Positions 1-64,000 of a stretch of DNA of 64,000 nt are shown here, one piece after another. The stretch is from positions 62,001-126,000 of the IMG/VR virus record IMGVR_UViG_3300030673_000004; one strand, given 5' to 3'. Positions within the stretch are counted from its first letter, which is position 1. Each line of letters begins with the position of its first letter. The notes beneath the pieces were generated by a model. It did no database searches. It saw only the letters and a list, made by a program, of their open reading frames with translations, and had not been told where the DNA came from. The translations under genes and the position numbers were made by a program.

Positions 1-127
1 TACTGCTCAACTCGTTGCCCGACACACAGACAAGAGCAGCCAGATTGGGAACCGCATCAAACACAATCTCCATCGCGTCGATGGTATTGTTGCGAGAACA
101 GTTCCGGCTGCGAATGATCTTGACCAT
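1..127 (-). CDS. Partial hypothetical protein running off the left edge
   Basis: ATG at 127 with a TAGGAG RBS; frame open to base 1 (MVKIIRSRNCSRNN...). Confidence 0.6.
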   Translation of the reverse strand, partial: MVKIIRSRNCSRNNTIDAMEIVFDAVPNLAALVCVSGNELSS

Positions 128-180
128 TAGATATCTCCTAAATGCTTAAGGTTGAACAAAGTAGACTAACCAACAACCAA

Positions 181-209
181 AAGATAACCAATATTTGTAT
201 AGATGTCAA
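181..209 (-). promoter_or_regulatory. sigma70-type promoter
   Basis: TTGACA-17 nt-TATCTT on the minus strand, upstream of the ATG at 127. Confidence 0.7.
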
Positions 210-226
210 GGTCCTGCTTGCTAATT

Positions 227-2863
227 CTACAGTTTTGGTGCATCTAAAGACCATACCTGAGAAATTCCACCAGCAGCCAGAGCCTCTAAAACAGAGGATC
301 CCTTAAGGAAAGCACGCCGACCGGACTCGTAAGCCACGAGGTTTCTGCTGCCAACAGACAAAAGATCTGCAGAACTAAAAGAACTAAGAGATGCTTTTGA
401 AACAAAAGCACCAGAACGAGACATCAACTTATCCCCGTCATGATACATATAGACAGAAGACGGAATAAACTTAAACAGACGGGTACCGCGACCATTTCTA
501 CGATTCTCGGGGATATCTTTAACAAGCACACGGTGTGCTTGCCCAGCAGTATCCCACGCAACAAGAGTAGAACTATCTTGAGCGCTGAAGGCATAGCGTA
601 AGCCTGTTTTTGCTAAAGGGTAGTCAGAGCCACGAGCAGACAAAGCAACCTTCACCACAAAACCATCCTCAGTCACAGCCACAATATACGAAAAAGCATG
701 GGACGCAATCCCTACAATGTTCCTAAATGTTTTGCTTTGAACGCCAGAAGCATCACTAGACACATTTAGAGCAAGACCCGAAGCATCAACCAGAGTTATC
801 CCAGAATACGATCCAACAACATACATATCCGAAGTTGTTGTTGTACGAATTGGTTGGATATCACTAAAAACACGACCGTCACGTGTGACGCCAAATGCAA
901 GGGTGTCCCCTTGAGAGACTAAAGCTGCGACAGGTGCAGCATCCGGGCGAATCTGTGTTCGACGGGCATCTTGATATTTCCGAAGCGCCTGTAACTCCCT
1001 AATAACAACCGCAGCTAAATTAGCTTTATCTGCAGTTACAGAAGCAAGAGATGCCTCCAGCTTAACAATACGACCCCTCTGTACTGTTAGGTCAGCACGA
1101 CGTAAATCACGCAAACGCAGATCTAAAATAAAACGAGCGGCCTCCTTCGTACATTTAAGAACACTACATAATTCATCTATTGATGATGATACATCACCAT
1201 CGGTAGCAAGAATCTTAACAAGGACAGAAATATTCAACATAGCAAGTAATCGAGCATTCTCAATCATCAAATCATGTTCAATCTTATCACCCTGTAGACC
1301 AAGCAGCTTGGCTTCCTCACCCTCCCGCCAAGAGATCCAAGACTTAAGCAACGTGAGAAGATTTGTCGGACGAAAAGCTATATCATCGACACTGTTACGT
1401 ACTGTAATGTTCAAGTTATAAGAACTACGCGAATGCAGAGATTTGATAACAGCATCTAAAGCAGGTTTATTATCAACACCCACATGTATCTCTTTAATCG
1501 TACCATTATTCTCATCATAAATCAAATCAAACGAACGGATCATCCGAGCTTCAGTTAAAGCTGGAATTGTCTTTTCGGCAAATTTAGTAACTCGCCAGCT
1601 ATCAGGCCAACCTACAATTTTTATAGACGTAATCTTGGGGTCAAAATCATCAGGACCCACGGTATAGTCACAAGCGTATTCTAATCGACCAGACCCGCGT
1701 TCGTAAAGAGAATAAACATCATCAGGGGATGATAAAAGAATACCACCAGAAATACAGTCAGGTCCCTGTATATGCTTAAGAACAGTACGAAGTGTTGCAG
1801 ACTCACCAGATCTAGCTACATAAATCAAAGCATCAATCACTTCTTTCAGATTATGTGATGGTAGTGTGTTTTTTAGACCAACAGCAATACCGTCAGAACC
1901 ATTAAGTAGGATCAGTGGTAGGCGTGAGCTGAAAATCAAAGGTTCTTTCAATTCATCTGAGTAGTTAGGAACCATAGGCGCAACAGACAAACAAGAAAAT
2001 ACAGAATCTGTTATAGGAGCTAACCTAACCTCGGTATAGCGTTCTGCGGCAGGTGGATCAAATTCGTTACCGAAGGACCCCTGAGGTACAACCAAAGGGT
2101 ATCGTTGAAAGGCTAGTCGAACAAGAGTTGAATACGTACTACTATGTGGATGATATTTTCCAGAACAATTATGAACCAACATACCATTTGCATAAAATTC
2201 ATGCACAGACCCTACACCTATATCATAGGTTACTTGTGGCTCAGCTACCTCAACGGACAACACAGGAACTACGTGTAGATTACAATCAAGAACATACCCA
2301 GGCACATCCAAGTCACATTTATACAAAGCCGCATTAAGATTAGGACGCACACAAACAAGATCATCAGGCTTAAGATTGGCAGCAGACACCCACGCAAAAT
2401 CCAGAGTCCTTGAACATATAACACGGAATTTTTGGTTACTAGTACAGGTCACCAAAGAACCCGAGGAAAGCTTTACCTGCAATAAAGTCTTTTCAGGCTG
2501 CTCAAATAAACCAGTCACAGGCTGTACACCTGTTGATGTACATACTAAAGAACCAAGAACTAAATCTTCTATAGGCACAAGCCCCGTAGGCGTAGAAACT
2601 AAAGTCCCGGCGACAAAACAATCTCCGGTCACACGCGCACTCTTTTTGAAGCATTTATCTGGTAAAGCACCAAGTTCATACATAGAATACAAAATACGAC
2701 GTTGCGCAGGCTTTAGGCCATCACGATACTCGGGAATGGCCCTATCCTCAATTACATGGCAGCCATAACGATACATGGAAGATCTAACAAAATGCCCAAT
2801 CTTCTGCTCTGTGATATCATTATCAGAAATAACACACTTTGGAGCTTTAGCTTTAGATCTCAT
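227..2863 (-). CDS. gyrA: Type IIA topoisomerase/gyrase subunit A, intein-containing
   Basis: [47 protein letters not shown] (catalytic Tyr), GIAVG..T.LPSHNL, HIQGPD. Gyrase versus Topo IV cannot be resolved. Confidence 0.95.
2168..2620 (-). mobile_element. Mini-intein (151 aa, no homing endonuclease) in gyrA
   Basis: Starts CFVAGTLV (block A) at aa 82 and has TSNQKF (block B-like), VTYDIGV (block F) and [12 protein letters not shown] (block G) ending at aa 232; +1 residue is Cys. Confidence 0.92.
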
Positions 2864-4785
2864 ACAGCATCACCATCTTCCTCGGTATCACCAGCGTCAA
2901 TTCCCAACAATTCACGACGATACTGAACTTCACTACCCATCATGTGATCTATTTCCATATCATCATCGTCATCAATAGTCAACCGCACAAGTCTACGTTT
3001 TGAAGGATCCATTGCAATCAGTCTCAGTTGATCCGGACGAAGCTCTCCCCAGCCTTTAGCTCTAGTCAAAAGTACGCTACTTCGAGGCGTTGCCTTGAAC
3101 TGAGAATACACGTCATCAGGAGTATCACCAAAAAACTTTTGGTCCTTATATGAACCTAAGTACAAAGGAGCATTTATAAAATATACGCGACCCTGCTCAA
3201 CCCAGGGACGAAAGTATAAAACAAAAAGAGCAGAAAGTAACGATGCAATGTGATATCCATCATCATCAGCATCAGTCAACATGGCAATCTTACCTACCCT
3301 GCCCTTAGATGGGTCACAACGAGAACCAACAGGCGTACCTATTGTTGTAATAATATCCATCACAGAGGGACTCTTAAGAACTTTAGCCAAAGATACCCTA
3401 CCTGTATTTAAGATCTTACCACGAATGGGTAGTATCTCCTGCCAATCAAAAGATGCAGGTTTTGCTGTGGTCCCCGCACTATCACCCTCAACGATAATAA
3501 GTTCACGATCCTCAGGACGAACCCAAGGCTTAGCTTGCTTAAGCTTTATAGGAAGATCAACACGAGCATCGCGTGCAACAATCTTCATAGATTTCACAGC
3601 TTTATTATCTTCAGATAACCGAGTAAAATTAGACTGAAATCTTTGAGATCTATCTAAGATAGCTTTAACAAGAGTCTTATTACGGGTAAAGAACTCAATA
3701 AGAGCAGGCTCTAACATATCACGAATAGGCTTAACTACGTCAGGACTCATTAATTTATTCTTTGTCTGACCCTCATAGACAGGATCCTGCATCTTAATCT
3801 GAATAGCAGCACGTAAACCAAACACTAGAAAACGAGCATCAATATCAACCTTACTATCCGTATTTACTGCTGAGGCTAAAGCAGCCTTCAAAGCACTGAC
3901 ATGAAAACCTGCCTCTTTTGTAAACGAGGAATTACAGTACGAACGTATATCAATTAAATCATTATCATACCAACATAGAGCCACAGACAAAGAAATCTGA
4001 CACTTAGCATAAGATTCTATCAAAGCAGCTCGTGAATCTAAAACAGATGCCTCTAAGAAGAAGGGCTTGCCTAAAGCATCGGGTTCTTCATCACAAGATG
4101 AAACAAAATCAAGCATACCCCGCGATGATTTGTAAGTAGTTGAAACACCATCAACAACAACATCTAAAGTTAAACCAGGATTTAGATATGAAAGATCCCG
4201 AGCTTCTTCTTGCAACCTATCCAAACTAGGATGATAATCAGCAAATAATACTTTATCTAACCGAAACGCAATCACAGTACCGCACCCAAGGCTAATATTC
4301 TTATCAGGCACAGTTTTCTTTATATCACCTAAGGCCATGCCTTGACAAAAACTCTGATAATGCCATCTATTTGAACGAAAAGTCCAAAAAGCGAAATACT
4401 CAGACAAAGCATTTGTAGCCGAGGCACCAACACCGTTCATGCCAGAAGATGTTTTATAGCTATCAGCATCAAATTTAGCACCAGCATGAATACGAGTAAA
4501 CACCGTAGTAGCTGCAGGGAGACCTGTTGCTTCATGAATATCTACAGGTATGCCACGCCCCTTGTCTGCAACATAAAATGTCCACGTAGTTGTATCAACC
4601 GTGATTTTAATATAATCACCATGGCCATCTAAGTACTCATCAATAGCGTTATCAATAACCTCACGAAGACATCGAAAAGCACCCTCATGCTCGGTAGAAC
4701 CAACATACATACCAGGTCGTCTACGAATAGCTTCAGGGAAATCAAGAACACGAATAGACTTAGCTGAGTATTTATCAGCAGGCAT
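2860..4785 (-). CDS. gyrB: Type IIA topoisomerase/gyrase subunit B
   Basis: [87 protein letters not shown]. Confidence 0.95.
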
Positions 4786-4804
4786 ATATCTCCTTAAAAG
4801 CTAG

Positions 4805-5548
4805 TTATCTGACACGAAGAGCAGGTATAGTAAATACCTGAGTTAGATCATGTACATTTGTAACAATGATCTCTTCTCCAGATTTACGTTGAAAACCAAC
4901 AACGCGAACCTGAATCGGCCTACCAGCTTTTCTAACAGAAATAACGTCACCTAACTGATATCCAAAGCGCTCTCCATGCTTTTTTGCCAAGAACGAGCGA
5001 TGAACTTCAAAACCAACAACAGAAGTCTCTTCAAAAGATAACGAATCTAACTGTTCTATAATTTCGGCCACAGCGGCAGGAGCTTGATCATGATCTAATA
5101 AAAAAGCGTCACAACCAGACTGATCGGCCTGAGGTATAAATTCCTCAAGAGGGAGTGTAACAGGAATTGGCTGCTCTGTAAGGGTCAAACGAGGACAGTG
5201 CTCCCGCTGTTTCAAATCACCCATAAACACAGCGTCACGCCTTCTCGGATCATTCCACGAAAGAAACTTAATGCAGGAGCCACAAAAAAAGCCAAAAGGA
5301 ACATCACGTTTATCTGGACCAGCATCAAAATAGCGCAAGTCTAAAGAACTAACATCATGACAAGGCACTGCGTCTGGAACATGATCTTTAGATATTTCGT
5401 CATCTACAAGAACGGACGTATCTTTAACACCCATCCTACGAGATAAAGCTGCAAGCTTTGACAAGGTATCGGTAGTGCTAACACCTTCAGCAGAAGTAGG
5501 TGTTAGCACTAATCCAGGTCTAGGACGGGGAAAGGCTGATGGTAACAT
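4805..5548 (-). CDS. Hypothetical protein
   Basis: 247-aa ORF packed in the minus-strand gene run. Confidence 0.65.
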   Translation of the reverse strand: MLPSAFPRPRPGLVLTPTSAEGVSTTDTLSKLAALSRRMGVKDTSVLVDDEISKDHVPDAVPCHDVSSLDLRYFDAGPDKRDVPFGFFCGSCIKFLSWNDPRRRDAVFMGDLKQREHCPRLTLTEQPIPVTLPLEEFIPQADQSGCDAFLLDHDQAPAAVAEIIEQLDSLSFEETSVVGFEVHRSFLAKKHGERFGYQLGDVISVRKAGRPIQVRVVGFQRKSGEEIIVTNVHDLTQVFTIPALRVR

Positions 5549-6257
5549 TACGAACCGCCATGGCGTCTAAAGAGCTGTAGCGCTCAATAAAATTTGCTTC
5601 CAACAAACGACGCCTACGGAATGATTTTTTACAGGATCCTCTGTATGAAATACCCTTGCGCTTTAACAAACACGCAATTTCCTTAGACGACATATCCTTT
5701 AATTTACGTCTATCCTCAGGAAGATGACCGGTATGATAAGCATAGCTTAACAGTGAAGCCTGCGCAGCCGGGGAACATGCATGTAATTCGTCTCCATGAA
5801 CACTCTGCCAAATAAGAGCCAAGGCACGCCTGAAAACAGCACGCTGTGTGCTATCTGATAGCTTTATATGCGTATCATGGACCCAACGACGAGCATGAGC
5901 ACCTCGATATTTAGAGGCATGCACAATAGACTTCAAAGTAGATGGAGATACCAACCCAACAAAAATAGCCTGAACATTATCAGATCCAAGAGCGTTCAGG
6001 TCTACACCACAACTAATTGTCGGGCCACTCCGATGAGAAGGCACAATAAATGTATCAGTACACCCCTCAAGCAGAACAATCAAAGAACTGTCCGGAAGAG
6101 GAAATGTATCTAAAGGATTAACATCTTGCACGAGTACAGGCTTCTTTGGAACACCAGGGGCCAAAGAAACATGAAAAACTCTTTCTGCTCTAGGACTATG
6201 AAATGAAGATGATACGAGCATAGCCACAACGGGCACACAAATAGCAAATCTACGCAC
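5520..6257 (-). CDS. Putative pesticin-C/T4-lysozyme-like muramidase with N-terminal hydrophobic signal
   Basis: LLEG...SGPTISCGVDL pattern, LLSYAYHTG, C-terminal RRRLLEANF; hydrophobic N-terminus. Confidence 0.6.
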   Translation of the reverse strand: MRRFAICVPVVAMLVSSSFHSPRAERVFHVSLAPGVPKKPVLVQDVNPLDTFPLPDSSLIVLLEGCTDTFIVPSHRSGPTISCGVDLNALGSDNVQAIFVGLVSPSTLKSIVHASKYRGAHARRWVHDTHIKLSDSTQRAVFRRALALIWQSVHGDELHACSPAAQASLLSYAYHTGHLPEDRRKLKDMSSKEIACLLKRKGISYRGSCKKSFRRRRLLEANFIERYSSLDAMAVRNVTISLSPS

Positions 6258-6364
6258 AAATTTCCTTCCTGTCGTGCAGGCAGCTCTGTAACCGGGAACA
6301 CACCGCCTACAGACCGACCTCCTTAGTACCTAATTATTAAAGGCGTTAATGGGTGAGTGTACAA

Positions 6365-6398
6365 ATATAAAAGAGGTTGTCACTTCTGGCAACCTCTT
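6365..6398 (-). terminator. Probable intrinsic terminator
   Basis: AAGAGGTTG / CAACCTCTT 9-bp inverted repeat followed by a T-rich run on the minus strand. Confidence 0.55.
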
Positions 6399-6430
6399 AA
6401 ATTAAGTTATCTATACCAAAACGATAAGAG

Positions 6431-6925
6431 TCAAACAGAATTACGCTGTCTCAACGAGTAGATCGTATGATAGGGCTGCCCCAGTTCCTGGGCTATCTGC
6501 ATTGTCGTCATACCTTTGGCAACTAATTCAAGCACTCGTGGAAGTTCTTCAGAGGGCTTCTTACGCGCCTTAGACGTACCGGAGATCAACCTACTGCGAC
6601 GAGGCACCCGCAGGCGATTTTGACGGCAGTAATGGTCTACATAGGAAAAATCACGACCAACCTCAGAAGCAATCTCACCGACGGTACGACCTTCAGTAGC
6701 TAACGCCTCAATACGTTGATGAAGTTGTGAAATGCTCTCTTGTCGAAAGATACCGTAGCTCTGAACAATCTGACGAACACGCTCACGGGACAAGGAAACG
6801 CAGCACCCAATATCGTCATAAGTAGCACCACTCTTAGCTAGTGCTAATATAAAAGAATCTCGCGAATAGCTACTAGAAGCGCTACCACCAGAAGAGTCTA
6901 CCCTATTCTTATCAAGTGTATCCAT
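6431..6925 (-). CDS. Multi-HTH DNA-binding protein
   Basis: GATYDDIGCCVSLSRERVRQI (sigma region 4-like HTH) plus two further HTH-like segments (GRTVGEIASEVG, GMTTMQIAQELG). Confidence 0.75.
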   Translation of the reverse strand: MDTLDKNRVDSSGGSASSSYSRDSFILALAKSGATYDDIGCCVSLSRERVRQIVQSYGIFRQESISQLHQRIEALATEGRTVGEIASEVGRDFSYVDHYCRQNRLRVPRRSRLISGTSKARKKPSEELPRVLELVAKGMTTMQIAQELGQPYHTIYSLRQRNSV

Positions 6926-6969
6926 GATTACCCCAAAATAGATGTTGCACTAAAATACCAGTAACATAT

Positions 6970-6998
6970 AAAATACACTTTTTATGTGTGATTGTCAA
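6970..6998 (-). promoter_or_regulatory. sigma70 promoter with palindromic-spacer variant
   Basis: TTGACA-17-TATTTT; contains ACACA-N7-TGTAT. Confidence 0.6.
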
Positions 6999-7528
6999 GA
7001 GCAATTATGCTTGTATGCCTGAATGGGCAAACCCGTATAACGAGACACATACGAGGCACCAACCGGAAAAAATCCAAGATTATTAACCAGGTGGATAGAA
7101 GAGTTATTTGTAGTATGAACAGTTGAATACATATCCTTAGTGGGTATATAATCAAGCAGCATATTACACATAGTCGTGGCTATATGTTTACCGGCGTAAT
7201 CTGGTGCGACAACCACATAGCCAAGTTCTATAACATTTGGACAATTCTGTAATAACCAAACATAAAACAAAGAGGAGCGTCTAAAAAGAGCACGAGAAGA
7301 TGTTTGTGACAAAAATTTTAATGAGGCTGTACCAACAATACGAGACCCCTCCTTAGCTAAAACAATAAAGCTAGATCTCTGCATAAAATGATCATAATAC
7401 TCTTGGAGCGAAGCATTCGCAGCAAGAACACCCAAAAGTGTACGAGAGCCAGATCTAATCAACTGCATAACATGGAGTGCTGATAGGGCATCCAGACTAT
7501 CCGTAGGAACAAGAAAATATGTCACCAT
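6995..7528 (-). CDS. GNAT-family acetyltransferase
   Basis: ELGYVVVAPDYAGKHIAT (motif A), NNSSIHLVNNLGF (motif B). Confidence 0.75.
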   Translation of the reverse strand: MVTYFLVPTDSLDALSALHVMQLIRSGSRTLLGVLAANASLQEYYDHFMQRSSFIVLAKEGSRIVGTASLKFLSQTSSRALFRRSSLFYVWLLQNCPNVIELGYVVVAPDYAGKHIATTMCNMLLDYIPTKDMYSTVHTTNNSSIHLVNNLGFFPVGASYVSRYTGLPIQAYKHNCS

Positions 7529-8136
7529 TACGCACCGACCGATCTTACGTACACAACAAGATACCCATTGTCCTGTTTAACAGTACGAAAATGACTAAAC
7601 GCAGACATCTCACCAAAGGGTATCTGTGATGATAAAAAATTCCTCTTATGCTCCGTGGCCTGCTGAAAAGCACAATCAACGGATGAGTCAGACAACAAGG
7701 AATCACTACTAGCAGTACAGGAAAAAACATAATGATATCTAGTACCAACAAAAATAGACAGATTACGATACACGTCAAAAAATGTTGTCAGGGATGTCTT
7801 AATTAAAAAGACATTAAATGACAAAAAACCCAGCTTTATTTGGGCAATAGATCTAAACAAGGCAAAAACAAAACAAAAGCTTTCAGAAAAACAACAAAAA
7901 GCCAAATCATAAAACCCATACACGGCTAGAGCACCTTGACGCAGTTGCACAGAATGCGAGGAGGAACACAAATAAGGACGCCCCTCTGAACTATACAGAA
8001 AACATGAATGAAACAGCAGTAAACAAACCTTAGAAAGGAAACCACGAAAATCACGAATATGTACTACAAGGAGCACCTTGTGCAGGTACTCCCGTGAGAT
8101 AAACAACGGAAACAAGTAAACAGACTCAAAAGACAA
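7528..8136 (-). CDS. Hypothetical membrane protein
   Basis: TTG start preceded by an AGGAGG RBS; hydrophobic segments. Confidence 0.5.
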   Translation of the reverse strand: MSFESVYLFPLFISREYLHKVLLVVHIRDFRGFLSKVCLLLFHSCFLYSSEGRPYLCSSSHSVQLRQGALAVYGFYDLAFCCFSESFCFVFALFRSIAQIKLGFLSFNVFLIKTSLTTFFDVYRNLSIFVGTRYHYVFSCTASSDSLLSDSSVDCAFQQATEHKRNFLSSQIPFGEMSAFSHFRTVKQDNGYLVVYVRSVGA

Positions 8137-8139
8137 ATT

Positions 8140-8934
8140 CTACCCCCTCCTCAGGATTGAGAGCAGATTAAGCCCATGATCCAAAGCGCCACCAACAAAA
8201 TGATTAATAGCACGCAGAAAGATCTTCTGCACTACCAAAAAACCCTGGAAACCGCAAAAAACAAAAAGAACCACCAACAGATCTCTTGGAGCATCTCCAG
8301 AAAAATTCATGGTCTCGTGCAAATACAGCAACTGAGCACCAAGGGACAAACCAGAAGGAACCTGAGTTAGGGCAACCAAAGAATGGACATACAGAAAGAT
8401 CAAAGGAAATACCACAGATCCACCAACAAAAAAGAACATAGTCTTAGACGCAAGAGCATGCATCAAAAGATAGCCACGGACAGTCTGTTTGTCATCAGGA
8501 TCTACCGAAACCTTATAGCAGTAGGGCATAAAATTGCGGTCATTATAAATAGCTGAATCTAAATTTTCGGCTGCAAACTCAGCCATCCGCGATTCTTCTG
8601 TCTCAGGAGCAACCACAGTATGAGGAACGTCAGGTAGTTCAACACAGGACTCAGACGAAGATCCAGAGCAAGCAAGCAACGTTGACGAATGAAGTCCTGC
8701 CATCTTGGCTACCTGCATATAGTTCATACCGAAACAAGCGTCTACATGCTTCATGCAGTAACTAACAATAACACCACTTTTGATACCCAAATCATTACGA
8801 AGAAATGCTAAGATATCAGTATCAGACATACCAGGACAGACTTCCCGCGTCTTTTCCATAAGAGAAGTTTCCCACGAAGAACGCTCAATATCCTCAAACA
8901 TTTCCTGATCAAGAGCATCATTCGTAGTTGACAT
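8140..8934 (-). CDS. Hypothetical membrane protein
   Basis: ATG with a TAGGAG RBS downstream of two promoters; C-terminal hydrophobic helices. Confidence 0.7.
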   Translation of the reverse strand: MSTTNDALDQEMFEDIERSSWETSLMEKTREVCPGMSDTDILAFLRNDLGIKSGVIVSYCMKHVDACFGMNYMQVAKMAGLHSSTLLACSGSSSESCVELPDVPHTVVAPETEESRMAEFAAENLDSAIYNDRNFMPYCYKVSVDPDDKQTVRGYLLMHALASKTMFFFVGGSVVFPLIFLYVHSLVALTQVPSGLSLGAQLLYLHETMNFSGDAPRDLLVVLFVFCGFQGFLVVQKIFLRAINHFVGGALDHGLNLLSILRRG

Positions 8935-8973
8935 TGTATACTCCTAGAAAGACGACCAAACTGACCTATCTTT

Positions 8974-9002
8974 AATATACATTAACTTTGTATAAAAGTC
9001 AA
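8974..9002 (-). promoter_or_regulatory. sigma70 promoter with ATACA-N7-TGTAT palindrome
   Basis: TTGACT-tttatacaaagttaatg-TATATT. Confidence 0.75.
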
Positions 9003-9115
9003 GTAGTTTTGCTCAAGTTTGCATAGTTTTGCGTAGATTTATTGGAGCAGCTACGAACCCTATCATATGATTTAGCAGCAAACTTCATGACAGCCTCTTA
9101 ACTAAGTATACAAAC

Positions 9116-9144
9116 GATATACATTAATTTTGCATATTTGTAAA
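9116..9144 (-). promoter_or_regulatory. sigma70 promoter, same spacer family
   Basis: TTTACA-aatatgcaaaattaatg-TATATC. Confidence 0.6.
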
Positions 9145-9200
9145 ATAATAAAAAGCACAGGTACAATATGCACCTGCGCTCCATTTACACAAGCAAAAAC

Positions 9201-9956
9201 TTAATTTTTACCGTAGATCATCTCGCCGTTTTCAAACACAAGCAAAGAACCAGAAGAGATTGGTTCCCATGCCTTATTTTGTGTAAGACCATGAGTAGTG
9301 ACAACATAACCAGTCAGAGGCTCATCTGATGGCTCTGCATCAGCGATAGTACCATCAGCGAGGAGGGGCTCAACAGGGCAAATATCCAGCCCAAAAGCAC
9401 TACCCTTATCCTTGTAAACAAAAGTACAGGCCCCATCGCTGAACACGAGATTCATGTTCCCATCATCGTTGAAAGTACGGAGAAAGGACTCAAGCTCAGT
9501 AAAATTGTAAAAATCAAGATCCAACTGATGCAAAACAGTAGCGACAGAGCAAAGCAATTGCTCTGAATCAGTCTCGCCCTTGACCGGGTATGTCAGCTTG
9601 TTAGGTTCAATCAATCCAAAAAGTGTACCATTATGAGCAAACACCCAATGATGCTCACGATAATCCAACTCAAAAGGATGTGTGTTTAGAAGAGTATGAC
9701 TGCCACAAGAAGCAAACCGAACATGACCCAAAACAATATCAGAAACCCAAGTAGGATCAGTCGCAATCTTAGTTGCGGCTGCACTTGTAACAGCACTAAC
9801 AGGCTCTTTAGCGATATCCCACACATTACCGCCAACACGATTGACCCGAGCAAATCCCCATCCGTGAGGATTACCCTTAGCACGAGCCTGAAACAACGGC
9901 ATAATACCATTCAGGCGAGCAGCCTTGTTGAAATTCATAGCAAGAAGCTCACACAT
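9201..9956 (-). CDS. Class II glutamine amidotransferase (YafJ/EgtC-like)
   Basis: Start re-set to MCELL (N-terminal Cys nucleophile); NPHGWG, GHVRFAS, NTHPF, FAHNGTL, GETDSE. Confidence 0.88.
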   Translation of the reverse strand: MCELLAMNFNKAARLNGIMPLFQARAKGNPHGWGFARVNRVGGNVWDIAKEPVSAVTSAAATKIATDPTWVSDIVLGHVRFASCGSHTLLNTHPFELDYREHHWVFAHNGTLFGLIEPNKLTYPVKGETDSEQLLCSVATVLHQLDLDFYNFTELESFLRTFNDDGNMNLVFSDGACTFVYKDKGSAFGLDICPVEPLLADGTIADAEPSDEPLTGYVVTTHGLTQNKAWEPISSGSLLVFENGEMIYGKN

Positions 9957-10011
9957 AGCAAATCTTTCGGTTGAGAGTTCTAATACAATATACGAAAAAC
10001 ATGTACGTTTG

Positions 10012-10773
10012 TCAAGGCTCGGGAAGCGCAGATACAAAAGCATCTCGAAGAACCGAGTCTGTTATAGAGGCATCAGAACACAACAACGCCTTAGTCTCGT
10101 CAAACGCATTTCGTACTGTGTCTTGAACAGCCTGAAGCACAATAGGATCCATAACACGGAAAGATGTGCCAGACACTTGCGGACATATACGCTGTATATG
10201 TGACATTATGGAAAGTAAACAAAAACTACTCAGATGATTCGCAGAATCTATAGCAAAATCATAAAGCCAAGCATACACCGATTGATAAATACGCTCTGAC
10301 ACAAATAAAACAGTAGGATCCAACGCACCGTGCGGACGTAACAGAGCCATCACGATATTAAAAGAACATTGTAGAGCTAAAGGCAAATCAGATATTGAAT
10401 TAGAACAAAAACCAACTAAAGCATCTCTCAAGATCTGAACTAAAGATATACCAGTACTAGTAGAATATGGGCTCAGATCACACATATGTGGAAATAGAGG
10501 CTGCTCTAACAAATCAGGAGTAGCACAAGCAGCAAAAACAATATAAGTAGGATCAGTAGTACCCAAATCAGCCTCAGCAACAAAATTAGATGCACCTATG
10601 CGAACATGAGAAAAATGAGAAGCTATCTGAGGATCAACAGAGGATAAATAAACAGATTTATACAAAAACAATAAAACATTAGCATAAGCACAATCAGATA
10701 CACTAAGAAAATATAGTTCATCCCCATCTGTATGCATCCCAGCAAAATGCAAACTCATGTTTTGGTCATACAC
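10012..10773 (-). CDS. Hypothetical protein
   Basis: 253-aa ORF in the gene run; no recognised motif. Confidence 0.6.
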   Translation of the reverse strand: MYDQNMSLHFAGMHTDGDELYFLSVSDCAYANVLLFLYKSVYLSSVDPQIASHFSHVRIGASNFVAEADLGTTDPTYIVFAACATPDLLEQPLFPHMCDLSPYSTSTGISLVQILRDALVGFCSNSISDLPLALQCSFNIVMALLRPHGALDPTVLFVSERIYQSVYAWLYDFAIDSANHLSSFCLLSIMSHIQRICPQVSGTSFRVMDPIVLQAVQDTVRNAFDETKALLCSDASITDSVLRDAFVSALPEP

Positions 10774-10870
10774 AAAAGCAGACCTGCTGGAATCAAGAGA
10801 AAAACAATAATCTGTAGAGTGACTTAGAGTAACATCCTGATACTCAAGCGAGGGAGTAGGAGAATCATAC

Positions 10871-10911
10871 TCCTGTTTGTATTGAGGTGTTCCACCTCAA
10901 TACAAACAGGA
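10871..10911. repeat. Perfect 19-bp inverted repeat with 3-nt loop
   Basis: TCCTGTTTGTATTGAGGTG-TTC-CACCTCAATACAAACAGGA in an intergenic gap. Confidence 0.95.
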
Positions 10912-11053
10912 CGCAGAACAAATAAATGCTCATGCGCCCTATTAGAACTACCGTCAGGATTAAAGGATAAAACATTACGGCTGTACTTAGTTAGTCTCAA
11001 AGCAAGTAAGTGCATCCTTTAATAATACAACACCTCTGCCATAAATGCAAGGA

Positions 11054-11881
11054 TCAACCTCGTAAACGAGACTCTACATCTGTGACATCTCGTGTATCCA
11101 CGGCGTAACCTGGACGAATAAAGCCAATAAAACCATCAACCTTTGCCTGTTCCTCATTATAAAACTTACCAGCAGGACCATCCAAGTAATGCACAAGACC
11201 AGTCTTTGCTTTAACGGAAGCAGGCAGAGTAACTAGATCTGTATAGTGCGCATGCACGCCTGACTTGAAAGCAGCCGTCTCGCAGTCATGAAAAATCAAG
11301 TCAGCCTGTTCATAGAACACTTTTATCTGACTAGGACAAAACTGGGTATCTGTTGTAAAGAAAACACGATACCCTTCCTCGGATGTCACCAAAATGCCAA
11401 ATGAGTCAGTCAAGGCTCGTCCATTCATGACATGAACAGTCTGAACAGGATCAAACGAAATACCTTCCCAAGTAAACGACTCATTAGGCTCAATAGGATG
11501 TAGATCAAAGTAATCAGCAAAAGTATTCACATGACCTTCAATAGACTCCAACGTACCGCGAAGAACATGCGCCCATAGCTTCGTAAGAACGGTACTAATA
11601 CCATAAAGCTTTGGCTTAGGTGCCCGAGAAACACCTCCCCAAGGATAGCGGTTAAACGCCAACCACTCAAGCCCATGGACATGGTCACCGTGCAAATGAC
11701 TGATATAGACACCATCTACATCAAAAGCACCCAGATTAGCGTATTGTGCTAGCGAGTAGGGCGCTGTAGCACCACAGTCAACCAACAAACGCTTACCTGT
11801 ATTTGATTGAATCACAGCCTGACACTGCCATAGACCAGCAGGAGCAAACGCGGAACCAGCACCAGCCCAAAGAATTTTCAT
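11054..11881 (-). CDS. MBL-fold metallo-hydrolase, Apyc1-like (putative cyclic-nucleotide phosphodiesterase)
   Basis: GAGSAF, LLVDCG, SHLHGDHVHGLE, TDT, FHDC, GVHAHY..L..LP...K.K..LVHY. Confidence 0.8.
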   Translation of the reverse strand: MKILWAGAGSAFAPAGLWQCQAVIQSNTGKRLLVDCGATAPYSLAQYANLGAFDVDGVYISHLHGDHVHGLEWLAFNRYPWGGVSRAPKPKLYGISTVLTKLWAHVLRGTLESIEGHVNTFADYFDLHPIEPNESFTWEGISFDPVQTVHVMNGRALTDSFGILVTSEEGYRVFFTTDTQFCPSQIKVFYEQADLIFHDCETAAFKSGVHAHYTDLVTLPASVKAKTGLVHYLDGPAGKFYNEEQAKVDGFIGFIRPGYAVDTRDVTDVESRLRG

Positions 11882-11955
11882 AAAAATACCTCCAAGAACA
11901 AAGATACGTCAAAATCTAAAAATCAACAGATGCAAAAATAAAGATGTGATATTAA

Positions 11956-12774
11956 TCACAACGGTACATCTAAACCAGCAAGATCCTCGGGTATACTGTA
12001 AGCTACAGACAATTTACGAGCCAAATAAGAATCCACTAACTCAGAATTATCGGATATAGCCAATTTAGAGAATATAAAATCACTACCAGCTAAGGACAGC
12101 AAGCCAAAAAGATCTAAAACGTTTAGCTCACAACCTAGCCCAACAACTCGCGTTGTGCCCACCAAGGTATCATGGTACATATGGTAATGACCATGTAAAA
12201 TAAGTCGTGGCTGTATCGCAGCAGCTACGTTATCTAACGTAGCACGATTAGCCTCCCCTGCACTATATAAGTGCTTCAAATTAAAATCAATTGAAGTAGG
12301 AGCATCATGACAGACAAGAACATCACACCTAGGAGCACACAAAGTATGCATAATATCCTTGTAGCCAATACACTCCAGACCAGGAAAAACAGTAGCGCCA
12401 AGGACACGAGAAATGGCATCAATGGAATAAGCACCACCTAAAAAGACAAAATGTAACTTCTCAAAGATAAAATGAAATCCACGCGCTGCCCAAAACAACG
12501 AGGGTAATAGCTCATGAAAAGATAATACATCAGCGCGATGAGGCAGCATATAATGATCTTCATGATTACCATCAATAAAAACAACAGGTATCCCTGTCTC
12601 TTGAGCTAGCCGAGAACAAACACGAAGAAATCTACGAAACGCGGGAATACGCGGAAAATAACCAAAATCACCAACCTGAAGAATCCTATCAACAGATTGG
12701 AGACAAGCCAACTTAAACGCTAGCTCTATAGCAGCGATATCACCATGAATGTCACCAACGACTAAAATCTTCAT
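11956..12774 (-). CDS. Calcineurin-like metallophosphoesterase
   Basis: GDIHG, VGDFG, DGNHE, CHDAP, HGHYH. Confidence 0.9.
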   Translation of the reverse strand: MKILVVGDIHGDIAAIELAFKLACLQSVDRILQVGDFGYFPRIPAFRRFLRVCSRLAQETGIPVVFIDGNHEDHYMLPHRADVLSFHELLPSLFWAARGFHFIFEKLHFVFLGGAYSIDAISRVLGATVFPGLECIGYKDIMHTLCAPRCDVLVCHDAPTSIDFNLKHLYSAGEANRATLDNVAAAIQPRLILHGHYHMYHDTLVGTTRVVGLGCELNVLDLFGLLSLAGSDFIFSKLAISDNSELVDSYLARKLSVAYSIPEDLAGLDVPL

Positions 12775-13325
12775 ACAAAAATATCAGATAATGATGTTTG
12801 ACGCGCAGTCGTTAAACCCGACTCCTGCATTAAAACAGCAAGAACATACGAATTAGGCATAATATGAGGATTTAGTTTATTAAATTCCTGTTCAGATAAC
12901 CCAAAATAACGACAAAGAAACAGACCAACAGCACCACTACGAGAGACACCAGCAGCACAATGAACATAAATAGGAGTTTCTGATACATCAGAAACATAGT
13001 CTAAAATATTACGGGCCTGAGCCGAAGTAAACAATATAGAGGCACCATCAGCTATATTAGGCGTAGAGTCAGTAAAAACAAGAGACAGTACAGAATCAAC
13101 TCCAAGACAAGATAAACCAAGCTTAGCTGTCTCTGTGTCTGCCCAAATACCTCCACTATATGATGCATATGCCAAATCTGTATCTAAGGTTACTTCATCA
13201 CAAATAGAAATAAGTTTAGCTCCTGGCACATATAAAGCAGGAAATGCCCACCTATGATGCAGCACAGACAACACCATCGCGGCACGAGGTACCACACGAA
13301 CAAAAGTAGGCTTAGCTCTAAGCAT
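12771..13325 (-). CDS. Cys-dependent protein-tyrosine/dual-specificity phosphatase-like protein
   Basis: HCAAGVSRS (CX5R) P-loop; downstream PNSYV. Confidence 0.85.
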   Translation of the reverse strand: MLRAKPTFVRVVPRAAMVLSVLHHRWAFPALYVPGAKLISICDEVTLDTDLAYASYSGGIWADTETAKLGLSCLGVDSVLSLVFTDSTPNIADGASILFTSAQARNILDYVSDVSETPIYVHCAAGVSRSGAVGLFLCRYFGLSEQEFNKLNPHIMPNSYVLAVLMQESGLTTARQTSLSDIFV

Positions 13326-13361
13326 ACTGACAAGTATACAAAAAAGTAACCATAAATGAAA

Positions 13362-14621
13362 CTATTTAGTTGGTGCTTTTGTTGTTGGAACTTTAACAGG
13401 CAGTTCTTTTGGAACCTGAAGCATAGCAACAGGAACACGCAAACGACGAATCTCACCAAATTCAGAGTGGTAGTCTACAACCTCAGTGGCTCGCTGCGCC
13501 CTGTAACCCTCACCGGCAGCATAAGCGTCACGTGGGGGCATGATAGGATGATTCTCAACAAGAAGCCCTTCGGACTCATCACGAGTAGTCAAATAAGTAC
13601 CACCTTGACGTGTCTGATGAATATGGCCACAATGACCATATCGGTACTTAGTCTGCCCCCACAATTCAGGGAAATCTGCAGATACAACAGATTGCAACCT
13701 GCGTGCCTGTATGCGGTCACCATGGGTAAACACAAGAAAGGTCTTTCCATGTACAATAGGGATTATGTTACTCGTAGGAACAACAATATGTACCTGAGGA
13801 GATTTCTCGTAAGCAGCCGCCAAAATCATAGAGGCAGCACAACTTGTATGATAATCATGATTACCAGGAACAAAAACAACTTCAACTTCAGGAGCGCGAC
13901 GAGCTGCTTCTTCTATAATAGAACGAAAAGCGAGCACGCCAAGCTGCAATGTATGCATCCAGCGACTGTCAACATCAAGGATATTCCCAGAACGCTCTGT
14001 GACAGGTGTGCGTGAATCTGCGTGCCAAAAATCGCCTAAGGAAGCTATGAGTATTTTCTGGACTTCACCGGGCGCAGGTAAACAATACTCAGCAGCACGC
14101 TTCAGTAAATTAAGACCTGCTTTAGTATCGTAGTCATCATCATTTGTTTCCTTACCCCAAGCGCGCATACCTAAATGATGATCGCTAAGCATCCAAGTGC
14201 GTAATATATTTTCTCTAGGTAGCTTTCGACAAACAGGTATCTTGGGAGCGGCACCCCGGACCTGATCTGCAAATTCTTGAGCCCACGCCTCAAATTCAGC
14301 TACATCAGGATGAAGACGACGCCACTCTTCTATAATACCCTTTTCGGAATGCACATGAACAGTTGTTTTGCTCATACGCATGCTTAGTGGGATAGGTACT
14401 TTAACTAATGATGAGTGCTCACCAGCATTTATGCAACGCTGCTCTACTCGCTTGTAGACATCGCGAACAGTACTACGAGCAAGCCCAAGCTGAGTCGCAG
14501 CGGTCCTTATAGCACCTGTAGAAATCACAGCAGCTATAATATCACGCTCTTTGGATGTCTCAACAAAGTGACTCAACTCAACAGGTATACTAACGCTAGA
14601 ACGACTCATGGATACCCCCAT
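13362..14621 (-). CDS. Metallophosphoesterase with N-terminal HTH
   Basis: IRTAATQLGLARSTVRD (HTH); SDHHLG, LGDFWH, PGNHD, THGD, GHIH. Confidence 0.85.
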   Translation of the reverse strand: MGVSMSRSSVSIPVELSHFVETSKERDIIAAVISTGAIRTAATQLGLARSTVRDVYKRVEQRCINAGEHSSLVKVPIPLSMRMSKTTVHVHSEKGIIEEWRRLHPDVAEFEAWAQEFADQVRGAAPKIPVCRKLPRENILRTWMLSDHHLGMRAWGKETNDDDYDTKAGLNLLKRAAEYCLPAPGEVQKILIASLGDFWHADSRTPVTERSGNILDVDSRWMHTLQLGVLAFRSIIEEAARRAPEVEVVFVPGNHDYHTSCAASMILAAAYEKSPQVHIVVPTSNIIPIVHGKTFLVFTHGDRIQARRLQSVVSADFPELWGQTKYRYGHCGHIHQTRQGGTYLTTRDESEGLLVENHPIMPPRDAYAAGEGYRAQRATEVVDYHSEFGEIRRLRVPVAMLQVPKELPVKVPTTKAPTK

Positions 14622-14660
14622 GAGTCGTTATTTACGTATAGGAAGAATGTCCAATCAGAT

Positions 14661-16940
14661 TTAATACAAATCTGGGCAAATCGAACACACAGGTGCTGCC
14701 ATAAAGGCATTGAACTTTCGGATAGCTCGATCATTCAGGCACGTTTTCAATGTATCCATAGAACAATTCTGGACATCAAACACATGAAGTATATGATATA
14801 CAAACGACAAACGTGATGGGTGTGACCAAGAATTATCATTTGCAGATATGGCAGAAATGAAACACTGCAGAAATTGGATCTGAAAATAAGTGGAAAAAGC
14901 TATAACACGAGAAGATACGCTGCTGTACCGACTATGAGACATAACATAAGAAGGCACATCATCAATACGCCTCTTAAGCGTCTTAAGATACGCACCTGCG
15001 ATAACTTTATACAAATGTGATATATCATCTGTAGAGTAAACAAGAGATGGACGTTCAAAACCAACAGCATCAAACCAGATATCGTTAAAGTAGCCGAGCA
15101 TCTCAATACCAGGCGCAATGAACTTACGGTCTGAAATCTCAAAAAACCTAGTCACACTCTCATACAATTTTGACGCAATGTGACGTGCAACGGTATCTGC
15201 ATCATGATTACTTAGAAGCTCTACAATTTCTTGAGTATACTCAGATTTCACAGTCTTATCCAAATAAGACAAAGTGTCTTCTTCAGAAGCTCCAGTTAAA
15301 ACAGTCACAGCAACAGCAGGAATAAAACCACGAGATACTTCACCGAAAAGGTCCTGACGTGCATCCACGACATCAGAATACTGACTCAAATTATCCATGT
15401 CCAAAAGACGATCAAAAATTGACGCCCCACTCACCCGACCATAGGAATAGGACAAAGTATGCAGTAACTCACGCTTATCCTCATTACCACGATAAGTAGT
15501 ACGAGAAGACTGAAATTCACGCAAGGTCCTGATAGACGAAGACCAAGGAGACACAGAAATCCGATGTACCATAACCTTAAAAATCTTTAAGCTCTTCAAA
15601 GCCAAAGGAAGCCAAATCCTTTGATACTCATGATAGTGCTGACGAGTAAAGAATAGCTTTAACAACTTAGGTACATCTAGAGCAGTAGCTCGGCACAAAC
15701 GAAACAATACAAGACCAACAAGTTCTGCAAAACCTGGCGTAGCTGCTCTTCTAGAGTCTTCAACACAAATACCGGGATACTCATCATTTCGGATATTGAT
15801 ATAACCAATAAAACGAATATCCTTATTATAGAAATTAAGACGCAAAAATGAATTGCGAGATAAGTTTCTAGCGTTTAAGCCAATCCAAAAATCACCAAAC
15901 TTAGCTACAGGCATGTCAATATCAGGAAGAGATCCCGACCCAGGTAAGGGTTTATTATTCCCAATATAACCAATATCTAAATCAGAAGGAATCCCATGAA
16001 GGCAGCGACGATATGCGGGACGATCATGGAAGGATAGCTGCGTATCCAAGGCTACTAGCCATGACAGTAATACATCTTTATTAGCTGCAATCCACACAGG
16101 ATCACATGCTAAATGAGCACACGTCATATACTCCTTCATTATAGCATAAACATATGAAGGATTTACAGAATTTAAGTAATCACCACCAATACCACGATAT
16201 TCAATAACACCATGAGATTGAAATTTAACTAAATTAATACTGACATGCCTATGCTTCGCAGCTAACCCTGTAAGACGTAAAATACCCCGAGCAGCCTCAG
16301 GCAAAAGAATATGATCTAAGCCTAATGAGGCAATACCGCAAAAAGATTTCAAGCGGGCTAGGGCATAAGAAAACAAGGACATGGTTGGAAAGCAATAGCT
16401 GTTTCCAAGGCGATTTACATGACGTAGATCACGCTGATCCAAGCAAGAAGTCAGCAACAAAAAAACCAAAGGATTAAAGTCATCACGAGTAATGGAAGAG
16501 GACGAAAATGTAAAATGGAGACCACAACTATCATTTGTTAAGCCGTTAACACGTTTTAACAAATCAAAAGATCTGCACAGTAACTTCTCACTATCTAAAA
16601 TAGAAACAACAGGGCTAACAACTTCAACAGGTAAGAAACGTGACCCATCAGTCAAATCCTCATAGTCTTCCTGCTGAGGATCAATAGATCCATCACGAGT
16701 AAAATGCCAGCATGTATAGTCAGCTTCCCCTTGATGCTTGTGACCAGCATAAACATTACAGACAGCCCCAATAGGCTGATCAAACTCACGCTGAAAAGCC
16801 GATGCTAAATCTTCACGAGAAGCACCAGGAACAGCAATAACGGTTTCAAACTCGAAACCGCAAGAATAACCGGCACGAGATAATTCAAGATCACTCATGA
16901 CAGGTACATCAAGGCTTTTATGTGCAAGAGTCAGACGCAT
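14661..16940 (-). CDS. Putative amidoligase (COOH-NH2 ligase, Amidoligase_2-like), paralog 3
   Basis: CGFEFE, WHFTRDGSI, VEVVSP, SCGLHF, HVSINL, IEYRGIGG; long unique C-terminus. Confidence 0.78.
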   Translation of the reverse strand: MRLTLAHKSLDVPVMSDLELSRAGYSCGFEFETVIAVPGASREDLASAFQREFDQPIGAVCNVYAGHKHQGEADYTCWHFTRDGSIDPQQEDYEDLTDGSRFLPVEVVSPVVSILDSEKLLCRSFDLLKRVNGLTNDSCGLHFTFSSSSITRDDFNPLVFLLLTSCLDQRDLRHVNRLGNSYCFPTMSLFSYALARLKSFCGIASLGLDHILLPEAARGILRLTGLAAKHRHVSINLVKFQSHGVIEYRGIGGDYLNSVNPSYVYAIMKEYMTCAHLACDPVWIAANKDVLLSWLVALDTQLSFHDRPAYRRCLHGIPSDLDIGYIGNNKPLPGSGSLPDIDMPVAKFGDFWIGLNARNLSRNSFLRLNFYNKDIRFIGYINIRNDEYPGICVEDSRRAATPGFAELVGLVLFRLCRATALDVPKLLKLFFTRQHYHEYQRIWLPLALKSLKIFKVMVHRISVSPWSSSIRTLREFQSSRTTYRGNEDKRELLHTLSYSYGRVSGASIFDRLLDMDNLSQYSDVVDARQDLFGEVSRGFIPAVAVTVLTGASEEDTLSYLDKTVKSEYTQEIVELLSNHDADTVARHIASKLYESVTRFFEISDRKFIAPGIEMLGYFNDIWFDAVGFERPSLVYSTDDISHLYKVIAGAYLKTLKRRIDDVPSYVMSHSRYSSVSSRVIAFSTYFQIQFLQCFISAISANDNSWSHPSRLSFVYHILHVFDVQNCSMDTLKTCLNDRAIRKFNAFMAAPVCSICPDLY

Positions 16941-16969
16941 AGATTCCTTATATATTTAAGCAACAACTG

Positions 16970-18256
16970 TCAAGTGTTACCTGCAACAATAGACTGAAGA
17001 TCAGAAATAATGCTAGTAGTATGCACAATATTCTTCACATAGTTATAAACTACATGCAGATCTCGCATCTCTTGATGCCGACTGTGAACAAGAGCACGCA
17101 GAATAGAAACAAAATGAGATGATGTTAAAAAGTCAAGCAAAGATTTTGCCCAAACAACGCGCTCTTCCGGTGTTCTTCCAGCAGTCAACCAGCGTCGAGG
17201 AGATACTGCAATCTGATGCAAGGGAAGAAAAGAACCAACAGTAGAGTGTCCTAAATGCTCTTTCCTAAAAGACAGCACTAAACCATGAACGGTATCTTTA
17301 GTGCAACGCATTTTAATACTGGGTTCCTGCGGTGAAGACCTAGGGTGAGGACCATCAAGGTCACAAACAGGGTATGTATTACTAGCAGCAGAACTAGTTG
17401 GGATCAACTCCTGCTCTGCAAAATAACGAGCAACAACTAAAGAGAGGCGCTCATGCTTAAGATGAGTAGCAGCAATCAAAGCACCCGATAAATGCTTCGC
17501 AATACCAATCAGAAGCTCCGGTGTTAGTAAAGTCAGCCAAGCACCGCCAATACCACGATACTCAACTAACTTGTTGTTGTTAGACAACTTGCAAGTATTC
17601 ACAGATACATACTTACCATAGTTGTGTAAAATTCGCTGCGACTCACATAAAGTAGCAACACTCTCCTTGCGGGTCAATGTATGATGTTTTCTATGTGCAT
17701 CAAAGCCGCCAACAGCGGATAAGGTCAGCCGTGTTGTTGCCTGACAGTAATGATTTGAAGAACGCCCAAAGTAGTTAAGTAACCCCATATCATCAGCCAG
17801 AGCACAAAACACATTAGGACGAAAAGTATCCCGTGAAAGACCAAGACACGAAAGTGATATATGTAACCCAGTAGATGGTCCTGTTTTACCACCAATACTC
17901 TGAACTAAGGCAAAAACAGACGTTAATTCGGCCAAAGCCTGATCATCCAGGACTGAAAATGTAGGAGAAATCAATTCAACAGGGCATGAACAACGATGAG
18001 ATGTTGTTATTGAACTATCTGATGTAACAGACCACTTATCATAGCTACGCGGACCATTATGATGAACACCATAGCCACCAGCTTGATCTGATACGCGACT
18101 AGACCCAAGAACAGCCAGAAGTCTATCTCGCACAGCAGTCCAATCAAGAGGGCTCGCAAACTCCAATTCCACACCAAATTTGGATTTGAATGTCTCCAAA
18201 TTTGTAAGTATGGATGGTAACGTAGCTACACGAGCATAGGACTCTAAAAAGTTCAT
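16970..18256 (-). CDS. Putative amidoligase, paralog 2
   Basis: FGVELEF, WSVTSDSSI, VELISP, STGLHI, YVSVNT, VEYRGIGG; ATG overlaps the upstream TGA. Confidence 0.8.
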   Translation of the reverse strand: MNFLESYARVATLPSILTNLETFKSKFGVELEFASPLDWTAVRDRLLAVLGSSRVSDQAGGYGVHHNGPRSYDKWSVTSDSSITTSHRCSCPVELISPTFSVLDDQALAELTSVFALVQSIGGKTGPSTGLHISLSCLGLSRDTFRPNVFCALADDMGLLNYFGRSSNHYCQATTRLTLSAVGGFDAHRKHHTLTRKESVATLCESQRILHNYGKYVSVNTCKLSNNNKLVEYRGIGGAWLTLLTPELLIGIAKHLSGALIAATHLKHERLSLVVARYFAEQELIPTSSAASNTYPVCDLDGPHPRSSPQEPSIKMRCTKDTVHGLVLSFRKEHLGHSTVGSFLPLHQIAVSPRRWLTAGRTPEERVVWAKSLLDFLTSSHFVSILRALVHSRHQEMRDLHVVYNYVKNIVHTTSIISDLQSIVAGNT

Positions 18257-20280
18257 GCAAATTCTCCCAAAAGGATTGGCTTTATCGCACGACAACCCAA
18301 CTGACGAGACAACTCATGAACAGCGCCCGTAACATACCAAGCACGTCGCATCGTTGTTGACAACTGAGCACCTGACTGTACTAGAGACTTCCTCAAAGAA
18401 CGAGTAATTCCTACCGTGTCGGAGTCAAACGAGCGCATTAGAAAGGGTGCAAGAAGTCTGCGAAGTTCTGCATAGGGAGTGAAATCAGTAGGCTGTGCAA
18501 AAACAGACATCACGTTCTCAACAGTAACAAAACTGAGTGCATCATTCCTAATGTAGTCAGAAAGGGTCGTGCAGTTCAAAGAACACTCAGGAAACAAGCA
18601 AACAAGAAGCATGTTGCGCGATACAATTTTCGTATCTTCCATACCAACCTGACGGAAAACACGATGAATATCCGAAGGACCGCAAGGATTTCCCTGGTGC
18701 AGAGCATCATCCATTATCTGAGTAACAACACGCTGAGTCATCGCAGGAAATGTTGTAGTACTCATATAGAACAAGACAGAATCCTTAGAACGTTGCATAG
18801 CAACACGTCGGACTCTATCTGACACGGAAGATACCCAGAGAGTATGGAGAGAAGCACGGTACATCTGGCGATATCGCGAAGTGCGCAGCACACGATTCAG
18901 AGAGGCTACAGAAGTCACCAACGGGGTAGCAGCAGAGGCATACTCACGCAAGAGACGCCCAGGGCTACAAGAACGCAGGGCTGCAATCAAAGAAGAAGAA
19001 AAGTCATTAGGGACAAAAGTCACCTGTGACCACTGATACAAAGACTCAAGTGCGCAAAAAATATCAAGCGCCTGACTCCGGTTTACACCAGAAGTAGATT
19101 GACGGATATTCCAGGATTCACCCGTCTTCTCCAAAGTTACCAAAGATGTACCAGAAGGCTCACTAAAACCAACAGAGGACAATGCACGAGGAGCCTTCAT
19201 AATAAACAACGAATTATCTCGCAGGTAAGCAGCATATGAAACACCCCGTACACGAGGCAACTTCCAGTAAAGGCCGCGAGAAGCTTCTGCATCAAGCAAA
19301 GAAGGAAAAACAGTTACGCGAGACGAGGGGAATAAAGAGTTTGATGGGTCCGTAGCTTGCAAAGCATAGCACAAGCGAGACTCGTAGATCGCAGACAGCA
19401 AGGGATGATCCAAAACACCACTAGCCACAAGAAAAGCTACACCAATACGACGAAACAAATCCTGCATAAAGGGCTCAGGATGCTCCAACCAGTTACCACC
19501 AGGAGAACGATACTCCATATAACCACGGCTAGATAAATTACTGGTATTAACAGAGTACCTGTCACTATAACCACTATCTCTAATAGCCTGTGCCATGCGT
19601 GTTCGCAAAGAACCACCCGACGCATTTAGAGCAGTTCGTACCAAATCAGGATTGTTACCCAACAATGACGTATAGAATACGTTAGCATAGCTATTATTCA
19701 AACGCCCACACTGAGACAAAACAAAGTGATCATCAACCAAAAGGCTAAAAAGCAGAGGATCAAAGTTTTCTCGATGAGGTGTATGAGCAGAAGAGACACC
19801 GACATGCATGCCACAGGATTCGTTTGTGTATGCCCTAATAGGTGTTTCACCATGTGCCCACCTATGGACTTTTAGATAAGTAGAAAACATATCCTGATAA
19901 TCCATCACAGGAGATACCAGTTCCAAATCAAAGGAACCAGTATCCCCATCGTCATCAAAATCAACATCATCCGGATCTAGCGAGCCATCACCTGTGAAAT
20001 GCCACTTAGTGTAACCATCGCCACGATGATCACCATACTCACGTGTAACGTGTCCAACCTCGCCACCAACAGCAGGAATGAAACTCTCAACACAATGCTG
20101 CAGATAACCACGCTCAGAATCAAAATCAGAACGATCTGGGTGCGTACCCGCAAGAATCATCTCATACTCGGCACCCAAACGAATTCCATGATGAGTAAGA
20201 TCTGCGTCAGACACGCTATCAAAGAGCTTAAGAGGAGAACGAAACAACTCGGGTGTGATTACAGAAGTAGGCATAGACAA
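18253..20280 (-). CDS. Putative amidoligase, paralog 1
   Basis: LGAEYE, WHFTGDGSL, LELVSP, SCGMHV, RYSVNT, MEYRSPGG. Confidence 0.78.
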   Translation of the reverse strand: MSMPTSVITPELFRSPLKLFDSVSDADLTHHGIRLGAEYEMILAGTHPDRSDFDSERGYLQHCVESFIPAVGGEVGHVTREYGDHRGDGYTKWHFTGDGSLDPDDVDFDDDGDTGSFDLELVSPVMDYQDMFSTYLKVHRWAHGETPIRAYTNESCGMHVGVSSAHTPHRENFDPLLFSLLVDDHFVLSQCGRLNNSYANVFYTSLLGNNPDLVRTALNASGGSLRTRMAQAIRDSGYSDRYSVNTSNLSSRGYMEYRSPGGNWLEHPEPFMQDLFRRIGVAFLVASGVLDHPLLSAIYESRLCYALQATDPSNSLFPSSRVTVFPSLLDAEASRGLYWKLPRVRGVSYAAYLRDNSLFIMKAPRALSSVGFSEPSGTSLVTLEKTGESWNIRQSTSGVNRSQALDIFCALESLYQWSQVTFVPNDFSSSLIAALRSCSPGRLLREYASAATPLVTSVASLNRVLRTSRYRQMYRASLHTLWVSSVSDRVRRVAMQRSKDSVLFYMSTTTFPAMTQRVVTQIMDDALHQGNPCGPSDIHRVFRQVGMEDTKIVSRNMLLVCLFPECSLNCTTLSDYIRNDALSFVTVENVMSVFAQPTDFTPYAELRRLLAPFLMRSFDSDTVGITRSLRKSLVQSGAQLSTTMRRAWYVTGAVHELSRQLGCRAIKPILLGEFA

Positions 20281-20448
20281 AAAATAAGTTAACTATGCGA
20301 GCCTGTCAAGGCCAAAACCAAAAACATACAAGTATTGGAACAAAAACACGTATATGTGGATAAAATGTTGATAAAATGTTTACTAATACTGATAGCCCGC
20401 ACAAAATACATTGAAAATGTTGACAGTGGGGGTAAATGTACGTAGTTT

Positions 20449-21525
20449 ATGCGAACGATGCCGTTCACCATAGTTACATGCTTCTATAAACTGTTTCAGG
20501 ATGCAGGTATCCGAGAAACTGTCAGAAACGAAGTAGCACGAGCTATTATACGTGGATGTGTCCGCATAAAATCCTATAGAGATCAGCGCAAAGCTATCAA
20601 AAACTTGATAGGTGACACTAGCGAACATCAAGTATATATAAAAGTTCAAGAACTCAAGCACTGCTATGAGATGCAGGTGCTTCTATGGAGAGCACTTTAC
20701 TGTTACATTGATACACAAGATATCTCCAAAGCAGCCTACCTATACCAGATGTCTCTGGCCGATCTAACTTGGGTCATACAACTACTATCAGAAACGCACG
20801 AGTTACAGCAAATACCCGATGTAGCACCAGCACACTGGACAACAACCCCAATAACACAACAAGATGTCTACGACATTGTACAGCACAGACGGGTACAAAG
20901 TACAATCCAAGGTCTACTACGCTACTCCAAAAGCGGTGTTGTTTGGGCGTTTGATCAAGGTATAACTAAAGAAGACTTAAAAGCGGATTTAGAATATAAG
21001 GCTATTGCTACTATACTTAGATATGAAGCAAGTCGCAGAGCAAAATGGCATCTCATAAATGTAGTTGTAATTTCTATGGGAAATGAACTAAACAACAAAA
21101 CACGTAAGTCTACATCGTTAGAATCCGGAAGAATTGTTGAAGAAACAGTAGCTGGGCCAAAAGAAAATGAACCCCAGCACACCCATGCGGCAGCTATGCA
21201 ACGCATAGTATCATTGGTTAGTACAAATGATGAAGGTGATGAATTTGAAATATCACGTGTGCCGTCAGATAATGATTTTGCAAGCCTAAGAAAAGTAACA
21301 GACATTATTGAGTGCATGAAAGAATCCCTCAATAAGCGCATACTTGACTACTTAGACGTAACAGTACTCGGAACACATAATGAACCATTTGAAACGTGGA
21401 TTGAACAGCAAGAAATAGAACATAAGCACCAACTAACTGATGATGCTATTGTCAAAAAAGCACGACAATTCTTCAAACTGACAGCTAAAGATATCAAACT
21501 AATGCAAGAGGCCCTAGTTGTCTGA
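20449..21525 (+). CDS. Hypothetical protein; weak sigma-factor region-2-like segment
   Basis: 358-aa ORF, first gene of the divergent unit; EDLKADLEYKAIATILRYE loosely resembles sigma region 2. Function is weak inference. Confidence 0.6.
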   Translation: MRTMPFTIVTCFYKLFQDAGIRETVRNEVARAIIRGCVRIKSYRDQRKAIKNLIGDTSEHQVYIKVQELKHCYEMQVLLWRALYCYIDTQDISKAAYLYQMSLADLTWVIQLLSETHELQQIPDVAPAHWTTTPITQQDVYDIVQHRRVQSTIQGLLRYSKSGVVWAFDQGITKEDLKADLEYKAIATILRYEASRRAKWHLINVVVISMGNELNNKTRKSTSLESGRIVEETVAGPKENEPQHTHAAAMQRIVSLVSTNDEGDEFEISRVPSDNDFASLRKVTDIIECMKESLNKRILDYLDVTVLGTHNEPFETWIEQQEIEHKHQLTDDAIVKKARQFFKLTAKDIKLMQEALVV

Positions 21526-23017
21526 GATACCTGTTACAGATGCTCCCATTCACCAAGTACTCAATGCCCTTAACCGTATTGAAGCAGAAAAGCATAGAAC
21601 TAAAAAAATTGAAATTTTACAAGAGCTCAAAGATAATCAAATAGCTCAGTGGATGTTCTATATAGACAGTCCTGTTAATAGACACTTTGGTATTAAAGTG
21701 TCTACAGAGGCTACACGACTATACTCAGGAACAGCTAAACCCGACGAAATGCTGACAAGGTTTGAGCAGTTTCAACAAATACTTGAAAAATTACTACAAT
21801 TAAAAATCACAAAACAAGATGCACTAGAACAGCTAGAACATTTATTAGAATCCTGCTCATACACAGAGCTATTCCGTGAAGGTGTTTGGTACACCCGTTT
21901 AATAAACAACGGACTCAGATTGGGCCTGCCTACATCAGCAGTAACAGAATGCTGGCCAGACCTCAAAATCACATCAACACTACCATACGCTCGATCTATA
22001 CTTGATACAACAGGATCTGTATCCGAGCACAAAAGAAAACAAATACAATATCCTTGCGTAGCAGAGCCTATTGTTGGTGGCATCCTCGCATCTGTAATCG
22101 TAGTTAACAGCAATTCATATGTTACAGCATTTGGAAGCCGTAAAATACCATGTTTGCAGCCATGGGCAGACACACTTGCTAGTTTTCTTATGGACGCACC
22201 ACCACTTGTAATTAATGGTGAGTTTATTACAAAAAAAGCATATGATGGGCTATCACGAACAAAACAACGAGAGCGCGTAATACAGCTATGCAAAACAAGT
22301 ATTTTTAATCAAGATGATAATACAGATCAGGCTAAGCAAGAACTCGTATTTATAATCTATGATATATTTACACTAGTATCTCTTCATACAGGTATGTTCA
22401 CACTACCCTATGGGCATGCTAAGGAGTCTTCCTTTTGCCGCTCTACAATACTATCAGCTTTAGCAAAAAAAGCTAGCCACCTAGACGTAACAATTAGATG
22501 TGTACATCAAATACTATGTTTTAACTTTGACGACTTAGAAGAAGCTCATAGGTTTTATTTAACACAAGGCTTCGCAGGAAGCATAATAAAGCCCTGTAAG
22601 GCACCCATAGTATTTAGACCATCTGAGTGCTTATTCAAATGGAAAGAAACAAAAAAGCAGATAGGATATATATTATCTATCTTCCACATCAAAGAAACTA
22701 TAGGAATTGAAGTTTTTGTACCCGATACAGGAATGACAGAACATCTGTACATACCGAATAAAGATGTGCGTGACTGGTTTCAAGAACACAAAAATAACCT
22801 AAACGGATACGCAGTTGAATTTAAGGCCACATCCACAGAAGGTACAGCAAAACTATGTGTACTAACTAAGTTAGTAGCTACACAAGAACCACTATCAGAT
22901 GTGCAAATTGCTGCCTTGAGTGAACGCTTCGGGATAGCACTAAATAGTGCAGAACAAATGTCCTTAAAGCAGTTTCAGACAGCGGCATATGACCTAACAG
23001 AGGAAGATAATGTCTAA
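21518..23017 (+). CDS. T4-type ATP-dependent DNA ligase homolog lacking the catalytic Lys (pseudoenzyme)
   Basis: N-terminus LNRIEAEKHRTKKIEILQELKDN; motif I reads AEPIVGG (not KxDG); INGEF, IIYDIF, GFAGSIIK, LFKWK. Confidence 0.85.
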   Translation: MSEIPVTDAPIHQVLNALNRIEAEKHRTKKIEILQELKDNQIAQWMFYIDSPVNRHFGIKVSTEATRLYSGTAKPDEMLTRFEQFQQILEKLLQLKITKQDALEQLEHLLESCSYTELFREGVWYTRLINNGLRLGLPTSAVTECWPDLKITSTLPYARSILDTTGSVSEHKRKQIQYPCVAEPIVGGILASVIVVNSNSYVTAFGSRKIPCLQPWADTLASFLMDAPPLVINGEFITKKAYDGLSRTKQRERVIQLCKTSIFNQDDNTDQAKQELVFIIYDIFTLVSLHTGMFTLPYGHAKESSFCRSTILSALAKKASHLDVTIRCVHQILCFNFDDLEEAHRFYLTQGFAGSIIKPCKAPIVFRPSECLFKWKETKKQIGYILSIFHIKETIGIEVFVPDTGMTEHLYIPNKDVRDWFQEHKNNLNGYAVEFKATSTEGTAKLCVLTKLVATQEPLSDVQIAALSERFGIALNSAEQMSLKQFQTAAYDLTEEDNV

Positions 23018-24485
23018 ATCATATCTAGAATACGTAAGTGAAGCTATTGAGGCATATAAAAACAAAGATGCAAAGACATTAGCTGCCTGTAAGCAATTAG
23101 CATTTACAGCACGAAGGTACCAAAAACAGAATAGCCAAAGCACAGATACAGTACTTAATCTCTACCCAATACTAGGTATTCATCAGTTAACAGAACTCAC
23201 TTGTAAGTATGAAGTCACATCAATTGAACAGTTCTATCAAGCCGTTCAGTCATATCAGCTAACAGATGTTATCGCTACAAATGCCTTGTGGCAGTGGCGT
23301 GCAGCGAAACAACGAATCCTGCGCACTAGCACCACAAATATTGTTGAACACATCAAACGTACACTCGCCAGAGTAGGCATAAAAACAACTGTAGTAGGGG
23401 AGTTCTCTAGACACAAGGATACAATAGCTAATCTAGAGTTTTGTATTGAAGTAGGATCACAAGATGAAATACTTTTAGCAAAAGCTACACTACAACAAGA
23501 ATTGCTAGCTGAAACTAAAATTACAGATATAGGTCTGAGTATAGATCTCAAAACAGACATATTTGATATTAACTGTTTCCTATATTTTGGAACACATCAA
23601 AATTTCTGCACGTGTTCAATATATCATATTGGACCTAAATGTTTTATTGATAAATTAAATCATAAGCTAGTTAGTCGTGGCTATGAATTAACAAGCACAG
23701 GATTACAAACACTAGAAGGCTTGCAAGTACCGTGTAGGTCGGAGAAGACTATATGGGATATAGTTGGATCTACCATACCCCCAACATCAGCACGTGATAG
23801 TATTGATGACATCATGTATGATACTACAAATCTCGTAACATATAAAACGAGTACAGGTGACACAGGAATAACCTATAGAGCAAAAGACTCAGCAAAAATA
23901 AAGCATTGCTTAGAAAATAAGAGTTTAACGCATGTAGCACTTATTATACAAGAGAATTCCTTAGATGCAGTAACACAAGCTATAGACCAGATACACATAC
24001 TAGTCAAAGATAGTGCTATTCCTGTCTATACAGGACTACTAGTAACATCAAACACACTAGAACATCTAAGTCTTGCAGCTAAAGTAGATTTTCTTATCAT
24101 AGAAGATGATGAAATCAATGCTCTATACAAAATAACACTACCCAAAGCAAGAAAGGTAGCTAAAAACATTATCATACGAAATCCCTTCATGTTCTCCCAA
24201 GGGATGTGTCTGACCAACTCATCTTTCCCAAAAGATGAAATTCTTACTATTCTAAACAAAAACAAAATAGCTATTGAGATAACAGGTAACTGCAACTACG
24301 CAGGAACGCCTGTTGACGCATGGAAAGACGTAATACAGACAAGGTGCGCTATAACCATAGGTTCGGCACAGTACGCAAAACAACAAACACAAAGCATAGT
24401 CTCAGCTAGAATAAAGTGCTGTCAAGCTCTCATAAGCCAACAACGTTTAATGGATGCGGCAGCCTTTGAAGAGTGGCTTAGGTAA
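23010..24485 (+). CDS. DNA polymerase X-PHP homolog with degenerate active sites
   Basis: VVGEFSRHKDTIANLEF (DxD changed to NLE), YHIGPKCF, GYELTSTGL, SEKTIW...IPPTSARD; PHP-like C-half lacks the HxH metal motif. Confidence 0.82.
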   Translation: MSKSYLEYVSEAIEAYKNKDAKTLAACKQLAFTARRYQKQNSQSTDTVLNLYPILGIHQLTELTCKYEVTSIEQFYQAVQSYQLTDVIATNALWQWRAAKQRILRTSTTNIVEHIKRTLARVGIKTTVVGEFSRHKDTIANLEFCIEVGSQDEILLAKATLQQELLAETKITDIGLSIDLKTDIFDINCFLYFGTHQNFCTCSIYHIGPKCFIDKLNHKLVSRGYELTSTGLQTLEGLQVPCRSEKTIWDIVGSTIPPTSARDSIDDIMYDTTNLVTYKTSTGDTGITYRAKDSAKIKHCLENKSLTHVALIIQENSLDAVTQAIDQIHILVKDSAIPVYTGLLVTSNTLEHLSLAAKVDFLIIEDDEINALYKITLPKARKVAKNIIIRNPFMFSQGMCLTNSSFPKDEILTILNKNKIAIEITGNCNYAGTPVDAWKDVIQTRCAITIGSAQYAKQQTQSIVSARIKCCQALISQQRLMDAAAFEEWLR

Positions 24486-24517
24486 AATAGACTACACCTC
24501 CTATCAGGAGGTGTCTT

Positions 24518-24907
24518 ATGGACTTAGAATCTGAGCTGCAACAGAAAAAGAGTAGTTTAATACGCATTGGAGTAATCGGTGTTATCCTGGTAGTACTGGG
24601 TGCTGTTATAGGACGAACATCCGCGCCTCTTGAAGGAGTTTATAGCTCCAAATGGGCACGAACCATAGACAGCTTAAAAGTTGTCAATGAACAACAGAAA
24701 AAACTTGCAGATACGGCTAAGATCCGCATTGACTCCCTACAGATCATTCTAAAAAAACAAAAAGAGCTAACTGCTAGCTTGTATGCCGATGTAGTTAATG
24801 CTAAGTCAAATAGGACAGTAGAACATAACAAAGTCCTTGTACTAAATGATGCAGATCTCATTGCTAAATTTCAAGATGAGATAAGCAAAGTTAAACAAGG
24901 ACACTAA
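24518..24907 (+). CDS. N-terminal TM plus coiled-coil protein (i-spanin-like)
   Basis: RIGVIGVILVVLGAVIG transmembrane helix followed by a long helical Lys/Gln-rich region. Confidence 0.5.
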   Translation: MDLESELQQKKSSLIRIGVIGVILVVLGAVIGRTSAPLEGVYSSKWARTIDSLKVVNEQQKKLADTAKIRIDSLQIILKKQKELTASLYADVVNAKSNRTVEHNKVLVLNDADLIAKFQDEISKVKQGH

Positions 24908-25551
24908 TGGGTGCTCCACACAAACGTGAGGGCCATACTGTTAAAAAGTATGAAAATGGCCGTTTCACATGTGAAATCTGTGGTAGAAACTATAGCCTTA
25001 CAGCTTTAGATGAGCACCACAAAATACCCCAAGAGATTGGTGGCCCCAACACAGATGACAACATAGCATCTCTCTGTGATGGCTGCCACCAGACATTACA
25101 TCGCATTGCATTTGATCTAGTGTCTCTTAGCAAAAAGAAACGCTCCGCCCAAGAAGAAGCCACAGATTACTTAACAGCGCTTGAAGTATCTGATGTAGGA
25201 ACAAGTACAGCAAAATTACTTGAGTTTGCTGTTTACCTAGCGCAAGCTAAGACACTAAAAAAAGATAAGTCATTAGCTGTTCCTGATGGCGATGTAACTA
25301 TTGAACTACCTCAAAGGTACAAAGCCTTACTCATACAAGCAGGTAGAGAAGTCAAAGATGGTGCAGGAAAACGACTAGGTATGAAGGGCATAGTCACACT
25401 GGCAGCACTAGACTATCTAAAAAAGAGGCATCCCGAGCTTAAAGCTGAAATAGAAAAATACATATTTGATGGAATTATCTATGCACAACGCTCTAAAGTA
25501 GACATAGAACAAACTGCAAACAAATATCAGTTTGAAGTACAAAACCTTTAG
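24907..25551 (+). CDS. HNH endonuclease domain protein
   Basis: CEICG...LDEHHKIPQEIGGPNTDDNIASLCDGCH. Confidence 0.85.
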   Translation: MGAPHKREGHTVKKYENGRFTCEICGRNYSLTALDEHHKIPQEIGGPNTDDNIASLCDGCHQTLHRIAFDLVSLSKKKRSAQEEATDYLTALEVSDVGTSTAKLLEFAVYLAQAKTLKKDKSLAVPDGDVTIELPQRYKALLIQAGREVKDGAGKRLGMKGIVTLAALDYLKKRHPELKAEIEKYIFDGIIYAQRSKVDIEQTANKYQFEVQNL

Positions 25552-25735
25552 CTGTTGACAAGCAGACAAAAGTTAACTAAATTAGTTCTATGAAAGAACT
25601 AATTGAAGTAGACAAAGCTACTTGGGAAGCTCTAGTTGAGCTTCTTAATGCTACGGAACTGGCTCGATTCAGTTACACAACTCAAGAATCTGTGAACCAG
25701 AAAAGCGAAGCTGCCAGAAAAGCTCTCCAAGCCTC

Positions 25736-26386
25736 GTGAGTCGCTTTGAAGAAACTCTTGATGCGGAGCAGCTAAAAGAACTAGATCGCCGCTCAGGGAG
25801 GCTTGTGGCCGCTCTGACACCTGTTGCGAACAGTGGCTGGATCTCCAATATGAGACCATCACAAGCGATCCTGTGCTGCATAGGTTCAGGACCGTGGCGA
25901 ATTGAGCGACGAACGCTTATAGAAAAAGGCGCTTTAGATATTTTAGGTAAAAATGACCTAGTAGAAAAATCTATAGAGCTAGATGCATATTTTCCATTAG
26001 AGTGGCAAAAATATTTAGTACAAGACATTGTTCTATATACAGTAAGTACAAAATACCATAAATTTGATACTCTTGTACAGTATCAGCCGTCTAGGGATGC
26101 GTTACGGGACTTAGAAAATGCTCTCAATAAAGACCTGTACAACTTTCCTAAAGTCATATGTATGTTTGTTCGTGATTACTTAGAGTTACCCATAGTTCCA
26201 CGAGATAGACATGTCAACGCTAAACTAAAAGAGTACGGGATACCTCAAAACACACGTTTAGTCACAGAATCTCTTATCCGCATAGTCAATACTATGTCTG
26301 TGAACTCTTATGCTAGAGCTTTGTTTGAAGAAAAGAGTAGTAATCCTCAACATCTTTTGATAGAAGATCATCCTCTTTACTCTTAG
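25736..26386 (+). CDS. HhH-type DNA glycosylase-like protein
   Basis: FPKVICMF...IVPRDRHV resembles the HhH/PVDxHV signature of EndoIII/Ogg families. Confidence 0.5.
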   Translation: MSRFEETLDAEQLKELDRRSGRLVAALTPVANSGWISNMRPSQAILCCIGSGPWRIERRTLIEKGALDILGKNDLVEKSIELDAYFPLEWQKYLVQDIVLYTVSTKYHKFDTLVQYQPSRDALRDLENALNKDLYNFPKVICMFVRDYLELPIVPRDRHVNAKLKEYGIPQNTRLVTESLIRIVNTMSVNSYARALFEEKSSNPQHLLIEDHPLYS

Positions 26387-26917
26387 TAGTTCTTAGTTAC
26401 TCTTTACAGTAATCTTAACTACTTATATTTACTTACATATGCTGGAAGGGTTTGTTAGATTCAAGGAGATTGATGCGCCTCCCCAAACCCCTCCATAACT
26501 TTCCTTGCCCAGAGATGGCTAAAAGCTCAACTCTGTAAGTAATAATTAAGGATGGTAAGGTGGCGCATCGCTCTGCCCTCAGATCTAACAAGCCTTCCGG
26601 ATATGCCGTATAGGGCTTGCTGAGTTCTTAGGCTAACCCACCCGCCTCCCGCCGTTAGATCGGCATGTACCCAAGACTTTTTCAAGTCGCCGCAAGCTTC
26701 TGAGAAGTCCTTTGCGTGTAGAGGTGCCTGTAGTTTCCTACAGAGGGGTGTTGTATCACCCCAGATAGTGATCCGTAGGCCATCTACGGCAGCAGACAGG
26801 GCTCGTCCCTGTTGGTGGGTTCCAGTGTCTCCCACGCGGCTGTTAAGAATTTACAGCAATCATTTCCAAAATCTCGGGCTTCTTCAATTTTTTTTATTTT
26901 ACATGTAAATCTATAAG
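26374..26917. other. Candidate bidirectional replication origin
   Basis: Non-coding gap where the plus strand switches from A/C-rich to T/G-rich; AT-rich periodic tract at 26374-26440. Confidence 0.6.
26624..26646 (+). repeat. 23-bp direct repeat, copy 1
   Basis: GTTCTTAGGCTAACCCACCCGCC, identical to 28184-28206. Confidence 0.95.
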
Positions 26918-27898
26918 ATGAAAACAGTAAAAGCTCTTACACGAAATACACAACTAACTCATGATTTTGACGTGTCTTTTCATGGACCCGATGCGACCTT
27001 ATCTTGTGAGTCTGGAGGCTTTGAAGATAATACTTCATTGGTACTGTTTTTGTTTCTGCTCTTGCGTGATCATTTGCCCTCCGGTGTTGTTGAGGAACTT
27101 GTGCGTGAGAGCAGCGTTGCTCCTGAGGCTGGTGTGCGTTACAGTAATGCGTACTTAGCCCAGTACGCTACTAACTTAGCATTACGTCTATTGTGTATAG
27201 ATGTACCTGAAGTTACACCTATTTTTGATGGTGTTAAGATAACAGAATGGTTGAATCAGAACCAGATAAGCATCATTAATAGATTTCATCGTCATCAGCC
27301 GAAGGGATTGGAGCTGTGTCCAAAAGCTGTTGATGGCTCTGGTTGGGCTTTAGTTACATTTTCTTCTGCTCATCTTAGTTTCCCTTTTCCCTGCGTGCTT
27401 GTTGGTCGGAACTATATTTTAGTACCATCTGGGACTACTAATCTTCGCATTGAGTGGGACAGCGCTTCTAGTTTATGGACTCTTTGGAACCCTACAACTG
27501 AAGATACTCATGTACAAGAGAAACATAAAATCAACTATGTGCTGAAACCTAATAACACGCAAGATGAGTGTCGTCAGTTAAGTAATTTGTTAGGTGTTGC
27601 TGTTGATAGACTATCCTCTATGAGGATTTTAGATGCTCGTGGTTGTAGCATTCCTCGTGTTATACGGCTAGATTTATCAACAGGTGCTGCCTTAGTTGGA
27701 ATTTCTGCGTTTCCTGAAAGTAAGGCCGATCATCCTAAACCTACTACGGATGTTCCTGGCTGCACAGATGCTGTCCTGGGTACTTTATTAGAAGCACATG
27801 TTAATCTTTCTGGGTGCTTTTTGCACTTCCCTCAATATGAGCCCTCATGGGAGCCTATTGCTGATATAGTTATTCCTTTATGTACATCTGCAGGTTGA
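26918..27898 (+). CDS. Hypothetical protein
   Basis: 326-aa ORF between the two direct repeats. Confidence 0.7.
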   Translation: MKTVKALTRNTQLTHDFDVSFHGPDATLSCESGGFEDNTSLVLFLFLLLRDHLPSGVVEELVRESSVAPEAGVRYSNAYLAQYATNLALRLLCIDVPEVTPIFDGVKITEWLNQNQISIINRFHRHQPKGLELCPKAVDGSGWALVTFSSAHLSFPFPCVLVGRNYILVPSGTTNLRIEWDSASSLWTLWNPTTEDTHVQEKHKINYVLKPNNTQDECRQLSNLLGVAVDRLSSMRILDARGCSIPRVIRLDLSTGAALVGISAFPESKADHPKPTTDVPGCTDAVLGTLLEAHVNLSGCFLHFPQYEPSWEPIADIVIPLCTSAG

Positions 27899-27928
27899 TG
27901 CTTGTTTTATTTTGAAAGGATTTCATGA

Positions 27929-28117
27929 GTGAGCTGTCTTAAGGGATGGGGGATTCTGTACGCAGACCACTCAGACGTGACGGATTCCACTGAGACAAAC
28001 GTTGAACGAGCTGTAGCATGTCTGAAAACTCATTTCAGTGAGGTCACTGATGTTCCTATGGAGTACTCCTGTGCTGTTATGGGCGAGTGCTGTGAAGAAG
28101 AATGTTGCGATGAATAA
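27929..28117 (+). CDS. Small acidic Cys-rich protein
   Basis: 62 aa ending GECCEEECCDE; AAGGA RBS upstream. Confidence 0.5.
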   Translation: MSCLKGWGILYADHSDVTDSTETNVERAVACLKTHFSEVTDVPMEYSCAVMGECCEEECCDE

Positions 28118-28183
28118 ATAAAATTGATGTCTAACAAGTGGTGTAGCTGACACAACCGAGATACACGCATCTCATACATGTGG

Positions 28184-28206
28184 GTTCTTAGGCTAACCCA
28201 CCCGCC
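28184..28206 (+). repeat. 23-bp direct repeat, copy 2
   Basis: GTTCTTAGGCTAACCCACCCGCC. Confidence 0.95.
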
Positions 28207-28270
28207 GTCGCACTTCTCACGCTTGCGTGAGGCTCTGGTATAAGAAAAGTTTTGTTCTTTTGAAAAAATC

Positions 28271-28298
28271 TTGACTTCTTCAATTTTTTGTGTATACT
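28271..28298 (+). promoter_or_regulatory. sigma70 promoter
   Basis: TTGACT-16-TG.TATACT. Confidence 0.75.
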
Positions 28299-28305
28299 TA
28301 TGTTT

Positions 28306-28434
28306 ATGAGAACGACAACACAAGCACAGGCGGCTAAAGCCGAACAAGGTAATACAATTACCAGTGCTCAGACATGTGGGTATAATAGCTTACGTGTCCG
28401 TGTGGGTCAAAGTTCTCAGGTTGATCTGCCTTAA
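28306..28434 (+). CDS. 42-aa leaderless micro-ORF
   Basis: MRTTTQAQAAKAEQGNTITSAQTCGYNSLRVRVGQSSQVDLP; ATG 7 nt after the -10 box; terminator follows. Confidence 0.55.
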   Translation: MRTTTQAQAAKAEQGNTITSAQTCGYNSLRVRVGQSSQVDLP

Positions 28435-28461
28435 AGAAAGGCAACAAATCTAAGAGACCTT

Positions 28462-28490
28462 GGCCCACTTCTCCGGAAGCGGGCCTTTTT
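28462..28490 (+). terminator. Intrinsic terminator
   Basis: GGCCC.CTTC-TCCG-GAAG.GGGCC followed by TTTTTGTTTTT. Confidence 0.8.
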
Positions 28491-28534
28491 GTTTTTGTGC
28501 ATTCTTGAAACAAAAGAAGATAAAAACAAAACTC

Positions 28535-28563
28535 TTGACAAATCTACATAAATTGAGTATCTT
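28535..28563 (+). promoter_or_regulatory. sigma70 promoter at the head of the RNA island
   Basis: TTGACA-17-TATCTT. Confidence 0.75.
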
Positions 28564-28569
28564 TAGAAT

Positions 28570-29530
28570 ATCAGCACAGAGCAAGAGCATCGACAGCGTC
28601 ACAAGACAATATCGGTAATCAAGCGAAGTGTCATTCATCTTTGACAGTTTTGGTGGGCGCATTGCCCAAGTGAGTGTTAAGCAATCATCTTCATTGGGAG
28701 GTTGGCCTAAAAGCAGCCATCCTATAATGAGTGACGAGCAGAACCGAACAGTAAAGGCTTTAGAGGAAACATCCTGTGACTGGGAGAGCTCACATGTCTT
28801 GAAAGACAGCACGTGGGTGTTGACACCGAATATGAAGCAGGGTGCTAAAGTTCTTGGGGAAGGTTGATAGGAAAGTCGCATGGGAGTCGCGTCCCTGGCA
28901 ACGTCAAAATGGCTAAGACTGAAACTATCTTTTAATGTGAAGTCCATCATAGCAATATGTTCACCTTAGTGACAGCCTGTCTATTCCGATGCACTCGGAC
29001 GGCAGAGAGACTTGATTTGTGGTTGGTTTGTCTCTTTCTGTCGGACTCGGTCAATCAATCTTGTGTAGTCTTTGGCGTATAAGCACACCAATGGAAGTGA
29101 TCGTAGATTACAGTACTTGTGAAACTAAACGCTCGGGTGGTAGCCAACCCACAGAGGCGCTAAGGGGTACAATGGAAAGTTGTACCTGTCGATAGGGACC
29201 TAAGCTACCCCTACAGGGAAATGAGTCGGGTGATCCGAATGATACCTTGTACAGCCGTAGTAATACGGTCTTCTCGGAACTTGCGTGAAATTAAACCACA
29301 CGGGAAGAGAAGCGTAAGTGCGCTTTGAAATAAGCTAGACAATAAGTACTGTTTTTTACTGCAGGCTCACGCTTGCGTGAGTCTGAAACGCCATCTCAGT
29401 GAGAGTGCTGATGGCATTATGCATGATAGAATGCTGGTATTGCATAACTTGTACCTTAGCCAACCTAGGGAATCAAGTCCAGAATCGTAGCGTTGGGACT
29501 CAACCGAGTCGGTGAAATTCCTGTCGGTTA
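28570..29530 (+). ncRNA. Large structured ncRNA candidate (family unassigned; GOLLD/ROOL-like context)
   Basis: About 960 nt after a promoter with no credible plus-strand gene; dense hairpins at 28795-28808, 29166-29186, 29255-29268 and 29362-29385; abuts the first tRNA. Confidence 0.6.
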
Positions 29531-29532
29531 TT

Positions 29533-29606
29533 TGGGGTATAGCTCAGTAGGTAGTAGCTCCGTGCTGTTAACACGGTGGTCAAAGGTTCGAGTCCTTTTA
29601 CCCCAG
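29533..29606 (+). tRNA. tRNA-Asn(GTT)
   Basis: TGGGGTA/TACCCCA acceptor; CCGTG-CTGTTAA-CACGG; AAAGG-TTCGAGT-CCTTT. Confidence 0.92.
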
Positions 29607-29659
29607 CTATCGAACTTTAGTTTTAGTTCGTGGTCAAACTTTGTATAAATCTGGTAAAA

Positions 29660-29720
29660 CGGGAAGGTAGGACGCTGGGTCTGAAAACCCTGGGTATCAG
29701 TTCGATTCTGATAGTGTGCT
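29660..29720 (+). pseudogene. Degenerate tRNA-Phe(GAA) fragment
   Basis: GGGT-CTGAAA-ACCC arm and ATCAG-TTCGATT-CTGAT T-arm; no pairable D-arm or acceptor 5' strand. Confidence 0.45.
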
Positions 29721-29723
29721 TTT

Positions 29724-29877
29724 GTTCTTCCGCTGAAATGGACACTAAGCGGACGTGGTGCTGGGACCTTTAAGTTACAGGTAATGCTGGGCGGCGGTCA
29801 AAATCGGACAGAACCTTGTAGGTTGTATTGGGTCGCTCCCTATACAGCAAGTGGACTGGGCACCGCAGCGGAGGAAC
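29724..29877 (+). ncRNA. Unassigned structured RNA (~154 nt)
   Basis: 12-bp closing helix GTTCTTCCGCTG/CAGCGGAGGAAC; internal GGTGC/GCACC and a 29822-29848 hairpin. Confidence 0.55.
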
Positions 29878-29886
29878 TTTGTTGCT

Positions 29887-29960
29887 GGTCCTATCGTCTA
29901 ATTGGTTAGGACACCACCCTCTCACGGTGGGAGTGTGGAGTTCAAGTCTCCCTAGGACTA
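29887..29960 (+). tRNA. tRNA-Glu(CTC)
   Basis: GGTCCTA/TAGGACT; CCACC-CTCTCAC-GGTGG. Confidence 0.92.
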
Positions 29961-30187
29961 TAAATAAGTGTAGTTTTGCATTAAGCAGACTTTGAAATAA
30001 GAGTGCTTAATGTTTAGCTGCATGAAGTCCGGTAGTCGCCCTGAGTAGCCAGCGGAGACGTTGACCTTTGGGTGAAGCTGAAATAATTGCTTCCTACCGG
30101 CATTTTGCTTTGCTTATATGTACAATGTAATAACGCTATACATATAAGTGAATTGTGACTAGTTCTTCGTTAGGAGAATCCTCACAA

Positions 30188-30263
30188 GCCGCGCATTAGT
30201 CTAAATGGTAAAGACATTCCGGAATCATTCCGGAAAATGTTGGTTCGAATCCAGCACGTGGCA
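30188..30263 (+). ncRNA. Atypical tRNA-like RNA with TCA at the tip of a palindromic anticodon arm
   Basis: D-arm GTCT/AGAC, T-arm GTTGG-TTCGAAT-CCAGC, acceptor with a 2-nt bulge; anticodon arm TTCCGGAA-TCA-TTCCGGAA. Confidence 0.7.
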
Positions 30264-30264
30264 T

Positions 30265-30360
30265 GATGGGATAGCTCAATTGGTAGAGCGGCTCGCCCCC
30301 TTTAGGGATCGGGTGTGAAGGAGACTTCGTCGGTTGATGGTTCGAATCCATCGCTCATCT
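30265..30360 (+). ncRNA. Atypical tRNA-like RNA with expanded anticodon region and long variable arm
   Basis: GATGGGA..TAGCTCAATTGGTAGAGC; GCTCG[CCCCCTTTAGGGAT]CGGGT; variable arm GTGAAG-GAGA-CTTCGT; GATGG-TTCGAAT-CCATC. Confidence 0.7.
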
Positions 30361-30793
30361 ATCTGTATAATAAGTAGTTGCGAACTTATTATTGTGCGCT
30401 TGAGCACTAGCCTGTATAAGGTTTTCTTTATACAGAAAGCAGAGCAACTTGGGAGTAGCCAAGTTATATTAACCTACTCGCAATCATGATCAAGATTAAA
30501 TAGAATCCGTTCTTGCTCGGGGCATATTGCAGACCGCCCATAGGTTTCAGACGTTATTGAAAATCTATGAATGTTTCTGCTAGACAATAAGCATTTCATA
30601 TGGAGACTCTATGTCCCTGCACGCATGCATCTAGTTAGCGCTTGCTCTGCTTGCACGATATACAGAACAGTTGATATATGTGAATGCTGAGTTGCTGTTT
30701 CCTGTGTAAATAGGTTACAGTTTGGTAGCATTTTGTGAAAGCAACTTACTACCACGAGGATGATACAGGTAATCTCGTAAAAACTGTATCAAT

Positions 30794-30866
30794 GCCAGTG
30801 TAGCTCAGTTGGTAGAGCAGTTGCTTTGTAAGCATCAGGTCGCGAGTCCAAGTCTCGCCGCTGGCT
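30794..30866 (+). tRNA. tRNA-Thr(TGT)
   Basis: GCCAGTG/CGCTGGC; loop TTTGTAA. Confidence 0.92.
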
Positions 30867-30867
30867 C

Positions 30868-30996
30868 TTGTTCCTTGCTGTTAAGAATGAAGTTCATCTT
30901 ACCTAAAACAAGATATTTTGGATTCGAATCCAAAATACGCTTAACCGCGTATGGCTTTGGTGCCAATTTCTTCATTTTGCTTGTTTGCAGGAACAA
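30868..30996 (+). ncRNA. Y-RNA-like element 1 (degenerate tRNA-mimic domain)
   Basis: TTGTTCCT/AGGAACAA stem; TGCTGTT...TTGTTTGC signature; inner hairpins in T-AS-D order (TTTTGGA-TTCGAA-TCCAAAA, TACGC/GCGTA, GGC-TTTGGT-GCC). Confidence 0.7.
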
Positions 30997-31001
30997 ACTT
31001 T

Positions 31002-31074
31002 TCAGTCATGCTGTTCTGACATCAGGTTCATCCTTTTAAGATATTTTCCCGATGTTGATTTGTTTGCTGACTGA
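31002..31074 (+). ncRNA. Y-RNA-like element 2 (minimal, 73 nt)
   Basis: TCAGTCA/TGACTGA stem; TGCTGTT...TTGTTTGC; GGTTCATC motif; no tRNA domain. Confidence 0.7.
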
Positions 31075-31087
31075 TTTACTGTAGAAA

Positions 31088-31227
31088 GGTCAGTGCTGTT
31101 AGAGATCGGTTACTTCCAATTTCAAGGACGAGGTCACAGGTTCGAGTCCTGTTCCTGGCTTTTAATGCCGGGATAGCTCAGTTGGTTAGAGCGCGTAAAC
31201 TATCCGGTTTCGTTTGTTTGCCTGACT
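31088..31227 (+). ncRNA. Y-RNA-like element 3 (YrlA-type, full tRNA-mimic domain)
   Basis: GTCAG/CTGAC stem and signature; T-arm ACAGG-TTCGAGT-CCTGT precedes acceptor TCCTGGC-loop-GCCGGGA, then D-arm GCTC-AGTTGGTTA-GAGC. Confidence 0.85.
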
Positions 31228-31232
31228 GTTAA

Positions 31233-31305
31233 TGGCCCTTAGCTCATCTGGTAGAGCGCTACTCTGATATGGTAGAGGTGCTTGGTTCGAGTCCAAGAGG
31301 GCCAA
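31233..31305 (+). tRNA. tRNA-Ile(GAT)
   Basis: TGGCCCT/AGGGCCA; CTACT-CTGATAT-GGTAG. Confidence 0.92.
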
Positions 31306-31311
31306 TTCTTT

Positions 31312-31377
31312 ATACTTGCTGTTAGTCTTCAGATACATCTTTGGCTTGTAAAACCTGAAGACAGTTGTTTGCAGTAT
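31312..31377 (+). ncRNA. Y-RNA-like element 4 (minimal, 66 nt)
   Basis: ATACT/AGTAT stem; TGCTGTT...TTGTTTGC; GTCTTCAG/CTGAAGAC; GATACATC motif. Confidence 0.7.
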
Positions 31378-31385
31378 GAAGATAT

Positions 31386-31457
31386 GCACGAGTAGGTCAG
31401 TGGTAGACCACCTGCTTGCCAAGTAGGATGTCGTGGGTCCGAAACCCATCTCGTGCT
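31386..31457 (+). tRNA. tRNA-Gly(GCC)
   Basis: GCACGAG/CTCGTGC, U73; loop TTGCCAA. Confidence 0.92.
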
Positions 31458-31581
31458 TAGATGCGTAAATGAAATATGTCAACAAATGCTTCTATCATAT
31501 CTAGTAATCCGTGTATTCCATCTGGAGTTTATCCTGTGAAATCACCATCACCAGCCACACCTCCGAAGCATACATAAAAGT

Positions 31582-31706
31582 CCTATCTCAGTATAACCTT
31601 ACGAGCTAGCTGCCCTTGTTAGTGATAATAAGGAAGGTCAGGTCAAAGTCCTGGAGCGCCCCCGTTAGGCACAATAAGGAGCTTACGGTAACGGTACTGA
31701 GATAGG
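31582..31706 (+). ncRNA. Unassigned rod/multibranch RNA (125 nt)
   Basis: Perfect 12-bp helix CCTATCTCAGTA/TACTGAGATAGG enclosing further helices and CAGG-TCAAAGT-CCTG. Confidence 0.55.
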
Positions 31707-31710
31707 CAAT

Positions 31711-31782
31711 GCACCAGTAATTCAGTGGTAGAATCTCTGCCTTCCAAGCAGTTGGTCCCCAGTTCGATCCTGGGTTGGTGCT
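31711..31782 (+). tRNA. tRNA-Gly(TCC)
   Basis: GCACCAG/TTGGTGC, U73; loop CTTCCAA. Confidence 0.92.
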
Positions 31783-31966
31783 TTTGTTCATGGTGATGCT
31801 TGAGCAATAAATAGTATACTTTCATCACAGAGTATAATATAAATCTCCCGTGCATAAGAAGATGCGGAAATTCGGATAACGCAGCTTATGTGCTAACGGA
31901 CACTGGTGTTGATCGCACCCTGTTAGGGAGTTTTTGATCAGTACGTTTTCAGATCAAAACATTATT

Positions 31967-32050
31967 GGGTTGGATTGTAGTACGGCTACTACAGATGGAC
32001 TGTAAATCCATTGCCTTTCGGCTTTGCCTGTTCGAATCCGGAGCAACCCA
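31967..32050 (+). tRNA. tRNA-Tyr(GTA), imperfect T-stem
   Basis: ATGGA-CTGTAAA-TCCAT; variable arm GCC-TTTC-GGC; GGGTTG/CAACCC acceptor. Confidence 0.8.
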
Positions 32051-32089
32051 CTTCATTTTTCATAATCACCATTGTTAAGGGAGTTACTT

Positions 32090-33478
32090 ATGCCTACCAT
32101 CGTTGAGAATGCTCACGGTGTTCGGGCTTACGAATTTGGAGATGAAGTGTCTCTTCGTAGGCTTGTTCTTGCGTCCTTGCTGACTGAAGATTCTTCAGAC
32201 ATGCAAAAGCAAATCGCTGACTTGGTGCCTCGTGTAAGTCCTACGTCTGTGATGAATCTGGCGATCACAGCTCGTAAGGATTATGCGCTACGCAAGGTTC
32301 CCTTGTTTTTGGTTCGTGAGATGTCTCGCTATGAAAACCATCGTCCCTATGTAGCAGATACTCTAGCTCAAGTTATTGAGCGTGCTGATGAGATGAGCAC
32401 TTTTCTATCCATGTATTGGGCAGGAAAGAATGTAGGCGAGGGGCGTGAGCCTCTTGCTAGGCAGGTTAAGCTTGGGTTGGGGCGTGCTTTTGGGAAGTTC
32501 AATGCTTTCTCTTTGGCTCGTTATGATCGTAATAGTGCTGCATTTTCCATGCAGGATGTTATTAGGATCGCGCATCCTCGACCTGAGTCTCCTGAGCAGG
32601 AAGTACTCTTTCGACAGATTGCTAAGGGTGAAGCTCTTCCTCCTGTAAAGGATTGGGAACACGAGCTATCTCAGTCAAAGGACAAGAAGGCTTCATGGGT
32701 TTCTCTTTTGGAGAACAAGCAGCTTGGTGGCCTTGCTCTGTTGAAGAACTTGCGTAACATGCTGCAAGCCGGTGTCTCTCAAAGTTTGATTGTCTCAACT
32801 ATTGCTCAGCATCCGTTCAAGTATGTTTTGCCCTTTCGGTTCATCTCTGCTCTTCGTGAGCTTGTGCTATCTGATGTAGTTGTCTCTAACGAACTGCGGG
32901 ATGCTTTAGAACAAGCAATGTTTCGCGGTTTGGTGGATTTTCCTAAGCTTGACGGAGATACCGTGTTCCTTGTTGATGTGTCTGGGTCTATGAGTCATCC
33001 TCTTGGGATGTCTTTCTCAGATCGGCACGGTAGGACTCATGCTAGCTCTATGACTCGATCTGATGGCGCTGCTGCTTTGACTATGATGCTGAATGAAATT
33101 TGTGATGTACCTCACATCTTTAAGTTTCATACGCGAATCATTCCAATTTCCGGGTCTCGCGGTTTTGCTCTAGGGTCTCAAGTTAACTATGCGCGGCAAA
33201 ACACACGTCTGGGTGACTGCTTAAAGCAGGCTCAGCATGAGATGTTGGTTAAGGGAATCACTCCTAAGCGTTTGATTGTTTTAACGGATGAGGAGTCTCA
33301 GGATCCTGTTGGGGAAGGATTCGCTCAGTATAACTACATGATCAACGTGAAGTCGGCTTCTTACAGTATTGCTTATAAGTCATGGATCCGCATGACTGGC
33401 TTTAGTGAGCATATTGTTAAGCTGCTTGTTGGGCATGAGCGGTTAGATAAGTATGTTAAGGAACATGTAGCATTGTGA
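32090..33478 (+). CDS. rsr: Ro60/Rsr TROVE-vWA RNA-binding protein
   Basis: LRRLVLASLL, LRKVPLFLVREM, VIERADEM, KFNAFSLARYDR, WEHELS, LALLKNLRNM, VLPFRFISA, VDVSGSM (MIDAS), LIVLTDEESQD; ATG with an AAGGGAG RBS. Confidence 0.93.
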   Translation: MPTIVENAHGVRAYEFGDEVSLRRLVLASLLTEDSSDMQKQIADLVPRVSPTSVMNLAITARKDYALRKVPLFLVREMSRYENHRPYVADTLAQVIERADEMSTFLSMYWAGKNVGEGREPLARQVKLGLGRAFGKFNAFSLARYDRNSAAFSMQDVIRIAHPRPESPEQEVLFRQIAKGEALPPVKDWEHELSQSKDKKASWVSLLENKQLGGLALLKNLRNMLQAGVSQSLIVSTIAQHPFKYVLPFRFISALRELVLSDVVVSNELRDALEQAMFRGLVDFPKLDGDTVFLVDVSGSMSHPLGMSFSDRHGRTHASSMTRSDGAAALTMMLNEICDVPHIFKFHTRIIPISGSRGFALGSQVNYARQNTRLGDCLKQAQHEMLVKGITPKRLIVLTDEESQDPVGEGFAQYNYMINVKSASYSIAYKSWIRMTGFSEHIVKLLVGHERLDKYVKEHVAL

Positions 33479-33529
33479 ATTTCTGCCTGCAGTGCCTTGA
33501 GGGGAGGGTATTGTGGGTAGATTTTGTTC

Positions 33530-33603
33530 GGGCGAGTAGCTCAGATGGCTAGAGCAGTTGGTTCTTAACCAACGGGTCGTGGGTTCGAGTCCCACCTCGC
33601 CCA
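33530..33603 (+). tRNA. tRNA-Lys(CTT)
   Basis: GGGCGAG/CTCGCCC; GTTGG-TTCTTAA-CCAAC. Confidence 0.93.
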
Positions 33604-33606
33604 TAG

Positions 33607-33750
33607 CTTGAATACATGCTGTTTGACTTCGGATACATCAACTAGATGGTCGCAGGTTCGAATCCTGTTAAGGCTTTGAAAGAAGCTTTATAGCTCAGTT
33701 GGTAGAGCACCAAGCTAAATTTCCGATTTCTTTTGTTTGCTGTATTTGAG
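33607..33750 (+). ncRNA. Y-RNA-like element 5 (YrlA-type, full tRNA-mimic domain)
   Basis: AATACA/TGTATT stem and signature; GCAGG-TTCGAAT-CCTGT, then TAAGGCTTT-GAAA-GAAGCTTTA, then GCTC-AGTTGGTA-GAGC. Confidence 0.85.
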
Positions 33751-33755
33751 TTTTT

Positions 33756-33819
33756 GGGGATGTCGTCTAGTGGTCTAGTTTTCATGGTGGCTACTTGAGT
33801 TCGAATCTCAGCCTCCCTA
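33756..33819 (+). pseudogene. tRNA-Glu(TTC)-like pseudogene with internal deletion
   Basis: GGGGATGTCGTCTAGTGGTCTAG joins directly to TTTTCATGGTGG; the D-stem 3' strand and anticodon-stem 5' strand are missing; T-arm intact. Confidence 0.7.
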
Positions 33820-33832
33820 TTACTTAGATCTG

Positions 33833-33861
33833 TTGACACAAATCTTTGACTGTTGTATATT
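33833..33861 (+). promoter_or_regulatory. sigma70 promoter
   Basis: TTGACA-17-TG.TATATT. Confidence 0.75.
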
Positions 33862-33872
33862 TGGTTGTGTTA

Positions 33873-33957
33873 GCCCAGATGGTGGAACTAGGTAGACACT
33901 GGGGTCTTAAAAACCCTTGACTGTAATGTCGTGCGGGTTCAAATCCCGCTTTGGGCA
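33873..33957 (+). tRNA. tRNA-Leu(TAA)
   Basis: GCCCAGA/TTTGGGC A73; loop CTTAAAA; long variable arm. Confidence 0.92.
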
Positions 33958-34028
33958 CTTTATATAATGTGGTGCATTGCCCTCTAGGCGTGGTTACTAG
34001 GCTAAGTTGCGGGCATCTCAGAAGACAC

Positions 34029-34057
34029 TTGACATCCATGCAATAGTATAGTATATT
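34029..34057 (+). promoter_or_regulatory. sigma70 promoter
   Basis: TTGACA-17-TATATT upstream of a tRNA and tmRNA. Confidence 0.75.
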
Positions 34058-34066
34058 TGTTTTACT

Positions 34067-34137
34067 GGGGCTATAGGCTAGGGGTAAACCTGCGCGTCTG
34101 CAACGCGCCTTCCCCGGTTCGATTCCGGGTGGCTCCA
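34067..34137 (+). tRNA. tRNA-Ala(TGC) with C33, or Cys(GCA) anticodon on an Ala acceptor (ambiguous)
   Basis: Acceptor GGGGCTA/TGGCTCC-A gives G3-U70 and A73; arm GCGCG-TCTGCAA-CGCGC, alternative register CTGCAAC. Confidence 0.7.
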
Positions 34138-34159
34138 CTTCTTTGATATCTTTGAATTC

Positions 34160-34512
34160 GGGGGTGTATTGGTTTCGACAGATTCTGTGAGAATGATAGC
34201 GCGTGTCGAGGGTCCAGGTGGCCTCGTAAAAACCTGGAAAAAGTCAAACGGCGAAGAGATCTACTCTTACGCTCTGGCTGTCTGAGAAATCAGATACCAG
34301 AACCTTGCAATGAGATGCTGTTGTAGTTGCTTGGTATAATCTAGACGGCTGGGTTACAGTAATGTTTGTAGTCTGTAACTAAGAAAATCAAACTACGGTG
34401 TGTATGAGTCTGTTCTTCGACGCATGCGCAGTTAAGATCAAAAGAAGAACTACACACGTAGTGTTTTCATTTAAGTAGTTTTTGGACGCGGGTTCGAGTC
34501 CCGCCACCTCCA
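34160..34512 (+). ncRNA. ssrA: tmRNA; tag (A)GEEIYSYALAV at 34250-34285
   Basis: GGGGGTG TATTGGTTTCGAC 5' end; GACGCGGGTTCGAGTCCCGCCACCTCCA 3' end with G3-U; internal tag ORF ending ALAV-stop. Confidence 0.95.
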
Positions 34513-34545
34513 TTGTGTAAATGAGATCTATTTAAGGAGATCTCT

Positions 34546-34878
34546 ATGTCGGATGTAGTAAAAGATTTGTTACCTGATGAATATAACAGGGTACTTTCTT
34601 CAAATTCTGTGTCTGTAGTTGATTTTTGGGCTTCATGGTGTGGTCCGTGTACCGCGTTAGCTCCTGTCTACGAGGATATTGCCTCGGAGTATCAGACGAA
34701 AGCTAATTTTTACAAACTTGATGCTGGAGAACATACTGCTTTCGCAAAACAATTAGGGATACGAACGATTCCTACCTTGCAATTTCTGAGTAAAGGTACT
34801 ATTGTTCAAACCCTTACAGGTGCTACTACGAAAGACGCTATCATGGCTGCTCTTTTGCAGGCACTCTCTCTCATTTAA
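34546..34878 (+). CDS. trxA: Thioredoxin
   Basis: VDFWASWCGPC, IRTIPTL; AAGGAG RBS. Confidence 0.95.
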   Translation: MSDVVKDLLPDEYNRVLSSNSVSVVDFWASWCGPCTALAPVYEDIASEYQTKANFYKLDAGEHTAFAKQLGIRTIPTLQFLSKGTIVQTLTGATTKDAIMAALLQALSLI

Positions 34879-35006
34879 CTCTGCTTTTAGCAGATATAGA
34901 CTTGCCTAGATTAGTTTCTAGACAGCATTCGAGTGAAATCGAATGGCCCATACAGGGCAAAATAGCAGCAGAACTGCTATTCACCAACTTAGAGAAAGTA
35001 GATACT

Positions 35007-35576
35007 ATGAGCACCAAGATTGCTCTTGCAAATGTTCTTCGCATCGTTGCCGAGAACAAGGATTCGCTGACCAAGGAGATCCTTGCGGATGTTCTTGATG
35101 GTGTTGCTGATGGCTTGGAGTCGGATGTTACTGTTGGAATCTCGCTTCAGCGTGCTCCGCAGGCTCCTGGAACCAAGGCACCTACCGCTCCAGCTACTTC
35201 TGCTTCTGACACGGATGCCACTTCTGAAGAAGGCTATGAAGCTGTCACCGAAGGCTTCATCGAGGCTGGTGACGAGTGGAAACTTCGTGATGGTTTGACG
35301 CACACTGATGGTCGTGAGGTCACCTGGCGTGAAGTTACTGCTGACCTTGTTGGAAAGCCTGTCACTGACTTTAGCAAGTCACTCCTTCGTCGTCCTGATG
35401 AGGACGCTTTTGAGGATGTCACCGAAGGCTTCATCGAAGCTGGTGACCAGTGGAAGCTCAGTGCTGGTTTGAAGCACCGCGATGGCCGTCCCACTGTGTG
35501 GCGCACTGTGGAAGATTCTCTTGTCGGCAAGGACGTTGCCGAGTTCGAGAAGTCTCAGTTCCGTCGCAAGGCTTAA
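35007..35576 (+). CDS. Hypothetical protein with two tandem 58-aa domains
   Basis: Start re-set to MSTKIALA; repeats VTEGFIEAGD.WKL..GL.H.DGR...WR.V...LVGK.V..F.KS..RR, 174 nt apart. Confidence 0.8.
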   Translation: MSTKIALANVLRIVAENKDSLTKEILADVLDGVADGLESDVTVGISLQRAPQAPGTKAPTAPATSASDTDATSEEGYEAVTEGFIEAGDEWKLRDGLTHTDGREVTWREVTADLVGKPVTDFSKSLLRRPDEDAFEDVTEGFIEAGDQWKLSAGLKHRDGRPTVWRTVEDSLVGKDVAEFEKSQFRRKA

Positions 35577-35582
35577 GCCTCT

Positions 35583-35631
35583 TTCCCTTGTTATACTACG
35601 GGTTTTACTCTTAGTGTAGCAAGGGATTTTT
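35583..35631 (+). terminator. Probable intrinsic terminator
   Basis: TCCCTTGTTATACTA...TAGTGTAGCAAGGGA followed by TTTTT. Confidence 0.55.
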
Positions 35632-35638
35632 GTATACT

Positions 35639-35724
35639 GCCGAGGTGGTGGAATTGGTAGATCACGGTAGACTCAAAATCTACTGCCTGTAATGGGCGTG
35701 AGGGTTCAAGTCCCTCTCTCGGTA
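35639..35724 (+). tRNA. tRNA-Leu(CAA)
   Basis: GCCGAGG/TCTCGGT A; GTAGA-CTCAAAA-TCTAC; long variable arm. Confidence 0.92.
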
Positions 35725-35819
35725 CTACTTGTAGTTCAGCAGTTTGTTAAGATGGATTCTCAAGAATATGATTGGTCATAATTTAATAGGCCGTACATTT
35801 GAGAAAATAGGAGATCTCA

Positions 35820-36011
35820 ATGAGTAACAGGAGAAAGACTTTGGTGGATGTTAGGCGAGAGTTCAACATCACAATTCCAGGTCCTGTTCCGAAGCAGCCG
35901 GAATTCAATGATCACATCCAATGTACTTGTGATCATTGCAAGGCTTATCTTGGGACATACCAAGTAGATCCTGTAGATCAGGATGAATTTGGAATTGACT
36001 TAGTTCAGTGA
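35820..36011 (+). CDS. Small hypothetical protein
   Basis: AGGAG RBS; H.QCTCDHC motif. Confidence 0.6.
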   Translation: MSNRRKTLVDVRREFNITIPGPVPKQPEFNDHIQCTCDHCKAYLGTYQVDPVDQDEFGIDLVQ

Positions 36012-36039
36012 ATATCGCAGGTTGTCGGTACTAATTGTT

Positions 36040-36122
36040 GGAGAGTTCGCATAACTGGTAGTGCAGCACTGTGCTAAGGTGCCGTCCGCAAGGATATGAG
36101 GGTCCGAATCCCTCACTCTCCG
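36040..36122 (+). tRNA. tRNA-Ser(GCT)
   Basis: GGAGAGT/ACTCTCC G73; loop GTGCTAA; variable arm GTCC-GCAA-GGAT. Confidence 0.9.
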
Positions 36123-36475
36123 TTTCTTTGAAAGGTTGGTCATGGAAAATGTTGTAGTGGATTCTCCTTGTGAGAAGCTGGCAGATTTTGCGTTAAGTAT
36201 GCTTGAGTTTAATTTCTCTTTAGGTCCGTTTCCTCTTCAAGGTTTGCTTGATCGCGGTATTTATCTTGATGATGTCCTTCGTGATCCTTTGTGTGTTTTT
36301 AATGAACGCTAAGGTGGTGTAGAATGCCAATGTCTGAAGAAGAAATCCGTGAATGGGAAGAAACTCGTGATCTTGAGAAAGAGATCATAGCTGGTGTTGA
36401 TGAGTTCCTTAAGACGGGACCTGCTCGTATTACTCAAGTTCGTCGTGAGATTAAGCAAGAGTCCTAAGAACTAAC

Positions 36476-36547
36476 TGGGGCGTAGTTCAATGGCAGTAAC
36501 AACGGTTTTTGGAGCCGTATATGCAGGTTCGATCCCTGCCACCCCAA
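36476..36547 (+). tRNA. tRNA-Gln(TTG)
   Basis: TGGGGCG/CACCCCA; ACGGT-TTTTGGA-GCCGT. Confidence 0.9.
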
Positions 36548-36562
36548 CTTTTACGTTACTGA

Positions 36563-36633
36563 TGCCCTTTCGTCCAATGGCAAGACACTGCTCTCTGGAA
36601 GCAGCTATCCTCGTTCGAATCGGGGAAGGGCAA
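36563..36633 (+). tRNA. tRNA-Gln(CTG)
   Basis: TGCCCTT/AAGGGCA; CTGCT-CTCTGGA-AGCAG. Confidence 0.92.
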
Positions 36634-36841
36634 TTCTTTTGGTGTGCTGGAATAAGACAGTAAGAGATGGTTATGAGTCAGAGTAGCTGCTGATTACTTA
36701 GCCTGTAAGCTACTGCTACAAAGAAATATTTAGTAGTTTGGATACGGCAGTATGTTCAGCTATCCTACTAGAGCAACGAACGGTATCCTGCCGGGTATTG
36801 GTTTACTTTGTCGAGATGCCTAGCGTGCTGAGGTGTGGGTT

Positions 36842-36914
36842 GGGTTTATAACACAATTGGTTAGTGTAGCGCCCTTTTAAGGCGCGAATCTGAGTTCAAA
36901 CCTCAGTGGACCCA
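36842..36914 (+). tRNA. tRNA-Lys(TTT)
   Basis: GGGTTTA/TGGACCC; GCGCC-CTTTTAA-GGCGC. Confidence 0.92.
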
Positions 36915-37125
36915 TTATTTGTGATTAAGCTACGCAGTGTCTAAGCAGTTAGACAAAATGTGAAAAGATTGGCGCACTTTTGTCGTTAATCTGGAGTAGC
37001 AAGATTAGCGTGCTGTACGTGCGATTGGTATTTAGGATATTACCTATCTTCCTTCCTACTTGTCCGGCTGTTCTTTTCTGTTGGTTTCCTGGGCCAACAT
37101 TAACGTATAACTTAGGTACTTATCT

Positions 37126-37434
37126 ATGGATATCTTAAATAAGCGTATTAGTCCAGAAGCATTTGGGGTATACGTGGGTCGTCCTTCTCGTTGGGGAAAT
37201 CCTTTTGAGATATGTCCTGGAGTAACTAGGGAAGCTGCTTGTTCAGCGTTTGAATCTTGGGCGTTTTCTCCAGAACAAGCATCGTTTCGGGAAGATGTTC
37301 GTCAACATCTTCGAGGTAACAATTTAATTTGTTGGTGCTTTCCTAAACGTTGTCATGCAGAAACGTTACGGAAAATAGCGTTAACAAAAACAGATGCTGA
37401 CTTGTTTAGAGTTGCACCTCTGTTTGGTTTGTAA
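37126..37434 (+). CDS. DUF4326-like protein
   Basis: YVGRPSRWGNPF...LRGNNLICWCFPKRCHAETL. Confidence 0.85.
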   Translation: MDILNKRISPEAFGVYVGRPSRWGNPFEICPGVTREAACSAFESWAFSPEQASFREDVRQHLRGNNLICWCFPKRCHAETLRKIALTKTDADLFRVAPLFGL

Positions 37435-37438
37435 ATGC

Positions 37439-37512
37439 GCCTTGTTAGCTCAATCGGATAGAGCACCTGATTACGAATCAGGAGGTTGAGCGTTCGAATC
37501 GCTCATAAGGCA
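37439..37512 (+). tRNA. tRNA-Arg(ACG)
   Basis: GCCTTGT/ATAAGGC; CCTGA-TTACGAA-TCAGG. Confidence 0.93.
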
Positions 37513-37532
37513 TTTTGTAGGAGGAGGTATAC

Positions 37533-37913
37533 ATGAATCCGAATGGTCGTAAGCGTAAGCCTCGCACAACAGGTGGAGAGATTAGTGGCTTTGCTTTGGA
37601 TTGTCATGGGAATCCTTGGGGATTGAGTCCACGTATTCGACGCAAGCTGAATGCGCGTATCGCTCAAGGTCTCTGTGCCGCTTGTGGAAAGAACCCTTGC
37701 GCGTGTAAATCTTTTCGCGTTGATACTGAAGAGCGTACTTTCTTTTACGGTGAGACGGAGAGGGAACGCCTGCAACGGAAGGTACTTAAGCCCGAACTAC
37801 AAGGCATTAACGGTTGTGATCATTTTCGAGCTGGTGGCTTTGGACAGCGTGACCCGAACGATTTGCCTGCACAATATCTAAGACAGGATCCGCGCACACC
37901 TATAGAGGAATGA
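37533..37913 (+). CDS. Basic hypothetical protein with Cys cluster
   Basis: GGAGG RBS; CAACGKNPCAC. Confidence 0.55.
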   Translation: MNPNGRKRKPRTTGGEISGFALDCHGNPWGLSPRIRRKLNARIAQGLCAACGKNPCACKSFRVDTEERTFFYGETERERLQRKVLKPELQGINGCDHFRAGGFGQRDPNDLPAQYLRQDPRTPIEE

Positions 37914-37916
37914 TAT

Positions 37917-38201
37917 ATGTCAAAAGTAACCGTTGAACAGGCTGTGACTGTTCTAAATGAAGCTCTTGCTTTAGATCCAAAGGCCATAGGTGCCTTACTG
38001 GCTACACGCATTTCCTGTAATGCCGAGTTGTCTGAACATCCAACAGTTCAAGTTTGCGAGGATGCTCCTGGTAAAACTACTGTAGGTATTCTAGGTTTGC
38101 TCAATGGTATTTTTGGTGTTACATCTAAGGGAAATGGTTTTATTAAGGCATCCCTTAGCGATTCTGGTGCTGTAGAATCATTTCATGCTAGTGGTTCCTA
38201 A
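37917..38201 (+). CDS. Hypothetical protein
   Basis: GAGGA RBS; 94 aa. Confidence 0.7.
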   Translation: MSKVTVEQAVTVLNEALALDPKAIGALLATRISCNAELSEHPTVQVCEDAPGKTTVGILGLLNGIFGVTSKGNGFIKASLSDSGAVESFHASGS

Positions 38202-38252
38202 TTACGCTGGTGGAGCTCGATGAGACGGGGATAGCATCATCACTATTACTAC

Positions 38253-38325
38253 TGGCTTGTAGCTCAGTGGATAGAGCAACGGACTTCTAATCCGTGGGTC
38301 GAGAGTTCAAGTCTCTCCAGGCCAA
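38253..38325 (+). tRNA. tRNA-Arg(TCT)
   Basis: TGGCTTG/CAGGCCA; ACGGA-CTTCTAA-TCCGT. Confidence 0.93.
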
Positions 38326-38328
38326 TTT

Positions 38329-38402
38329 GTCTGCATAGCTCAACTGGATAGAGCGCAAGTTTCCTAAATTTGAGGTTGATCGTTCAATTCGATCTGCAGA
38401 CA
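38329..38402 (+). tRNA. tRNA-Arg(CCT)
   Basis: GTCTGCA/TGCAGAC; CAAGT-TTCCTAA-ATTTG. Confidence 0.92.
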
Positions 38403-38450
38403 TGTTTGTAAATTAACGGTAGAGACACTCACTTGGACTGGAGTTAACTA

Positions 38451-39038
38451 GTGACCTACCCGAACGAAAAATATGTTGAAAAGTTTCAAAGCCTGATGCA
38501 CAGTAACCGTGGTCAGGCTTCTGTTGTTTCTGGGATACTGGGTCTCCCTTTAACTCAAGTTATTTATGCTTGTTTTTATTTGCGGGGTTTGCCTACAATT
38601 CTTAGTGATATATTTCCACAAGCTGCTGAGCGTGATACGTCAGGTATTGATTTTTACTGGGAATTCACAGATGAGCATAAATCTGTTCTTTCTACATTTT
38701 ATCTTGAATCTGGATTTAAGCGTAATGATATATGTACATTTTTTAATATAGCTCGTGGTAGTGCTACATCTTTTTTCTCGCGACAATTAGGTACTTTGCG
38801 TAAGCAAGGTAACGCCTACATGACAGATGATCACAAGATTATTCGGCATAAGTTAGCTTTTGATATGAGAATAGCCTTTACAGATTTGATTGATAGGTTA
38901 TCTTTATTAGAAACCGCTGCTGAGCGGGCTAGTAATGCAACACATGCATCTGACGTAGTTGTTACTCCTGATGCACCAGCAGTACCTAAGCAGAAGTCTT
39001 GGTATTCGCGATTCTTGGAGGTTATTCATGTACGATGA
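38451..39038 (+). CDS. Hypothetical protein (possible HTH)
   Basis: TGGAG RBS with GTG start; GFKRNDICTFFNIARGSA is HTH-like. Confidence 0.6.
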   Translation: MTYPNEKYVEKFQSLMHSNRGQASVVSGILGLPLTQVIYACFYLRGLPTILSDIFPQAAERDTSGIDFYWEFTDEHKSVLSTFYLESGFKRNDICTFFNIARGSATSFFSRQLGTLRKQGNAYMTDDHKIIRHKLAFDMRIAFTDLIDRLSLLETAAERASNATHASDVVVTPDAPAVPKQKSWYSRFLEVIHVR

Positions 39039-39267
39039 TATTAAGGCCAAGGTACTATCCTTGGCCTCTGATGTTTCTGGGATGCCTGAGGAGACTATTC
39101 GTAAAAGTGGTTACTTATGTAACGTCATGGAGTATGAAGTTTACATACAGCTACTTCCTGTTTTAGAAGCATTTTTTCATATTAAGTACGATATGCGTAA
39201 GTATGAAATAGATAGCATTGAGGGCTTGTGTCTTTTGACGCGGGATTTGATTTTGATACCCGCTTAA
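39028..39267 (+). CDS. Small protein with acyl-carrier-like N-terminus
   Basis: GGAGG RBS; MYDDIKAKVLSLASDVSG loosely ACP-like but lacks the DSL motif. Confidence 0.55.
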   Translation: MYDDIKAKVLSLASDVSGMPEETIRKSGYLCNVMEYEVYIQLLPVLEAFFHIKYDMRKYEIDSIEGLCLLTRDLILIPA

Positions 39268-39281
39268 CGTAAATTTAATCT

Positions 39282-39911
39282 ATGATTTTCACACAAGCTA
39301 TTTTAGACCTACAGACAGCCTTGCGTGCTGCTGGTTATCATGTTGAAGAGACACCTGCTGAGTCTTCTGGGTGGCTTGCCTATTTGCCGGATCGGGATAC
39401 GACATTAAAGTGCTGTCATAGCAGTGGTAAACCACCTGCTCTATGCATTACAGCCGATGATATCCAGCTTCCGACTACTTCTTACAAGGCTGCTACCTTC
39501 TCTATTCGTGGGCAGGCTGGTGAGTCGGAAGATACATGGATGCAGATTCAGGTATACAGTGTAGCCTTTAAGGCACCTGACGATGTCATGCGTGCTATTC
39601 CGCTCTCTGCTGAATTGTGCCGTTCTGCGTGGAATGCTGTCGTAACTGCTGTAACTCCCGTTTTGCCCGTTCAGGATACATCTATCTGTTATGACGATTA
39701 TCCTGATGTTGTATATGATGAGTGTTTTAATTCTTATCGTAAACCGCGACAATGTACACTTGGTTTTGACTTGGCTCTCCCTAGTAGTTGTACTGAGTGC
39801 CACAAACCTCTACTTTGGAATCGTCCCACTAATAGGCGTCCACCTCATTTGCCATTTTGTAGTAAGGTTTGTGCTTCGAACTTTAATGGTCATGATTTTG
39901 GGCGCAGATAA
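39282..39911 (+). CDS. Hypothetical protein with C-terminal Cys4 zinc finger
   Basis: CTECHKPLLW...PFCSKVC. Confidence 0.65.
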   Translation: MIFTQAILDLQTALRAAGYHVEETPAESSGWLAYLPDRDTTLKCCHSSGKPPALCITADDIQLPTTSYKAATFSIRGQAGESEDTWMQIQVYSVAFKAPDDVMRAIPLSAELCRSAWNAVVTAVTPVLPVQDTSICYDDYPDVVYDECFNSYRKPRQCTLGFDLALPSSCTECHKPLLWNRPTNRRPPHLPFCSKVCASNFNGHDFGRR

Positions 39912-39917
39912 GCATTT

Positions 39918-40133
39918 GTGTTTTTTGACGATAGGAAATATATGCTTGAATTCAAAACTGCTGCTGAGGAAGCTGCCTATTATGAACGCGAGAAGATACA
40001 GAAAGCCTTAATGGGCTTAGATCTTGATCGTTCTGTTTCTGTGATTATGCGAGACGTGCTGGTTAAACTGCACGGCAAGATAAATCCAGCGTCTGTTCAA
40101 AAGTATTTAGTGACAGAGTTGGGTATACTGTAA
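39918..40133 (+). CDS. Small hypothetical protein (weak GatB/YqeY C-terminal resemblance)
   Basis: VIMRDVLVKLHGKINPASVQKYL. Confidence 0.45.
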   Translation: MFFDDRKYMLEFKTAAEEAAYYEREKIQKALMGLDLDRSVSVIMRDVLVKLHGKINPASVQKYLVTELGIL

Positions 40134-40433
40134 GTGCTTGGTTTGCTCTTCTGTGATCTAAAGTTTTGTTTTTTGTAGAAAACTCTTGCATCTGTCTAAA
40201 TTTTGTTGTATACTTCTTTCTGTAGACACGACCTTGTGTCTCAGCACACTTTACTAGATAAAAGAAAATGACTCTCTCACATCCAACAGTCCCGACAATG
40301 CATCTAAGCTCCTGGCTTATGTTGCTATCGTTTATGCTGTTTATTTGTGTGAGTCCTTCATTTTCTTGTTGATCTAGCTAACCTAGTCATCTAAGAAGAA
40401 AGAGGGAGCCTCACACAAGCCTCCCTCCCAACT

Positions 40434-40505
40434 GACGTTGTGGTTGAGTGGCTTAAACAGCAGTCTGCAAAACTGTCTACGCGGGTTCGAATCCCGCCAA
40501 CGTCT
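40434..40505 (+). tRNA. tRNA-Cys(GCA)
   Basis: GACGTTG/CAACGTC U73; GCAGT-CTGCAAA-ACTGT. Confidence 0.93.
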
Positions 40506-40561
40506 TGCGAGATATCCGAGATATCTTATTACAATTTAGGTTACATAGTAACCTTCCGGGT

Positions 40562-40634
40562 GTGGCCGTAGCTCAATTGGTAGAGCTTCTGTTTGTGGAA
40601 CAGACGGTTATGGGTTCAAATCCCATCGGTCACC
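40562..40634 (+). tRNA. tRNA-His(GTG)
   Basis: GTGGCCG/CGGTCAC C73; TCTGT-TTGTGGA-ACAGA; the genomic -1 base is T, not G. Confidence 0.9.
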
Positions 40635-40687
40635 TGATACGGGAGTATCGTCTTTGACATTTTTGACTCTGTTTGGAGTTAGTGTTT

Positions 40688-40769
40688 GCGCAGATGGTGA
40701 AACTGGTAACCACGTTCGTTTCAGAGGCGAATGGAGCAATCCTTGAGGGTTCAAGTCCCTCTCTGTGCA
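40688..40769 (+). tRNA. tRNA-Leu(CAG)
   Basis: GCGCAGA/TCTGTGC A; loop TTCAGAG; variable arm GGA-GCAA-TCC. Confidence 0.92.
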
Positions 40770-40779
40770 ATCTAGATAT

Positions 40780-40851
40780 GCCCTCGTAGCTGAGGTGGTT
40801 TAGCGCTGGACTGAAAATCCGGGTACATTGGTTCGATTCCAATCGTGGGCA
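40780..40851 (+). tRNA. tRNA-Phe(GAA)
   Basis: CTGGA-CTGAAAA-TCCGG; ATTGG-TTCGATT-CCAAT. Confidence 0.92.
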
Positions 40852-40860
40852 CTTGTTACT

Positions 40861-40942
40861 GCGGAGATGGTGAAATTGGTAACCACGCTGCCCTAAGAAG
40901 GCGGTGGAGCAATCCTTGAGGGTTCAAGTCCCTCTTTCCGCA
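40861..40942 (+). tRNA. tRNA-Leu(AAG)
   Basis: GCGGAGA/TTTCCGC A; CTGCC-CTAAGAA-GGCGG; body nearly identical to Leu(CAG) at 40688. Confidence 0.92.
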
Positions 40943-40953
40943 CTTGTTGTGAT

Positions 40954-41027
40954 AGACGTGTAGCTCAATTGGCTAGAGTTGCAGACTCCAAATCTGCCGG
41001 ATGTAGGTTCAACTCCTACTGCGTCTG
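40954..41027 (+). tRNA. tRNA-Trp(CCA)
   Basis: AGACGTG/TGCGTCT G73; GCAGA-CTCCAAA-TCTGC. Confidence 0.92.
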
Positions 41028-41083
41028 TTTTATTGTAAATGAAGTCTTGCCAGGTGTCTGGCGTCTTCTTAACTTAGGAATGT

Positions 41084-42331
41084 ATGCCTGATACAAAAGT
41101 TGCTTTGCATGTAGAAATTCCTGATGATATTCTGAAGTTGATCCAAGGTAAAGCAAACATATTGATTCATGGTCGTGCTGGTACAGGTAAGTCAACTATT
41201 TTGCGAGCAATAACTGCTAAATACCAAAATAGTGTTGTTTTGTCTCCTACGGGCATAGCAGCATTAAATGTGGGTGGTCAAACGATTCATTCATTTTTTG
41301 GTTTAGGCTTTGGTTTTCTGCAGCCTAAAGATGTGCGTTCTTGCTATCGTCAAAAATCCGTGCTGGAGAAGCATCCGATCATTATTATTGATGAAGTATC
41401 TATGGTACGCTCTGATGTCTTTACCGCGATAGACGTAGCCTTAAGGAAGACTCTTGGTGTTAAGCGTCCTTTTGGTGGCCTTCAGGTAATACTGCTTGGT
41501 GATACAGGTCAACTACCTCCTGTTGTTGTTTCAAACGAAAAAGCATTCTTTCCTGATGGAACATCTATGTTTTTTCGTTCTCAGTCTTTTGCCGATGCTC
41601 TTTTTGAGCATGTTGAACTAAACCATGTGTATAGGCAGACACATGCCGGGTTTATTGAGTTTTTGACCCGTATTAGGAATCTGTCTGTGACTCCTCGTGA
41701 CATGCACGATTTTAATGCACGTGTTTCTGTGTGTAATACAGAAGAGTCTTTAGGTGATCATATAATTCTATGTTTAACCAATAGAGCTGCCGAAGAGGTG
41801 AATGCTTCTAGATATCAAGAAATCCAATCTCCTGAGCATGTGTATCATGCAAACATCACAGGTTCTATAGCTGAAAGGGATTTTCCTACAGCCGAGTCCT
41901 TGAGATTGAAATGTGGCACTAAAGTGCTGATGCTTAGAAATGATAGTGATGGTCGTTGGGTTAATGGTACCATGGCTGTTGTTAGTAAGCTTTTGCCTCG
42001 TCAGATCTGGGTGACGATAAAAGGTAAGGAACATGAAGTTACTAAAGAAGTTTGGGAGAAGTTTAAGTACGACGTATCTGGTCAGGCTATACGTAAAACA
42101 GTAGCGGGGTCATTTGAACAATTTCCCTTGAAGCTTGCTTGGGCAATTACGGTACATAAGTCGCAAGGTATGACTTTAAGTCGTTTTCATTTGGATTTAA
42201 GTACTCCTCCTTTTGAGCACGGGCAACTTTACGTGGCCCTATCGCGTGCTGAGGGTCTTGATAGTATCTCATTGTCCCGTGCTCTTGAGATGACTGATGT
42301 AAAAGTTGATCGTGACTTGCTTTTAACCTAA
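41084..42331 (+). CDS. PIF1/RecD-like SF1B helicase
   Basis: GRAGTGKS, SPTGIAA, GQTIHSFF, IIDEVSM, GDTGQLPPV, YRQ, LRNDS..WVNG, QFPLKLAWAITVHKSQG, GQLYVALSR. Confidence 0.95.
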   Translation: MPDTKVALHVEIPDDILKLIQGKANILIHGRAGTGKSTILRAITAKYQNSVVLSPTGIAALNVGGQTIHSFFGLGFGFLQPKDVRSCYRQKSVLEKHPIIIIDEVSMVRSDVFTAIDVALRKTLGVKRPFGGLQVILLGDTGQLPPVVVSNEKAFFPDGTSMFFRSQSFADALFEHVELNHVYRQTHAGFIEFLTRIRNLSVTPRDMHDFNARVSVCNTEESLGDHIILCLTNRAAEEVNASRYQEIQSPEHVYHANITGSIAERDFPTAESLRLKCGTKVLMLRNDSDGRWVNGTMAVVSKLLPRQIWVTIKGKEHEVTKEVWEKFKYDVSGQAIRKTVAGSFEQFPLKLAWAITVHKSQGMTLSRFHLDLSTPPFEHGQLYVALSRAEGLDSISLSRALEMTDVKVDRDLLLT

Positions 42332-42349
42332 TTTTAGTTTGGAGTAACT

Positions 42350-42559
42350 ATGTCAGTTGAATTTATCTATGAAGAAGGATGTCTTCAGGCTGAAGAGGAA
42401 ATCATTTCTGAAGTACGTGAAATTCTACGTGCTCGGGTGAAGGCAGAGGCTATTAAGTCTGATGCCCGAGATGCCAAAAATAGACTTGTTGTTAAGAAAG
42501 AACATGTTCCTGATCTATCTAAGATAGGTTCTCATCTATTTGACGTGATTTGCTTGTAA
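42350..42559 (+). CDS. Small hypothetical protein
   Basis: GGAG RBS; 69 aa. Confidence 0.65.
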   Translation: MSVEFIYEEGCLQAEEEIISEVREILRARVKAEAIKSDARDAKNRLVVKKEHVPDLSKIGSHLFDVICL

Positions 42560-42572
42560 ATTTTAGACTTAA

Positions 42573-42645
42573 CGGGATGTAGCTCAACTGGTAGAGTACC
42601 TGCTTTGGGAGCAGGTTGTTGCAGGTTCAAATCCTGTCATCCCGA
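42573..42645 (+). tRNA. tRNA-Pro(TGG)
   Basis: CGGGATG/CATCCCG A; CCTGC-TTTGGGA-GCAGG. Confidence 0.93.
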
Positions 42646-42708
42646 CTTTTCTGGAGGTGCTTGTTTGTATTTTGATCTTACTTGGTAAATTGTTTTATAT
42701 TGGGTTAT

Positions 42709-42791
42709 GCCTAGGTGGTGGAATTTGGTAGACACATGCGCCTTAGGAGCGCACGCCGCGAGGTATGAGGGTTCAAGTCCCTCCCTGGGTA
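42709..42791 (+). tRNA. tRNA-Leu(TAG)
   Basis: GCCTAGG/CCTGGGT A; TGCGC-CTTAGGA-GCGCA. Confidence 0.93.
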
Positions 42792-42808
42792 CTCGTTGAA
42801 AGGATACA

Positions 42809-43414
42809 TTGATGCCTGATGATGTGTTTGACACTACAGAGACGCTGGTAATTAATTTATTCGGCGGTCCTTGTTCCGGTAAGTCTACGCTAGCTGCTCA
42901 ACTCTTTAGTTCTCTGAAAGCTCGTGGCGTGTCTTGCGAGTATAACGTGGAATACGCTAAGCGAAAAACGTGGGAGCGCTCCTTGTTTATGCTTCAGGAT
43001 CAATTTTACGTATCGGCAAAACAGCATCATGAGCTCCTTATGGCATCACAGGGATGTTCTGTTATTGTCACAGATTCTCCTTTGATTCTTGGTGCTGCCT
43101 ATATGTCTCCTCGGGATGCTGAATCTGGCTTAGCTGATACTCTTTGTCAGTATTCTCGTCTCTTCAAGAACTTCAACGTTTTCCTTGATAGATCCACACT
43201 TAAATACGATACTGTTGGTAGAAATCAAGAATATACTGAAGCCATTGCGTTGGATCGTAGAATCTTACAAATCCTTCATGATTATCCTATAATGGCTGGC
43301 TGTCCTTGGACAAATGCTGAAGGTATCGCTATGGTCCTTACAAATAATAAAACACCTCCTGAACTGGCTGCTCATGTGATAAATACTTTGAGTACCTATG
43401 GTGTGATTTTGTAA
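42809..43414 (+). CDS. P-loop kinase (NadR/AAA_28-like)
   Basis: INLFGGPCSGKST, EYAK, IVTDSPL, GRNQ. Confidence 0.85.
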   Translation: MMPDDVFDTTETLVINLFGGPCSGKSTLAAQLFSSLKARGVSCEYNVEYAKRKTWERSLFMLQDQFYVSAKQHHELLMASQGCSVIVTDSPLILGAAYMSPRDAESGLADTLCQYSRLFKNFNVFLDRSTLKYDTVGRNQEYTEAIALDRRILQILHDYPIMAGCPWTNAEGIAMVLTNNKTPPELAAHVINTLSTYGVIL

Positions 43415-43443
43415 ATAGTTTGTGTTTGAGTTTGGAGGAACAT

Positions 43444-43713
43444 ATGCCTGATGTATCTGTTGGTGTTGCGATAACATTGAAAATTGGAGATAGCTCGTTT
43501 GAACTATCTAGAGATGATGCTTTAGCTGTATATACTACTCTTGGGGCTGCTCTAGGTATTCCTGCTGTGCAAAGTTCCCTGCCTGCTTTTGCTCCCTGTA
43601 CAACTCCTTGGAAGTATCCTATGTATCCTGCGCCGTATTCGCCGGATATTGTTTATACTACTGCAGGTCCTGTAACTGTATCTGTGTCCGCTCCTGTGAT
43701 GCAGCAAGATTAG
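43444..43713 (+). CDS. Hypothetical protein
   Basis: GGAGG RBS; 89 aa. Confidence 0.6.
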   Translation: MPDVSVGVAITLKIGDSSFELSRDDALAVYTTLGAALGIPAVQSSLPAFAPCTTPWKYPMYPAPYSPDIVYTTAGPVTVSVSAPVMQQD

Positions 43714-43723
43714 TTTTGAGTTT

Positions 43724-43806
43724 GGAGGGATAGGCTAATTGGTAAGTCAGTTCTCTTGAAAAGAACCGTCCTAACGGACTTGGGGGTTCGAGACCCTCTC
43801 CCTCCG
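43724..43806 (+). tRNA. tRNA-Ser(TGA)
   Basis: GGAGGGA/TCCCTCC G73; GTTCT-CTTGAAA-AGAAC; variable arm GTCC-TAAC-GGAC. Confidence 0.93.
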
Positions 43807-43874
43807 CTGTAAGTAGCTTGATTCGAAGAGTTTCAATAGTACCTATTGGTTATGTAAAGTTATAACATCTTATT

Positions 43875-44081
43875 ATGGTTACTTCCTTTTTGATTTTCAA
43901 ATTGTGGTTGGCTCCTCTATCCGTTAATTCAGATGATGCTTTTGGAGCTAAGCTTACATTACAAGTTGGTTCAGATCTGTGGTTAAAGGTTCGTGTGAAA
44001 GATGAGGGTGTTGATCTGAATAAACTGCAGCTCAAAGATGGCACACCTAAATTTCGCTTCTGGGCAGAAACGGATTTTTAG
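43875..44081 (+). CDS. Small hypothetical protein
   Basis: 68-aa ORF between tRNAs; start uncertain. Confidence 0.4.
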   Translation: MVTSFLIFKLWLAPLSVNSDDAFGAKLTLQVGSDLWLKVRVKDEGVDLNKLQLKDGTPKFRFWAETDF

Positions 44082-44138
44082 TATGGTTTATATCAGTATT
44101 GAAGAAACACCAATAGAATTACTCGATGCTTTAGATGA

Positions 44139-44333
44139 ATGCTTTTGGGATATTTTAGCATGACGGCTACTCTCCAAAATATAAAGTATTGGTTGATCTA
44201 TTCTTCTGTGATTTTTATTTTGCTTTTAGGTTTGTTGCACTATTTAGATATCTTGAGCCTTTTAGGCATATCTGTTGTTCTCAGGTACTTGTGCGGTATT
44301 TGCAATAGTATTTATAGGAATACCTGTCGTTAG
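44139..44333 (+). CDS. Small hydrophobic protein
   Basis: 64 aa, two hydrophobic stretches. Confidence 0.4.
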   Translation: MLLGYFSMTATLQNIKYWLIYSSVIFILLLGLLHYLDILSLLGISVVLRYLCGICNSIYRNTCR

Positions 44334-44338
44334 CCTTT

Positions 44339-44421
44339 GGAGAAGTCGCTCAATTGGTAGAGCAGCACTCTCGAAAAGTGCCGTCCTAACGGATCTGTGG
44401 GTTCAAGTCCCTCCTTCTCCG
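44339..44421 (+). tRNA. tRNA-Ser(CGA)
   Basis: GGAGAAG/CTTCTCC G73; GCACT-CTCGAAA-AGTGC. Confidence 0.93.
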
Positions 44422-44545
44422 CTCTGTGTGCCAAAGGTGCTATCCACGCATTTTCGACATATTTTGTGTTTTTGCCTTGACAAGCCTACATGTTTACTCT
44501 ATTTTTCAAGTATCGTTCACCCTAACCTTACTCGAAAGTTGGTTC

Positions 44546-45226
44546 ATGTACGCTGCTAAGGTAGTTAAACTTGATTTGGATAATGCTGGTATTCGTGTTA
44601 TCCCGTGGGAAGAGGCGGAGAGGCTGCAGGTTGCTATGAAGGAGCAGTTTGGTACTTCCTTGCGTGGCTTTTCTCATATTTCAAAGAAAGCCTGTCCTAC
44701 ATTGGAGACGATGTGCTCTTTGAAGCTGTCGTGTGGCACCGTGAGCATCCCCTTTGCTTCTGTGCCTGAGTTGTACGAGCATATCACCCGAGCTGTTGAT
44801 CGCAAGACTTGGAAGCATCGGTCTACTAAGGAACTCCTGAAAGACTCTAAGTGGCGTGCTGCTCATCCGGAGCGTGTTAAGAGTCTTAACACCTCATTAC
44901 GCAGCGAACACACTGCTGTCGTTACAACCGCTCCTACTCAGACGGCTGCTGACTCTACACCAAGGGCCGACGTTCTGTCTCTGGCTACTGCTATTAGCGA
45001 CTCAGGAACATCCGCTCTTTTTGATGCCCTGTCTCGTTCTGAGCAGGAACGTCTTGTTTTTGTTGTGTACAAGACGGGTGCTTATACCTATGATGGTCTT
45101 GCTGAGTACCTCCATGTGTCTACTCAGGTGATCAAGAACAACCTGTGTCAGTATAGGAAGCATCACGGTATTCCCCCTCTGCCATCTGGAAAGAAATCTA
45201 TGAATGTTCTTTCGCTGAACATTTAA
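44546..45226 (+). CDS. Hypothetical protein with C-terminal HTH, paralog A
   Basis: Start re-set to MYAAKVVKLDLDNAG; GAYTYDGLAEYLHVSTQVIK HTH. Confidence 0.75.
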   Translation: MYAAKVVKLDLDNAGIRVIPWEEAERLQVAMKEQFGTSLRGFSHISKKACPTLETMCSLKLSCGTVSIPFASVPELYEHITRAVDRKTWKHRSTKELLKDSKWRAAHPERVKSLNTSLRSEHTAVVTTAPTQTAADSTPRADVLSLATAISDSGTSALFDALSRSEQERLVFVVYKTGAYTYDGLAEYLHVSTQVIKNNLCQYRKHHGIPPLPSGKKSMNVLSLNI

Positions 45227-45232
45227 GTCGTT

Positions 45233-45319
45233 GGAAGCGTAAAGCGTAATTGGTTGACCGCCCTGGTTTAGAAAACCAGTATCCGAAAGGGTTTGTAGGT
45301 TCGAGTCCTACCGCTTCCG
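45233..45319 (+). tRNA. tRNA-Ser(AGA)
   Basis: GGAAGCG/CGCTTCC G73; CTGGT-TTAGAAA-ACCAG; variable arm ATCC-GAAA-GGGT. Confidence 0.9.
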
Positions 45320-45349
45320 TTTTTAATTCACCTGAACTTGAGGTATCAG

Positions 45350-46000
45350 ATGCGTATCAATAAACTTATCCAGTTTGACTTGGATAATGCTGGAACTTAT
45401 GTTGTTAGCTGGGATGAGGCTTGCGCTCTCCATACGGCATTACAGCCGGTTGCGTTCCAAGTCCGTAAGCTTCCTACAAGTGTCGATACTAAGGTGTGTT
45501 TGGCTACATCCTGTACTCTACAGTTGGCTACTACATCTACTGTAATTCCTTATGAGCAAGTTCCTGCATTGTATAATGCTCTGTCTGAGGAACTGGGTAT
45601 CAAAACTGCGCGTAAGGGCCGACGCAGATCTTATGATGAGTTGCTTGCTGATGTCTCTTGGTGCTCTAAGAATCCAGATCGTGTCAAAAAGGCTCGTGAG
45701 TATGTTCAGAGACGCCGCTTGTCTGCAGTGGTTCCTAAACGATCAGCACCCACAATTGCTCTAGCTCAACAGATTCACGAATCGGGCTCATCTCTTTTGT
45801 TTCACTCGTTGTCTCAAGGTGATCGTGATGCTATGATTTCCGGGTTGTATAGCACAGGATCCTATACATATAAAGAGCTTGCTGCTTATCTCTGGGTGTC
45901 TATTAGTACCATTCAGAAACACTTACAGCAGTATCGTCGGTGCTCTGGGCTGCCTAAGTATATAAGACCTACTAGAGCTGATCTCACTCTGGCTTTGTGA
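45350..46000 (+). CDS. Hypothetical protein with C-terminal HTH, paralog B
   Basis: MRINKLIQFDLDNAG; GSYTYKELAAYLWVSISTIQK; colinear with paralog A. Confidence 0.75.
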   Translation: MRINKLIQFDLDNAGTYVVSWDEACALHTALQPVAFQVRKLPTSVDTKVCLATSCTLQLATTSTVIPYEQVPALYNALSEELGIKTARKGRRRSYDELLADVSWCSKNPDRVKKAREYVQRRRLSAVVPKRSAPTIALAQQIHESGSSLLFHSLSQGDRDAMISGLYSTGSYTYKELAAYLWVSISTIQKHLQQYRRCSGLPKYIRPTRADLTLAL

Positions 46001-46007
46001 TATTCTT

Positions 46008-46306
46008 GGGCCTTTAGCTCAGTTGATTTGTAAACATGAGCTTGGAATCAAGATGTAGGTAACGCATACGAAAAGTGCAGAGACTAACGCCCTATGCAAT
46101 TCGCAGTAACAACTACATTAGTGCTGACATCTATACCCGTTGTGCTGCTGTAGTTTATTAGTCTTCAATAATGCACAAGTTTCTGTAAATAATAAGTGTG
46201 GGGATTGCAGCTCAATGGTTCGTAGCACCGGCCTTATAAGCCGTTGGTTGTGGGTTCGACTCCCATCAGTCCCACTTGGTCCTGGGTTCAAGTCCCAGAA
46301 GGCCCA
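46008..46306 (+). pseudogene. Split tRNA: 5' piece 46008-46025 and 3' piece ~46277-46306 around a ~250-nt insert
   Basis: GGGCCTT-TA-GCTCAGTTG pairs with TGGTC-CTGGG-TTCAAGT-CCCAG-AAGGCCC-A; its own anticodon arm is absent. Confidence 0.8.
46201..46274 (+). tRNA. tRNA-Ile(TAT), nested inside the split tRNA
   Basis: GGGATTG/CAGTCCC A; CGGC-CTTATAA-GCCG; GTGGG-TTCGACT-CCCAT. Confidence 0.85.
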
Positions 46307-46348
46307 CTTGGATTGTAAATAACTCTTAACTTTATGTTTGGAGTTTTT

Positions 46349-46741
46349 ATGATGCCTCTTACGTTTACAATAGATTTTGATGGTACTTGTGTAGATCACA
46401 GGTTTCCTAGGATAGGTCCATCGCTACCTGATGCTGTAGAAACAATGCAGGAGATGGCTCGTAGAGGTCACCGGCTGATCTTAGATACTATGCGCTCTGA
46501 TTTTGAGGGTCCCTATCTAACTGAGGCTATTGCTTGGTTTCGCTCTAATGACATTCCACTGTTCGCTGTTAATGAAAATAAGGAACAGTTATCTTGGACA
46601 ACAAGTCCAAAGATTCACTGTGACTACAGCATAGATGATCGAAATTTGGGATCACCTTTAATGCAGGTACCTTGGATGAAGAGCCCTGGTGTTGACTGGG
46701 AGCAAGTACATGCTTTGTTGTTGCAGGATACTCGGTACTAG
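46349..46741 (+). CDS. HAD-superfamily hydrolase
   Basis: IDFDGTC, LILDTMR, AVNEN, SPKIHCDYSIDDRNLG. Confidence 0.88.
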   Translation: MMPLTFTIDFDGTCVDHRFPRIGPSLPDAVETMQEMARRGHRLILDTMRSDFEGPYLTEAIAWFRSNDIPLFAVNENKEQLSWTTSPKIHCDYSIDDRNLGSPLMQVPWMKSPGVDWEQVHALLLQDTRY

Positions 46742-46744
46742 CTT

Positions 46745-47038
46745 ATGGCACGCTCTACGTTTCCTATAAATTCAGCTATCCTTGTATTTGAACAAGGATC
46801 TTCTGATTTTAAGCGTGCTACATCTGCTGATAGCTTGGTAGCATCTATGTCCGATGTGCTTCAAGATTTGCGCAACGTAGTAAAGCATGATAGGTTACAG
46901 TCTGGTGCCTTTGACTTCAGTCGGCTATCTGAGAAATATGATGTCTCCTTAGCTACTATCCAGTGTATTGTTGATGAGGTTCGTCGTGGCATGTATGAAA
47001 CTCTAAGTAATCAAGGTATTGATATAGATTCAATTTAA
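46745..47038 (+). CDS. Hypothetical protein
   Basis: 97 aa in the gene run. Confidence 0.65.
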   Translation: MARSTFPINSAILVFEQGSSDFKRATSADSLVASMSDVLQDLRNVVKHDRLQSGAFDFSRLSEKYDVSLATIQCIVDEVRRGMYETLSNQGIDIDSI

Positions 47039-47325
47039 TGAAAATCTGGGAGGACTTGATGTCACACGATTCTTTACACATGCCAGAGTGTAACTTTCCG
47101 CATGGTGACTTAGGTCAGCCCGGTTGCATTTGTATTGTTGCAAATCGTAATTATGTCAAAGATCTTGAGGATAAAGCTTGTGCTTTTGAGCAGATTAAAT
47201 CTGTTGTTGAAAAGCTGCAGCAGGATTTAACGCAGAAGCATTATAATCGCTGGGATTGCTTAGACGCAGCTATGCGAATAATTGATGTTGCTTCTGTTGC
47301 TACAACAGGAAAGTACGTAGACTAA
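47038..47325 (+). CDS. Hypothetical protein
   Basis: 95 aa, overlapping stop/start. Confidence 0.6.
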   Translation: MKIWEDLMSHDSLHMPECNFPHGDLGQPGCICIVANRNYVKDLEDKACAFEQIKSVVEKLQQDLTQKHYNRWDCLDAAMRIIDVASVATTGKYVD

Positions 47326-47326
47326 A

Positions 47327-47399
47327 CGCGCATTAGCTCATTAGGTAGAGCGGGATTTTCATAAGGTCTAGGTGGCAAGTTCGAATCTTGCATGCGCGA
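47327..47399 (+). tRNA. tRNA with CAT anticodon (elongator Met or Ile2)
   Basis: CGCGCAT/ATGCGCG A, paired 1-72; loop TTCATAA; weak anticodon stem. Confidence 0.8.
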
Positions 47400-47449
47400 C
47401 TTTAGTTGTAAATAAGCCTTGTACCATTAACTACGAGGCACATATATAT

Positions 47450-47887
47450 ATGTCAGATGAGTCCCTTACAAAAGTTCAGCATCGTGTATCTTCTATCCTG
47501 CATGTGCAGGTGGGTGAATCAGGTGTCTGGGAGCCTACTACAGATCAGCTTGATGCTCTAGTCAGTCAGTTTGTTTCGGCAGTAAACACAAATGTAGCTC
47601 TTGCAGTAGTAGCTACTCGTAAGGGCGTGACTGCTCAGTGTATCCATATTCCAGATACCGATGCTGCTATACTGCATGTTGAGGCAGGCGCACCTGGATG
47701 GGAGCCGTTACCATCCGAGCTTAAAGATCTAACAGATTTGTTTGAGAAAGCAGCTACTTCTGACGGTAGTATTGCTGTAGTAGCTACTCGTACCGGTGTG
47801 ACTGCTCATGTTGTGGATTTATCCAATCCTGATTCTGAGGCATTTCCTGAGTTTCTATATGACACTGATTGCGAGGATGCGTCATGA
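47450..47887 (+). CDS. Protein with two tandem ~60-aa repeats
   Basis: ILHV..G..G.WEP....L..L...F..A.....AVVATR.GVTA occurs twice. Confidence 0.8.
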   Translation: MSDESLTKVQHRVSSILHVQVGESGVWEPTTDQLDALVSQFVSAVNTNVALAVVATRKGVTAQCIHIPDTDAAILHVEAGAPGWEPLPSELKDLTDLFEKAATSDGSIAVVATRTGVTAHVVDLSNPDSEAFPEFLYDTDCEDAS

Positions 47888-48561
47888 ATCTCTATGAACA
47901 TGCTGTGAGCGAATTTGAGTTGCTTGAGCAGAATTTGGACAGTGATCCAGATAAGCATCCTATCATTTTAGAATTCAAAGCTGAAATTCTTTCTCTAGTT
48001 AAGCGTTTTGCGGACTCTGGTCCATCTGGTGGTTCTGCTCCCTTTTATGCGTCTGCCGTATCTCGGGCTATTAAAGATCTCTTTATGTTTGATCCTATTG
48101 GTCCCCTCACAGGAGATGATAGTGAGTGGGTAGATACATCTGAAATTAGTGGCCTGTCTGAAGGAACGCTATGGCAGAATAAGCGGCTATCTTCTGTGTT
48201 TAAGGATGGTAATGATCCGGCTCATTACTTGGATGCTGTTGTATTCCAAGGTGAGTCTGATTATGATCGTTTCAGTGGTCATGTTGATAATGTTTCCAGT
48301 GTTTGGTGTATTAAGAGTTTTCCTTTTAGACCCAAAACATTCACAATAGACGTGTATCGTGTTCCTAGTGAGACAGATCCAGATCGTGTCAGTTGCCGTG
48401 AAGGTGATTATTTATACCACATTAAAGATCCTTCACAGTTAGAGGCTGTTCGCGACTACTATGATGAGAAGATATCTCGGATATCTTCAATAGACTCAAC
48501 ATCGGCTGTAGGCGCGCAAGTTGATGCTGTTTGCTGCCCAAAGACAGTAAAGTTGGACTAA
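47884..48561 (+). CDS. Hypothetical protein
   Basis: GAGG RBS; GPSGGSA, PIGPLTGDDSEW, WQNKRLSSVFK. Confidence 0.75.
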   Translation: MNLYEHAVSEFELLEQNLDSDPDKHPIILEFKAEILSLVKRFADSGPSGGSAPFYASAVSRAIKDLFMFDPIGPLTGDDSEWVDTSEISGLSEGTLWQNKRLSSVFKDGNDPAHYLDAVVFQGESDYDRFSGHVDNVSSVWCIKSFPFRPKTFTIDVYRVPSETDPDRVSCREGDYLYHIKDPSQLEAVRDYYDEKISRISSIDSTSAVGAQVDAVCCPKTVKLD

Positions 48562-48574
48562 TTTTGTTTGCATC

Positions 48575-48603
48575 TTGACATTTTCAGATATTGGTAGTAT
48601 ATT
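48575..48603 (+). promoter_or_regulatory. sigma70 promoter
   Basis: TTGACA-17-TATATT directly upstream of tRNA-fMet. Confidence 0.75.
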
Positions 48604-48609
48604 TCTTTT

Positions 48610-48682
48610 AGCGGGATAGAGCAGTTGGTAGCTTGCTTGGTTCATACCCAAGAGGTCGTTGGTTCAAATCCAACTCCCGCAA
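48610..48682 (+). tRNA. Initiator tRNA-fMet(CAT)
   Basis: A1:A72 mismatch, GAGCAG..GGTAGC D-arm; CTTGG-TTCATAC-CCAAG (only two of the three G-C pairs). Confidence 0.85.
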
Positions 48683-48704
48683 CTTTTCTTAGTGCATACT
48701 TAAA

Positions 48705-48793
48705 CTCAATATACTGTTAGTTTTCGGATACATCTTCGCCATACATGAAGACCTCCTGAAAGGGTAATCCGATTACGTAAGTTTGTTATTGAG
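48705..48793 (+). ncRNA. Y-RNA-like element 6 (divergent, remote)
   Basis: CTCAATA/TATTGAG stem; TACTGTT..TTTCGGATACATC...TCCGAT..TTTGTT matches elements 4 and 5. Confidence 0.55.
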
Positions 48794-48802
48794 GTTACTT
48801 GA

Positions 48803-48875
48803 GGGCGGATAGATTAGCGGCTAAATCCATACGTTTACACCGTATTGACCGTGGGTTCGAGTCCCACTTCGCCCA
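48803..48875 (+). tRNA. tRNA-Val(TAC)
   Basis: GGGCGGA/TTCGCCC A; ATACG-TTTACAC-CGTAT. Confidence 0.92.
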
Positions 48876-48894
48876 TTAAGTGTAAATAGTACCT

Positions 48895-49725
48895 ATGGCT
48901 AAATGTTTGAATTGTGGTACTGATTTGCTTGGAAAATATCAAAGAAAATTTTGTTCTCACTCATGTTCTGCTACGTATAACCAAACAGGTCGTTCTAGCA
49001 ACAATAAAAATACACGAGTTAACAAGATTTGTTTTCAGAAAGCGCATATAGCACAATGTTCTATATGCGGAAAGACAATTAAACGCGAATCAACATGTTG
49101 TGCCCCTTGTGCTAAGCGTCAGCGTAGATGTAATTCATATATCTCACATGGTCCCTATGCTGGGTGTTTAACATCCTTGCCATACATTGCGTCGATACAT
49201 GGACGACGTATTGTTCGGTATACTGATGCTTTAGGTAAGAAAAGAAGTACATCTTTAGCGCGCTATCTAATGTCACTTTACCTTGGTTATATACCAACTA
49301 ATGCGTGGGATGTAGATCATATAGATCAAGATCCTACAAATGATCGTATATCTAATCTACAGTTGATATCAAAACAAGCTAATCTGTCTAAGGGTGGTAA
49401 ACATAATTCACGGCATGTTATTCATGCAACGTGCGCTGTATGTGGCGCTGTTGTTCAAAAACCGGGTCTTATTGCTTATTATCCGAGGGATACTATTTTT
49501 ACTTGTTCTCGTATGTGTGCTGGTCATATCTCACACATGCGAAAAACTATGTCTCTTTCAGAGCTTCATTTACGTAATGCTGCTTTTGATGTTGATGTGC
49601 CTAGACAAAGTGTTCCTATCATTGAATATAAGCGTATTGAGAGATTATCACCAGATTTAGAATTCGTATTGAATATCCTGCTTGCTTATGGGCAGGACTA
49701 CTATCCTAGTAAATGTTCTGCTTGA
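48895..49725 (+). CDS. HNH (homing-type) endonuclease with Zn fingers
   Basis: CLNCG..KFCSHSC; SLARYLM; WDVDHIDQDPTNDRISNLQLIS; CAVCG..FTCSRMC. Confidence 0.88.
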   Translation: MAKCLNCGTDLLGKYQRKFCSHSCSATYNQTGRSSNNKNTRVNKICFQKAHIAQCSICGKTIKRESTCCAPCAKRQRRCNSYISHGPYAGCLTSLPYIASIHGRRIVRYTDALGKKRSTSLARYLMSLYLGYIPTNAWDVDHIDQDPTNDRISNLQLISKQANLSKGGKHNSRHVIHATCAVCGAVVQKPGLIAYYPRDTIFTCSRMCAGHISHMRKTMSLSELHLRNAAFDVDVPRQSVPIIEYKRIERLSPDLEFVLNILLAYGQDYYPSKCSA

Positions 49726-49746
49726 AGTAACTACGACTGGTCCTAA

Positions 49747-49780
49747 GGGGAGGTAGCTTCGGTTGCCTCCCTTTTCTTTT
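49747..49780 (+). terminator. Intrinsic terminator
   Basis: GGGAGGTAGC-TTCG-GTTGCCTCCC-TTTTCTTTT. Confidence 0.85.
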
Positions 49781-49790
49781 GAGTATTGTC

Positions 49791-49819
49791 TTGACATACA
49801 TACAAAATTAATGTATATT
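49791..49819 (+). promoter_or_regulatory. sigma70 promoter with ATACA-N7-TGTAT
   Basis: TTGACA-tacatacaaaattaatg-TATATT. Confidence 0.85.
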
Positions 49820-49903
49820 GTGATTACTGCTCTACCGGTGAACACTCGTACTTATGGGTATTTTACAGTGGCTTTAGTCATAACAAAACAGCAATTTAAG
49901 TCT

Positions 49904-50314
49904 ATGGTTCTGGCTATGCCGACTAGGGCCTCATCAGGTAGTCGGTCTGCTGCTTGGTATAGTTTTTTGGATTTTCATATAAATGCTTACATTAAAATAC
50001 TTCCATTAAAATTTAGTTTTATGAATCTTGGTGATCGCTATAAGGGCATAGATGACCCTACTCTTATTCTAGCTAATGTTGCTCTTGTATCAGAGTCTTG
50101 GCTGCATCAAGGTTATTTTACAGCTTTTCGCGAGTATCTTGAGGATGTCACTGATGTAGCTGATCGTGTTTTTGTTGTAGAGGATATAATGAATCCCGTT
50201 CTTTTGGCTTCATTAGGCTGTCATGGTTATTCACCTGTTATATCTACTGTACATTATGATTCAACTACTATTGTGTATCCAACATTAGCTCGAATGTATA
50301 AACAATCAAAGTGA
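49904..50314 (+). CDS. Hypothetical protein (possible GNAT-like fold); start uncertain
   Basis: LANVAL...HQGYFT...VEDIMNP.L..GY. Confidence 0.5.
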   Translation: MVLAMPTRASSGSRSAAWYSFLDFHINAYIKILPLKFSFMNLGDRYKGIDDPTLILANVALVSESWLHQGYFTAFREYLEDVTDVADRVFVVEDIMNPVLLASLGCHGYSPVISTVHYDSTTIVYPTLARMYKQSK

Positions 50315-50327
50315 GAGGTGCTTGATA

Positions 50328-50549
50328 ATGGCGGCTGTTGACGTTCGTTCTTTCATAGGAAAGCCTGTTGAGTTGCGTAAGGTCTCTGGTGCTCTCTACC
50401 GAGGAACCTTTTGGCGCACAGGTATTAATCGCTATGCATTAGTGCATGTTACATTTATCAGCAAGCACGGTACAGAGACTACTCCTGGGAGTAGTGAGAC
50501 TCGTAGAATTAAGCTGGAAGATATTTCTACAATAAAGTTCCTTGCTTAG
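50328..50549 (+). CDS. Small hypothetical protein
   Basis: GAGG RBS; 73 aa. Confidence 0.65.
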   Translation: MAAVDVRSFIGKPVELRKVSGALYRGTFWRTGINRYALVHVTFISKHGTETTPGSSETRRIKLEDISTIKFLA

Positions 50550-50578
50550 TTGACAAACATACAAAATTAATGTATATT
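50550..50578 (+). promoter_or_regulatory. sigma70 promoter with ATACA-N7-TGTAT
   Basis: TTGACA-aacatacaaaattaatg-TATATT. Confidence 0.85.
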
Positions 50579-50610
50579 GTGTTTATCACTTTAGCAAAAA
50601 GGATACTCTA

Positions 50611-50988
50611 ATGTCTCTTCGTCGGTTTACCTGGATGCTTGCTAATCTCAACGAAATTCATCCTGTGCGCGGGGTCTCCTTTCAAGGTTCGGAGGACCAC
50701 GGGCAGATTGAGATTAAGTTCAACACAGAGTCCGTTTCAGACAGTTTCACTCTAGTTCTTTATGGCAAGAGCACCAAGAATACCATCAATGTTGGTCTTG
50801 ACCGTGTTAGTGCGCCACGTATGGATAACATTCATCCGAATACCCTTGGTCGTATCTTCTCTACTGTCGGGTCGTTCTCGCACAAGAACCTCAGCCTCCC
50901 TCGTAATTATGTAAGTGTTCGGAAAGCAATTATGTCTGCTGGTTTTTCGTCCTATTTGTGGGCTGGTTCCATGTTTAATAAAGCCTAA
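50611..50988 (+). CDS. Hypothetical protein
   Basis: AAGGA RBS; 125 aa. Confidence 0.75.
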   Translation: MSLRRFTWMLANLNEIHPVRGVSFQGSEDHGQIEIKFNTESVSDSFTLVLYGKSTKNTINVGLDRVSAPRMDNIHPNTLGRIFSTVGSFSHKNLSLPRNYVSVRKAIMSAGFSSYLWAGSMFNKA

Positions 50989-51020
50989 TTCAACTACACC
51001 ACGAAACCTAGGAACTCATC

Positions 51021-51422
51021 ATGGCACGCTTTGATCTTACCCAGTTCGAGACACTCTCCGGATCTGTCAACGCAATTCGTTACGAGGCAGGCGAGCGCCT
51101 CACCAAGTTGGGTGTACCGAAGGCTCCCTTCTCCCTGTCCGTGTCGAAGCTCAAGCACATCCTCCGGAACATGGAAGAGCACAACCGTGCTACTGTGCAG
51201 GAGGTTCGGATTCTTAAGCGCGAATTCGATCTTGTTGATAAGCACGATCAGTACGAAACCGCAGCGGAACGTATCATCCGCTATCACATGATGCGGCGTT
51301 TCTTGGCGGCTGCGGAGTTCCACGCCCAGCTCTGGACCACCATTCACGAACTGCGCAGGCGGCTGGAGATCCTTGAAGCTGAAGGTGCCACGCAGTTTTC
51401 GGAGGGTTCTCATGTCAACTGA
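51021..51422 (+). CDS. Hypothetical helical protein
   Basis: AGGA RBS; C/G-ending codons. Confidence 0.75.
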   Translation: MARFDLTQFETLSGSVNAIRYEAGERLTKLGVPKAPFSLSVSKLKHILRNMEEHNRATVQEVRILKREFDLVDKHDQYETAAERIIRYHMMRRFLAAAEFHAQLWTTIHELRRRLEILEAEGATQFSEGSHVN

Positions 51423-51693
51423 AGCAGGTCGTTTGATCGACATGAAGCAGCGCAGGAAGTACCTTCGCACTCGGTACAAGGTCTTGCTTGACGAAGCGTC
51501 TCGCGTGTACAAGCCATACACTGGTCGCTTCTGTGATCCGGACGATGACCCCACGTTTGACCGCAATATGGCTATTTACGAGCACGCACAGGAGCGTCTC
51601 CGTGAAGCTAAGTGCGAACTGGATGCCTTTGAGTTGGAATTTGCTTGTTGCTATCCGCAGTGTGTTAATCTGACACAGATAAAATTAATGTAA
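51412..51693 (+). CDS. Hypothetical protein (MSTEAGRLID start)
   Basis: GGAGG RBS; 93 aa. Confidence 0.7.
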   Translation: MSTEAGRLIDMKQRRKYLRTRYKVLLDEASRVYKPYTGRFCDPDDDPTFDRNMAIYEHAQERLREAKCELDAFELEFACCYPQCVNLTQIKLM

Positions 51694-51768
51694 CTTTACT
51701 TAGGAGTTATTATGGTTGAGTTTCAAGCCCAATTCACTCTCGCACACCAATCTATCCGGAGAGTTCTT

Positions 51769-51975
51769 ATGTCAACTGAAGCTGGTCGTTTGATCAACAA
51801 GCACGGATTTCAGATCACCGACAAGCACGTGTCTTGTGGTGAGTCTGTTCCTGTGTCGCTGTTCCGTCACAGCCTCGGTCACATGTCCATTGCCGAAGCC
51901 AGAACTCTTCTATCCGACCTCGGCAAGGTCATCGCGGTCGCTGATAGTCTCAACTCCAAATCAACTCCGAGGTAA
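51769..51975 (+). CDS. Hypothetical protein (MSTEAGRLIN start)
   Basis: GGAG RBS; 5' end duplicated from the 51412 gene. Confidence 0.65.
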   Translation: MSTEAGRLINKHGFQITDKHVSCGESVPVSLFRHSLGHMSIAEARTLLSDLGKVIAVADSLNSKSTPR

Positions 51976-51978
51976 TAC

Positions 51979-52578
51979 ATGGGAACCATCGTCATCTGTC
52001 GAGGTAAGTCGAACTCGTCTCTCATCTTCCCTGTTGAGCTATCTGTCAGCCACGGACTGATCTCGTTGGTTAACGAGGAGTTTCGTGTTCTCAACGAGAA
52101 CCTCGCCTCGCTCCAGTTTGACGGCATTGTTCCCATGTTCTCTATCCACGACATGGACGACAGCTTTAACTTCAATAAGGAGAATCTGGGGTTCTTCGGT
52201 GTTAGCTGCGGCATCCTCATGTCGCTCACTGAGTTTGTGTCTCACGTCTCCCATGCGGAGATCTCACGTGTGACCGAGCAGTATGTCCTTGCCAAGTCCA
52301 TGCTCAAGCTCCATATTGGTGGGAAGCCCCAGGTGGTTAGGCGTATCATCAATGGGAATCGTGTGCGCGTGGCATACTCCGAGGCTGAACTTGTTGCTGC
52401 CGTTGGTAAGACACAGTTTTCTCGGGACGCTGTGCTTCGCAAGTATGCGGCCATCTTCAAGGCCTTCGTTCAAGCCGGGGCACACGTCAACTTTGGTGCA
52501 TTTGATAAGGAAGTCGGCAGAATACTCATTCGCGCTGTTGAGTGCAGGGAGCGTGAACTTGCTCGTGGAAATAGTTGA
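51979..52578 (+). CDS. Hypothetical protein
   Basis: GAGG RBS; 199 aa. Confidence 0.75.
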   Translation: MGTIVICRGKSNSSLIFPVELSVSHGLISLVNEEFRVLNENLASLQFDGIVPMFSIHDMDDSFNFNKENLGFFGVSCGILMSLTEFVSHVSHAEISRVTEQYVLAKSMLKLHIGGKPQVVRRIINGNRVRVAYSEAELVAAVGKTQFSRDAVLRKYAAIFKAFVQAGAHVNFGAFDKEVGRILIRAVECRERELARGNS

Positions 52579-52603
52579 CAATAATACAAAATTAATGTAT
52601 ATT
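52575..52603 (+). promoter_or_regulatory. sigma70 promoter with ATACA-N7-TGTAT
   Basis: TTGACA-ataatacaaaattaatg-TATATT. Confidence 0.85.
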
Positions 52604-52632
52604 GTGTTTATCACTTCAGCAAGGAGTTACGA

Positions 52633-52986
52633 ATGATTACGAAGCAGCAGTTGACAGATGCTTTAATTACTACTTGGGGTACACTTGAAGATGCTGGTGA
52701 CAGCCTTGCTGTCATTATGCCTGTACCTAAGGAATCATCGGATGCTCGTATAATGCTCACGTTTTCTGTGTTTTCTGATGATGCTGTGGATTTTGCTATA
52801 TCTGGCATACCTGTGGAGACTCTTGATTACTTTAAGGAGACTCTTAAGTGCTTGTTGTCTATCTCAGCAGTTGAGGATAACTTTAAGCCTTACGAAAATT
52901 CAGATATCCGTATTTTTATTCAAACGGACGTGGATACAGGTTTAGTTGTCAAATGTATCATTTATTGCGAATTGAACTATAAATAA
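52633..52986 (+). CDS. Hypothetical acidic protein
   Basis: AAGGAG RBS; 117 aa. Confidence 0.75.
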   Translation: MITKQQLTDALITTWGTLEDAGDSLAVIMPVPKESSDARIMLTFSVFSDDAVDFAISGIPVETLDYFKETLKCLLSISAVEDNFKPYENSDIRIFIQTDVDTGLVVKCIIYCELNYK

Positions 52987-53009
52987 ATAAATTTAATAAA
53001 GGAAATCCT

Positions 53010-53222
53010 ATGTCGATTGCTATTTGTAGGTTGACTCTTCGGGCTCATTGGTTGTTTCCTCTTGTGCTTGGGGATGCTATTAGCACTTTAGAGGAAGCAC
53101 AGCGTGTCATTAAGGATCTTAATGTACACATTCCTGGTGCTGATACCATTACGCTGCTTTATTTTTTGTCAGGCACGAATGCGGCGATTATATCTGAGTC
53201 CCCTTCGTCCTGTGCTCCATGA
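53010..53222 (+). CDS. Small hypothetical protein
   Basis: AAGGA RBS; 70 aa. Confidence 0.55.
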   Translation: MSIAICRLTLRAHWLFPLVLGDAISTLEEAQRVIKDLNVHIPGADTITLLYFLSGTNAAIISESPSSCAP

Positions 53223-53580
53223 ATTGCTTGCAGGAAGTATTTCTTGTTTAGCTAAAAATTTTGCGGTTGACCAATATCGCTTGAATAGTTCTTTGCAGGG
53301 ACACTCTTACTATAAGAAAACAAACTCCTCTCGTATTAAGCTGACTGAGGCAGATTTGCGTCGAGCCCTGCTTGTATCTCGACAGGCATTTAACACTAAG
53401 TTTCAAGAACTACTCCTTAGTACTAATAAACTGGCAGATATTGTTCCTATGTCTACTGATTCTGTTGCTGGGGTGCTTCATCAAGTATACCTTAAAGCTT
53501 ATGACGCAGAGTGCAATGCGGCTGCTCGTCACGCTGTGGCCTGTGTCGCAGGTGCGGGTGTTCGTCGTAGGCGCACTTAA
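53104..53580 (+). CDS. Hypothetical protein; true start probably downstream
   Basis: Open frame filling the gap before the next promoter. Confidence 0.45.
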   Translation: MSLRILMYTFLVLIPLRCFIFCQARMRRLYLSPLRPVLHELLAGSISCLAKNFAVDQYRLNSSLQGHSYYKKTNSSRIKLTEADLRRALLVSRQAFNTKFQELLLSTNKLADIVPMSTDSVAGVLHQVYLKAYDAECNAAARHAVACVAGAGVRRRRT

Positions 53581-53593
53581 GATTAATTTCATG

Positions 53594-53622
53594 TTGACAA
53601 GTATACATTAGAAATGTATACT
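53594..53622 (+). promoter_or_regulatory. sigma70 promoter with extended GTATACA-N7-TGTATAC palindrome
   Basis: TTGACA-agtatacattagaaatg-TATACT. Confidence 0.85.
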
Positions 53623-53660
53623 TGTTTTTGTACTTAAACTTTAACTGTGGCTGTACTTTA

Positions 53661-54317
53661 ATGTCTGTTCAAAAATATCCACGAACGTATCATGCGCCCT
53701 GGTCTGATTGTCTTGCTTCAGATGACAAGTACATCGGGTCGTTGGTTGCCTTTGATGGTAAGCGTGTTATTGTTACAGAGAAAATGGATGGTGAGAACAC
53801 TACGCTTATGTCTGACCGGGCTTTTGCTCGCAGCATTGATTCCGTTCATCATTACAGTCGTGATTGGGTTAAGGCATTTTGGGCTACAATCAAAAATGAT
53901 ATTCCTAAGGACTGGCGTATCTGTGGTGAGAATTTGTGGGCACAACACGCTATTGCCTACAACGACCTCAAGTCTTTCTTTATGGGGTTTTCTGTCTGGG
54001 ATGACAGGAACATCTCATTGTCCTGGGATGCTACTCTTGAGTGGTTTGACCTTCTGGGTGTTACTCCAGTAACAGCCATCTATGATGGCCTCTACGATGT
54101 TGCTGCTATCATGGATGCTTTTGATGCTTATAAGAAAACAGCAGGTCATGACGTAGAGGGGTATGTCATTCGCGTGGCAGATGAGATTGCTTATGCTGAT
54201 TTCAGGACGCACATGTGCAAGTACGTTCGTAAGAATCTTGTTCAGCTTGATACGGCTCATTGGCTGTATGGCGGTCGTGCTGTCATTCCAAATAAACTCT
54301 ATACTGAAAGCACCTAA
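53661..54317 (+). CDS. ATP-dependent RNA ligase (Rnl2-like)
   Basis: KYPRTYH.PWS, VIVTEKMDGENT (intact KxDG), ICGENL, GFSVWD, EGYVIR, KYVR. Confidence 0.9.
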   Translation: MSVQKYPRTYHAPWSDCLASDDKYIGSLVAFDGKRVIVTEKMDGENTTLMSDRAFARSIDSVHHYSRDWVKAFWATIKNDIPKDWRICGENLWAQHAIAYNDLKSFFMGFSVWDDRNISLSWDATLEWFDLLGVTPVTAIYDGLYDVAAIMDAFDAYKKTAGHDVEGYVIRVADEIAYADFRTHMCKYVRKNLVQLDTAHWLYGGRAVIPNKLYTEST

Positions 54318-54616
54318 TGCTCAAGTTTCTTCTGTTCCTTGGATTCTTTACTGTACTGACCGGGTGCGATACATCGGATCATGCTATAAAGGCACCTTGT
54401 TCTAGCTATACAATTAAAATTGATTCCGTGCTTTTTCGTGAGGCATATATCACTTTGGTTCCTACCTGCAGTTTGGCTGTGCCTATTAAATGTATTCAAA
54501 ACCAAGATCACTTTGGTTACGGAGATACGGTTATTGGTGTAGAGACTCGGGACCTAAGCGATTCTTCTTTTAGCGGGTATGCTATCTGGGATACGCTAAA
54601 GCGGTATCATAAGTGA
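54317..54616 (+). CDS. Putative lipoprotein
   Basis: MLKFLLFLGFFTVLTGC lipobox. Confidence 0.7.
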   Translation: MLKFLLFLGFFTVLTGCDTSDHAIKAPCSSYTIKIDSVLFREAYITLVPTCSLAVPIKCIQNQDHFGYGDTVIGVETRDLSDSSFSGYAIWDTLKRYHK

Positions 54617-54942
54617 GTCCACATGTAATAAATGCTACTGTGGACAACATTTTGATGGTTGTTTCTACACCGACAACTATTACACTGCTTGCTTCAAATA
54701 ATCCGAAGCTGCGTCGTTGGAGTGGATTGACAGGTATGTTTGGGCAGATCTTTTGGATCACATCTAACTGTACTTGGGAGCGTTGGGGGATGTGTTTGGT
54801 ATCTTTCTATATGGCTTTGATCTATGTTAGGTCTTTCCTTACTTATTGGTTGATTCCACATAAGCATGATTTTTATGATATGTGGATGCAGTATATACAT
54901 GCTCCTCATATTTTAGTTCATTTCAAACACGGGAGGCACTGA
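54613..54942 (+). CDS. Small membrane protein
   Basis: WSGLTGMFGQIFW...WGMCLVSFYMALIY hydrophobic helices. Confidence 0.65.
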   Translation: MSPHVINATVDNILMVVSTPTTITLLASNNPKLRRWSGLTGMFGQIFWITSNCTWERWGMCLVSFYMALIYVRSFLTYWLIPHKHDFYDMWMQYIHAPHILVHFKHGRH

Positions 54943-55018
54943 TGGGTTGCTGGGATGGAATATGCGCTCTTTCTAACTTAAGTATCCCTGGGGGTGCTAA
55001 GGTTACGGAGGAATTCTA

Positions 55019-55540
55019 GTGGCTATTACTTATATGGTGGGTGATCTAGTAGATCTTGCCGCTAATGGTACCTTTAGTGTTGTGGTTCACGGCGCGAATT
55101 GCAAACAAACTATGAATAGTGGTGTGGCTAAAGCGCTACGTGATAAGTGGCCTCAGGTATATGCTGCTGACCTTGCATATAGTACGGCAGGTAATCCTTT
55201 GAAGCTTGGCCGTTATTCTCAGGCATATGTAGATTGTGGCACCATAAAAATTGCTATTATCAACGCTTATATTCAGTTTGACTTTGGATACGATGGAGCA
55301 CGTTACGTAGAGTACTGCGCTATTCACGATGTATTTTCTGGGCTTGCTGCTCACTATAGGTCGTGTGCAGCACAACCCGTGATTGGATTGCCTCGTATTG
55401 GTTGTGGTCGTGCTGGTGGGAAGTGGGACATCGTATCTGGTATTTTAGATGCAACTATGCCTGATTTTGATCTACGTGTCGTAGATTTACCTCAACCTGA
55501 AGTATGGTACAATCGGGTTTTAGCTGGAGGTAGGTCGTGA
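55019..55540 (+). CDS. Macro domain (ADP-ribose hydrolase) protein
   Basis: VGDL, VVHGANCKQTMNSGVAKALRDKWP, IINAYIQ, IGLPRIGCGRAGGKW. Confidence 0.9.
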   Translation: MAITYMVGDLVDLAANGTFSVVVHGANCKQTMNSGVAKALRDKWPQVYAADLAYSTAGNPLKLGRYSQAYVDCGTIKIAIINAYIQFDFGYDGARYVEYCAIHDVFSGLAAHYRSCAAQPVIGLPRIGCGRAGGKWDIVSGILDATMPDFDLRVVDLPQPEVWYNRVLAGGRS

Positions 55541-55598
55541 TGCTATGTTATCAAAACAATAAAGTTTTGTAAAACTTGGGATTTTCTTGTTTTGACTC

Positions 55599-55627
55599 TT
55601 GACATAGATACTTCTTTATAGTATATT
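55599..55627 (+). promoter_or_regulatory. sigma70 promoter with ATACT-N7-AGTAT variant palindrome
   Basis: TTGACA-tagatacttctttatag-TATATT. Confidence 0.8.
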
Positions 55628-55641
55628 GTACTTACTGTTGA

Positions 55642-55732
55642 ATGCAGCAAGTTTTGACGGGTCACCCACGCAATGGGTTCGAGCCTAATTAGTAGGTAAA
55701 CTACTATCGTCAGATTGCGAAACAAACTGCAT
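55642..55732 (+). ncRNA. Unassigned structured RNA (~90 nt) ahead of tRNA-Asp
   Basis: ATGCAG/CTGCAT and TTTGACGG/TCGTCAGA helices enclosing CCCA-CGCAA-TGGG and AGTAG-GTAAA-CTACT. Confidence 0.5.
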
Positions 55733-55744
55733 GACACGGTAACC

Positions 55745-55818
55745 GGGTGGTTAACTCAATTGGTTAGAGTACCTGCCTGTCTCGCAGGATGTTAAGAGTT
55801 CGAATCTCTTACCGCTCG
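55745..55818 (+). tRNA. tRNA-Asp(GTC)
   Basis: GGGTGGT/ACCGCTC G73; CCTGC-CTGTCTC-GCAGG (pyrimidine at position 37). Confidence 0.9.
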
Positions 55819-55821
55819 TAT

Positions 55822-55857
55822 AAGACCTCTAGGTTTTCCTGGGGGTCTTTTTTTGTT
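55822..55857 (+). terminator. Intrinsic terminator
   Basis: AAGACCTCTAGG-TTTT-CCTGGGGGTCTT followed by a T-run. Confidence 0.85.
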
Positions 55858-55894
55858 TTGGTAGTAAATCAGAAGAAAACCACTGGAGGTCTTC

Positions 55895-56665
55895 GTGAAA
55901 TATGCTATCAGCTACCGTGATCTAAACGGTACCAAGTTTACTACAGTTGTTGCTGAGACATCTTTGAAAGTTGAGCCTGTTTATCTGCTTCGGATCTTTG
56001 AAGAGCGGGTACGTAAAATACCTGATTTATTGGCATCTAAGAATTTTCGTCTTGCTGATGCTGACATTATTTTGGATACAAATACAGTACACACCAGTCG
56101 CGGTGATGTTATTCTGAACGCTCCTTCTGTTCTTTTATTTGTTCAGGTGAACTCTTCCGATTATTGTACTCTTGCACTTTATGTTGCAGCCGTACTGTTT
56201 GAGACAGTGGGCGTGTCATGGAGTGGGGACTCTACTCGTGATTCGCTGGAAGAGTTATTAGATCTTCAAGCCAGTATGAATGATGTTGCTTTTGCAAAAC
56301 AGAACATACATTCTGTTGCATCTGGCGAAGCGATGCAGACATCGTTCTTTTTTCGTAACTTGACTGATCCAGCAAAGAAGCTGACATCAAACTCCGACAC
56401 TTGTGTGTGGCTCCGTAACTATCTGTGGGCCGCTAAGGAGGAGCTTGGGGAGCTGGCTGAACTGATACCTCAGAAGTGGTGGTCTAAGAATGAATTTGAT
56501 ATGGAGTCTGCTCGGGAAGAATTTATTGATGTTGTCCATTTTGTCCTTAGCATTGGATTAGCTCTGGGACTAGACAAAGATGGTATTCTTGCTGTGTACC
56601 GTAAAAAGAATGCGGTTAACTTAAAGCGTCAAGCTGGCGGTTACACGGCTCGTGGTAATGGTTGA
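55895..56665 (+). CDS. Dimeric all-alpha dUTPase/dCTPase with N-terminal extension
   Basis: EELGELAELIPQKWW, EEFIDVVHFVLS, YRKKNAVNLKRQAGGY. Confidence 0.85.
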   Translation: MKYAISYRDLNGTKFTTVVAETSLKVEPVYLLRIFEERVRKIPDLLASKNFRLADADIILDTNTVHTSRGDVILNAPSVLLFVQVNSSDYCTLALYVAAVLFETVGVSWSGDSTRDSLEELLDLQASMNDVAFAKQNIHSVASGEAMQTSFFFRNLTDPAKKLTSNSDTCVWLRNYLWAAKEELGELAELIPQKWWSKNEFDMESAREEFIDVVHFVLSIGLALGLDKDGILAVYRKKNAVNLKRQAGGYTARGNG

Positions 56666-56690
56666 CAATAATACATTTTTAATGTATCTT
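56662..56690 (+). promoter_or_regulatory. sigma70 promoter with ATACA-N7-TGTAT
   Basis: TTGACA-ataatacatttttaatg-TATCTT. Confidence 0.8.
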
Positions 56691-56696
56691 TAATCC

Positions 56697-57083
56697 ATGA
56701 CTATCTTGTATCTTCTGATGATGTCGTTCTCTGCTCTTCTCTGTACCAAGGAAGAGCATTTGTTTGTTCATACTTTGGATGCTCAACTCTCTTCTGCTGA
56801 CGGTCAATATCATCGCACGGCTTTCCCTCGTGCGGATCTTGCCTTTGATAGTAGCGCTGATTTGTTTGAGAGTTTGGTACATCGTGATTCTGGATACATC
56901 CTACAGGGCGTAACTTGGATGTGGGATCTTAAACCGGGGCATGTGCTGGTTCTTCGTGTTCGTCCGTTTAAGACAGAGGGTGCTTGTATTGAACTATATG
57001 AGGCACAGGTTGTTGTTTACTATGCTGATGTTTTCAGGTTGCCTGCAGTGAGGCGTAATATTGAACGATCTTTCGCCAAGTGA
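56697..57083 (+). CDS. Hypothetical protein
   Basis: 128 aa; ATG immediately after the promoter (possibly leaderless). Confidence 0.55.
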   Translation: MTILYLLMMSFSALLCTKEEHLFVHTLDAQLSSADGQYHRTAFPRADLAFDSSADLFESLVHRDSGYILQGVTWMWDLKPGHVLVLRVRPFKTEGACIELYEAQVVVYYADVFRLPAVRRNIERSFAK

Positions 57084-57441
57084 AACACTAGAACTGGCTG
57101 AGTTTCTTTCTTGCTACTCGAAAGATGAACAGGGTGCGGCTTTGTCTTTAGATGATGCTCTGCGTGTTGTTGAATCTACCGATGCTTATGCTCTGCAATT
57201 GTCACCTAATGATTACTTGGTTTATTTGAAGCTTATTCAATCAATCCAAGAAAATGGTCCCCTGATGCCTGTAAGTAAATTACCAGATGCTATATCTAAG
57301 TTTATACTAGATATGTTTAATCATGGTTATACGCTTATGGAGCAGCAGGTCTTGTTGCGATCGGTGCATCGTGTGCAGTTAATTTGGTTTATTTTAGGTG
57401 CTTCCTTGACATTCGGGCTCTGTTTCTTTATATTTCGATGA
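57061..57441 (+). CDS. Hypothetical protein with C-terminal TM helix
   Basis: LIWFILGASLTFGLCFFIF C-terminus. Confidence 0.6.
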   Translation: MNDLSPSETLELAEFLSCYSKDEQGAALSLDDALRVVESTDAYALQLSPNDYLVYLKLIQSIQENGPLMPVSKLPDAISKFILDMFNHGYTLMEQQVLLRSVHRVQLIWFILGASLTFGLCFFIFR

Positions 57442-57938
57442 TGCCTCTTTCTACTCCTTTGGGAAATTTAGACCCATCATCTACTATGTTTTCTGTGTTT
57501 GTTTACGGAAGTTTACTTCCTGGATTACACAATCACATCCTGATTAGGCACGCCGAGTGTATTGGGGATGGTGAGATTTCCGGCGTCTTGTTTTCTATGG
57601 GTGCTTTTCCTGCTATTGTCCCTTTGCGCTTCTTTAAGGATAAGACGCTTACAAACACAGTAAAAGGTAAAGTCTATCAGGTAGATAGAGATACCATGTC
57701 TGATTTAGATACTCTTGAGGGTTACACGCCTGGGTCTCATAGCAATTTATATGATCGGGCTATTGTTCCTGTTCACATGAAGAGTGGATCTACCTTGGAT
57801 GCTTTTGTTTATCAAGCATCTCATTATATTGTATCTAATATCGCTCAAGGACAGAATCCTATTGTGCCTGAGGGTGACTGGGCTACGTATGCTCGGCACT
57901 ACGTTACACCTGCTATGGTTAAGCACCAAAGGTCTTAA
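57438..57938 (+). CDS. Gamma-glutamylcyclotransferase (AIG2-like)
   Basis: VFVYGSLLPGLHNH, FPAIV, VKGKVYQV, LDTLEGY, LYDR, AFVY. Confidence 0.9.
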   Translation: MMPLSTPLGNLDPSSTMFSVFVYGSLLPGLHNHILIRHAECIGDGEISGVLFSMGAFPAIVPLRFFKDKTLTNTVKGKVYQVDRDTMSDLDTLEGYTPGSHSNLYDRAIVPVHMKSGSTLDAFVYQASHYIVSNIAQGQNPIVPEGDWATYARHYVTPAMVKHQRS

Positions 57939-57940
57939 TA

Positions 57941-58573
57941 ATGTCTCGTGCTGTAATTGATATTGCTACAAGTGGTACCGATCCTAAGTTGCATGCTATC
58001 TTGGAACTTTGTATTATCAAAGTTGATGAAAGTTACAATGTAATAGATACTTTATCCTTGCGTATTAGGCATAAGAATCTTGTTGTAGCTCCAGAGGCTG
58101 TTGCTTTTAACGGGTTAGATCTCCGTGAATCTATTGATTGGACTGATGAGTCGGCTGCACGAGATACAATTTGTTTATTTCTTTCTCATAGTTCGTTTGA
58201 TGCGATTCAGTCCGGTGCTCGTATTGCAAAGTGTACATATACAGGTTTAGGCGCGGCTCAGGATGCTTTGTTTTTGCGCTCTTTTCTTGGTGAGACTGTG
58301 TACACTGCCTTGTTTATGCCTCGTATTTCTGAGTTAGGTACTTTAGCTGAGGCTTGTGTTATAGAAGGACTGATACCACAACCCAGGTCTTCGTCTATGT
58401 TAGAGTTGGCTTATGCTGCTGGTGTTGATGTTCCTGATGAAGGTACACACTCTGCTAATTTGGATGCTCAGATGGCACGTGACTTAGGCCGAGCTCTCTT
58501 TTTGCAGTTACGTAATGCGGGATCTCGTTTGCGTGGTGAGGAACCCTGTGCTACATTTGATGTGAATGTATAA
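57941..58573 (+). CDS. DEDDh 3'-5' exonuclease homolog with ExoI Glu lost
   Basis: VIDIATSGTDP (normally DxETTG), AILELC, NG, QDALFL, THSANLDA. Confidence 0.75.
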   Translation: MSRAVIDIATSGTDPKLHAILELCIIKVDESYNVIDTLSLRIRHKNLVVAPEAVAFNGLDLRESIDWTDESAARDTICLFLSHSSFDAIQSGARIAKCTYTGLGAAQDALFLRSFLGETVYTALFMPRISELGTLAEACVIEGLIPQPRSSSMLELAYAAGVDVPDEGTHSANLDAQMARDLGRALFLQLRNAGSRLRGEEPCATFDVNV

Positions 58574-58599
58574 CTAACTTATAGTGTTTGTCAAATACT

Positions 58600-58630
58600 A
58601 AAACCCGCTTAATGCGGGTTTTTTGTTTTC
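58600..58630 (+). terminator. Intrinsic terminator
   Basis: AAAACCCGC-TTAAT-GCGGGTTTT followed by a T-run. Confidence 0.8.
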
Positions 58631-58672
58631 AAGTTTTGCATAAATGTGATTTCGCGATGATTCTCTCTGTTT

Positions 58673-59509
58673 TTGAACAAAAGTCTTTTTGTCATGACAG
58701 ATGCAACATCACACATTCTGGATCCTTATAGTCGTTCGCTTAGTATTGCGAGTGATACTTTTGAGGTTACTGGGTCTGTTGCAACTCATGAGGGTCGTCT
58801 TGTTGAAGCCCGTAGTCTGTTTTCGGATTTCTCATCTGAGAGAAAGCGTATTGGGACAGATTTTTTTGAGGTTAACGCTGCTGAGGAAGACGCCTCTGCT
58901 TTTAGGAATCGTGTTGATATTTCATGGTTAGCTTCCGCTGCTGATACATTTAAGGTCAGCCCGGACATTGGTGATTATGTATTAACCACCGTAGGCATTG
59001 TGACGAGTGATCTCCCTAATAAGAATATGCAGGGATTCACCAAGCAAGAGCTTACTTATTTTGACCCCATAATTGGAAGACCTACATATAAAACATTCGT
59101 TGGTGCTGGTTTGCACTACGAGCACCAGAATAAGGATCCCTTAAAAGCTAAGGGGGTAATCCTTGATTCTATGATTACATATATACCTAAATACGATGTA
59201 TTTAAGGTATTAGTTCTTGCTGCTTGGGATCGCACTAAAGATGTGGATCTTGTAAAGCAGATTATGAGTGGCGAACGCAGTGGCTACTCAATGGGATGCT
59301 TAGTTAAAGCATTTGTTTGTTCTGTATCTGGTCAGATTGTAACTCCGGATAAAGGACCCTATCGTAGAGGCCAAATCGTATATGTCGATGGGCAGCCTCG
59401 TTTATGCTACCACTTATGCACGGGTAGCAACTTTTTTGAGATGTCCTCCGTTGGCAACCCCGCAGATGTTTCTGCCATTGGAGATCGTCTTGGTGTTTTG
59501 AAGTCTTGA
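58673..59509 (+). CDS. Probable prohead (maturation) protease
   Basis: PNKNMQGF..EL, LHYEH (His), GVILDS, GYSMG (Ser), FFEMSSVGNPAD; sits upstream of scaffold and capsid genes. Confidence 0.75.
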   Translation: MNKSLFVMTDATSHILDPYSRSLSIASDTFEVTGSVATHEGRLVEARSLFSDFSSERKRIGTDFFEVNAAEEDASAFRNRVDISWLASAADTFKVSPDIGDYVLTTVGIVTSDLPNKNMQGFTKQELTYFDPIIGRPTYKTFVGAGLHYEHQNKDPLKAKGVILDSMITYIPKYDVFKVLVLAAWDRTKDVDLVKQIMSGERSGYSMGCLVKAFVCSVSGQIVTPDKGPYRRGQIVYVDGQPRLCYHLCTGSNFFEMSSVGNPADVSAIGDRLGVLKS

Positions 59510-59606
59510 ATTTTTGAGGGCAGACAGCCACGCCCAGAACTTTCGATAGCAGTGGCCTACAAGTTAATACGAAGGCTATCGGAATAGTCAACAAGGAAAC
59601 CATACG

Positions 59607-61532
59607 ATGAGGCAATCATCTAAGATTCAGAAAGGCTTCGCAGAGTTTGAACGACTCATGCTTGCTGAAGCCGCTGGTGAAGCCCCTGAGTCGGTTCCTG
59701 CTCCTGCGCCTGCTCCTGTAGCAGAGCCTGCTCCTGTAGAAACAGCTCCAGCACCTACTGCTGATCCTGCTGCTCTTCCATCGGAACCTGCTCCAGCTCC
59801 TGTAGCAGATCCTGCTGCTCTTCCACCAGAACCTGCTCCTGTAGCAGATCCTGCTTTGGAAGCTCCAGCACCTGTTGAGCCGGTTACCGCCCCTGTAGCT
59901 GAAAACCAGACAAATGATATTGATGCAGATCTAGATCTGTCCGATCTAGAGGGATTAGAGCCTGCTGAGCCCGCTCCTGCGGCATTGGCACCAGAAGCTC
60001 CGGCACCTACTGCTGATCCTACTGCTCTTCCACCAGAACCTGCTCCTGTAGCGGATCCTGCTTTGGAAGCTCCAGCACCCGCACCTGCACAAGAAAATCC
60101 TGCTAATTTTACAGTTGCTTGTGCTTCTGTCGAAGATGTTATGGAGCACTTGGAAGCTCTTGCTTCTGCTGGTTCCGAGGATCCTGTAGCACAATTAGTT
60201 GCTACTGGTGCTGTTCATCGTATTGAAGTTCCTTCGGCTGACGTAGACATGGTTGCTTTTGCTTCCGCTATTGATGCTCTGGAAGATGAAGATGACGACG
60301 ACAAGGAGAATGTAGAAGTCTCTGAGGATGGTACAAATCATGTACACGTCACTACAGTTGACGCAGATCTAGAAGACGAAGATGACTACCGTGAGCTAGA
60401 TCGCATTCTTAATGAGCTGTTTAATGGCGGTGATAGTGCTGAGGTATTTGATGAAGGTTCTGATGAGGGTGCAATCCCTACAGAAGAGCCCGAAACTACT
60501 GAGGATTCTGAGGTTGGGGATGAGGTAACTCCCTCTACAGACGAATCTGAAGAGGCTGAAGCTGAGACCGATCCCATAGTTCCCGAGGGTGATGAGTCTG
60601 CTACCCCCGAAGTTTCTGATGAAGAAGAGCAGGCTAATGCTTCAACACAATCTGGCGCGGGTGAAGCCGTTGCCAAGGAGGATAACGACATGGTTGTTCG
60701 ACCTGTGGCTGATGAAGAGGCAATTGCCTCGGCCACCCCTGATCAAGTACAGCTTGTACTAAGTAACACACCTGAGCCAACTTGGAATGTGATTGTTGCT
60801 GGCGTAGCCGCTGCTTCAATTGCACTCAAAGATCAGGCAGATCCAGCACGTTCCGCTACTGTTTTTGGTACTCAGAAGTATCATGACGGTTTGCTGCGGG
60901 CCATGGCTTCTCAGGGAATTCTTCCTGTGTTGCAAAGTGTTAATGCGACACTTTATGGGAATGAATTCCGTAAGTCAGAGTTGGCTCAAGAAATTCGTGC
61001 CTCTGTTGAGCAAGAGAGTTTGGAAGCTACTGCTTCTACTCTTGTTGATATGCGTGATAAGTTTCTTGATCGTTGCAACTTGGTAGCTGTGGGATCCTCC
61101 AAGGGATTCTTTGCCAAGGTAAAGAATCCTATGACAGGTAAGCTGGCTTTTGCTCTAGCGTCTGTCGGGGTACCTGATGCTGATGCTAACCGTATGGCTA
61201 AGGCTTTAGTTCTGGCTTCTGCTCCTGAGATGTTCAAGGTTATCGCTGATGAAGCTACTAATCTGATGGACAAGCCGGATGATACTGTTGAAGCACTCCG
61301 CGAGAATATTGATGACTCGTCTGACATTGATCGTGATGAGGTAAAGGCTACACCCGATTCTGTCACAGATGAAGAGTGCGATGCTTGCAATACACGTGCT
61401 ACTGCATCCGCTAGCTTTGCTTCTCGCTTGAGTCGCCAGGCTGGTGCTTTTGGGGTTCCCGCTGCTCAAACTACTACTGCTAGTGCTCAACCAAGTTTTG
61501 CCAAGATATTTGGCAAGCTTAGCATGCACTAA
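59607..61532 (+). CDS. Acidic Pro/Ala-rich head scaffold-like protein
   Basis: APAP/ADPAALP repeats, Asp/Glu-rich linker, helical C-terminus; between protease and capsid genes. Confidence 0.7.
   Translation: MRQSSKIQKGFAEFERLMLAEAAGEAPESVPAPAPAPVAEPAPVETAPAPTADPAALPSEPAPAPVADPAALPPEPAPVADPALEAPAPVEPVTAPVAENQTNDIDADLDLSDLEGLEPAEPAPAALAPEAPAPTADPTALPPEPAPVADPALEAPAPAPAQENPANFTVACASVEDVMEHLEALASAGSEDPVAQLVATGAVHRIEVPSADVDMVAFASAIDALEDEDDDDKENVEVSEDGTNHVHVTTVDADLEDEDDYRELDRILNELFNGGDSAEVFDEGSDEGAIPTEEPETTEDSEVGDEVTPSTDESEEAEAETDPIVPEGDESATPEVSDEEEQANASTQSGAGEAVAKEDNDMVVRPVADEEAIASATPDQVQLVLSNTPEPTWNVIVAGVAAASIALKDQADPARSATVFGTQKYHDGLLRAMASQGILPVLQSVNATLYGNEFRKSELAQEIRASVEQESLEATASTLVDMRDKFLDRCNLVAVGSSKGFFAKVKNPMTGKLAFALASVGVPDADANRMAKALVLASAPEMFKVIADEATNLMDKPDDTVEALRENIDDSSDIDRDEVKATPDSVTDEECDACNTRATASASFASRLSRQAGAFGVPAAQTTTASAQPSFAKIFGKLSMH
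59700..60090 (+). repeat. Imperfect coding repeats (PAPTADP.ALP.EPAPVADPALEAPAP)
   Basis: GCTCTTCCACCAGAACCTGCTCCTGTAGC.GATCCTGCTTTGGAAGCTCCAGCAC occurs near 59815 and 60025. Confidence 0.85.
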
Positions 61533-61636
61533 TTGATTCTTTAATGCAATAAAAATTGCATAAAGTTTTGCACACCGTATAAACACCGAATTACACCGTT
61601 TTTTAATAAAACTTCTGCTCAAAGGAGAACATTACA

Positions 61637-62341
61637 ATGTTCAATCTAGCGAATTTCCGTCATCTTCAGACAGTTACTCGTTCTGTAACTCCCGGTGCTT
61701 CGATCACCGCAGAGGGACAGATCTTGAAGTCCATTCTTACTCAGGGTCAGGAGACTCTGCAGCCCGCTACTGGTGCAGCCGGTGAAGTTCTTGTTGGATT
61801 TGCTATCCAGCGTAATCTTCGTCCTAGCACTAAGGTTGTGGTTGAGACTCTCGCTGTAAGCGTTGCTGCTGGTGGCACTGTTACCCTGTCTCACTCGAAC
61901 TTGGTTTCGAGTACTCTGCGCGTTCATAACGAAGCCACGGGTACAGACGTAGTTGTTACAACAGGCTACACTGTGAATTTGACTTCCGGTGTTGTGACTT
62001 TTGTTGCTGCTACGACTGCAAGCGTTACCTTCACCTATGTCTACAATCTGACTGCTGTTGAAGCTGACATTCTGTTTAAGAATGCTCCTATTGGCTCCAA
62101 TGCTTCCTCTGTCTGGGGAACTGCTACAGTTGCTGTTGGCTTCGGTGAGATCAGCACAGATCAGTATGATACCACTAAGGATTACACCGTTGCCGGTACT
62201 TTGCGTGTTGGCGCTGCTGGTGTAATCACTCTGGATACCGCTGGTACTGGAACAGCCACTGCAATTCCTGGTGGTCGCGTTATCAAGGCCCCGACCTCTG
62301 ATGATCCGCTGCTCACTATCGGTTTCAACTTCGCTGGCTGA
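61637..62341 (+). CDS. Probable capsid decoration/cement protein
   Basis: Thr/Gly/Val-rich beta protein with an AAGGAG RBS, directly upstream of the major capsid gene. Confidence 0.65.
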   Translation: MFNLANFRHLQTVTRSVTPGASITAEGQILKSILTQGQETLQPATGAAGEVLVGFAIQRNLRPSTKVVVETLAVSVAAGGTVTLSHSNLVSSTLRVHNEATGTDVVVTTGYTVNLTSGVVTFVAATTASVTFTYVYNLTAVEADILFKNAPIGSNASSVWGTATVAVGFGEISTDQYDTTKDYTVAGTLRVGAAGVITLDTAGTGTATAIPGGRVIKAPTSDDPLLTIGFNFAG

Positions 62342-62380
62342 TAATAACCTGAGCAAAAATTCACCAAGGAGAATATTACA

Positions 62381-63496
62381 ATGAAAAAGACATGGATTGC
62401 TACTAAGAATCAGGCCCCTGTATCGGGCAATGCGGCGTTTTCGCCTGAAAGTATTGCTCGCGCTGTTGGCGCTGAGGGTACTTGGTCGGCGGAAGCTGCT
62501 GTCGCTAATGATGGCGAGTTGAATGCTGGCAGCAAGCAGGAGCTTATGCGCCTTGCTGGCTTGCTTGCACAGGCAGCCGGTGCCGGTGTGGCTCAGGCTC
62601 ACGTAGAAGAAGATACTTCTGCCGACGAAGCAAAGCAAGCAATTGCTTCTGCTTTCTCCGATAAGGAAGGCCATCAGTGGCAGGCAGTTGGTGAGTATCT
62701 TGGTGACCAGGTCGAACAGACTCTTGGTCGTGTTGGATTTACTCGTCGTCTTCTGCAGTTCAAGCAGTTGGCTAAGGGTGAAGTGCCCCGTGTTCGCTTC
62801 CGTGAGCGTGACTCTGATGTGTACTTCTTGACCGATGACCCAACTGTTGTGGCTTCACAGCCTCGTCAGCAGTTTGAGTTCCCGCCCATTTTCAAGTTGG
62901 CCTTCCGCGCTAACATTGATGTGCAAGAAATTGCTCTTGATCCGGGTGACATCCTGGAAGATCGTTACAATGACGGTCTTGAGCAGTTGATGGTTGGTGA
63001 AGACCGTGCATTCAAGCGCTTGGCTGATACCGTTGCTCCTATGTACAACCCTTACGTGTTCTTCCCCTCATTGACTCCTGCAGTCTTCATGGGAATGAAG
63101 AACGAAGTTGAGAAGTGGGGTGGACTTCCTGTGACCAATACTCTTCTGAGCATTGATCTGTGGAATGATATCACAACTGATCAGGAGTTTGTATCATGGT
63201 GGTCCGAGATCTCGAAGCACGAGATCAACTTGGAAGGTAACTTGGGTCGTATCGGTGGTGTTGAGATCATCACTGATGGCTGGCGCAACAAGCGTTTCCA
63301 GGTGTTGAACAGCGGCGAAATCTATATGCTTTCGCACCCGAAGACCCTTGGTATGATCCTTCAGTTGGATCAGTTGGATGTTCAGTCCACCAATGGCTTC
63401 AACCTGGGACAGACATGGAAGGGCTGGCTGATGACTCAGATGGAGTCTATCGTCCTCCCCAACCCGTATGGTATCATTCGCGGTCAGCGCACCTGA
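62381..63496 (+). CDS. Probable major capsid protein
   Basis: AAGGAG RBS, strong codon bias, HK97-like layout (GFTRRLL..KQL..GEVPR, GNLGRIGGVEII, SGEIYML), followed by a terminator. Confidence 0.8.
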   Translation: MKKTWIATKNQAPVSGNAAFSPESIARAVGAEGTWSAEAAVANDGELNAGSKQELMRLAGLLAQAAGAGVAQAHVEEDTSADEAKQAIASAFSDKEGHQWQAVGEYLGDQVEQTLGRVGFTRRLLQFKQLAKGEVPRVRFRERDSDVYFLTDDPTVVASQPRQQFEFPPIFKLAFRANIDVQEIALDPGDILEDRYNDGLEQLMVGEDRAFKRLADTVAPMYNPYVFFPSLTPAVFMGMKNEVEKWGGLPVTNTLLSIDLWNDITTDQEFVSWWSEISKHEINLEGNLGRIGGVEIITDGWRNKRFQVLNSGEIYMLSHPKTLGMILQLDQLDVQSTNGFNLGQTWKGWLMTQMESIVLPNPYGIIRGQRT

Positions 63497-63518
63497 TATT
63501 AAGTTTGATATTTTTTAC

Positions 63519-63552
63519 AAGGGGCATTTGGGAAACCAAATGTCCTTTTTTG
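63519..63552 (+). terminator. Intrinsic terminator
   Basis: AAGGGGCATTTGG-GAAA-CCAAATGTCCTT followed by a T-run. Confidence 0.85.
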
Positions 63553-63590
63553 TTTTCACTTCTATTGGAAAACATATGTGAGGATTTGCC

Positions 63591-63890
63591 ATGGTTACAG
63601 AACGTGATATTTGTGTTCTTACAACGTATCTTAAAGATGCCGGTTGTTCTGACGTAGCTTTAGCTATGGAAATGGCTTTGTTCTCAGAAGAGTCTGCTGA
63701 TCTTGGTGAGGGTGTTACTGAGGCTGCTGCCGATACATCTGACGTGTCTTTAGGTTCTTTATCTTTAAGAATACCCCAGATATCTAGTGAGACAAAAGAT
63801 AGTTATCGTGTTATTGCGTCATCTCTGTTAAAAAACAGTAGTGTTGATGTACAGAAGCGTGCTCGTACTCTCTTGAAGGTTCTTGGTTAA
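63591..63890 (+). CDS. Hypothetical protein
   Basis: GAGGA RBS; 99 aa. Confidence 0.7.
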   Translation: MVTERDICVLTTYLKDAGCSDVALAMEMALFSEESADLGEGVTEAAADTSDVSLGSLSLRIPQISSETKDSYRVIASSLLKNSSVDVQKRARTLLKVLG

Positions 63891-63891
63891 T

Positions 63892-64000
63892 ATGGCAGGT
63901 CGTGGCTTTAGTGGATCTGTTCCTGTAGGTACTCCTGTATTTGTAAATGTTACAGGTACTAAAACTACATCTTTACTTGATTCTTATGGTAAACGAAATG
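63892..64000 (+). CDS. Partial protein running off the right edge
   Basis: ATG 1 nt after the previous stop; frame open (MAGRGFSGSVPVGTP...). Confidence 0.6.
   Translation, partial: MAGRGFSGSVPVGTPVFVNVTGTKTTSLLDSYGKRN

What the first reader, a model, noticed from the sequence alone, without database searches (positions are those of the whole stretch)
11054..14621. Four adjacent phosphoesterases from three folds, one Apyc1-like
Seen: an MBL-fold hydrolase, two calcineurin-like phosphoesterases and a CX5R phosphatase in a row, all with intact motifs. Established: Apyc1 anti-Pycsar proteins are phage MBL-fold enzymes that cleave cCMP/cUMP; the 11054 protein shares the GSAF/DCG/HxHxDH/FHDC/HY pattern as I recall it. 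Inference: a counter-defence island that removes nucleotide signals and phosphorylation, or heals RNA ends for the ligase at 53661.
Basis: partly seen in the sequence, partly recalled or inferred. Interest (0 to 1): 0.6.

Follow-up and report, generated by a model that had tools for sequence, protein, structure and literature searches.

The report
Phosphoesterase cluster with Apyc1-like gene
A 375-kb phage from peat and fresh water carries four neighbouring phosphate-ester-cleaving enzymes. One is a clear relative of the anti-Pycsar enzyme Apyc1, but the four are not one machine: they sit in a spot where such genes are gained and lost.

Summary
Four intact minus-strand genes fill 11054-14621:
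- an MBL-fold hydrolase (275 aa);
- a calcineurin-like phosphoesterase (272 aa);
- a CX5R dual-specificity-type phosphatase (184 aa);
- an HTH-fused calcineurin-like phosphoesterase (419 aa).

They are the only MBL, Metallophos and CX5R genes found in the 375,537-bp phage genome.

The MBL protein passes Pfam's Anti-Pycsar_Apyc1 model (94 bits, cut-off 50). It matches solved Apyc1 structures far better than YhfI or RNase Z. It keeps all metal ligands and the E74 equivalent, and evolves under strong constraint (dN/dS about 0.04). It lies in an untested clade beside, not inside, the tested Bacillus-phage Apyc1 clade. In relatives the gene is lost, stopped by an in-frame TAA, or placed elsewhere.

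The 419-aa protein belongs to PHROG 704, found in about 2,000 phage records, where it sits in replication and recombination modules.

The CX5R and 272-aa genes overlap by 4 bases. They stay paired in five lineages and change 5-8 times faster than their neighbours.

Relatives add a DHH-DHHA1 enzyme or a weak NADAR-like gene at this locus.

Verdict: a new member of the Apyc1 family in a variable accessory locus. A single four-enzyme pathway and RNA-end healing are not supported.

The parts
11054..11881 (-). Apyc1-family MBL-fold (class II) phosphodiesterase, 275 aa. It has its own strong ribosome-binding site (GGAGG 7 nt before the ATG).
   Evidence: PF23023 94 bits, cut-off 50. PDB phmmer: Apyc1 7u2s 96 bits, 7u2r 81, 7t28 71, against YhfI 6kns 25 and RNase Z 28. 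Ligands H62, H64, D66, H67, H150, D178, H210, H231 and E72 are kept. dN/dS about 0.04. RBS read.
11956..12774 (-). Calcineurin-like metallophosphoesterase, 272 aa (MPE272). Its ATG overlaps the stop of the CX5R gene (ATGA). Substrate unknown.
   Evidence: PF00149 47.4 bits; phrog_1649 1.8e-29. D8, H10, D36, N70, H71, H156, H194, H196, H198 are invariant in six lineages. Overlap read. Fast evolving: dN 0.22 at dS about 1. Atlas neighbours are generic viral and actinobacterial Metallophos clusters.
12771..13325 (-). Atypical dual-specificity (CX5R) phosphatase, 184 aa. It forms a conserved two-gene unit with MPE272.
   Evidence: P-loop HCAAGVSRS. Invariant C123, G126, R129, S130, N158; D86 nearly invariant. 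AF2 pLDDT 95. Foldseek: PTPMT1, Tk-PTP, PRL, DUSPs at TM 0.45-0.5. phrog_5614 7e-18. 874 relatives in the 1.84-billion library. dN 0.37, the fastest in the block.
13362..14621 (-). HTH domain plus calcineurin-like phosphoesterase, 419 aa, of the PHROG 704 family ('DNA repair exonuclease' by annotation only).
   Evidence: phrog_704 1.8e-72. 1,970 phage records hold a relative. Invariant D147, H149, D197, N254, H255, H300, H333, H335. AF2 pLDDT 87 with an N-terminal helical HTH at residues 14-65. VIA-align: PolD DP1 Z 14.6, LpxH 13.3, MJ0936 13.3, Mre11/SbcD 12-13. dN/dS 0.03-0.05.
14661..18295 (-). Two Amidoligase_2 genes (759 aa and 441 aa) directly upstream. They form the conserved frame of the block.
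   Evidence: PF12224, 53.9 and 38 bits. Kept upstream of the 419-aa gene in L003, L004, L029 and L011.
9201..10043 (-). GATase_4 (class II glutamine-amidotransferase-like) gene. It is the downstream end of the conserved frame.
   Evidence: PF13230 130 bits. Kept in L003, L004, L029 and L011.
10015..11015 (-). Frameshifted copy of a 333-aa gene of unknown function that lies between the MBL gene and GATase_4 in relatives.
   Evidence: tblastn: residues 1-45 lie in frame -3 (11015-10881) and residues 50-333 in frame -2 (10869-10015). Freshwater strains carry one extra C behind 10880. The gene is absent in L029.
9152..9182 (-). Strong terminator-like hairpin (14 pairs plus a T run) just after GATase_4. 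It is the likely end of the co-directional block.
   Evidence: Consensus scan only. The best promoter-like site upstream is at 20309-20281 on the minus strand. Neither was tested with RNA data; no RNA runs hold this DNA.

Best explanation
The cluster is a composite, not one machine.

(1) The gene at 11054-11881 encodes an Apyc1-family binuclear-metal MBL phosphodiesterase. It most likely opens 3',5'-cyclic mononucleotides to 5'-NMPs. This would let the phage blunt cNMP-dependent immunity (Pycsar-type cCMP/cUMP signalling) or host cNMP signalling. In this phage it is strongly constrained. Across the phage clade it is a dispensable, movable accessory gene.

(2) The gene at 13362-14621 belongs to the widespread, slowly evolving phage family PHROG 704 (HTH plus calcineurin-like phosphoesterase). 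It most likely acts as a nucleic-acid phosphodiesterase or nuclease in phage DNA metabolism.

(3) The CX5R phosphatase (12771-13325) and the 272-aa metallophosphoesterase (11956-12774) form a translationally coupled pair. The pair is specific to this phage clade and evolves fast. Its substrate is unknown, and a host-directed target is plausible.

All four genes lie in one co-directional block framed by amidoligases and a GATase_4 gene. In related phages, other nucleotide-processing genes are inserted or lost at this locus.

Shown here: gene integrity, family membership, motif conservation, synteny, gene flux and evolutionary rates. Inferred: cNMP hydrolysis, the anti-Pycsar role, nuclease activity of the 419-aa protein, and host-directed action of the pair.
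For: MBL protein:
- PF23023 94 bits against a cut-off of 50.
- Its best solved relatives are three Apyc1 structures (96, 81 and 71 bits), against YhfI 25 and RNase Z 28.
- RNase Z equivalog models give 50 bits or less against cut-offs of 252 or more.
- In the tree it lies with PF23023 proteins and next to the tested SBSphiJ/BSP38 clade. E. coli RNase BN, PhnP and a YhfI-like protein lie outside.
- All metal ligands, the E74 equivalent (E72) and the FHDC motif are kept. The loop after LRGxLE has the same length as in the solved Apyc1 7u2s.
- dN/dS is about 0.04.

MBL as an accessory gene:
- Absent in L011.
- In-frame TAA at codon 46 in L029 and L030, from two different samples.
- Unrelated neighbourhoods in L002 and L006, although L006 shares other genes with this window.
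- Identical between L003 and L004 while the neighbouring genes differ, which shows a mosaic.

419-aa protein:
- phrog_704 at 1.8e-72 and 1,970 phage records.
- Relatives sit next to RecA/Thy1, RecT/SSB or polynucleotide kinase.
- Fold is nearest PolD DP1 and Mre11/SbcD.

CX5R/MPE272 pair:
- The 4-base overlap and the adjacency are kept in the window, L003-L005, L029, L011 and L032, at 35-59% identity for the phosphatase.
- dN is 0.22-0.37, against 0.03-0.05 for the flanking genes at equal dS.

Gene flux: a DHH-DHHA1 gene in L003, L004 and L029 is missing from this genome, and L011 has a weak NADAR-like gene instead of the MBL gene.
Against: - No enzyme activity was measured.
- The window's MBL clade is a sister of the experimentally tested Apyc1 clade, not part of it, and is separated by long branches. 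The joining branch has only 81% SH-aLRT support.
- SBSphiJ Y112, needed for cCMP hydrolysis there (PMC9117128), is S113 here.
- PMC11370490 reports that more than 80% of Apyc1 homologues lie in non-mobile bacterial DNA. It also reports that loop variants can be weak or inactive. Family membership therefore does not prove an anti-Pycsar role.
- The nearest non-phage relatives (45-50% identity) are chromosomal.
- The host is unknown, so whether it has Pycsar is unknown.
- The four-gene order is kept in four of five lineages of the clade. A shared function cannot be excluded.
- Fold matches for the 419-aa and CX5R proteins do not discriminate between substrates.
Confidence: 0.55

Rival explanations
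1. One reading: the four enzymes form one coherent counter-defence island. Together they strip nucleotide immune signals and defence-kinase phosphorylation, for example MBL opening cNMPs and the phosphatases removing the resulting phosphates.
For: All four are adjacent, co-directional and together hold every MBL, Metallophos and CX5R gene of the genome. The order 419 / CX5R / MPE272 / MBL is kept in the window, L003-L005, L029 and L032. Relatives add a DHH-DHHA1 phosphoesterase or a weak NADAR-like gene at the same locus. This fits the 'counter-nucleotide' gene sets described for jumbo phages (PMC7824862).
Against: Relatives of the 419-aa gene in about 2,000 phages lie in DNA-metabolism modules without the other three. 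The MBL gene can be lost, broken or moved while the other three stay. CX5R homologues outside the clade have no Metallophos neighbour. Rates differ 5-8 fold within the block. Synteny within one phage clade can be plain common descent.
Confidence: 0.2
2. The phosphoesterases heal broken RNA or DNA ends (2',3'-cyclic phosphate or 3'-phosphate removal) for the phage's RNA ligase. This would repair tRNA or mRNA cut by host anticodon nucleases.
For: An RNA ligase (PF09414, 96.6 bits; phrog_24030) lies at 53622-54317 and a TROVE/Ro-like protein at 32072-33478. In Webervirus phages a PHROG 704 gene abuts a polynucleotide kinase gene. From established knowledge, the Clostridium thermocellum Pnkp end-healing domain is a calcineurin-like phosphoesterase. 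PMC7824862 notes calcineurin-like 3'-phosphatases in a few jumbo-phage RNA-repair sets.
Against: The ligase is about 40 kb away on the other strand and is never syntenic with the cluster in relatives. No polynucleotide kinase passes in the genome: AAA_33 gives only P-loop fragments of 17 bits or less. The MBL protein is Apyc1-like, not an RNase Z or CPSF-type RNA enzyme.
Confidence: 0.1
3. These are housekeeping genes for nucleotide economy. They break down host nucleic acids, nucleotides and cNMPs to feed phage DNA synthesis, with no dedicated immune-evasion role.
For: The block lies among replication genes: gyrase B/A-like genes at 227-4785 (homologues), a DNA ligase at 21518-23017, a helicase at 41084-42331 and a dUTPase-like gene at 55895-56665. 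Most Apyc1-family genes are chromosomal and thought to regulate cNMP levels (PMC11370490). A mycobacteriophage metallophosphoesterase degrades host DNA (PMC12287305).
Against: Housekeeping genes are rarely lost, nonsense-mutated and relocated among close relatives, as the MBL gene is. The fast evolution of the CX5R/MPE272 pair fits interaction with variable host factors better than bulk salvage. The mycobacteriophage enzyme is a different family (phrog_221), with no significant similarity.
Confidence: 0.15

Closest known systems
Apyc1 of Bacillus phage SBSphiJ / BSP38 and Paenibacillus Apyc1 (PDB 7t28, 7u2r, 7u2s; Hobbs et al. 2022, PMC9117128)
   Same: MBL-fold class II phosphodiesterase of similar size. 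It passes the same Pfam model. It has HxHxDH, the further His/Asp ligands, the E74 equivalent, the FHDC and HY motifs and the W-x3-L-x-G-x-L segment. The loop length equals that of 7u2s. It is a single accessory gene in a large phage.
   Different: Only 28-35% identical. It lies in a separate clade whose nearest relatives are chromosomal bacterial genes at 45-50% identity. S113 stands in place of SBSphiJ Y112. It has a 4-residue insert after the TVH motif and a C-terminal extension of 25-40 residues. The host is an unknown peat or freshwater organism, not a member of the Bacillales. No member of this clade is known to me to have been assayed.
PHROG 704 'DNA repair exonuclease' of T1-like (Drexlerviridae), Jersey-like, Vibrio and Rhodobacter phages
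   Same: The match covers nearly the whole length (residues 39-401 against profile positions 23-389 of 390). It has the same N-terminal HTH plus five-motif calcineurin-like core.
   Different: About 25-31% identity. Here the gene sits after amidoligases rather than in a RecA/RecT/PNK module. The family's name is an annotation, and I found no experimental test. It lacks the capping and Rad50-binding domains of Mre11/SbcD. The genome's SbcC-like gene lies about 17 kb away.
Atypical dual-specificity phosphatases (PTPMT1, PRL, Tk-PTP, DUSPs) and phage phrog_5614 proteins (Pseudomonas phages PAJU2, PhiPA3, 201phi2-1)
   Same: HCX5RS P-loop, an upstream Asp and a DSP-type fold.
   Different: TM-scores reach only 0.45-0.5 and Pfam DSPc is below threshold for this sequence. 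Unlike its homologues in other phages, it is translationally coupled to a metallophosphoesterase.
Gp48 metallophosphoesterase of mycobacteriophage A10ZJ24 (PMC12287305)
   Same: A phage calcineurin-like phosphoesterase with the five motifs. It is reported to aid escape from host immunity.
   Different: It belongs to a different PHROG (221). BLASTP to either window protein is not significant (E 0.11 and 1.1). Its reported action is degradation of host DNA, which was not tested here.
Counter-nucleotide phosphodiesterase sets of jumbo phages (Iyer et al. 2021, PMC7824862)
   Same: A jumbo phage carries several phosphoesterase superfamilies, among them DHH and calcineurin-like, which that paper predicts to act on signalling nucleotides. 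The locus is variable.
   Different: The passages I read list HD-GYP, HD-alarmone, DHH, T5 A1-like calcineurin and 2H phosphodiesterases. A text search of the paper found no 'metallo-beta-lactamase' or 'DSP'. The clustering of three to four folds at one locus is specific to this clade.

Membership tests
Apyc1 (anti-Pycsar protein 1; Pfam PF23023) | Scores above the curated family threshold | tested here: met
   94 bits against a cut-off of 50, covering residues 3-234 and profile positions 5-223 of 250. The same result came from the six-frame genome search.
Apyc1 (anti-Pycsar protein 1; Pfam PF23023) | MBL-fold class II phosphodiesterase with HxHxDH and the other two-metal ligands | tested here: met
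   H62, H64, D66, H67, H150, D178, H210 and H231 align with SBSphiJ, BSP38 and Paenibacillus Apyc1.
Apyc1 (anti-Pycsar protein 1; Pfam PF23023) | Closer to Apyc1 than to the cAMP/cGMP-preferring YhfI-type MBL phosphodiesterases | tested here: met
   phmmer gives 96, 81 and 71 bits to solved Apyc1, 25 bits to YhfI (6kns) and 33 bits to BA1088 (1zkp). The YhfI-like Bacillus protein falls outside in the tree.
Apyc1 (anti-Pycsar protein 1; Pfam PF23023) | Catalytic residues supplied by the other protomer (SBSphiJ E74 and Y112, PMC9117128) | tested here: inconclusive
   E74 corresponds to E72 and is kept. Y112 corresponds to S113 and is not kept. Y112 is also absent in the solved Paenibacillus Apyc1 proteins.
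Apyc1 (anti-Pycsar protein 1; Pfam PF23023) | Apyc1-specific nucleotide-binding loop of working length (shortened or lengthened loops are weak or inactive, PMC11370490) | tested here: inconclusive
   By alignment the segment after LRGTLE has the same length as in 7u2s, is one residue longer than in 7u2r and two shorter than in SBSphiJ.
Apyc1 (anti-Pycsar protein 1; Pfam PF23023) | Falls inside the clade of experimentally tested Apyc1 enzymes | tested here: not met
   It lies in a separate clade of 11 sequences (100% support). That clade is sister to a bacterial and metagenomic clade. The tested SBSphiJ/BSP38 clade is the next group, reached by a branch of length 2.07.
Apyc1 (anti-Pycsar protein 1; Pfam PF23023) | Hydrolyses cCMP/cUMP as well as cAMP/cGMP to 5'-NMP and rescues phage from Pycsar | not testable with these tools
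   This needs an enzyme assay and a plaque assay.
RNase Z / RNase BN | Passes the RNase Z equivalog models and has the tRNA-binding exosite insert with a length of about 300 aa or more | tested here: not met
   NF000801 gives 50.1 bits against 252, and TIGR02651 gives 48.5 against 293. Both match only the N-terminal motif region. The E. coli RNase BN inserts are absent. RNase BN is the outgroup in the tree.
Calcineurin-like metallophosphoesterase (PF00149) | Five motifs: DxH, GD, GNH[DE], H, GHxH | tested here: met
   272 aa: D8/H10, D36, N70/H71, H156, H194-H198. 419 aa: D147/H149, D197, N254/H255, H300, H333/H335. Both are above the Pfam cut-off.
Mre11 / SbcD nuclease | Capping domain, Rad50/SbcC-binding C-terminus, and a gene next to its SbcC/Rad50 partner | tested here: not met
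   The 419-aa model has an N-terminal HTH and no C-terminal capping or binding domain. Mre11 matches reach Z 12-13, no better than LpxH or MJ0936. The SbcC-like gene (L035 6470-9004) is about 17 kb away and its neighbour is not a Metallophos gene. Binding was not tested.
PPP-type Ser/Thr phosphatase (lambda phosphatase type) | GDxHG, GDxVDRG and GNHE motifs | tested here: not met
   The 272-aa protein has GDIHG and GNHED, but its second motif is GDFGYF without DRG. That form is invariant in six lineages.
Dual-specificity / PTP-fold phosphatase (PF00782) | HCX5R(S/T) P-loop, a general-acid Asp, a DSP fold and the Pfam threshold | tested here: inconclusive
   The P-loop and D86 are kept, and the fold matches DSP/PTP. 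The Pfam score of 24.9 is below the 33.5 cut-off for this sequence, though 55 of 66 homologues match DSPc down to 8e-20.
Phage RNA repair set (kinase + end-healing phosphoesterase + ligase) | A polynucleotide kinase is present and linked with the ligase | tested here: not met
   No AAA_33/PNK hit exceeds 17 bits. The ligase lies 40 kb away on the opposite strand. Relatives show no synteny between them.
Anti-defence island (cluster of counter-defence genes at a variable locus) | Variable gene content between close relatives and at least two genes with a demonstrated counter-defence family | tested here: inconclusive
   Variable content is shown for the MBL gene, the DHH-DHHA1 gene, the NADAR-like gene, the 333-aa gene and the 83/89-aa gene. 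Only one gene, the MBL gene, belongs to a family with demonstrated counter-defence members.

The most novel reading that the evidence does not exclude
The locus would be a 'counter-nucleotide' hot spot of a peat and freshwater jumbo-phage clade. Its fixed core would be the fast-evolving, translationally coupled CX5R-phosphatase / metallophosphoesterase pair, acting as a new two-enzyme counter-defence module. That module might dephosphorylate immune signalling nucleotides or targets of defence kinases. Around it, interchangeable signal-degrading genes (Apyc1-like MBL, DHH-DHHA1, NADAR-like) would be swapped in and out according to the host's defences.
Probability: 0.15. Interest if true: 0.75.

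Novelty: new member of a known kind. Interest (0 to 1): 0.45.

Why it matters
- If the enzyme cleaves cNMPs, it extends tested Apyc1 biology from Bacillales phages to an environmental jumbo-phage lineage. It would be a further case of phage co-option from chromosomal genes, as proposed in PMC11370490.
- The natural loss, nonsense and relocation variants offer a ready-made comparison set for asking when a phage needs the gene.
- The CX5R/metallophosphoesterase pair is an uncharacterised, rapidly evolving two-gene unit that can be tested directly.
- For annotation: the 419-aa 'DNA repair exonuclease' label across about 2,000 phage genomes has no experimental backing that I could find.

Tried and rejected
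- Megablast of the region against 50,697 phage records found no match.
- The search for related loci with the 419-aa protein in viral contigs found nothing. Relatives were reached through the protein word search and exact-protein look-ups instead.
- RNase Z reading of the MBL protein: rejected.
- Homology of either metallophosphoesterase to the mycobacteriophage A10ZJ24 Gp48 counter-defence enzyme: rejected.
- The 419-aa protein as the SbcD partner of the phage's SbcC-like protein: the architecture does not fit and the genes are not adjacent. Binding was not tested.
- The 316-aa neighbour of the SbcC-like gene as a hidden SbcD: it has no Metallophos motifs and no family hit.
- RNA-end healing for the ligase: there is no kinase and no linkage.
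- Sequence searches of PDB for the 272-aa and 419-aa proteins gave nothing significant.
- Foldseek for the 419-aa model gave only low TM-scores (0.37-0.47).
- No RNA runs hold this DNA, so the operon structure rests on consensus scans only.
- A literature search for a tested function of phage metallophosphoesterases with cyclic nucleotides found only unrelated families.
- The preprint 10.1101/2024.04.14.589459 held nothing relevant.

Full report
WHAT IS THERE.

The window is bases 62001-126000 of a 375,537-bp virus record with direct terminal repeats, judged complete. It is a jumbo phage. Near-identical DNA occurs in peat metagenomes, and related strains occur in freshwater metagenomes.

- 13362-14621 (419 aa);
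- a 36-nt gap;
- 12771-13325 (184 aa);
- a 4-nt ATGA overlap;
- 11956-12774 (272 aa);
- a 74-nt gap;
- 11054-11881 (275 aa), with its own GGAGG ribosome-binding site.

Pfam assigns the 275-aa protein to Anti-Pycsar_Apyc1 and both the 272-aa and 419-aa proteins to Metallophos. The 184-aa protein matches DSP-type phosphatases only below threshold.

In the whole genome these are the only two PF00149 hits, the only PF12706 hit and the only HCX5R[ST] motif, among about 378 ORFs. The clustering is therefore real.

THE MBL PROTEIN.

Sequence and family evidence:
- It scores 94 bits on PF23023 (cut-off 50).
- Against all PDB chains, its three best matches are the three Apyc1 structures (96, 81 and 71 bits). 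YhfI, BA1088 and RNase Z score 25-33 bits.
- NCBI's RNase Z equivalog models reach 50 bits or less against cut-offs of 252 or more, and only over the N-terminal motif.

Alignment with SBSphiJ Apyc1 (the founding member), BSP38 (solved), Mater, a Paenibacillus homologue, a YhfI-like protein and E. coli RNase BN:
- All metal ligands are kept.
- The residue matching SBSphiJ E74 is kept, as are the FHDC motif and the W-x3-L-x-G-x-L segment. These are shared with Apyc1 but not with YhfI or RNase BN.
- SBSphiJ Y112, needed for cCMP hydrolysis there (PMC9117128), is S113 here. That Tyr is also missing in the solved Paenibacillus enzymes.
- The loop has the same length as in 7u2s. This matters because PMC11370490 reports weak or no activity in homologues with a shortened or lengthened loop.

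Tree (IQ-TREE, LG+C20):
- The protein sits in a fully supported clade of 11 metagenomic sequences.
- That clade is sister to a large group at 45-50% identity. All members of the group carry PF23023, and many lie on megabase bacterial contigs.
- The tested Bacillus-phage clade is the next neighbour.
- RNase BN, PhnP and the YhfI-like protein lie outside.

The protein is a family member, but of an untested branch. It looks like one more independent phage acquisition from cellular genes, the pattern proposed in PMC11370490.

THE OTHER THREE.

The 419-aa protein:
- It matches PHROG 704 over its whole length (1.8e-72).
- It has relatives in 1,970 phage records: T1-like, Jersey-like, Vibrio, Rhodobacter and others.
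- Its five metallophosphoesterase motifs are invariant in 77 homologues.
- The AF2 model (pLDDT 87) shows an N-terminal HTH, a beta-hairpin and the phosphoesterase core.
- Exhaustive structural comparison puts the PolD DP1 proofreading exonuclease first (Z 14.6). LpxH, MJ0936 and many Mre11/SbcD chains follow at Z 12-13. The fold leans towards nucleases but is not decisive.
- More distant homologues sit beside RecA/Thy1, RecT/SSB or polynucleotide kinase.

The 184-aa protein:
- It has the P-loop HCAAGVSRS and a conserved Asp.
- The DSP-fold model is confident (pLDDT 95).
- Its nearest solved folds are PTPMT1, Tk-PTP, PRLs and DUSPs at TM 0.45-0.5. No substrate can be read from this.

The 272-aa protein:
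- It is a generic five-motif calcineurin-like enzyme (phrog_1649).
- Its relatives are mainly in actinophages and Actinomycetota.
- It lacks the DRG of PPP phosphatases.
- It is unrelated, beyond the superfamily, to the mycobacteriophage counter-defence enzyme Gp48.

SYNTENY, GENE FLUX AND RATES.

Relatives were recovered by exact-protein look-ups.

| Lineage | What it holds at the locus |
|---|---|
| L003, L004, L005 (MBL 92% identical) | Whole block: amidoligases, 419, CX5R, MPE272, MBL, 333-aa gene, GATase_4 |
| L029, L030 (MBL 85%) | All four genes, but the MBL gene has an in-frame TAA at codon 46 in two samples; no 333-aa gene |
| L032 | 419, an 83-aa gene, CX5R (35%), MPE272 (45%), MBL (78%) |
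| L011 | Four amidoligases, 419 (71%), an 89-aa gene, CX5R (39%), MPE272 (42%); then a 142-aa protein with a weak NADAR hit and a 400-aa protein in place of the MBL gene |
| L006, L002 (MBL 67% and 74%) | MBL gene in unrelated neighbourhoods, although L006 shares other genes with this window |

L003, L004 and L029 also carry, just after GATase_4, a 345-aa gene. Its Pfam DHH and DHHA1 matches are below threshold (21-25 bits), but the DHH and GGGH motifs are visible in the sequence. This genome lacks the gene altogether.

Outside the clade, CX5R homologues have no Metallophos neighbour.

Rates, at equal synonymous divergence (dS about 1) between the window and L003/L004:

| Gene | dN | dN/dS |
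|---|---|---|
| MBL, 419 aa, GATase_4 | 0.02-0.05 | about 0.04 |
| MPE272 | 0.22 | 0.22 |
| CX5R phosphatase | 0.36-0.37 | 0.25-0.32 |
| 759-aa amidoligase | 0.21-0.34 | 0.14-0.19 |

Between L003 and L004 the MBL genes are identical while the CX5R genes are 74% identical. This shows recombinational mosaicism.

INTERPRETATION.

The block is a composite.
- The MBL gene is a constrained but dispensable and movable accessory gene of the Apyc1 family. Hydrolysis of cNMPs, with a counter-Pycsar or cNMP-signal role, is the best-supported mechanism, though it is inferred.
- The 419-aa gene is a core-like phage gene, probably acting on nucleic acids.
- The CX5R/MPE272 pair is the only true linked unit. 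Its rapid change suggests a host-facing role.
- The locus as a whole is a gene-flux hot spot for nucleotide-processing enzymes.

RNA-end healing is unsupported. The RNA ligase is distant and unlinked, and no polynucleotide kinase was found.

LIMITS.
- There are no activity data, no host assignment and no RNA data.
- Promoter and terminator calls are consensus matches only.
- In scripts, the in-frame stop in L029 was read as X.
- No other genetic code was used.

Noticed in passing
window 10870-10885 (gene remnant 10015-11015, minus strand): The homologue of a 333-aa gene of relatives is split by a frameshift. Contigs of two freshwater runs carry one extra C behind 10880, while the peat assemblies agree with the window at 19-97x depth. 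The gene is absent altogether in L029.
   Followed up: partly
L029 and L030, 9470-10297: The Apyc1-like gene of this related phage has an in-frame TAA where the window has Q46. The rest of the gene is 85% identical. It is seen in two samples, so it is a natural null allele or a read-through site.
   Followed up: partly
L003 12755-13792, L004 12808-13848, L029 11239-12273: Relatives carry a 345-aa gene just after GATase_4. Its Pfam DHH/DHHA1 matches are below threshold, but the DHH and GGGH motifs are visible. This genome lacks it: the window goes from GATase_4 through a terminator-like hairpin to the next gene. A distant homologue lies 7 kb from the MBL gene in L002.
   Followed up: partly
L011 12869-13297 and 13443-14645: Where the window has the MBL gene, this relative has a 142-aa protein with a weak NADAR-domain hit (20 bits, cut-off 35) and a 400-aa protein with no family. 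The 142-aa protein has a 24%-identical match elsewhere in this genome (G000 288198-288608).
   Followed up: no
window 14661-18295 and 9201-10043: Two Amidoligase_2 genes and a GATase_4 gene frame the cluster. L029 has three amidoligase genes upstream and L011 four. The amidoligases evolve as fast as the CX5R/MPE272 pair. Their target is unknown.
   Followed up: no
L003 versus L004 (8542-10828): The MBL genes are identical (dS 0.005), but the adjacent CX5R genes are 74% identical (dS 1.4) and the 419-aa genes 94%. This is a recombination mosaic with a breakpoint inside the cluster.
   Followed up: partly
window 21518-24485, 32072-33478, 53622-54317: Other nucleic-acid repair genes lie in the window: an ATP-dependent DNA ligase-like gene, a neighbour with a weak Pol-beta thumb hit, a TROVE/Ro-like RNA-binding protein and a PF09414 RNA ligase.
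   Followed up: partly
L035 4521-9004 (G000 53520-58003, just upstream of the window): An 844-aa SbcC/Rad50-like gene has a zinc-hook hit but no adjacent SbcD-type gene. Its downstream neighbours are a 316-aa protein with no family hit and a Cas4-like exonuclease.
   Followed up: partly
window about 24000-27000: GC skew and AT skew change sign here, and the coding strand switches from minus to plus. This could be a divergent transcription point or a replication-related switch.
   Followed up: no

Follow-up and report, generated by a model that had tools for sequence, protein, structure and literature searches.

A maintained phage DNA ligase homolog without its adenylation lysine is encoded beside a similarly altered PolX homolog predicted to bind it

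A 375-kb phage genome encodes a full-length homolog of T4-type ATP-dependent DNA ligases that has lost the lysine that accepts AMP, together with five further catalytic residues, yet is held under purifying selection. The gene adjacent to it encodes a PolX/PHP homolog that has likewise lost its polymerase carboxylates and PHP histidines, and the two proteins are predicted to form a complex. An old repair pair therefore seems to have been turned into a non-enzymatic complex, although loss of activity is inferred here from sequence. The pseudo-ligase gene was found in a 64,000-nucleotide stretch of DNA, referred to here as the window; coordinates of the features discussed are collected in Table 1.

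Table 1. Features of the pseudo-ligase locus and related genes. Coordinates are positions in the window, except for the last entry, which is given in coordinates of the phage genome (G000:C1).
Coordinates	Strand	Feature	Remarks
11054-11881		Apyc1 anti-Pycsar homolog	E 2e-26
14661-20280	-	Three Amidoligase_2-like paralogs	Divergently transcribed, conserved neighbors of the block; context only, no functional link shown
20449-21525	+	Upstream gene, 358 aa	Conserved in all contexts and in the outgroup; only a weak lead that it is sigma-factor-like
21506-21525	+	Junction suggesting translational coupling	AAGAGG Shine-Dalgarno (21506-21511), 6 nt upstream of the start; TTG start at 21518; upstream stop TGA at 21523-21525; 8-nt overlap
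21518-23017	+	Pseudo-ligase gene, 499 aa	TTG start, no internal stop
21518-21967	+	N-terminal helical DNA-binding-domain homolog (aa 1-150)	K30 and R127 kept; R95, G99 (now K) and K144 (now E/D) changed relative to active relatives
21968-22651	+	Nucleotidyltransferase-domain homolog (aa 151-378)	
22052-22090	+	Motif I remnant	P-C-V-A-E-P-I185-V-G187-G-I-L190-A; I185 codon ATT at 22070
22208-22228	+	Motif III	V-I-N233-G-E235-F-I; Glu invariant
22568-22594	+	Motif IV	G-F-A353-G-S-I-I-K358-P; A353 codon GCA; Glu lost (A, F, S or D across the family); Lys invariant
22631-22648	+	Motif V	L-F-K374-W-K376-E; conserved Arg six residues upstream is Pro368
22652-22882	+	OB-domain homolog (aa 379-455)	Carries most of the predicted interface with the PolX-like protein
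22883-23014	+	C-terminal helical extension (aa 456-499)	Beyond the stretch of the model that aligns to T4 ligase; shared with the nearest active relatives; residues 460-477 in the predicted interface
23010-24485	+	Pseudo-PolX/PHP gene, 491 aa	ATG overlaps the ligase-like stop by 8 nt
24518-24907	+	Conserved gene, 129 aa	Sequence suggests an N-terminal hydrophobic segment
24907-25551	+	HNH endonuclease, 214 aa	Conserved; last gene of the syntenic block; dN/dS 0.01
G000:C1:246378-247361		Canonical DNA ligase, 327 aa	KLDGVR, LDGEF, EGGMLR and LLKVK; passes PF01068

Homology of the intact ORF to T4-type ligases is supported by sequence and by predicted structure. The PHROG profile phrog_114, annotated as ATP-dependent DNA ligase, matches with an E-value of 4.9e-17, and BLASTP to the T4-type ligase of Pseudomonas phage Astolliot (E 4e-13) aligns YPCVAEPIVGGILA with YPAFAQLKADGSRT. 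An AlphaFold2 model (pLDDT 79.5) has T4 DNA ligase, PDB 6dt1, as its top match, with a Foldseek E-value of 8.6e-19 and a VIA Z score of 20.3 over 397 residues, while the Chlorella virus ligase-adenylate matches with Z 18.9 and an rmsd of 2.6 A over 242 residues. The curated ligase models, in contrast, do not recognize the protein: Pfam model PF01068 (DNA_ligase_A_M) gave no hit at E-values up to 1, PF04675 gave only a sub-threshold hit (14.5 bits against a cut-off of 24.6), and no NCBIfam model matched.

The original prediction, that this ORF is a ligase homolog with the motif I lysine and the motif IV glutamate replaced and is maintained as a pseudo-ligase, is supported, but it understated the damage and missed the neighboring partner. 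Residues were mapped by the BLASTP alignment and by hmmalign of 157 homologs. At positions 71-100% conserved in 106 homologs selected for bearing the lysine, the equivalents of K185, D187, R190, D233, E353 and R368 are replaced in all nine known family members; in the window they read I, G, L, N, A and P. Position 185 is Ile in eight members and Arg in one, designated P0009. The only invariant lysines in the nucleotidyltransferase domain are the canonical motif IV and motif V ones, K358 and K374 (K376 is present in 8 of 9), so no new lysine stands in for the nucleophile. The nearest lysine-bearing relatives also lack the motif I Arg and have Asn in motif III, and their own activity is assumed. 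Six invariant cysteines might have suggested a new metal site replacing the AMP pocket, but all except C307 are shared with the lysine-bearing sister clade and so are not tied to the loss of activity.

The eight homologs, at 35-77% identity, are all full length, and the nine members, 499-508 residues in length, share 110 invariant alignment columns. They form a single clade with 100/100 support, on a stem of 1.13 changes per site, inside lysine-bearing phage ligases. Estimates of dN/dS were 0.10, 0.05 and 0.10 for the three measurable pairs, dS being saturated in the others; because dS for the usable pairs is 1.4 or more, the ratios are approximate. By domain, dN/dS was 0.09 for the DNA-binding domain, 0.12 for the nucleotidyltransferase domain, 0.05 for the OB domain, the most constrained part, and 0.16 for the C-terminal extension. 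All six homologs with DNA sequence also start with TTG or GTG, and gene order is conserved in seven further contigs. A scan of IMG/VR viral contigs with the family alignment found no relatives, and cultured phages yielded only one distant tblastn hit for the pseudo-ligase and none for the PolX-like protein. ORFs are sparse between 26 and 56 kb of the window, but reading TAG, TGA or TAA as sense did not restore coding density; the region is a 34-gene tRNA array. The phage encodes a separate canonical ligase (Table 1), which presumably performs nick sealing and to which the pseudo-ligase shows no significant BLASTP alignment. No NAD-dependent ligase or other PolX was found in the genome.

The overlap between the pseudo-ligase gene and the gene that follows it suggests translational coupling. 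The following gene is a PolX/PHP homolog by profile comparison, with African swine fever virus (ASFV) PolX the best solved match (E 4.3e-5), by language-model features (0.93, with 172 of 256 shared) and by predicted fold (Thermus thermophilus PolX, Foldseek E 2.3e-13). The residues aligned to the three palm carboxylates of ASFV PolX, D49, D51 and D100, are N, E and F in the window, none is conserved as Asp in six orthologs, the PHP HxH motif is absent, and the first helix-hairpin-helix of the 8-kDa domain has been deleted. Two outgroup loci, L009 and L011, carry a lysine-bearing ligase followed by a PolX with PHP motif DLHVHT or DMHRHT, the palm reading RDIDVLV in L009 and RDLELLV in L011. Sister lineages keep an apparently active ligase and PolX pair in the same gene order.

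Prediction of a complex between the two proteins returned ipSAE scores of 0.83, 0.84 and 0.83, against 0.00 for the best of three controls. That mark was reached by 58 of 80 solved complexes and by 2 of 110 mismatched pairs, counts that hold only roughly because our own alignments were used. The structure alignments were shallow (9 and 6 sequences), and the PolX-like model has a pLDDT of 70, with residues 256-285 and 452-491 poorly modeled, and part of the predicted interface (457-468) lies in that low-confidence tail. On the pseudo-ligase side, the predicted interface involves the OB domain and the C-terminal extension.

Taken together, these results suggest, with a probability we place at roughly 0.6, a maintained pseudo-ligase that by established ligase chemistry should not be able to self-adenylate or seal nicks, that is probably translated in tandem with the PolX homolog, and that acts with it as a non-catalytic heterodimer, both proteins descending from an apparently active gap-repair pair. 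The most likely mode of action, which is inferred, is binding without chemistry. The pocket residues that contact the AMP and 5'-phosphate at a nick in real ligases (E235, D282, K358, K374, K376, and motif Ia R208 in 8 of 9) stay invariant or nearly so, and all three domains stay under selection; the complex therefore probably still recognizes a strand break, or a phosphate or nucleotide ligand, and occupies or marks it rather than repairing it. DNA binding may nevertheless be weakened, as the conserved basic residues R95, K144, R190 and R368 are lost, and net charge fell to between -5 and +1, against +9 to +39 in the sister clades, although many active ligases are also near neutral (median pI 7.1).

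Other explanations appear less likely. The protein might still be an enzyme with altered chemistry, sealing only pre-adenylated nicks, removing AMP from abortive ligation intermediates, or using the retained nucleotide pocket for a different nucleotidyl transfer, perhaps with a nucleophile supplied by the partner. The conserved pocket residues and the constrained nucleotidyltransferase domain favor this. The loss extends well beyond the lysine, however; motif VI (RxDK) has decayed in the window's subclade, no new invariant Lys, His or Cys specific to the clade occurs near motif I, and the partner is itself stripped of catalytic residues, which leaves this reading doubtful. Simple decay of a former ligase gene is suggested by the multiple losses, the long stem branch and the failure of PF01068, but is contradicted by nine intact orthologs, the low dN/dS, and the conserved synteny and start context, and can be all but dismissed.

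The original prediction offered three roles: a nick clamp, a dominant-negative inhibitor of host ligase, or a decoy for defense sensors. The latter two, in which the protein would sit on nicks in host DNA to block host LigA, or mimic a phage ligase to absorb a host defense sensor or inhibitor, are possible but unlikely. The wider region carries counter-defense-type genes, including the Apyc1 homolog, phosphoesterases and a phosphatase, and the phage keeps a real ligase that such a decoy could protect. Yet nothing links the gene to a defense system: PADLOC and NCBIfam searches gave no hit for the pseudo-ligase, the upstream gene or the PolX-like gene, apart from one chance-level NCBIfam match for the last, and no known sensor of ligases turned up in the literature searched. 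Remote similarity to the phage's own ligase makes the protein a poor mimic, and strict co-inheritance and the predicted complex point to a joint structural role rather than a stand-alone decoy. A protein-only scaffold, in which both folds survive merely as a platform for other phage proteins, such as the upstream 358-aa protein, and no longer touch nucleic acid, would fit the marked loss of positive charge in both proteins, the loss of basic DNA-contact positions, the deleted helix-hairpin-helix and the strong constraint on the OB domain at the predicted interface. We consider it improbable, since the invariant motif III, IV and V pocket residues and the constrained DNA-binding domain would have no reason to persist in a pure scaffold.

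A more speculative possibility, to which we attach little weight, is that the conserved block of five genes, from the 358-aa gene to the HNH nuclease, is a strand-break-reading switch. Nicks or gaps made by the HNH nuclease, or left by replication, would be recognized without repair by the ligase/PolX heterodimer, which would then recruit or activate a co-translated transcription factor, coupling gene expression to the state of the phage DNA. That would be a functional analog, built from different parts, of the nick-loaded clamp that activates late transcription in phage T4. The sigma-like character of the upstream protein rests on weak feature and structure neighbors, which include Sigma70_r2 and r4 clusters but with TM scores of only 0.2-0.39; Pfam scans of six orthologs gave no hit, and hhalign found no similarity to the genome's own sigma-like ORF.

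Nucleic-acid ligases are usually treated as enzymes by definition, and in the literature searched we found no full-length DNA ligase homolog that has shed its adenylation site yet is held by selection. Here the loss happened together with inactivation, as inferred from sequence, of the PolX partner, a rare natural case of a whole two-enzyme repair module converted into what is predicted to be a non-catalytic complex, with apparently active sister modules available for direct comparison. If the complex still recognizes nicks or gaps, it would be a natural strand-break reader that does not repair, which would bear on how large phages manage, protect or signal from breaks in their DNA, and it could serve as a nick- or gap-binding reagent. 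The tree also shows at least three further independent lysine-less lineages among phage-type ligases, so pseudo-ligases may be a recurring, overlooked class, at risk of annotation as DNA ligase, as the PHROG hit would suggest.

Among known systems, the best structural matches to the pseudo-ligase are T4-type three-domain ligases (T4 gp30, 6dt1; Prochlorococcus marinus ligase, 6rar; Rhizobium phage ligase, 9fzx), with which it shares domain architecture and order, the motif III Glu, the motif IV Lys and the motif V lysines, but from which it differs in lacking the motif I Lys, Asp and Arg, the motif IV Glu and the Arg before motif V, and in having an extra C-terminal helical extension. The partner protein is closest to bacterial PolX-PHP enzymes (T. 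thermophilus PolX, 3au2/3auo; Deinococcus radiodurans, 2w9m), matching the overall PolX core plus C-terminal PHP-like domain with TM scores of 0.54-0.60. Viral repair pairs, such as ASFV PolX and ligase or the Phaeocystis globosa virus PolX-ligase fusion (PMC5537341), similarly encode a family X polymerase and an ATP-dependent ligase together, but in those systems both enzymes are active and carry out base-excision repair, while here both partners lack their catalytic residues. The stand-alone ligase DNA-binding domain of some jumbo phages (Iyer et al. 2021, PMC7824862) is likewise a ligase-derived, non-catalytic module proposed to act by binding; that protein, however, is only the helical domain, occurs in phages without any ligase, and was proposed to recruit a host ligase, whereas the pseudo-ligase described here is full length, coexists with a canonical phage ligase, and is paired with a PolX homolog that has lost its catalytic residues.

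The pseudo-ligase gene is a single open frame with no internal stop. Its TTG start has an AAGAGG Shine-Dalgarno sequence 6 nt upstream and lies 8 nt inside the end of the preceding ORF. The coordinates and residues given in the original prediction, which placed Ile at the motif I lysine and Ala at the motif IV glutamate of an intact T4-type ligase homolog, are exact.

Coordinates of the pseudo-ligase gene, its motifs, and other features of the window and of the virus record (G000:C1)
Coordinates	Strand	Size	Feature
window:21518-23017	+	499 codons	Pseudo-ligase
window:22052-22090			Motif I region, P-C-V-A-E-P-I-V-G-G-I-L-A; ATT at 22070 (Ile185)
window:22568-22594			Motif IV region, G-F-A-G-S-I-I-K-P; GCA gives Ala353
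window:23010-24485		491 aa	PolX-like gene
window:24907-25551	+	214 aa	HNH nuclease at the end of the block
window:14661-20280	-	759, 441 and 675 aa	Three large Amidoligase_2-like paralogs
window:11054-11881	-	275 aa	Metallo-beta-lactamase-fold protein matching the anti-Pycsar Apyc1 family
window:11956-14621			Two calcineurin-like phosphoesterases and a dual-specificity phosphatase-like gene
window:29533-55819	+	34 genes	tRNA gene array
window:30265-30360		96 nt	tRNA call with an odd two-base anticodon
window:32072-33478	+	468 aa	ORF with TROVE (Ro60-like) domain inside the tRNA array
G000:C1:62001-126000		64,000 nt	Extent of the window in the record
G000:C1:246378-247361		327 aa	Canonical ATP-dependent ligase
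G000:C1:244950-248510			Locus (L001) of the canonical ligase

Several independent results agree that the protein is a ligase homolog and that the residue mapping is right. The Pfam model for the ligase catalytic domain does not recognize it, and only a sub-threshold N-terminal hit appears, but the PHROG family of phage ATP-dependent ligases hits at E 4.9e-17 over residues 11-377. BLASTP against the annotated T4-type ligase of Pseudomonas phage Astolliot (E 4e-13) aligns YPCVAEPIVGGILA with YPAFAQLKADGSRT, which puts Ile185 on the lysine, Gly187 on the aspartate, and Leu190 on the arginine of motif I; it also aligns VINGEFI with VVDGEIV, AGSIIK with EGIILK, and LFKWK with QVKFK. An AlphaFold2 model built on nine family members (pLDDT 79.5) has T4 DNA ligase as its best solved match (Foldseek E 8.6e-19; VIA Z 20.3 over 397 residues), and its NTase + OB core superposes on the Chlorella virus ligase-adenylate at 2.6 A over 242 residues (Z 18.9). 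Matches among AlphaFold DB Swiss-Prot models are all three-domain ATP-dependent ligases.

A profile search of 1.84 billion representative proteins found 158 homologs. We aligned 157 of these to the family profile and tabulated every position that is at least 70% conserved in the 106 lysine-bearing sequences. Of 36 such positions, most are retained in the nine members of this family. Those changed in all nine are K185 (to I, or R in one member), D187 (to G), R190 (to L, M or I), D233 (to N), E353 (to A, F, S or D), R368 (to P), and three DBD positions, R95, G99 (to K) and K144 (to E or D). Retained are K30, R127, G188, G234, E235, D282, G351, G354, K358, K374 and K376. Motif VI (RxDK) is still visible in five members but has decayed in the subclade to which the window's protein belongs. 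The only invariant lysines in the NTase domain are the canonical ones of motifs IV and V, so no substitute nucleophile is apparent. By the established mechanism of covalent nucleotidyltransferases, in which the motif I lysine forms the enzyme-AMP adduct, we infer that the protein should be unable to adenylate itself. Six cysteines (C113, C180, C258, C307, C334 and C360) are also invariant in the family; five are shared with the lysine-bearing sister clade (proteins P0010 and P0012) but not with most other ligases, and may represent a structural or metal-binding feature of this branch of phage ligases.

Eight homologs, from peat, freshwater, sediment and wastewater metagenomes, are 35-77% identical. 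All are 499-508 aa in length, and the alignment has 110 invariant columns. The six with DNA sequence also use TTG or GTG starts. For the three pairs in which dS is not saturated, dN/dS is 0.10 (window versus the homologous contig L002, dS 1.43), 0.05 and 0.10; in all other pairs dS is saturated while dN is 0.42-0.73. By domain, dN/dS is 0.09 for the DBD, 0.12 for the NTase, 0.05 for the OB and 0.16 for the C-terminal extension, although these values are approximate because dS is high. In a maximum-likelihood tree the nine form one clade (100/100) on a long stem of 1.13 changes per site, within a well-supported group (100/99) that includes two lysine-bearing clades. The pattern is one loss, a burst of change, then constraint; neutral decay is excluded. 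Loss of the motif I lysine is not confined to this clade. At least three further, independent lineages of phage-type ligase homologs lack it (proteins P0030, P0122, P0114 and P0149, reading EPLYNG, EPLISG, ESRLSG and QPSIGG), with P0114 and P0149 forming their own long-stemmed clade.

The virus record is 375,537 bp in length, with direct terminal repeats, and contains one ATP-dependent ligase that passes the Pfam model. This canonical ligase carries KLDGVR, LDGEF, EGGMLR and LLKVK; its gene overlaps the end of a 169-aa ORF by 4 nt and follows a 232-aa ORF. No NAD-dependent ligase was found. The pseudo-ligase, therefore, is not the phage's only candidate for nick sealing. Within the window, the tRNA array covers nearly all amino acids and explains the low density of long ORFs in that region; recoding of any one stop codon did not restore ORF density. 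The one tRNA call with an odd anticodon may contain an intron or be a pseudo-tRNA. The TROVE-domain ORF (E 1e-11, with weak vWA hits) suggests an RNA quality-control protein sitting among the phage tRNAs. The Apyc1 match (E 2e-26) is above the Pfam cut-off.

The ORF that follows the pseudo-ligase starts with an ATG that overlaps the pseudo-ligase stop by 8 nt, behind a GAGGAAG stretch. Four lines of evidence identify it as a family X polymerase homolog with a PHP-like domain: a weak Pfam thumb hit; language-model neighbors that are all PolX-PHP clusters (0.93, 172 of 256 features); a profile hit to ASFV PolX (E 4.3e-5); and Foldseek matches of its model (pLDDT 70) to T. thermophilus and D. radiodurans PolX (E 2.3e-13, TM up to 0.60). 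In the profile alignment, the catalytic D49, D51 and D100 of ASFV PolX fall on N, E and F in the window, and on K/N/R/S/T, E/Q/T and F/S/V/I in the orthologs, so none is conserved as Asp. The PHP HxH motif and the first helix-hairpin-helix (HhH) of the 8-kDa domain are missing. Its dN/dS against L002 is 0.13, and it is the only PolX-like gene in the genome.

All seven other contigs that carry a family member show parts of the same gene order, as far as each contig reaches: Amidoligase_2 paralogs on the opposite strand, a gene of about 355 aa, the pseudo-ligase, the PolX-like gene, a gene of about 125 aa, and a 214-aa HNH nuclease. The Amidoligase_2-like paralogs, transcribed divergently from the block, are conserved as its neighbors in every contig that reaches that far; the 675-aa one evolves faster (dN/dS 0.2-0.3). 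The HNH nuclease is almost unchanged between the window and L002 (dN 0.006, dS 0.61, ratio 0.01), making it far more constrained than its neighbors, and is fixed in position in all contexts, unlike a mobile homing endonuclease. The nearest lysine-bearing relatives (proteins P0010 and P0011) lie in the same arrangement: a homolog of the 355-aa gene (hhalign probability 98.8%) is followed by a small gene, the ligase, and a PolX-PHP of 561 or 556 aa. That PolX passes the Pfam thumb and PHP models in L009, one of the two outgroup loci, where it keeps RDIDVLV in the palm and DLHVHT in the PHP domain; the corresponding sequences in the other locus, L011, are RDLELLV and DMHRHT. The ancestral state was therefore a ligase + PolX pair with catalytic residues, and both partners lost theirs in the lineage leading to this phage. 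The outgroup ligase finds 383 cultured-phage ligases by tblastn while the pseudo-ligase finds one, in line with the accelerated stem.

Co-folding of the two family alignments gave ipSAE 0.83, 0.84 and 0.83, against 0.00 for the best of three controls. That mark was reached by 58 of 80 solved complexes and 2 of 110 mismatched pairs, although these counts hold only roughly because our own alignments were used. The predicted interface uses the OB domain and C-terminal extension of the pseudo-ligase (residues 387-409, 439-445, 460-477) and, on the PolX-like protein, the palm and thumb and the C-terminal region (109-135, 196-203, 243-245, 259, 278-279, 303-305, 457-468). This reflects a model's confidence rather than a measurement, and part of the PolX-side interface lies in a poorly modeled tail. 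The OB domain is also the most constrained part of the pseudo-ligase. The extension lies beyond the part of the model that aligns to T4 ligase but is shared with the apparently active sister clade, so the interaction may be ancestral.

The evidence supports a non-catalytic heterodimer derived from a gap-repair pair. We favor retained recognition of a strand break, or at least of a phosphate or nucleotide ligand, for two reasons: all three ligase domains stay constrained, and make sense together only as a DNA-encircling unit, while the invariant or nearly invariant residues are exactly those that contact the AMP and 5'-phosphate at the nick in real ligases (E235, D282, K358, K374, K376). Against this, both proteins have lost much positive charge relative to their sister clades (net -5 to +1 against +9 to +39 for the ligase side), several conserved basic positions are gone, and the PolX side lost one HhH, so binding could be weaker, more selective or absent. 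The complex could shield a bound break from host enzymes, keep it open, or mark it for another factor. The suggestions in the original prediction of a dominant-negative inhibitor or a decoy are not excluded, but nothing here supports them specifically, and residual chemistry on pre-adenylated ends is unlikely given the number of catalytic losses.

The protein is a homolog of T4-type ligases but fails the defining catalytic features, so it should not be filed or annotated as a DNA ligase. Literature searches, in a collection that is incomplete and so cannot prove absence, found no description of a full-length lysine-less phage ligase or of a paired dead ligase and dead PolX. The nearest concepts are two: the viral PolX + ligase repair pairs, as in ASFV and the Phaeocystis globosa virus fusion (PMC5537341), which are active, and the stand-alone ligase DBD noted in some jumbo phages (PMC7824862), which is a fragment in ligase-less phages.

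What the first reader, a model, noticed from the sequence alone, without database searches (positions are those of the whole stretch)
20449..26386. Head-on operon beside the origin built from repair-enzyme folds
Seen: six plus-strand genes (sigma-like unknown, dead ligase, dead PolX, TM protein, HNH, HhH glycosylase-like) point toward the skew switch. They keep an A/C-rich coding strand, unlike every other gene block here, so they have long been on the inferred lagging strand. Inference: a glycosylase-nuclease-polymerase-ligase set with its synthetic steps disabled may act as a nick/gap-binding complex for origin function, DNA protection or attack on host DNA.
Basis: inference. Interest (0 to 1): 0.6.

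Follow-up and report, generated by a model that had tools for sequence, protein, structure and literature searches.

The report
Repair operon with dead ligase, polymerase
A 375-kb phage from peat carries a conserved six-gene operon descended from a DNA-repair module in which the ligase and the polymerase have lost their catalytic residues yet are still kept by selection, and it sits beside an unrecognised structured RNA at the point where the genome's strand composition flips.

Summary
B is a T4-type ATP-dependent DNA ligase homologue without the motif I lysine. C is a bacterial-type PolX-PHP homologue without two of its three catalytic aspartates and without the PHP histidines. D is a single-pass membrane protein. 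E is an intact HNH nuclease. F has an HhH-GPD glycosylase fold in a confident model. A is 'sigma-like' only as a weak lead.

The operon order is kept in five close relatives and three distant ones. Two distant relatives keep every catalytic motif of the ligase and PolX-PHP, so catalysis was lost in this clade. dN/dS of 0.01-0.14 shows that all six genes are still under selection. A separate intact ligase lies elsewhere in the genome.

The operon does lie at the genome-wide skew minimum, and its coding strand is A-rich. But about a third of this genome's ORFs share that 'head-on' composition, so it is not unique. Origin function and complex formation remain untested.

An unexpected extra: directly 3' of F, at the skew flip, lies a ~400-nt covarying structured RNA on the minus strand. 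It has no Rfam match and was found at this position only in the dead-enzyme clade.

The parts
20281..20448 (.). Divergent intergenic region between the minus-strand Amidoligase_2 block and gene A. It presumably holds promoters for both directions.
   Evidence: ORF map. The same divergent arrangement occurs in L002-L006. It is 71% nt identical to L002. Sigma-70-like matches here are not above chance.
20449..21525 (+). Gene A, 358 aa. All-helical protein of an uncharacterised phage family, possibly a very divergent sigma-70-type factor.
   Evidence: No Pfam, PHROG or NCBIfam hit. 51 clusters of relatives were found and none carries a sigma Pfam domain. The AF2 model has pLDDT 68. Sigma domain-2 chains match residues 135-225 at Z 5.2-6.3. 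In the Atlas, 7 of 10 structural neighbours are sigma-70 families and feature similarity to a viral Sigma70_r2 cluster is 0.94. BFVD matches uncharacterised proteins of similar length, including one of Erwinia phage Y3, at E 4e-6 to 2e-3. hhalign gives a weak local match to the region 2.2-like stretch of Lu11 gp174, with probability 14%. dN/dS is 0.07.
21518..23017 (+). Gene B, 499 aa. T4-type ATP-dependent DNA ligase homologue with the adenylylation site destroyed.
   Evidence: phrog_114 ATP-dependent DNA ligase, E 4.9e-17. The profile hits T4 ligase 6dt1 over motifs IV-V and the N-terminal DNA-binding domain. hhalign to the L007 ligase homologue gives 99.5% over 456 columns. In the motif I column, the KxDG of L007, L008 and L015 reads I/R-x-G-G/S in all 9 clade members. 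Motif III DGE reads NGE. Motif IV EG reads A/F/S/D-G. Motif V KxK is kept. dN/dS is 0.10.
23010..24485 (+). Gene C, 491 aa. Bacterial-type PolX-PHP homologue with degenerate polymerase and PHP active sites and a shortened N-terminal 8-kDa region.
   Evidence: Pfam DNA_pol_B_thumb, weak. The profile hits ASFV Pol X and Pol beta palm plus thumb, E 5e-4. hhalign to the L007 protein gives 97%, E 6e-11, over 427 columns including the PHP part. That L007 protein is NCBIfam PRK08609 PolX, E 1.5e-89, with Pfam HHH_8, palm, thumb and PHP domains. DxD reads x-L-E/T, the third Asp reads F/S/C/V, and the PHP HxH is lost in all 5 clade members; all are intact in L007 and L015. dN/dS is 0.13.
24518..24907 (+). 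Gene D, 129 aa. Single-pass membrane protein with a helical, probably coiled-coil, tail.
   Evidence: A hydrophobic stretch at about residues 15-33 is present in all five orthologues. The sequence is poorly conserved (22-32% identity) except for a few invariant residues. Proteins of 114-117 aa occupy the same position before the HNH gene in L007, L008 and L015. dN/dS is 0.12.
24907..25551 (+). Gene E, 214 aa. HNH nuclease with an intact beta-beta-alpha-metal motif and zinc-binding cysteine pairs, plus a conserved C-terminal domain of unknown fold.
   Evidence: Pfam HNH, E 1.7e-9, over the cut-off, and 22 HNH PHROGs. CxxC, DEHH, N, CxxCH and H are invariant. It is the most conserved gene of the operon: 76-100% aa identity where B is 35-77%, and dN/dS 0.01. 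The C-terminal domain has no informative match.
25552..25735 (.). E-F spacer. In relatives L003, L004 and L005 this site holds 2-3 paralogous DUF8385 genes.
   Evidence: Gene tables and paralogy by BLASTP. A sigma-70-like match lies at 25555-25583, but such matches are not above chance.
25736..26386 (+). Gene F, 216 aa. HhH-GPD superfamily (endonuclease III / OGG / MutY) fold, with an invariant Lys139 and Asp157 at the spacing of a bifunctional glycosylase/lyase.
   Evidence: The AF2 model has pLDDT 92.7. Foldseek's listed top PDB hits are all HhH-GPD glycosylases. VIA gives Z 11.9 over 186 residues for EndoIII-3 4uob and Z 9-11 for EndoIII, MagIII, MutY and OGG, with 126 chains at Z >= 8. Six of the eight Atlas rows are HhH-GPD clusters, TM 0.54-0.68. 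P-K-V and D-R-H-V are kept in all relatives including the distant ones. There is no sequence-level match to Pfam HhH-GPD, PDB or E. coli Nth. dN/dS is 0.14.
26464..26859 (-). Unannotated structured RNA of about 400 nt, convergent with F and lying at the AT-skew flip.
   Evidence: Within the F-downstream spacer (85% nt identity to L002 overall), the core aligns at 90.6% over 481 nt, against 72-80% for genes A, B, C and F. It is still alignable in L003 and L004, where the proteins are 35-50% identical. RNAalifold on the minus strand predicts 99 pairs, 31 with compensatory double changes among only 4 sequences, and GNRA loops on that strand. The alifold energy is -89.0 with z = -7.4 against column shuffles, compared with -75.5 and z = -5.6 for the plus strand. 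There is no Rfam match at E <= 1. The 102-aa minus-strand ORF inside it is not called in L002 or L004.

Best explanation
The operon descends from a phage-borne base-excision / single-strand-break repair module. The ancestral order was: regulator-like A, ATP-dependent ligase, PolX-PHP polymerase/exonuclease, small membrane protein, HNH nuclease, HhH-GPD glycosylase.

In the lineage of this 375-kb phage, the two synthetic enzymes became pseudoenzymes. The ligase lost the adenylate-accepting lysine. PolX lost two of its three metal-binding aspartates and the PHP histidines. The DNA-cutting members kept their catalytic residues: the HNH motif in E, and a Lys/Asp pair in F. Up to here the account is shown by sequence, profile and model comparisons.

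The rest is inferred. B and C persist under purifying selection as non-catalytic binders of nicked and gapped DNA. They act as scaffolds or sensors that work with the HNH nuclease and the glycosylase-like protein. Sealing, and presumably gap filling, are left to other phage enzymes, such as the intact 327-aa ligase encoded about 160 kb away.

The position next to the skew minimum and the head-on orientation are conserved features of this clade. No evidence yet links them to what the proteins do.
For: Family assignments: B, C, E, F.

Catalytic-residue table across 9 B orthologues and 5 C orthologues, compared with L007, L008 and L015. L007 and L015 keep KxDG, DGE, EG and KxK in the ligase. In PolX-PHP they keep GSFRR, DxD, the third Asp, HxH and D..H. 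L008 keeps the ligase motifs but has a partly degenerate PolX, an intermediate state.

Purifying selection between the window and L002, at dS 0.4-1.6: A 0.07, B 0.10, C 0.13, D 0.12, E 0.01, F 0.14. The neighbouring amidoligase scores 0.20.

Gene order is conserved in eight independent contigs. The A/B, B/C and D/E overlaps suggest coupled translation.

A canonical ATP-dependent ligase with all motifs intact lies at genome 246378-247361.

Precedent for non-catalytic ligase-derived proteins in jumbo phages: stand-alone ligase DNA-binding domains in phiKZ-like phages (PMC7824862).

Precedent for viral PolX-plus-ligase BER: the PgV PolX-ligase fusion (PMC5537341).
Against: No experiment or expression data exist; no RNA runs hold the locus. 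DNA binding by B and C is assumed from fold ancestry and was not tested.

F's glycosylase assignment rests on a predicted fold. Sequence profiles do not see it, and the Lys139/Asp157 mapping onto Nth Lys120/Asp138 is by spacing and helix position only.

The 298-320-aa gene that lies between PolX and D in the distant relatives is missing here, so the module was remodelled in more ways than active-site loss.

The adjacent structured RNA was found at this position only in the dead-enzyme clade. That hints at a function other than repair.
Confidence: 0.45

Rival explanations
1. Origin-initiation module. The HNH and HhH-GPD enzymes create a strand break at or near the replication start. The dead ligase and dead PolX clamp the nick or gap so that host ligase cannot reseal it and the replisome can load. 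The adjacent ~400-nt RNA, transcribed leftward from the skew flip, could act as a primer or R-loop RNA in the manner of ColE1 RNA II or T4 origin transcripts (own knowledge).
For: The operon and the RNA lie at the genome-wide skew minimum. The AT-skew flip sits just 3' of F in L002, L003 and L004 as well, even where DUF8385 genes are inserted between E and F. The RNA's orientation matches the leftward arm. The RNA was found at this position only in the clade with dead enzymes; the gaps after F in L007, L008 and L015 are under 180 nt.
Against: The origin is inferred from skew alone, and no iterons, DnaA-box-like arrays or AT-rich unwinding element were found. Distant relatives carry the cassette without any nearby skew switch, so the ancestral role was not origin-specific. 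About a third of the genome's genes are equally 'head-on'. Co-location is one evolutionary event, not repeated association.
Confidence: 0.12
2. Host-takeover or counter-defence module. The operon is an early-gene island. Its HNH nuclease attacks host DNA or defence elements, and its dead ligase and PolX act as decoys or sponges for nicked DNA, nucleotides or host repair and defence sensors.
For: Neighbouring genes include an Apyc1-like anti-Pycsar metallo-beta-lactamase, two metallophosphatases, three Amidoligase_2 paralogues and a class-II glutamine amidotransferase. L007 has an Acb2/Tad1-like gene downstream. E is extremely conserved. GC is lower (0.37-0.40) than in the flanks.
Against: None of the six proteins matches a PADLOC model beyond the generic HNH domain. 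The ancestral form, with live ligase and PolX-PHP, looks like repair rather than attack. Nothing indicates early expression.
Confidence: 0.15
3. Ribonucleoprotein function. The dead nucleotidyltransferase-fold proteins B and C bind the adjacent structured RNA rather than damaged DNA, within an RNA-handling neighbourhood.
For: The RNA gene abuts F in all four clade members examined and was not found after F in the live-enzyme relatives. The right flank holds 34 tRNAs, a tmRNA and a TROVE/Ro60-like gene. L007 has RtcB downstream.
Against: This rests on adjacency alone. The RNA is convergent with the operon, not co-transcribed. B's and C's nearest relatives are DNA enzymes. No RNA-binding domain was detected.
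Confidence: 0.08
4. B and C are still enzymes that use non-canonical residues, or else they are decaying relics without function.
For: Motif V lysines, the motif III glutamate and the motif IV lysine of the ligase survive, as does one acidic residue of the PolX DxD pair in most orthologues.
Against: The nucleophilic lysine of motif I is Ile (Arg in one orthologue) in all nine orthologues, and two of the three PolX aspartates are hydrophobic or small residues. By established enzymology of these families, this abolishes adenylylation and two-metal catalysis. The relic reading is contradicted by dN/dS of 0.10-0.13, by intact reading frames in all orthologues and by conserved length.
Confidence: 0.05

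Closest known systems
T4-type ATP-dependent DNA ligases (phrog_114; T4 Dnl structure 6dt1)
   Same: Full-length homology of B. Similarity covers the N-terminal helical DNA-binding region, nucleotidyltransferase motifs III-V and the overall length of about 500 aa.
   Different: The motif I Lys and Asp, the motif III Asp and the motif IV Glu are replaced in every member of this clade. The genome carries a separate intact 327-aa ligase.
Bacterial PolX with C-terminal PHP domain (NCBIfam PRK08609; B. subtilis PolX/YshC, PMC2566882)
   Same: C aligns over fingers, palm, thumb and PHP to the L007 orthologue, which is a bona fide PRK08609 match. The Gly...Arg palm motif and the thumb are retained.
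   Different: Two of the three catalytic Asp residues and the PHP metal ligands are lost. About 45 N-terminal residues (the 8-kDa region) are missing relative to L007.
Virus-encoded base-excision repair sets of large DNA viruses (ASFV Pol X, AP endonuclease and ligase; Phaeocystis globosa virus PolX-ligase fusion, PMC5537341)
   Same: A virus carries its own PolX together with a ligase and lesion-processing nucleases. The ASFV Pol X palm and thumb are the best PDB sequence match of C.
   Different: Here the genes form one operon in a phage, with an HNH nuclease and an HhH-GPD protein, and the synthetic steps are inactivated in this clade. The live-enzyme form (L007, L015) is the closer analogue.
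Endonuclease III / OGG / MutY (HhH-GPD superfamily)
   Same: Predicted fold of F over about 185 of 216 residues, Z 9-12 and TM 0.54-0.68. An invariant Lys and Asp lie 18 residues apart, at the start of a helix and just before the next helix, as in Nth Lys120/Asp138 (spacing from own knowledge).
   Different: There is no sequence-profile match, no Gly-rich hairpin and no Fe-S cluster cysteines. A family-specific CCIGSGPW motif is present.
Stand-alone ligase DNA-binding domain proteins of phiKZ-like jumbo phages (Iyer et al. 2021, PMC7824862)
   Same: A jumbo phage keeps a non-catalytic derivative of an ATP-dependent ligase, which the authors proposed as a recruiter of a ligase.
   Different: Those proteins are isolated helical domains. 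B is a full-length ligase homologue with point loss of catalytic residues, paired with a dead PolX in a conserved operon.

Membership tests
ATP-dependent DNA ligase (covalent nucleotidyltransferase superfamily) | Motif I KxDG with the AMP-accepting lysine | tested here: not met
   The column reads I/R-V/I-G-G/S in all 9 clade members, against K-K/L-D-G in L007, L008 and L015.
ATP-dependent DNA ligase (covalent nucleotidyltransferase superfamily) | Motifs III (DGE), IV (EGxxxK) and V (KxK) | tested here: inconclusive
   Motif III reads NGE, with Glu kept. Motif IV has lost its Glu but kept its Lys. Motif V FKWK is kept.
ATP-dependent DNA ligase (covalent nucleotidyltransferase superfamily) | Significant profile similarity over the nucleotidyltransferase domain | tested here: met
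   phrog_114 E 4.9e-17 over residues 11-377. hhalign to the L007 homologue gives 99.5%. Pfam models are below cut-off.
Family X DNA polymerase with PHP domain | Three catalytic aspartates of the palm (DxD plus D) | tested here: not met
   The first Asp is N/K/S/T/R, the second is E (T in one orthologue), and the third is F/S/C/V. All are intact in L007 and L015.
Family X DNA polymerase with PHP domain | Palm-thumb architecture and helix-hairpin-helix fingers | tested here: met
   The PDB profile matches ASFV Pol X and Pol beta at residues 125-256, E 5e-4. hhalign to the L007 PolX covers residues 52-491. The Pfam thumb match is weak.
Family X DNA polymerase with PHP domain | PHP metal-binding His/Asp motifs | tested here: not met
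   HxH and the later D..H are present in L007 and L015 (HxH also in L008) and absent in all five clade members.
HNH endonuclease | Beta-beta-alpha-metal motif (His general base, Asn, metal-binding His) with zinc-binding cysteine pairs | tested here: met
   Pfam HNH 38.1 bits against a 21.4-bit cut-off. C22/C25, D35-E-H-H38, N52, C57/C60, H61 and H65 are invariant.
HhH-GPD DNA glycosylase superfamily | Two-domain helical fold with helix-hairpin-helix | tested here: met
   On a predicted model of pLDDT 92.7, Z reaches 11.9, 126 chains score Z >= 8, and TM is 0.54-0.68 to the six HhH-GPD cluster rows.
HhH-GPD DNA glycosylase superfamily | Catalytic Asp (and Lys in bifunctional members) after the hairpin; Gly/Pro-rich loop | tested here: inconclusive
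   K139 and D157 are invariant and 18 residues apart, at helix boundaries of the model. A residue-level superposition was not available. The GxG hairpin is absent.
HhH-GPD DNA glycosylase superfamily | Match to the family's sequence profile | tested here: not met
   Pfam PF00730 finds nothing in the genome. hhalign against E. coli Nth and the PDB profile search are both negative.
Sigma-70 family | Regions 2 and 4 recognisable by profile or fold | tested here: inconclusive
   Sigma chains top the Foldseek list, but at E > 0.7. Domain-2 matches score Z 5.2-6.3. Atlas neighbours are mostly sigma families at TM 0.2-0.27. Pfam finds nothing in 52 relatives. hhalign to the phage's own sigma factor is negative. 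The match to Lu11 gp174 region 2.2 is weak, with probability 14%.
Known large structured RNAs (Rfam 15: RNase P, tmRNA, group I/II introns, GOLLD, ROOL, OLE, HEARO and others) | Covariance-model match | tested here: not met
   No family matches at E <= 1 on 26300-27000, while the element shows strong covariation.

The most novel reading that the evidence does not exclude
The operon and the adjoining ~400-nt covarying RNA form one origin-linked machine. The RNA is transcribed leftward from the skew flip and acts as a primer or R-loop RNA, or as a guide. The HNH and HhH-GPD enzymes make a defined strand break. The catalytically dead ligase and PolX hold that nick or RNA-DNA junction open for replisome loading, or serve as a T4-style nick 'enhancer' for the sigma-like protein A. 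On this reading, repair enzymes were converted into structural parts of an initiation complex.
Probability: 0.1. Interest if true: 0.85.

Novelty: new variant of a known kind. Interest (0 to 1): 0.55.

Why it matters
Virus-encoded repair sets with PolX and ligase are known from giant eukaryotic viruses. I found no description of such a conserved operon in phages.

The value here is a natural before-and-after series. Relatives L007 and L015 have fully intact ligase and PolX-PHP. L008 is an intermediate. This clade has lost both active sites, yet the genes stay under purifying selection.

That makes the question 'what do dead nucleic-acid enzymes do?' directly testable with two paired pseudoenzymes and their live orthologues.

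The unrecognised ~400-nt structured RNA next door lies at the genome's skew switch, just before a 34-tRNA array. It is a candidate new RNA family and possibly an origin-associated transcript.

Tried and rejected
- **Single-sequence PDB searches** of B and C gave nothing. Profiles were needed.
- **tblastn and pattern scans.** tblastn of B against 50,697 phage records found no relative. Pattern-based scans of IMG/VR for B and C also found none. The clade is known only from metagenome assemblies (peat, freshwater).
- **Cultured phages.** The only hits are a generic HNH stretch in Pseudomonas phage Lu11, whose region lacks the cassette, and host-like PolX genes in fragmentary Listeria and Staphylococcus 'phage' records.
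There is therefore no verdict on binding.
- **Read laying** was not used, because only contig-level DNA runs hold the locus and no RNA runs do.
- **A as a sigma factor.** hhalign against the phage's own sigma factor and against a sigma-like gene of L008 was negative. Pfam on 52 relatives was negative. A PDB profile search hit only a designed repeat protein.
- **F by sequence.** hhalign against E. coli Nth and a PDB profile search were both negative.
- **E's C-terminal domain.** The Atlas search was uninformative.
- **Origin features.** Repeat search and fine-scale composition showed no iterons or repeat arrays. Promoter and terminator scans were at chance level.
- **More copies of the RNA.** An exact 21-mer search of IMG/VR found none. 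A gapped pattern in JGI metagenomes found only a 375,756-bp contig, presumably the same phage.
- **Covariance model of the RNA** was not built, because a model of about 400 positions exceeds the tool's calibration limit.
- **Second conserved non-coding stretch** (about 28.2-29.4 kb). My quick alignment used poorly matched coordinates and says nothing. A RAGATH-33 hit at 29159-29246 scores 31 bits against a gathering score of 120 and is rejected.
- **Recent horizontal island** was considered and rejected: arrangement and skew are shared by lineages with saturated dS.
- **The 102-aa minus-strand ORF at 26527-26835** is not called in L002 or L004 and lies within the covarying RNA, so I treat it as spurious.

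Full report
**Setting.** The window is bases 62001-126000 of a 375,537-bp virus record with direct terminal repeats. The locus is held by peat and freshwater metagenome runs, and no RNA run holds it. The long-ORF map shows minus-strand genes from 227 to 20280, then plus-strand genes from 20449 onward. The six ORFs of the finding lie exactly where stated: A 20449-21525, B 21518-23017, C 23010-24485, D 24518-24907, E 24907-25551, F 25736-26386. A/B and B/C each overlap by 8 nt and D/E by 1 nt, which suggests coupled translation.

**Composition and the 'origin'.** Over the whole genome, cumulative GC skew is lowest at window 24444 and cumulative AT skew highest at window 26269. The opposite switch lies at about 270-303 kb, giving two arms of roughly 180-200 kb. 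To the right of the switch the plus strand has G>C and T>A, and to the left the reverse. By the usual bacterial convention (established knowledge), this makes the 24-27 kb region of the window the origin-like switch.

The plus strand stays A-rich across the change of gene direction at 20.3 kb and flips only at about 26.3-26.9 kb. The skew therefore does not simply follow transcription.

Genes A-E have third-position AT skew of +0.15 to +0.24 and GC3 skew of -0.12 to -0.31. Co-oriented genes score about -0.4 to -0.5 and about +0.2. F is neutral.
- C-richness is a third-position effect only.
- The operon is not unique. With the origin at 87.5 kb and the terminus anywhere in 270-303 kb, 30-38% of ORFs are 'head-on'. 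Of 252 ORFs of 450 nt or more, 35 have AT3 > 0.1. These include a 14-gene block at genome 16.8-34.9 kb and most genes at 305-370 kb. A, B, C and E rank 6th, 7th, 13th and 18th.

No iterons or other origin-like repeats were found.

**What the six proteins are.**

B matches the PHROG of ATP-dependent DNA ligases at E 4.9e-17. As a nine-sequence profile it matches T4 DNA ligase (6dt1) over motifs IV-V and the N-terminal helical domain.

C gives weak Pfam thumb hits. As a profile it matches the palm and thumb of ASFV Pol X and Pol beta at E 5e-4.

E is an HNH nuclease above Pfam's cut-off, with its cysteine pairs and His/Asn/His residues invariant.

D has one hydrophobic span and a helical tail.

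F had no sequence match at all. Its AlphaFold model (pLDDT 92.7, built from 22 sequences) matches HhH-GPD glycosylases almost exclusively. EndoIII-3 scores Z 11.9 over 186 residues. EndoIII, MagIII, MutY and OGG score Z 9-11. Six of the eight ESM Atlas rows are HhH-GPD clusters, at TM 0.54-0.68.

F's invariant Lys139 and Asp157 lie 18 residues apart. The Lys is at the start of one helix and the Asp just before the next. This is the arrangement of Lys120/Asp138 in endonuclease III (own knowledge). F may therefore be catalytically competent, but no residue-level superposition was available.

A is an all-helical protein of a family with 51 representative clusters. Sigma factors recur among its weak structural neighbours. 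One short hhalign match falls on the region 2.2-like stretch of the annotated sigma factor of phage Lu11. No profile method supports the assignment. I treat 'sigma-like' as a lead only.

**Relatives and the loss of catalysis.** Eight homologues of B (35-77% identity) were found. Their contigs (L002-L006 and one without DNA) all show the same layout: an Amidoligase_2 block on the minus strand, then A-B-C-D-E on the plus strand. F follows either directly or after 2-3 DUF8385 paralogues.

Searching with F and A reached three much more distant contigs, L007, L008 and L015. These carry the same order with a few extra small genes and a 297-320-aa gene between C and D. Profile-profile comparison confirms full-length homology of A, B, C and E to the L007 proteins, at 97-99.6%.

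In L007 the C homologue is an unmistakable bacterial PolX. It matches NCBIfam PRK08609 at E 1.5e-89 and Pfam HHH_8, palm, thumb and PHP. C is therefore a PolX-PHP homologue along its whole length.

| Motif | L007, L015 | L008 | This clade |
|---|---|---|---|
| Ligase I (KxDG) | intact | intact | I/R-x-G-G/S in all 9 |
| Ligase III (DGE) | intact | NGE | NGE |
| Ligase IV (EG...K/R) | intact | intact | Glu lost, Lys kept |
| Ligase V (KxK) | intact | intact | kept in most |
| PolX GS-RR motif | intact | intact | G-D/E-F/C-S/A-R |
| PolX DxD | intact | D-L-E | x-L-E/T in all 5 |
| PolX third Asp | intact | lost | F/S/C/V |
| PHP HxH | intact | intact | lost |
| PHP later D..H | intact | lost | lost |

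The active sites were therefore lost within this lineage, with L008's PolX as an intermediate.

The genes are not decaying. Reading frames and lengths are conserved. dN/dS between the window and L002 (dS 0.4-1.6) is 0.07 for A, 0.10 for B, 0.13 for C, 0.12 for D, 0.01 for E and 0.14 for F, against 0.20 for the adjacent amidoligase. E is strikingly constrained, at 76-100% amino-acid identity across the clade.

The genome also encodes an ordinary 327-aa ATP-dependent ligase with all motifs intact, at genome 246378-247361. It has no NAD-dependent ligase and no second PolX.

**Interpretation.** What is shown: a conserved phage operon that is ancestrally a complete short-patch repair set (glycosylase-like protein, HNH nuclease, PolX with PHP exonuclease, ligase). 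In this clade both synthetic enzymes are pseudoenzymes kept by selection.

What is inferred: B and C now serve as binders or scaffolds for nicked and gapped DNA, working with the still-competent E and F, while sealing falls to the separate ligase. I give this about 0.45.

Its only support is conserved position, and the live-enzyme relatives show the cassette away from any skew switch.

A counter-defence role (about 0.15) is suggested only by neighbours: an Apyc1-like protein, phosphatases and amidoligases. PADLOC adds nothing beyond the HNH domain.

Complex prediction could not be run.

**An unexpected neighbour.** The 'spacer' 3' of F is 85% identical to L002 overall, and its core aligns at 90.6% over 481 nt, against 72-80% for genes A, B, C and F. 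It can still be aligned in L003 and L004, where the proteins are only 35-50% identical.

On the minus strand, RNAalifold predicts 99 base pairs, 31 of them with compensatory double substitutions among just four sequences. Several hairpins are capped by GNRA tetraloops on that strand.

The consensus energy is -89.0, with z = -7.4 against 100 column-shuffled alignments. The plus strand gives -75.5 with z = -5.6.

Rfam 15 has no match at E <= 1. The 102-aa ORF inside the element is not called in L002 or L004.

I therefore read window ~26464-26859 (minus strand) as an unrecognised structured RNA of about 400 nt. It is convergent with F and lies at the AT-skew flip. Its 5' end diverges from the first rightward gene at 26918.

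The RNA abuts the F orthologue in all four clade members examined. The short gaps after F in L007, L008 and L015 leave no room for it. It could not be found elsewhere.

Whether it is a primer or R-loop RNA, a partner of the operon's proteins, or unrelated to them is open. A further conserved non-coding stretch at about 28.2-29.4 kb shares a 26-nt motif with it and was not resolved.

**Comparison and novelty.** The closest known systems are listed here.
- T4-type ligases.
- Bacterial PolX-PHP (PMC2566882).
- The virus-encoded BER sets of ASFV and Phaeocystis globosa virus (PMC5537341).
- Endonuclease III-like glycosylases.
- The stand-alone ligase DNA-binding domains of phiKZ-like phages (PMC7824862).

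Literature searches found no description of this operon or of a paired dead ligase and dead PolX in phages. I rate it a new variant of a known kind, with moderate interest (0.55). Interest rises if the RNA and the origin prove to be linked to the operon.

Noticed in passing
window 26464-26859 (minus strand); L002 ~14930-15353, L003 17087-17428, L004 18076-18488: A structured RNA of about 400 nt with strong covariation (99 pairs, 31 compensatory; alifold z = -7.4) and GNRA loops. It has no Rfam match. It lies at the AT-skew flip between the operon and the tRNA array, and was found at this position only in the clade with the dead enzymes.
   Followed up: partly
window 27899-29540: An ORF-poor stretch that is still 76% identical to L002 over 1149 nt, with pieces alignable in L003 and L004. 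It shares a 26-nt motif (28181-28206) with the RNA at 26621-26646. It may hold further non-coding RNA genes. The sub-threshold RAGATH-33 hit at 29159-29246 is not credible.
   Followed up: partly
window 29533-55819: An array of 34 tRNA genes, all on the plus strand, with a tmRNA (34160-34515, 178.7 bits), a TROVE/Ro60-like gene (32072-33478), a PIF1-like helicase (41084-42331) and an HNH_3 gene (48895-49725) interspersed.
   Followed up: no
window 30265-30360: A 96-nt tRNA-like gene that ARAGORN reports as 'tRNA-???' with a two-base anticodon call. It scores 36.8 bits against the Rfam tRNA model. It may be an intron-containing or otherwise aberrant tRNA. L002 has a 95-nt tRNA-Arg at a similar place in its array.
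   Followed up: no
window 227-2863 (minus strand): A topoisomerase IV / gyrase A-like subunit that carries an intein (Hint_2 plus Intein_splicing domains at residues about 82-232). It is followed by a GyrB-like subunit at 2860-4785.
   Followed up: no
window 9201-20280 (minus strand): A conserved block made of a class-II glutamine amidotransferase (9201-10043), an Apyc1-like anti-Pycsar metallo-beta-lactamase (11054-11881), two metallophosphatases (11956-12774, 13362-14621) and three large Amidoligase_2 paralogues (14661-16940, 16970-18295, 18253-20280). The relatives carry 3-4 amidoligase paralogues at the same place.
   Followed up: no
L003 14124-16260; L004 14087-17213; L005 6862-10057: Two to three paralogous DUF8385 genes are inserted between the HNH gene and the glycosylase-like gene in some relatives. 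They are absent from the window and from L002.
   Followed up: partly
genome 246378-247361 (outside the window; L009 1429-2412): An intact 327-aa ATP-dependent DNA ligase (KxDG, DGE, EG, KxK), presumably the working ligase of the phage. A canonical sigma-70-type gene lies at about genome 50.2-51.4 kb.
   Followed up: partly
whole genome: The second skew switch is diffuse. AT skew changes sign near 270 kb, but cumulative GC skew peaks near 303 kb. The 290-300 kb bin is unusually GC-rich (0.473) with positive GC skew.
   Followed up: no
window 26860-26893 and 28256-28289: A 34-nt direct repeat (74% identical) ending in a T-run. One copy lies just upstream of the RNA's 5' end and of gene 26918. 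It may be a promoter or regulatory motif.
   Followed up: no
L007 12294-13508 and 15421-15705; L008 1-1205: The distant relatives with live ligase and PolX carry an RtcB RNA ligase and an Acb2/Tad1-like gene downstream of the cassette (L007), and an IS605 OrfB/TnpB-like gene upstream (L008).
   Followed up: no
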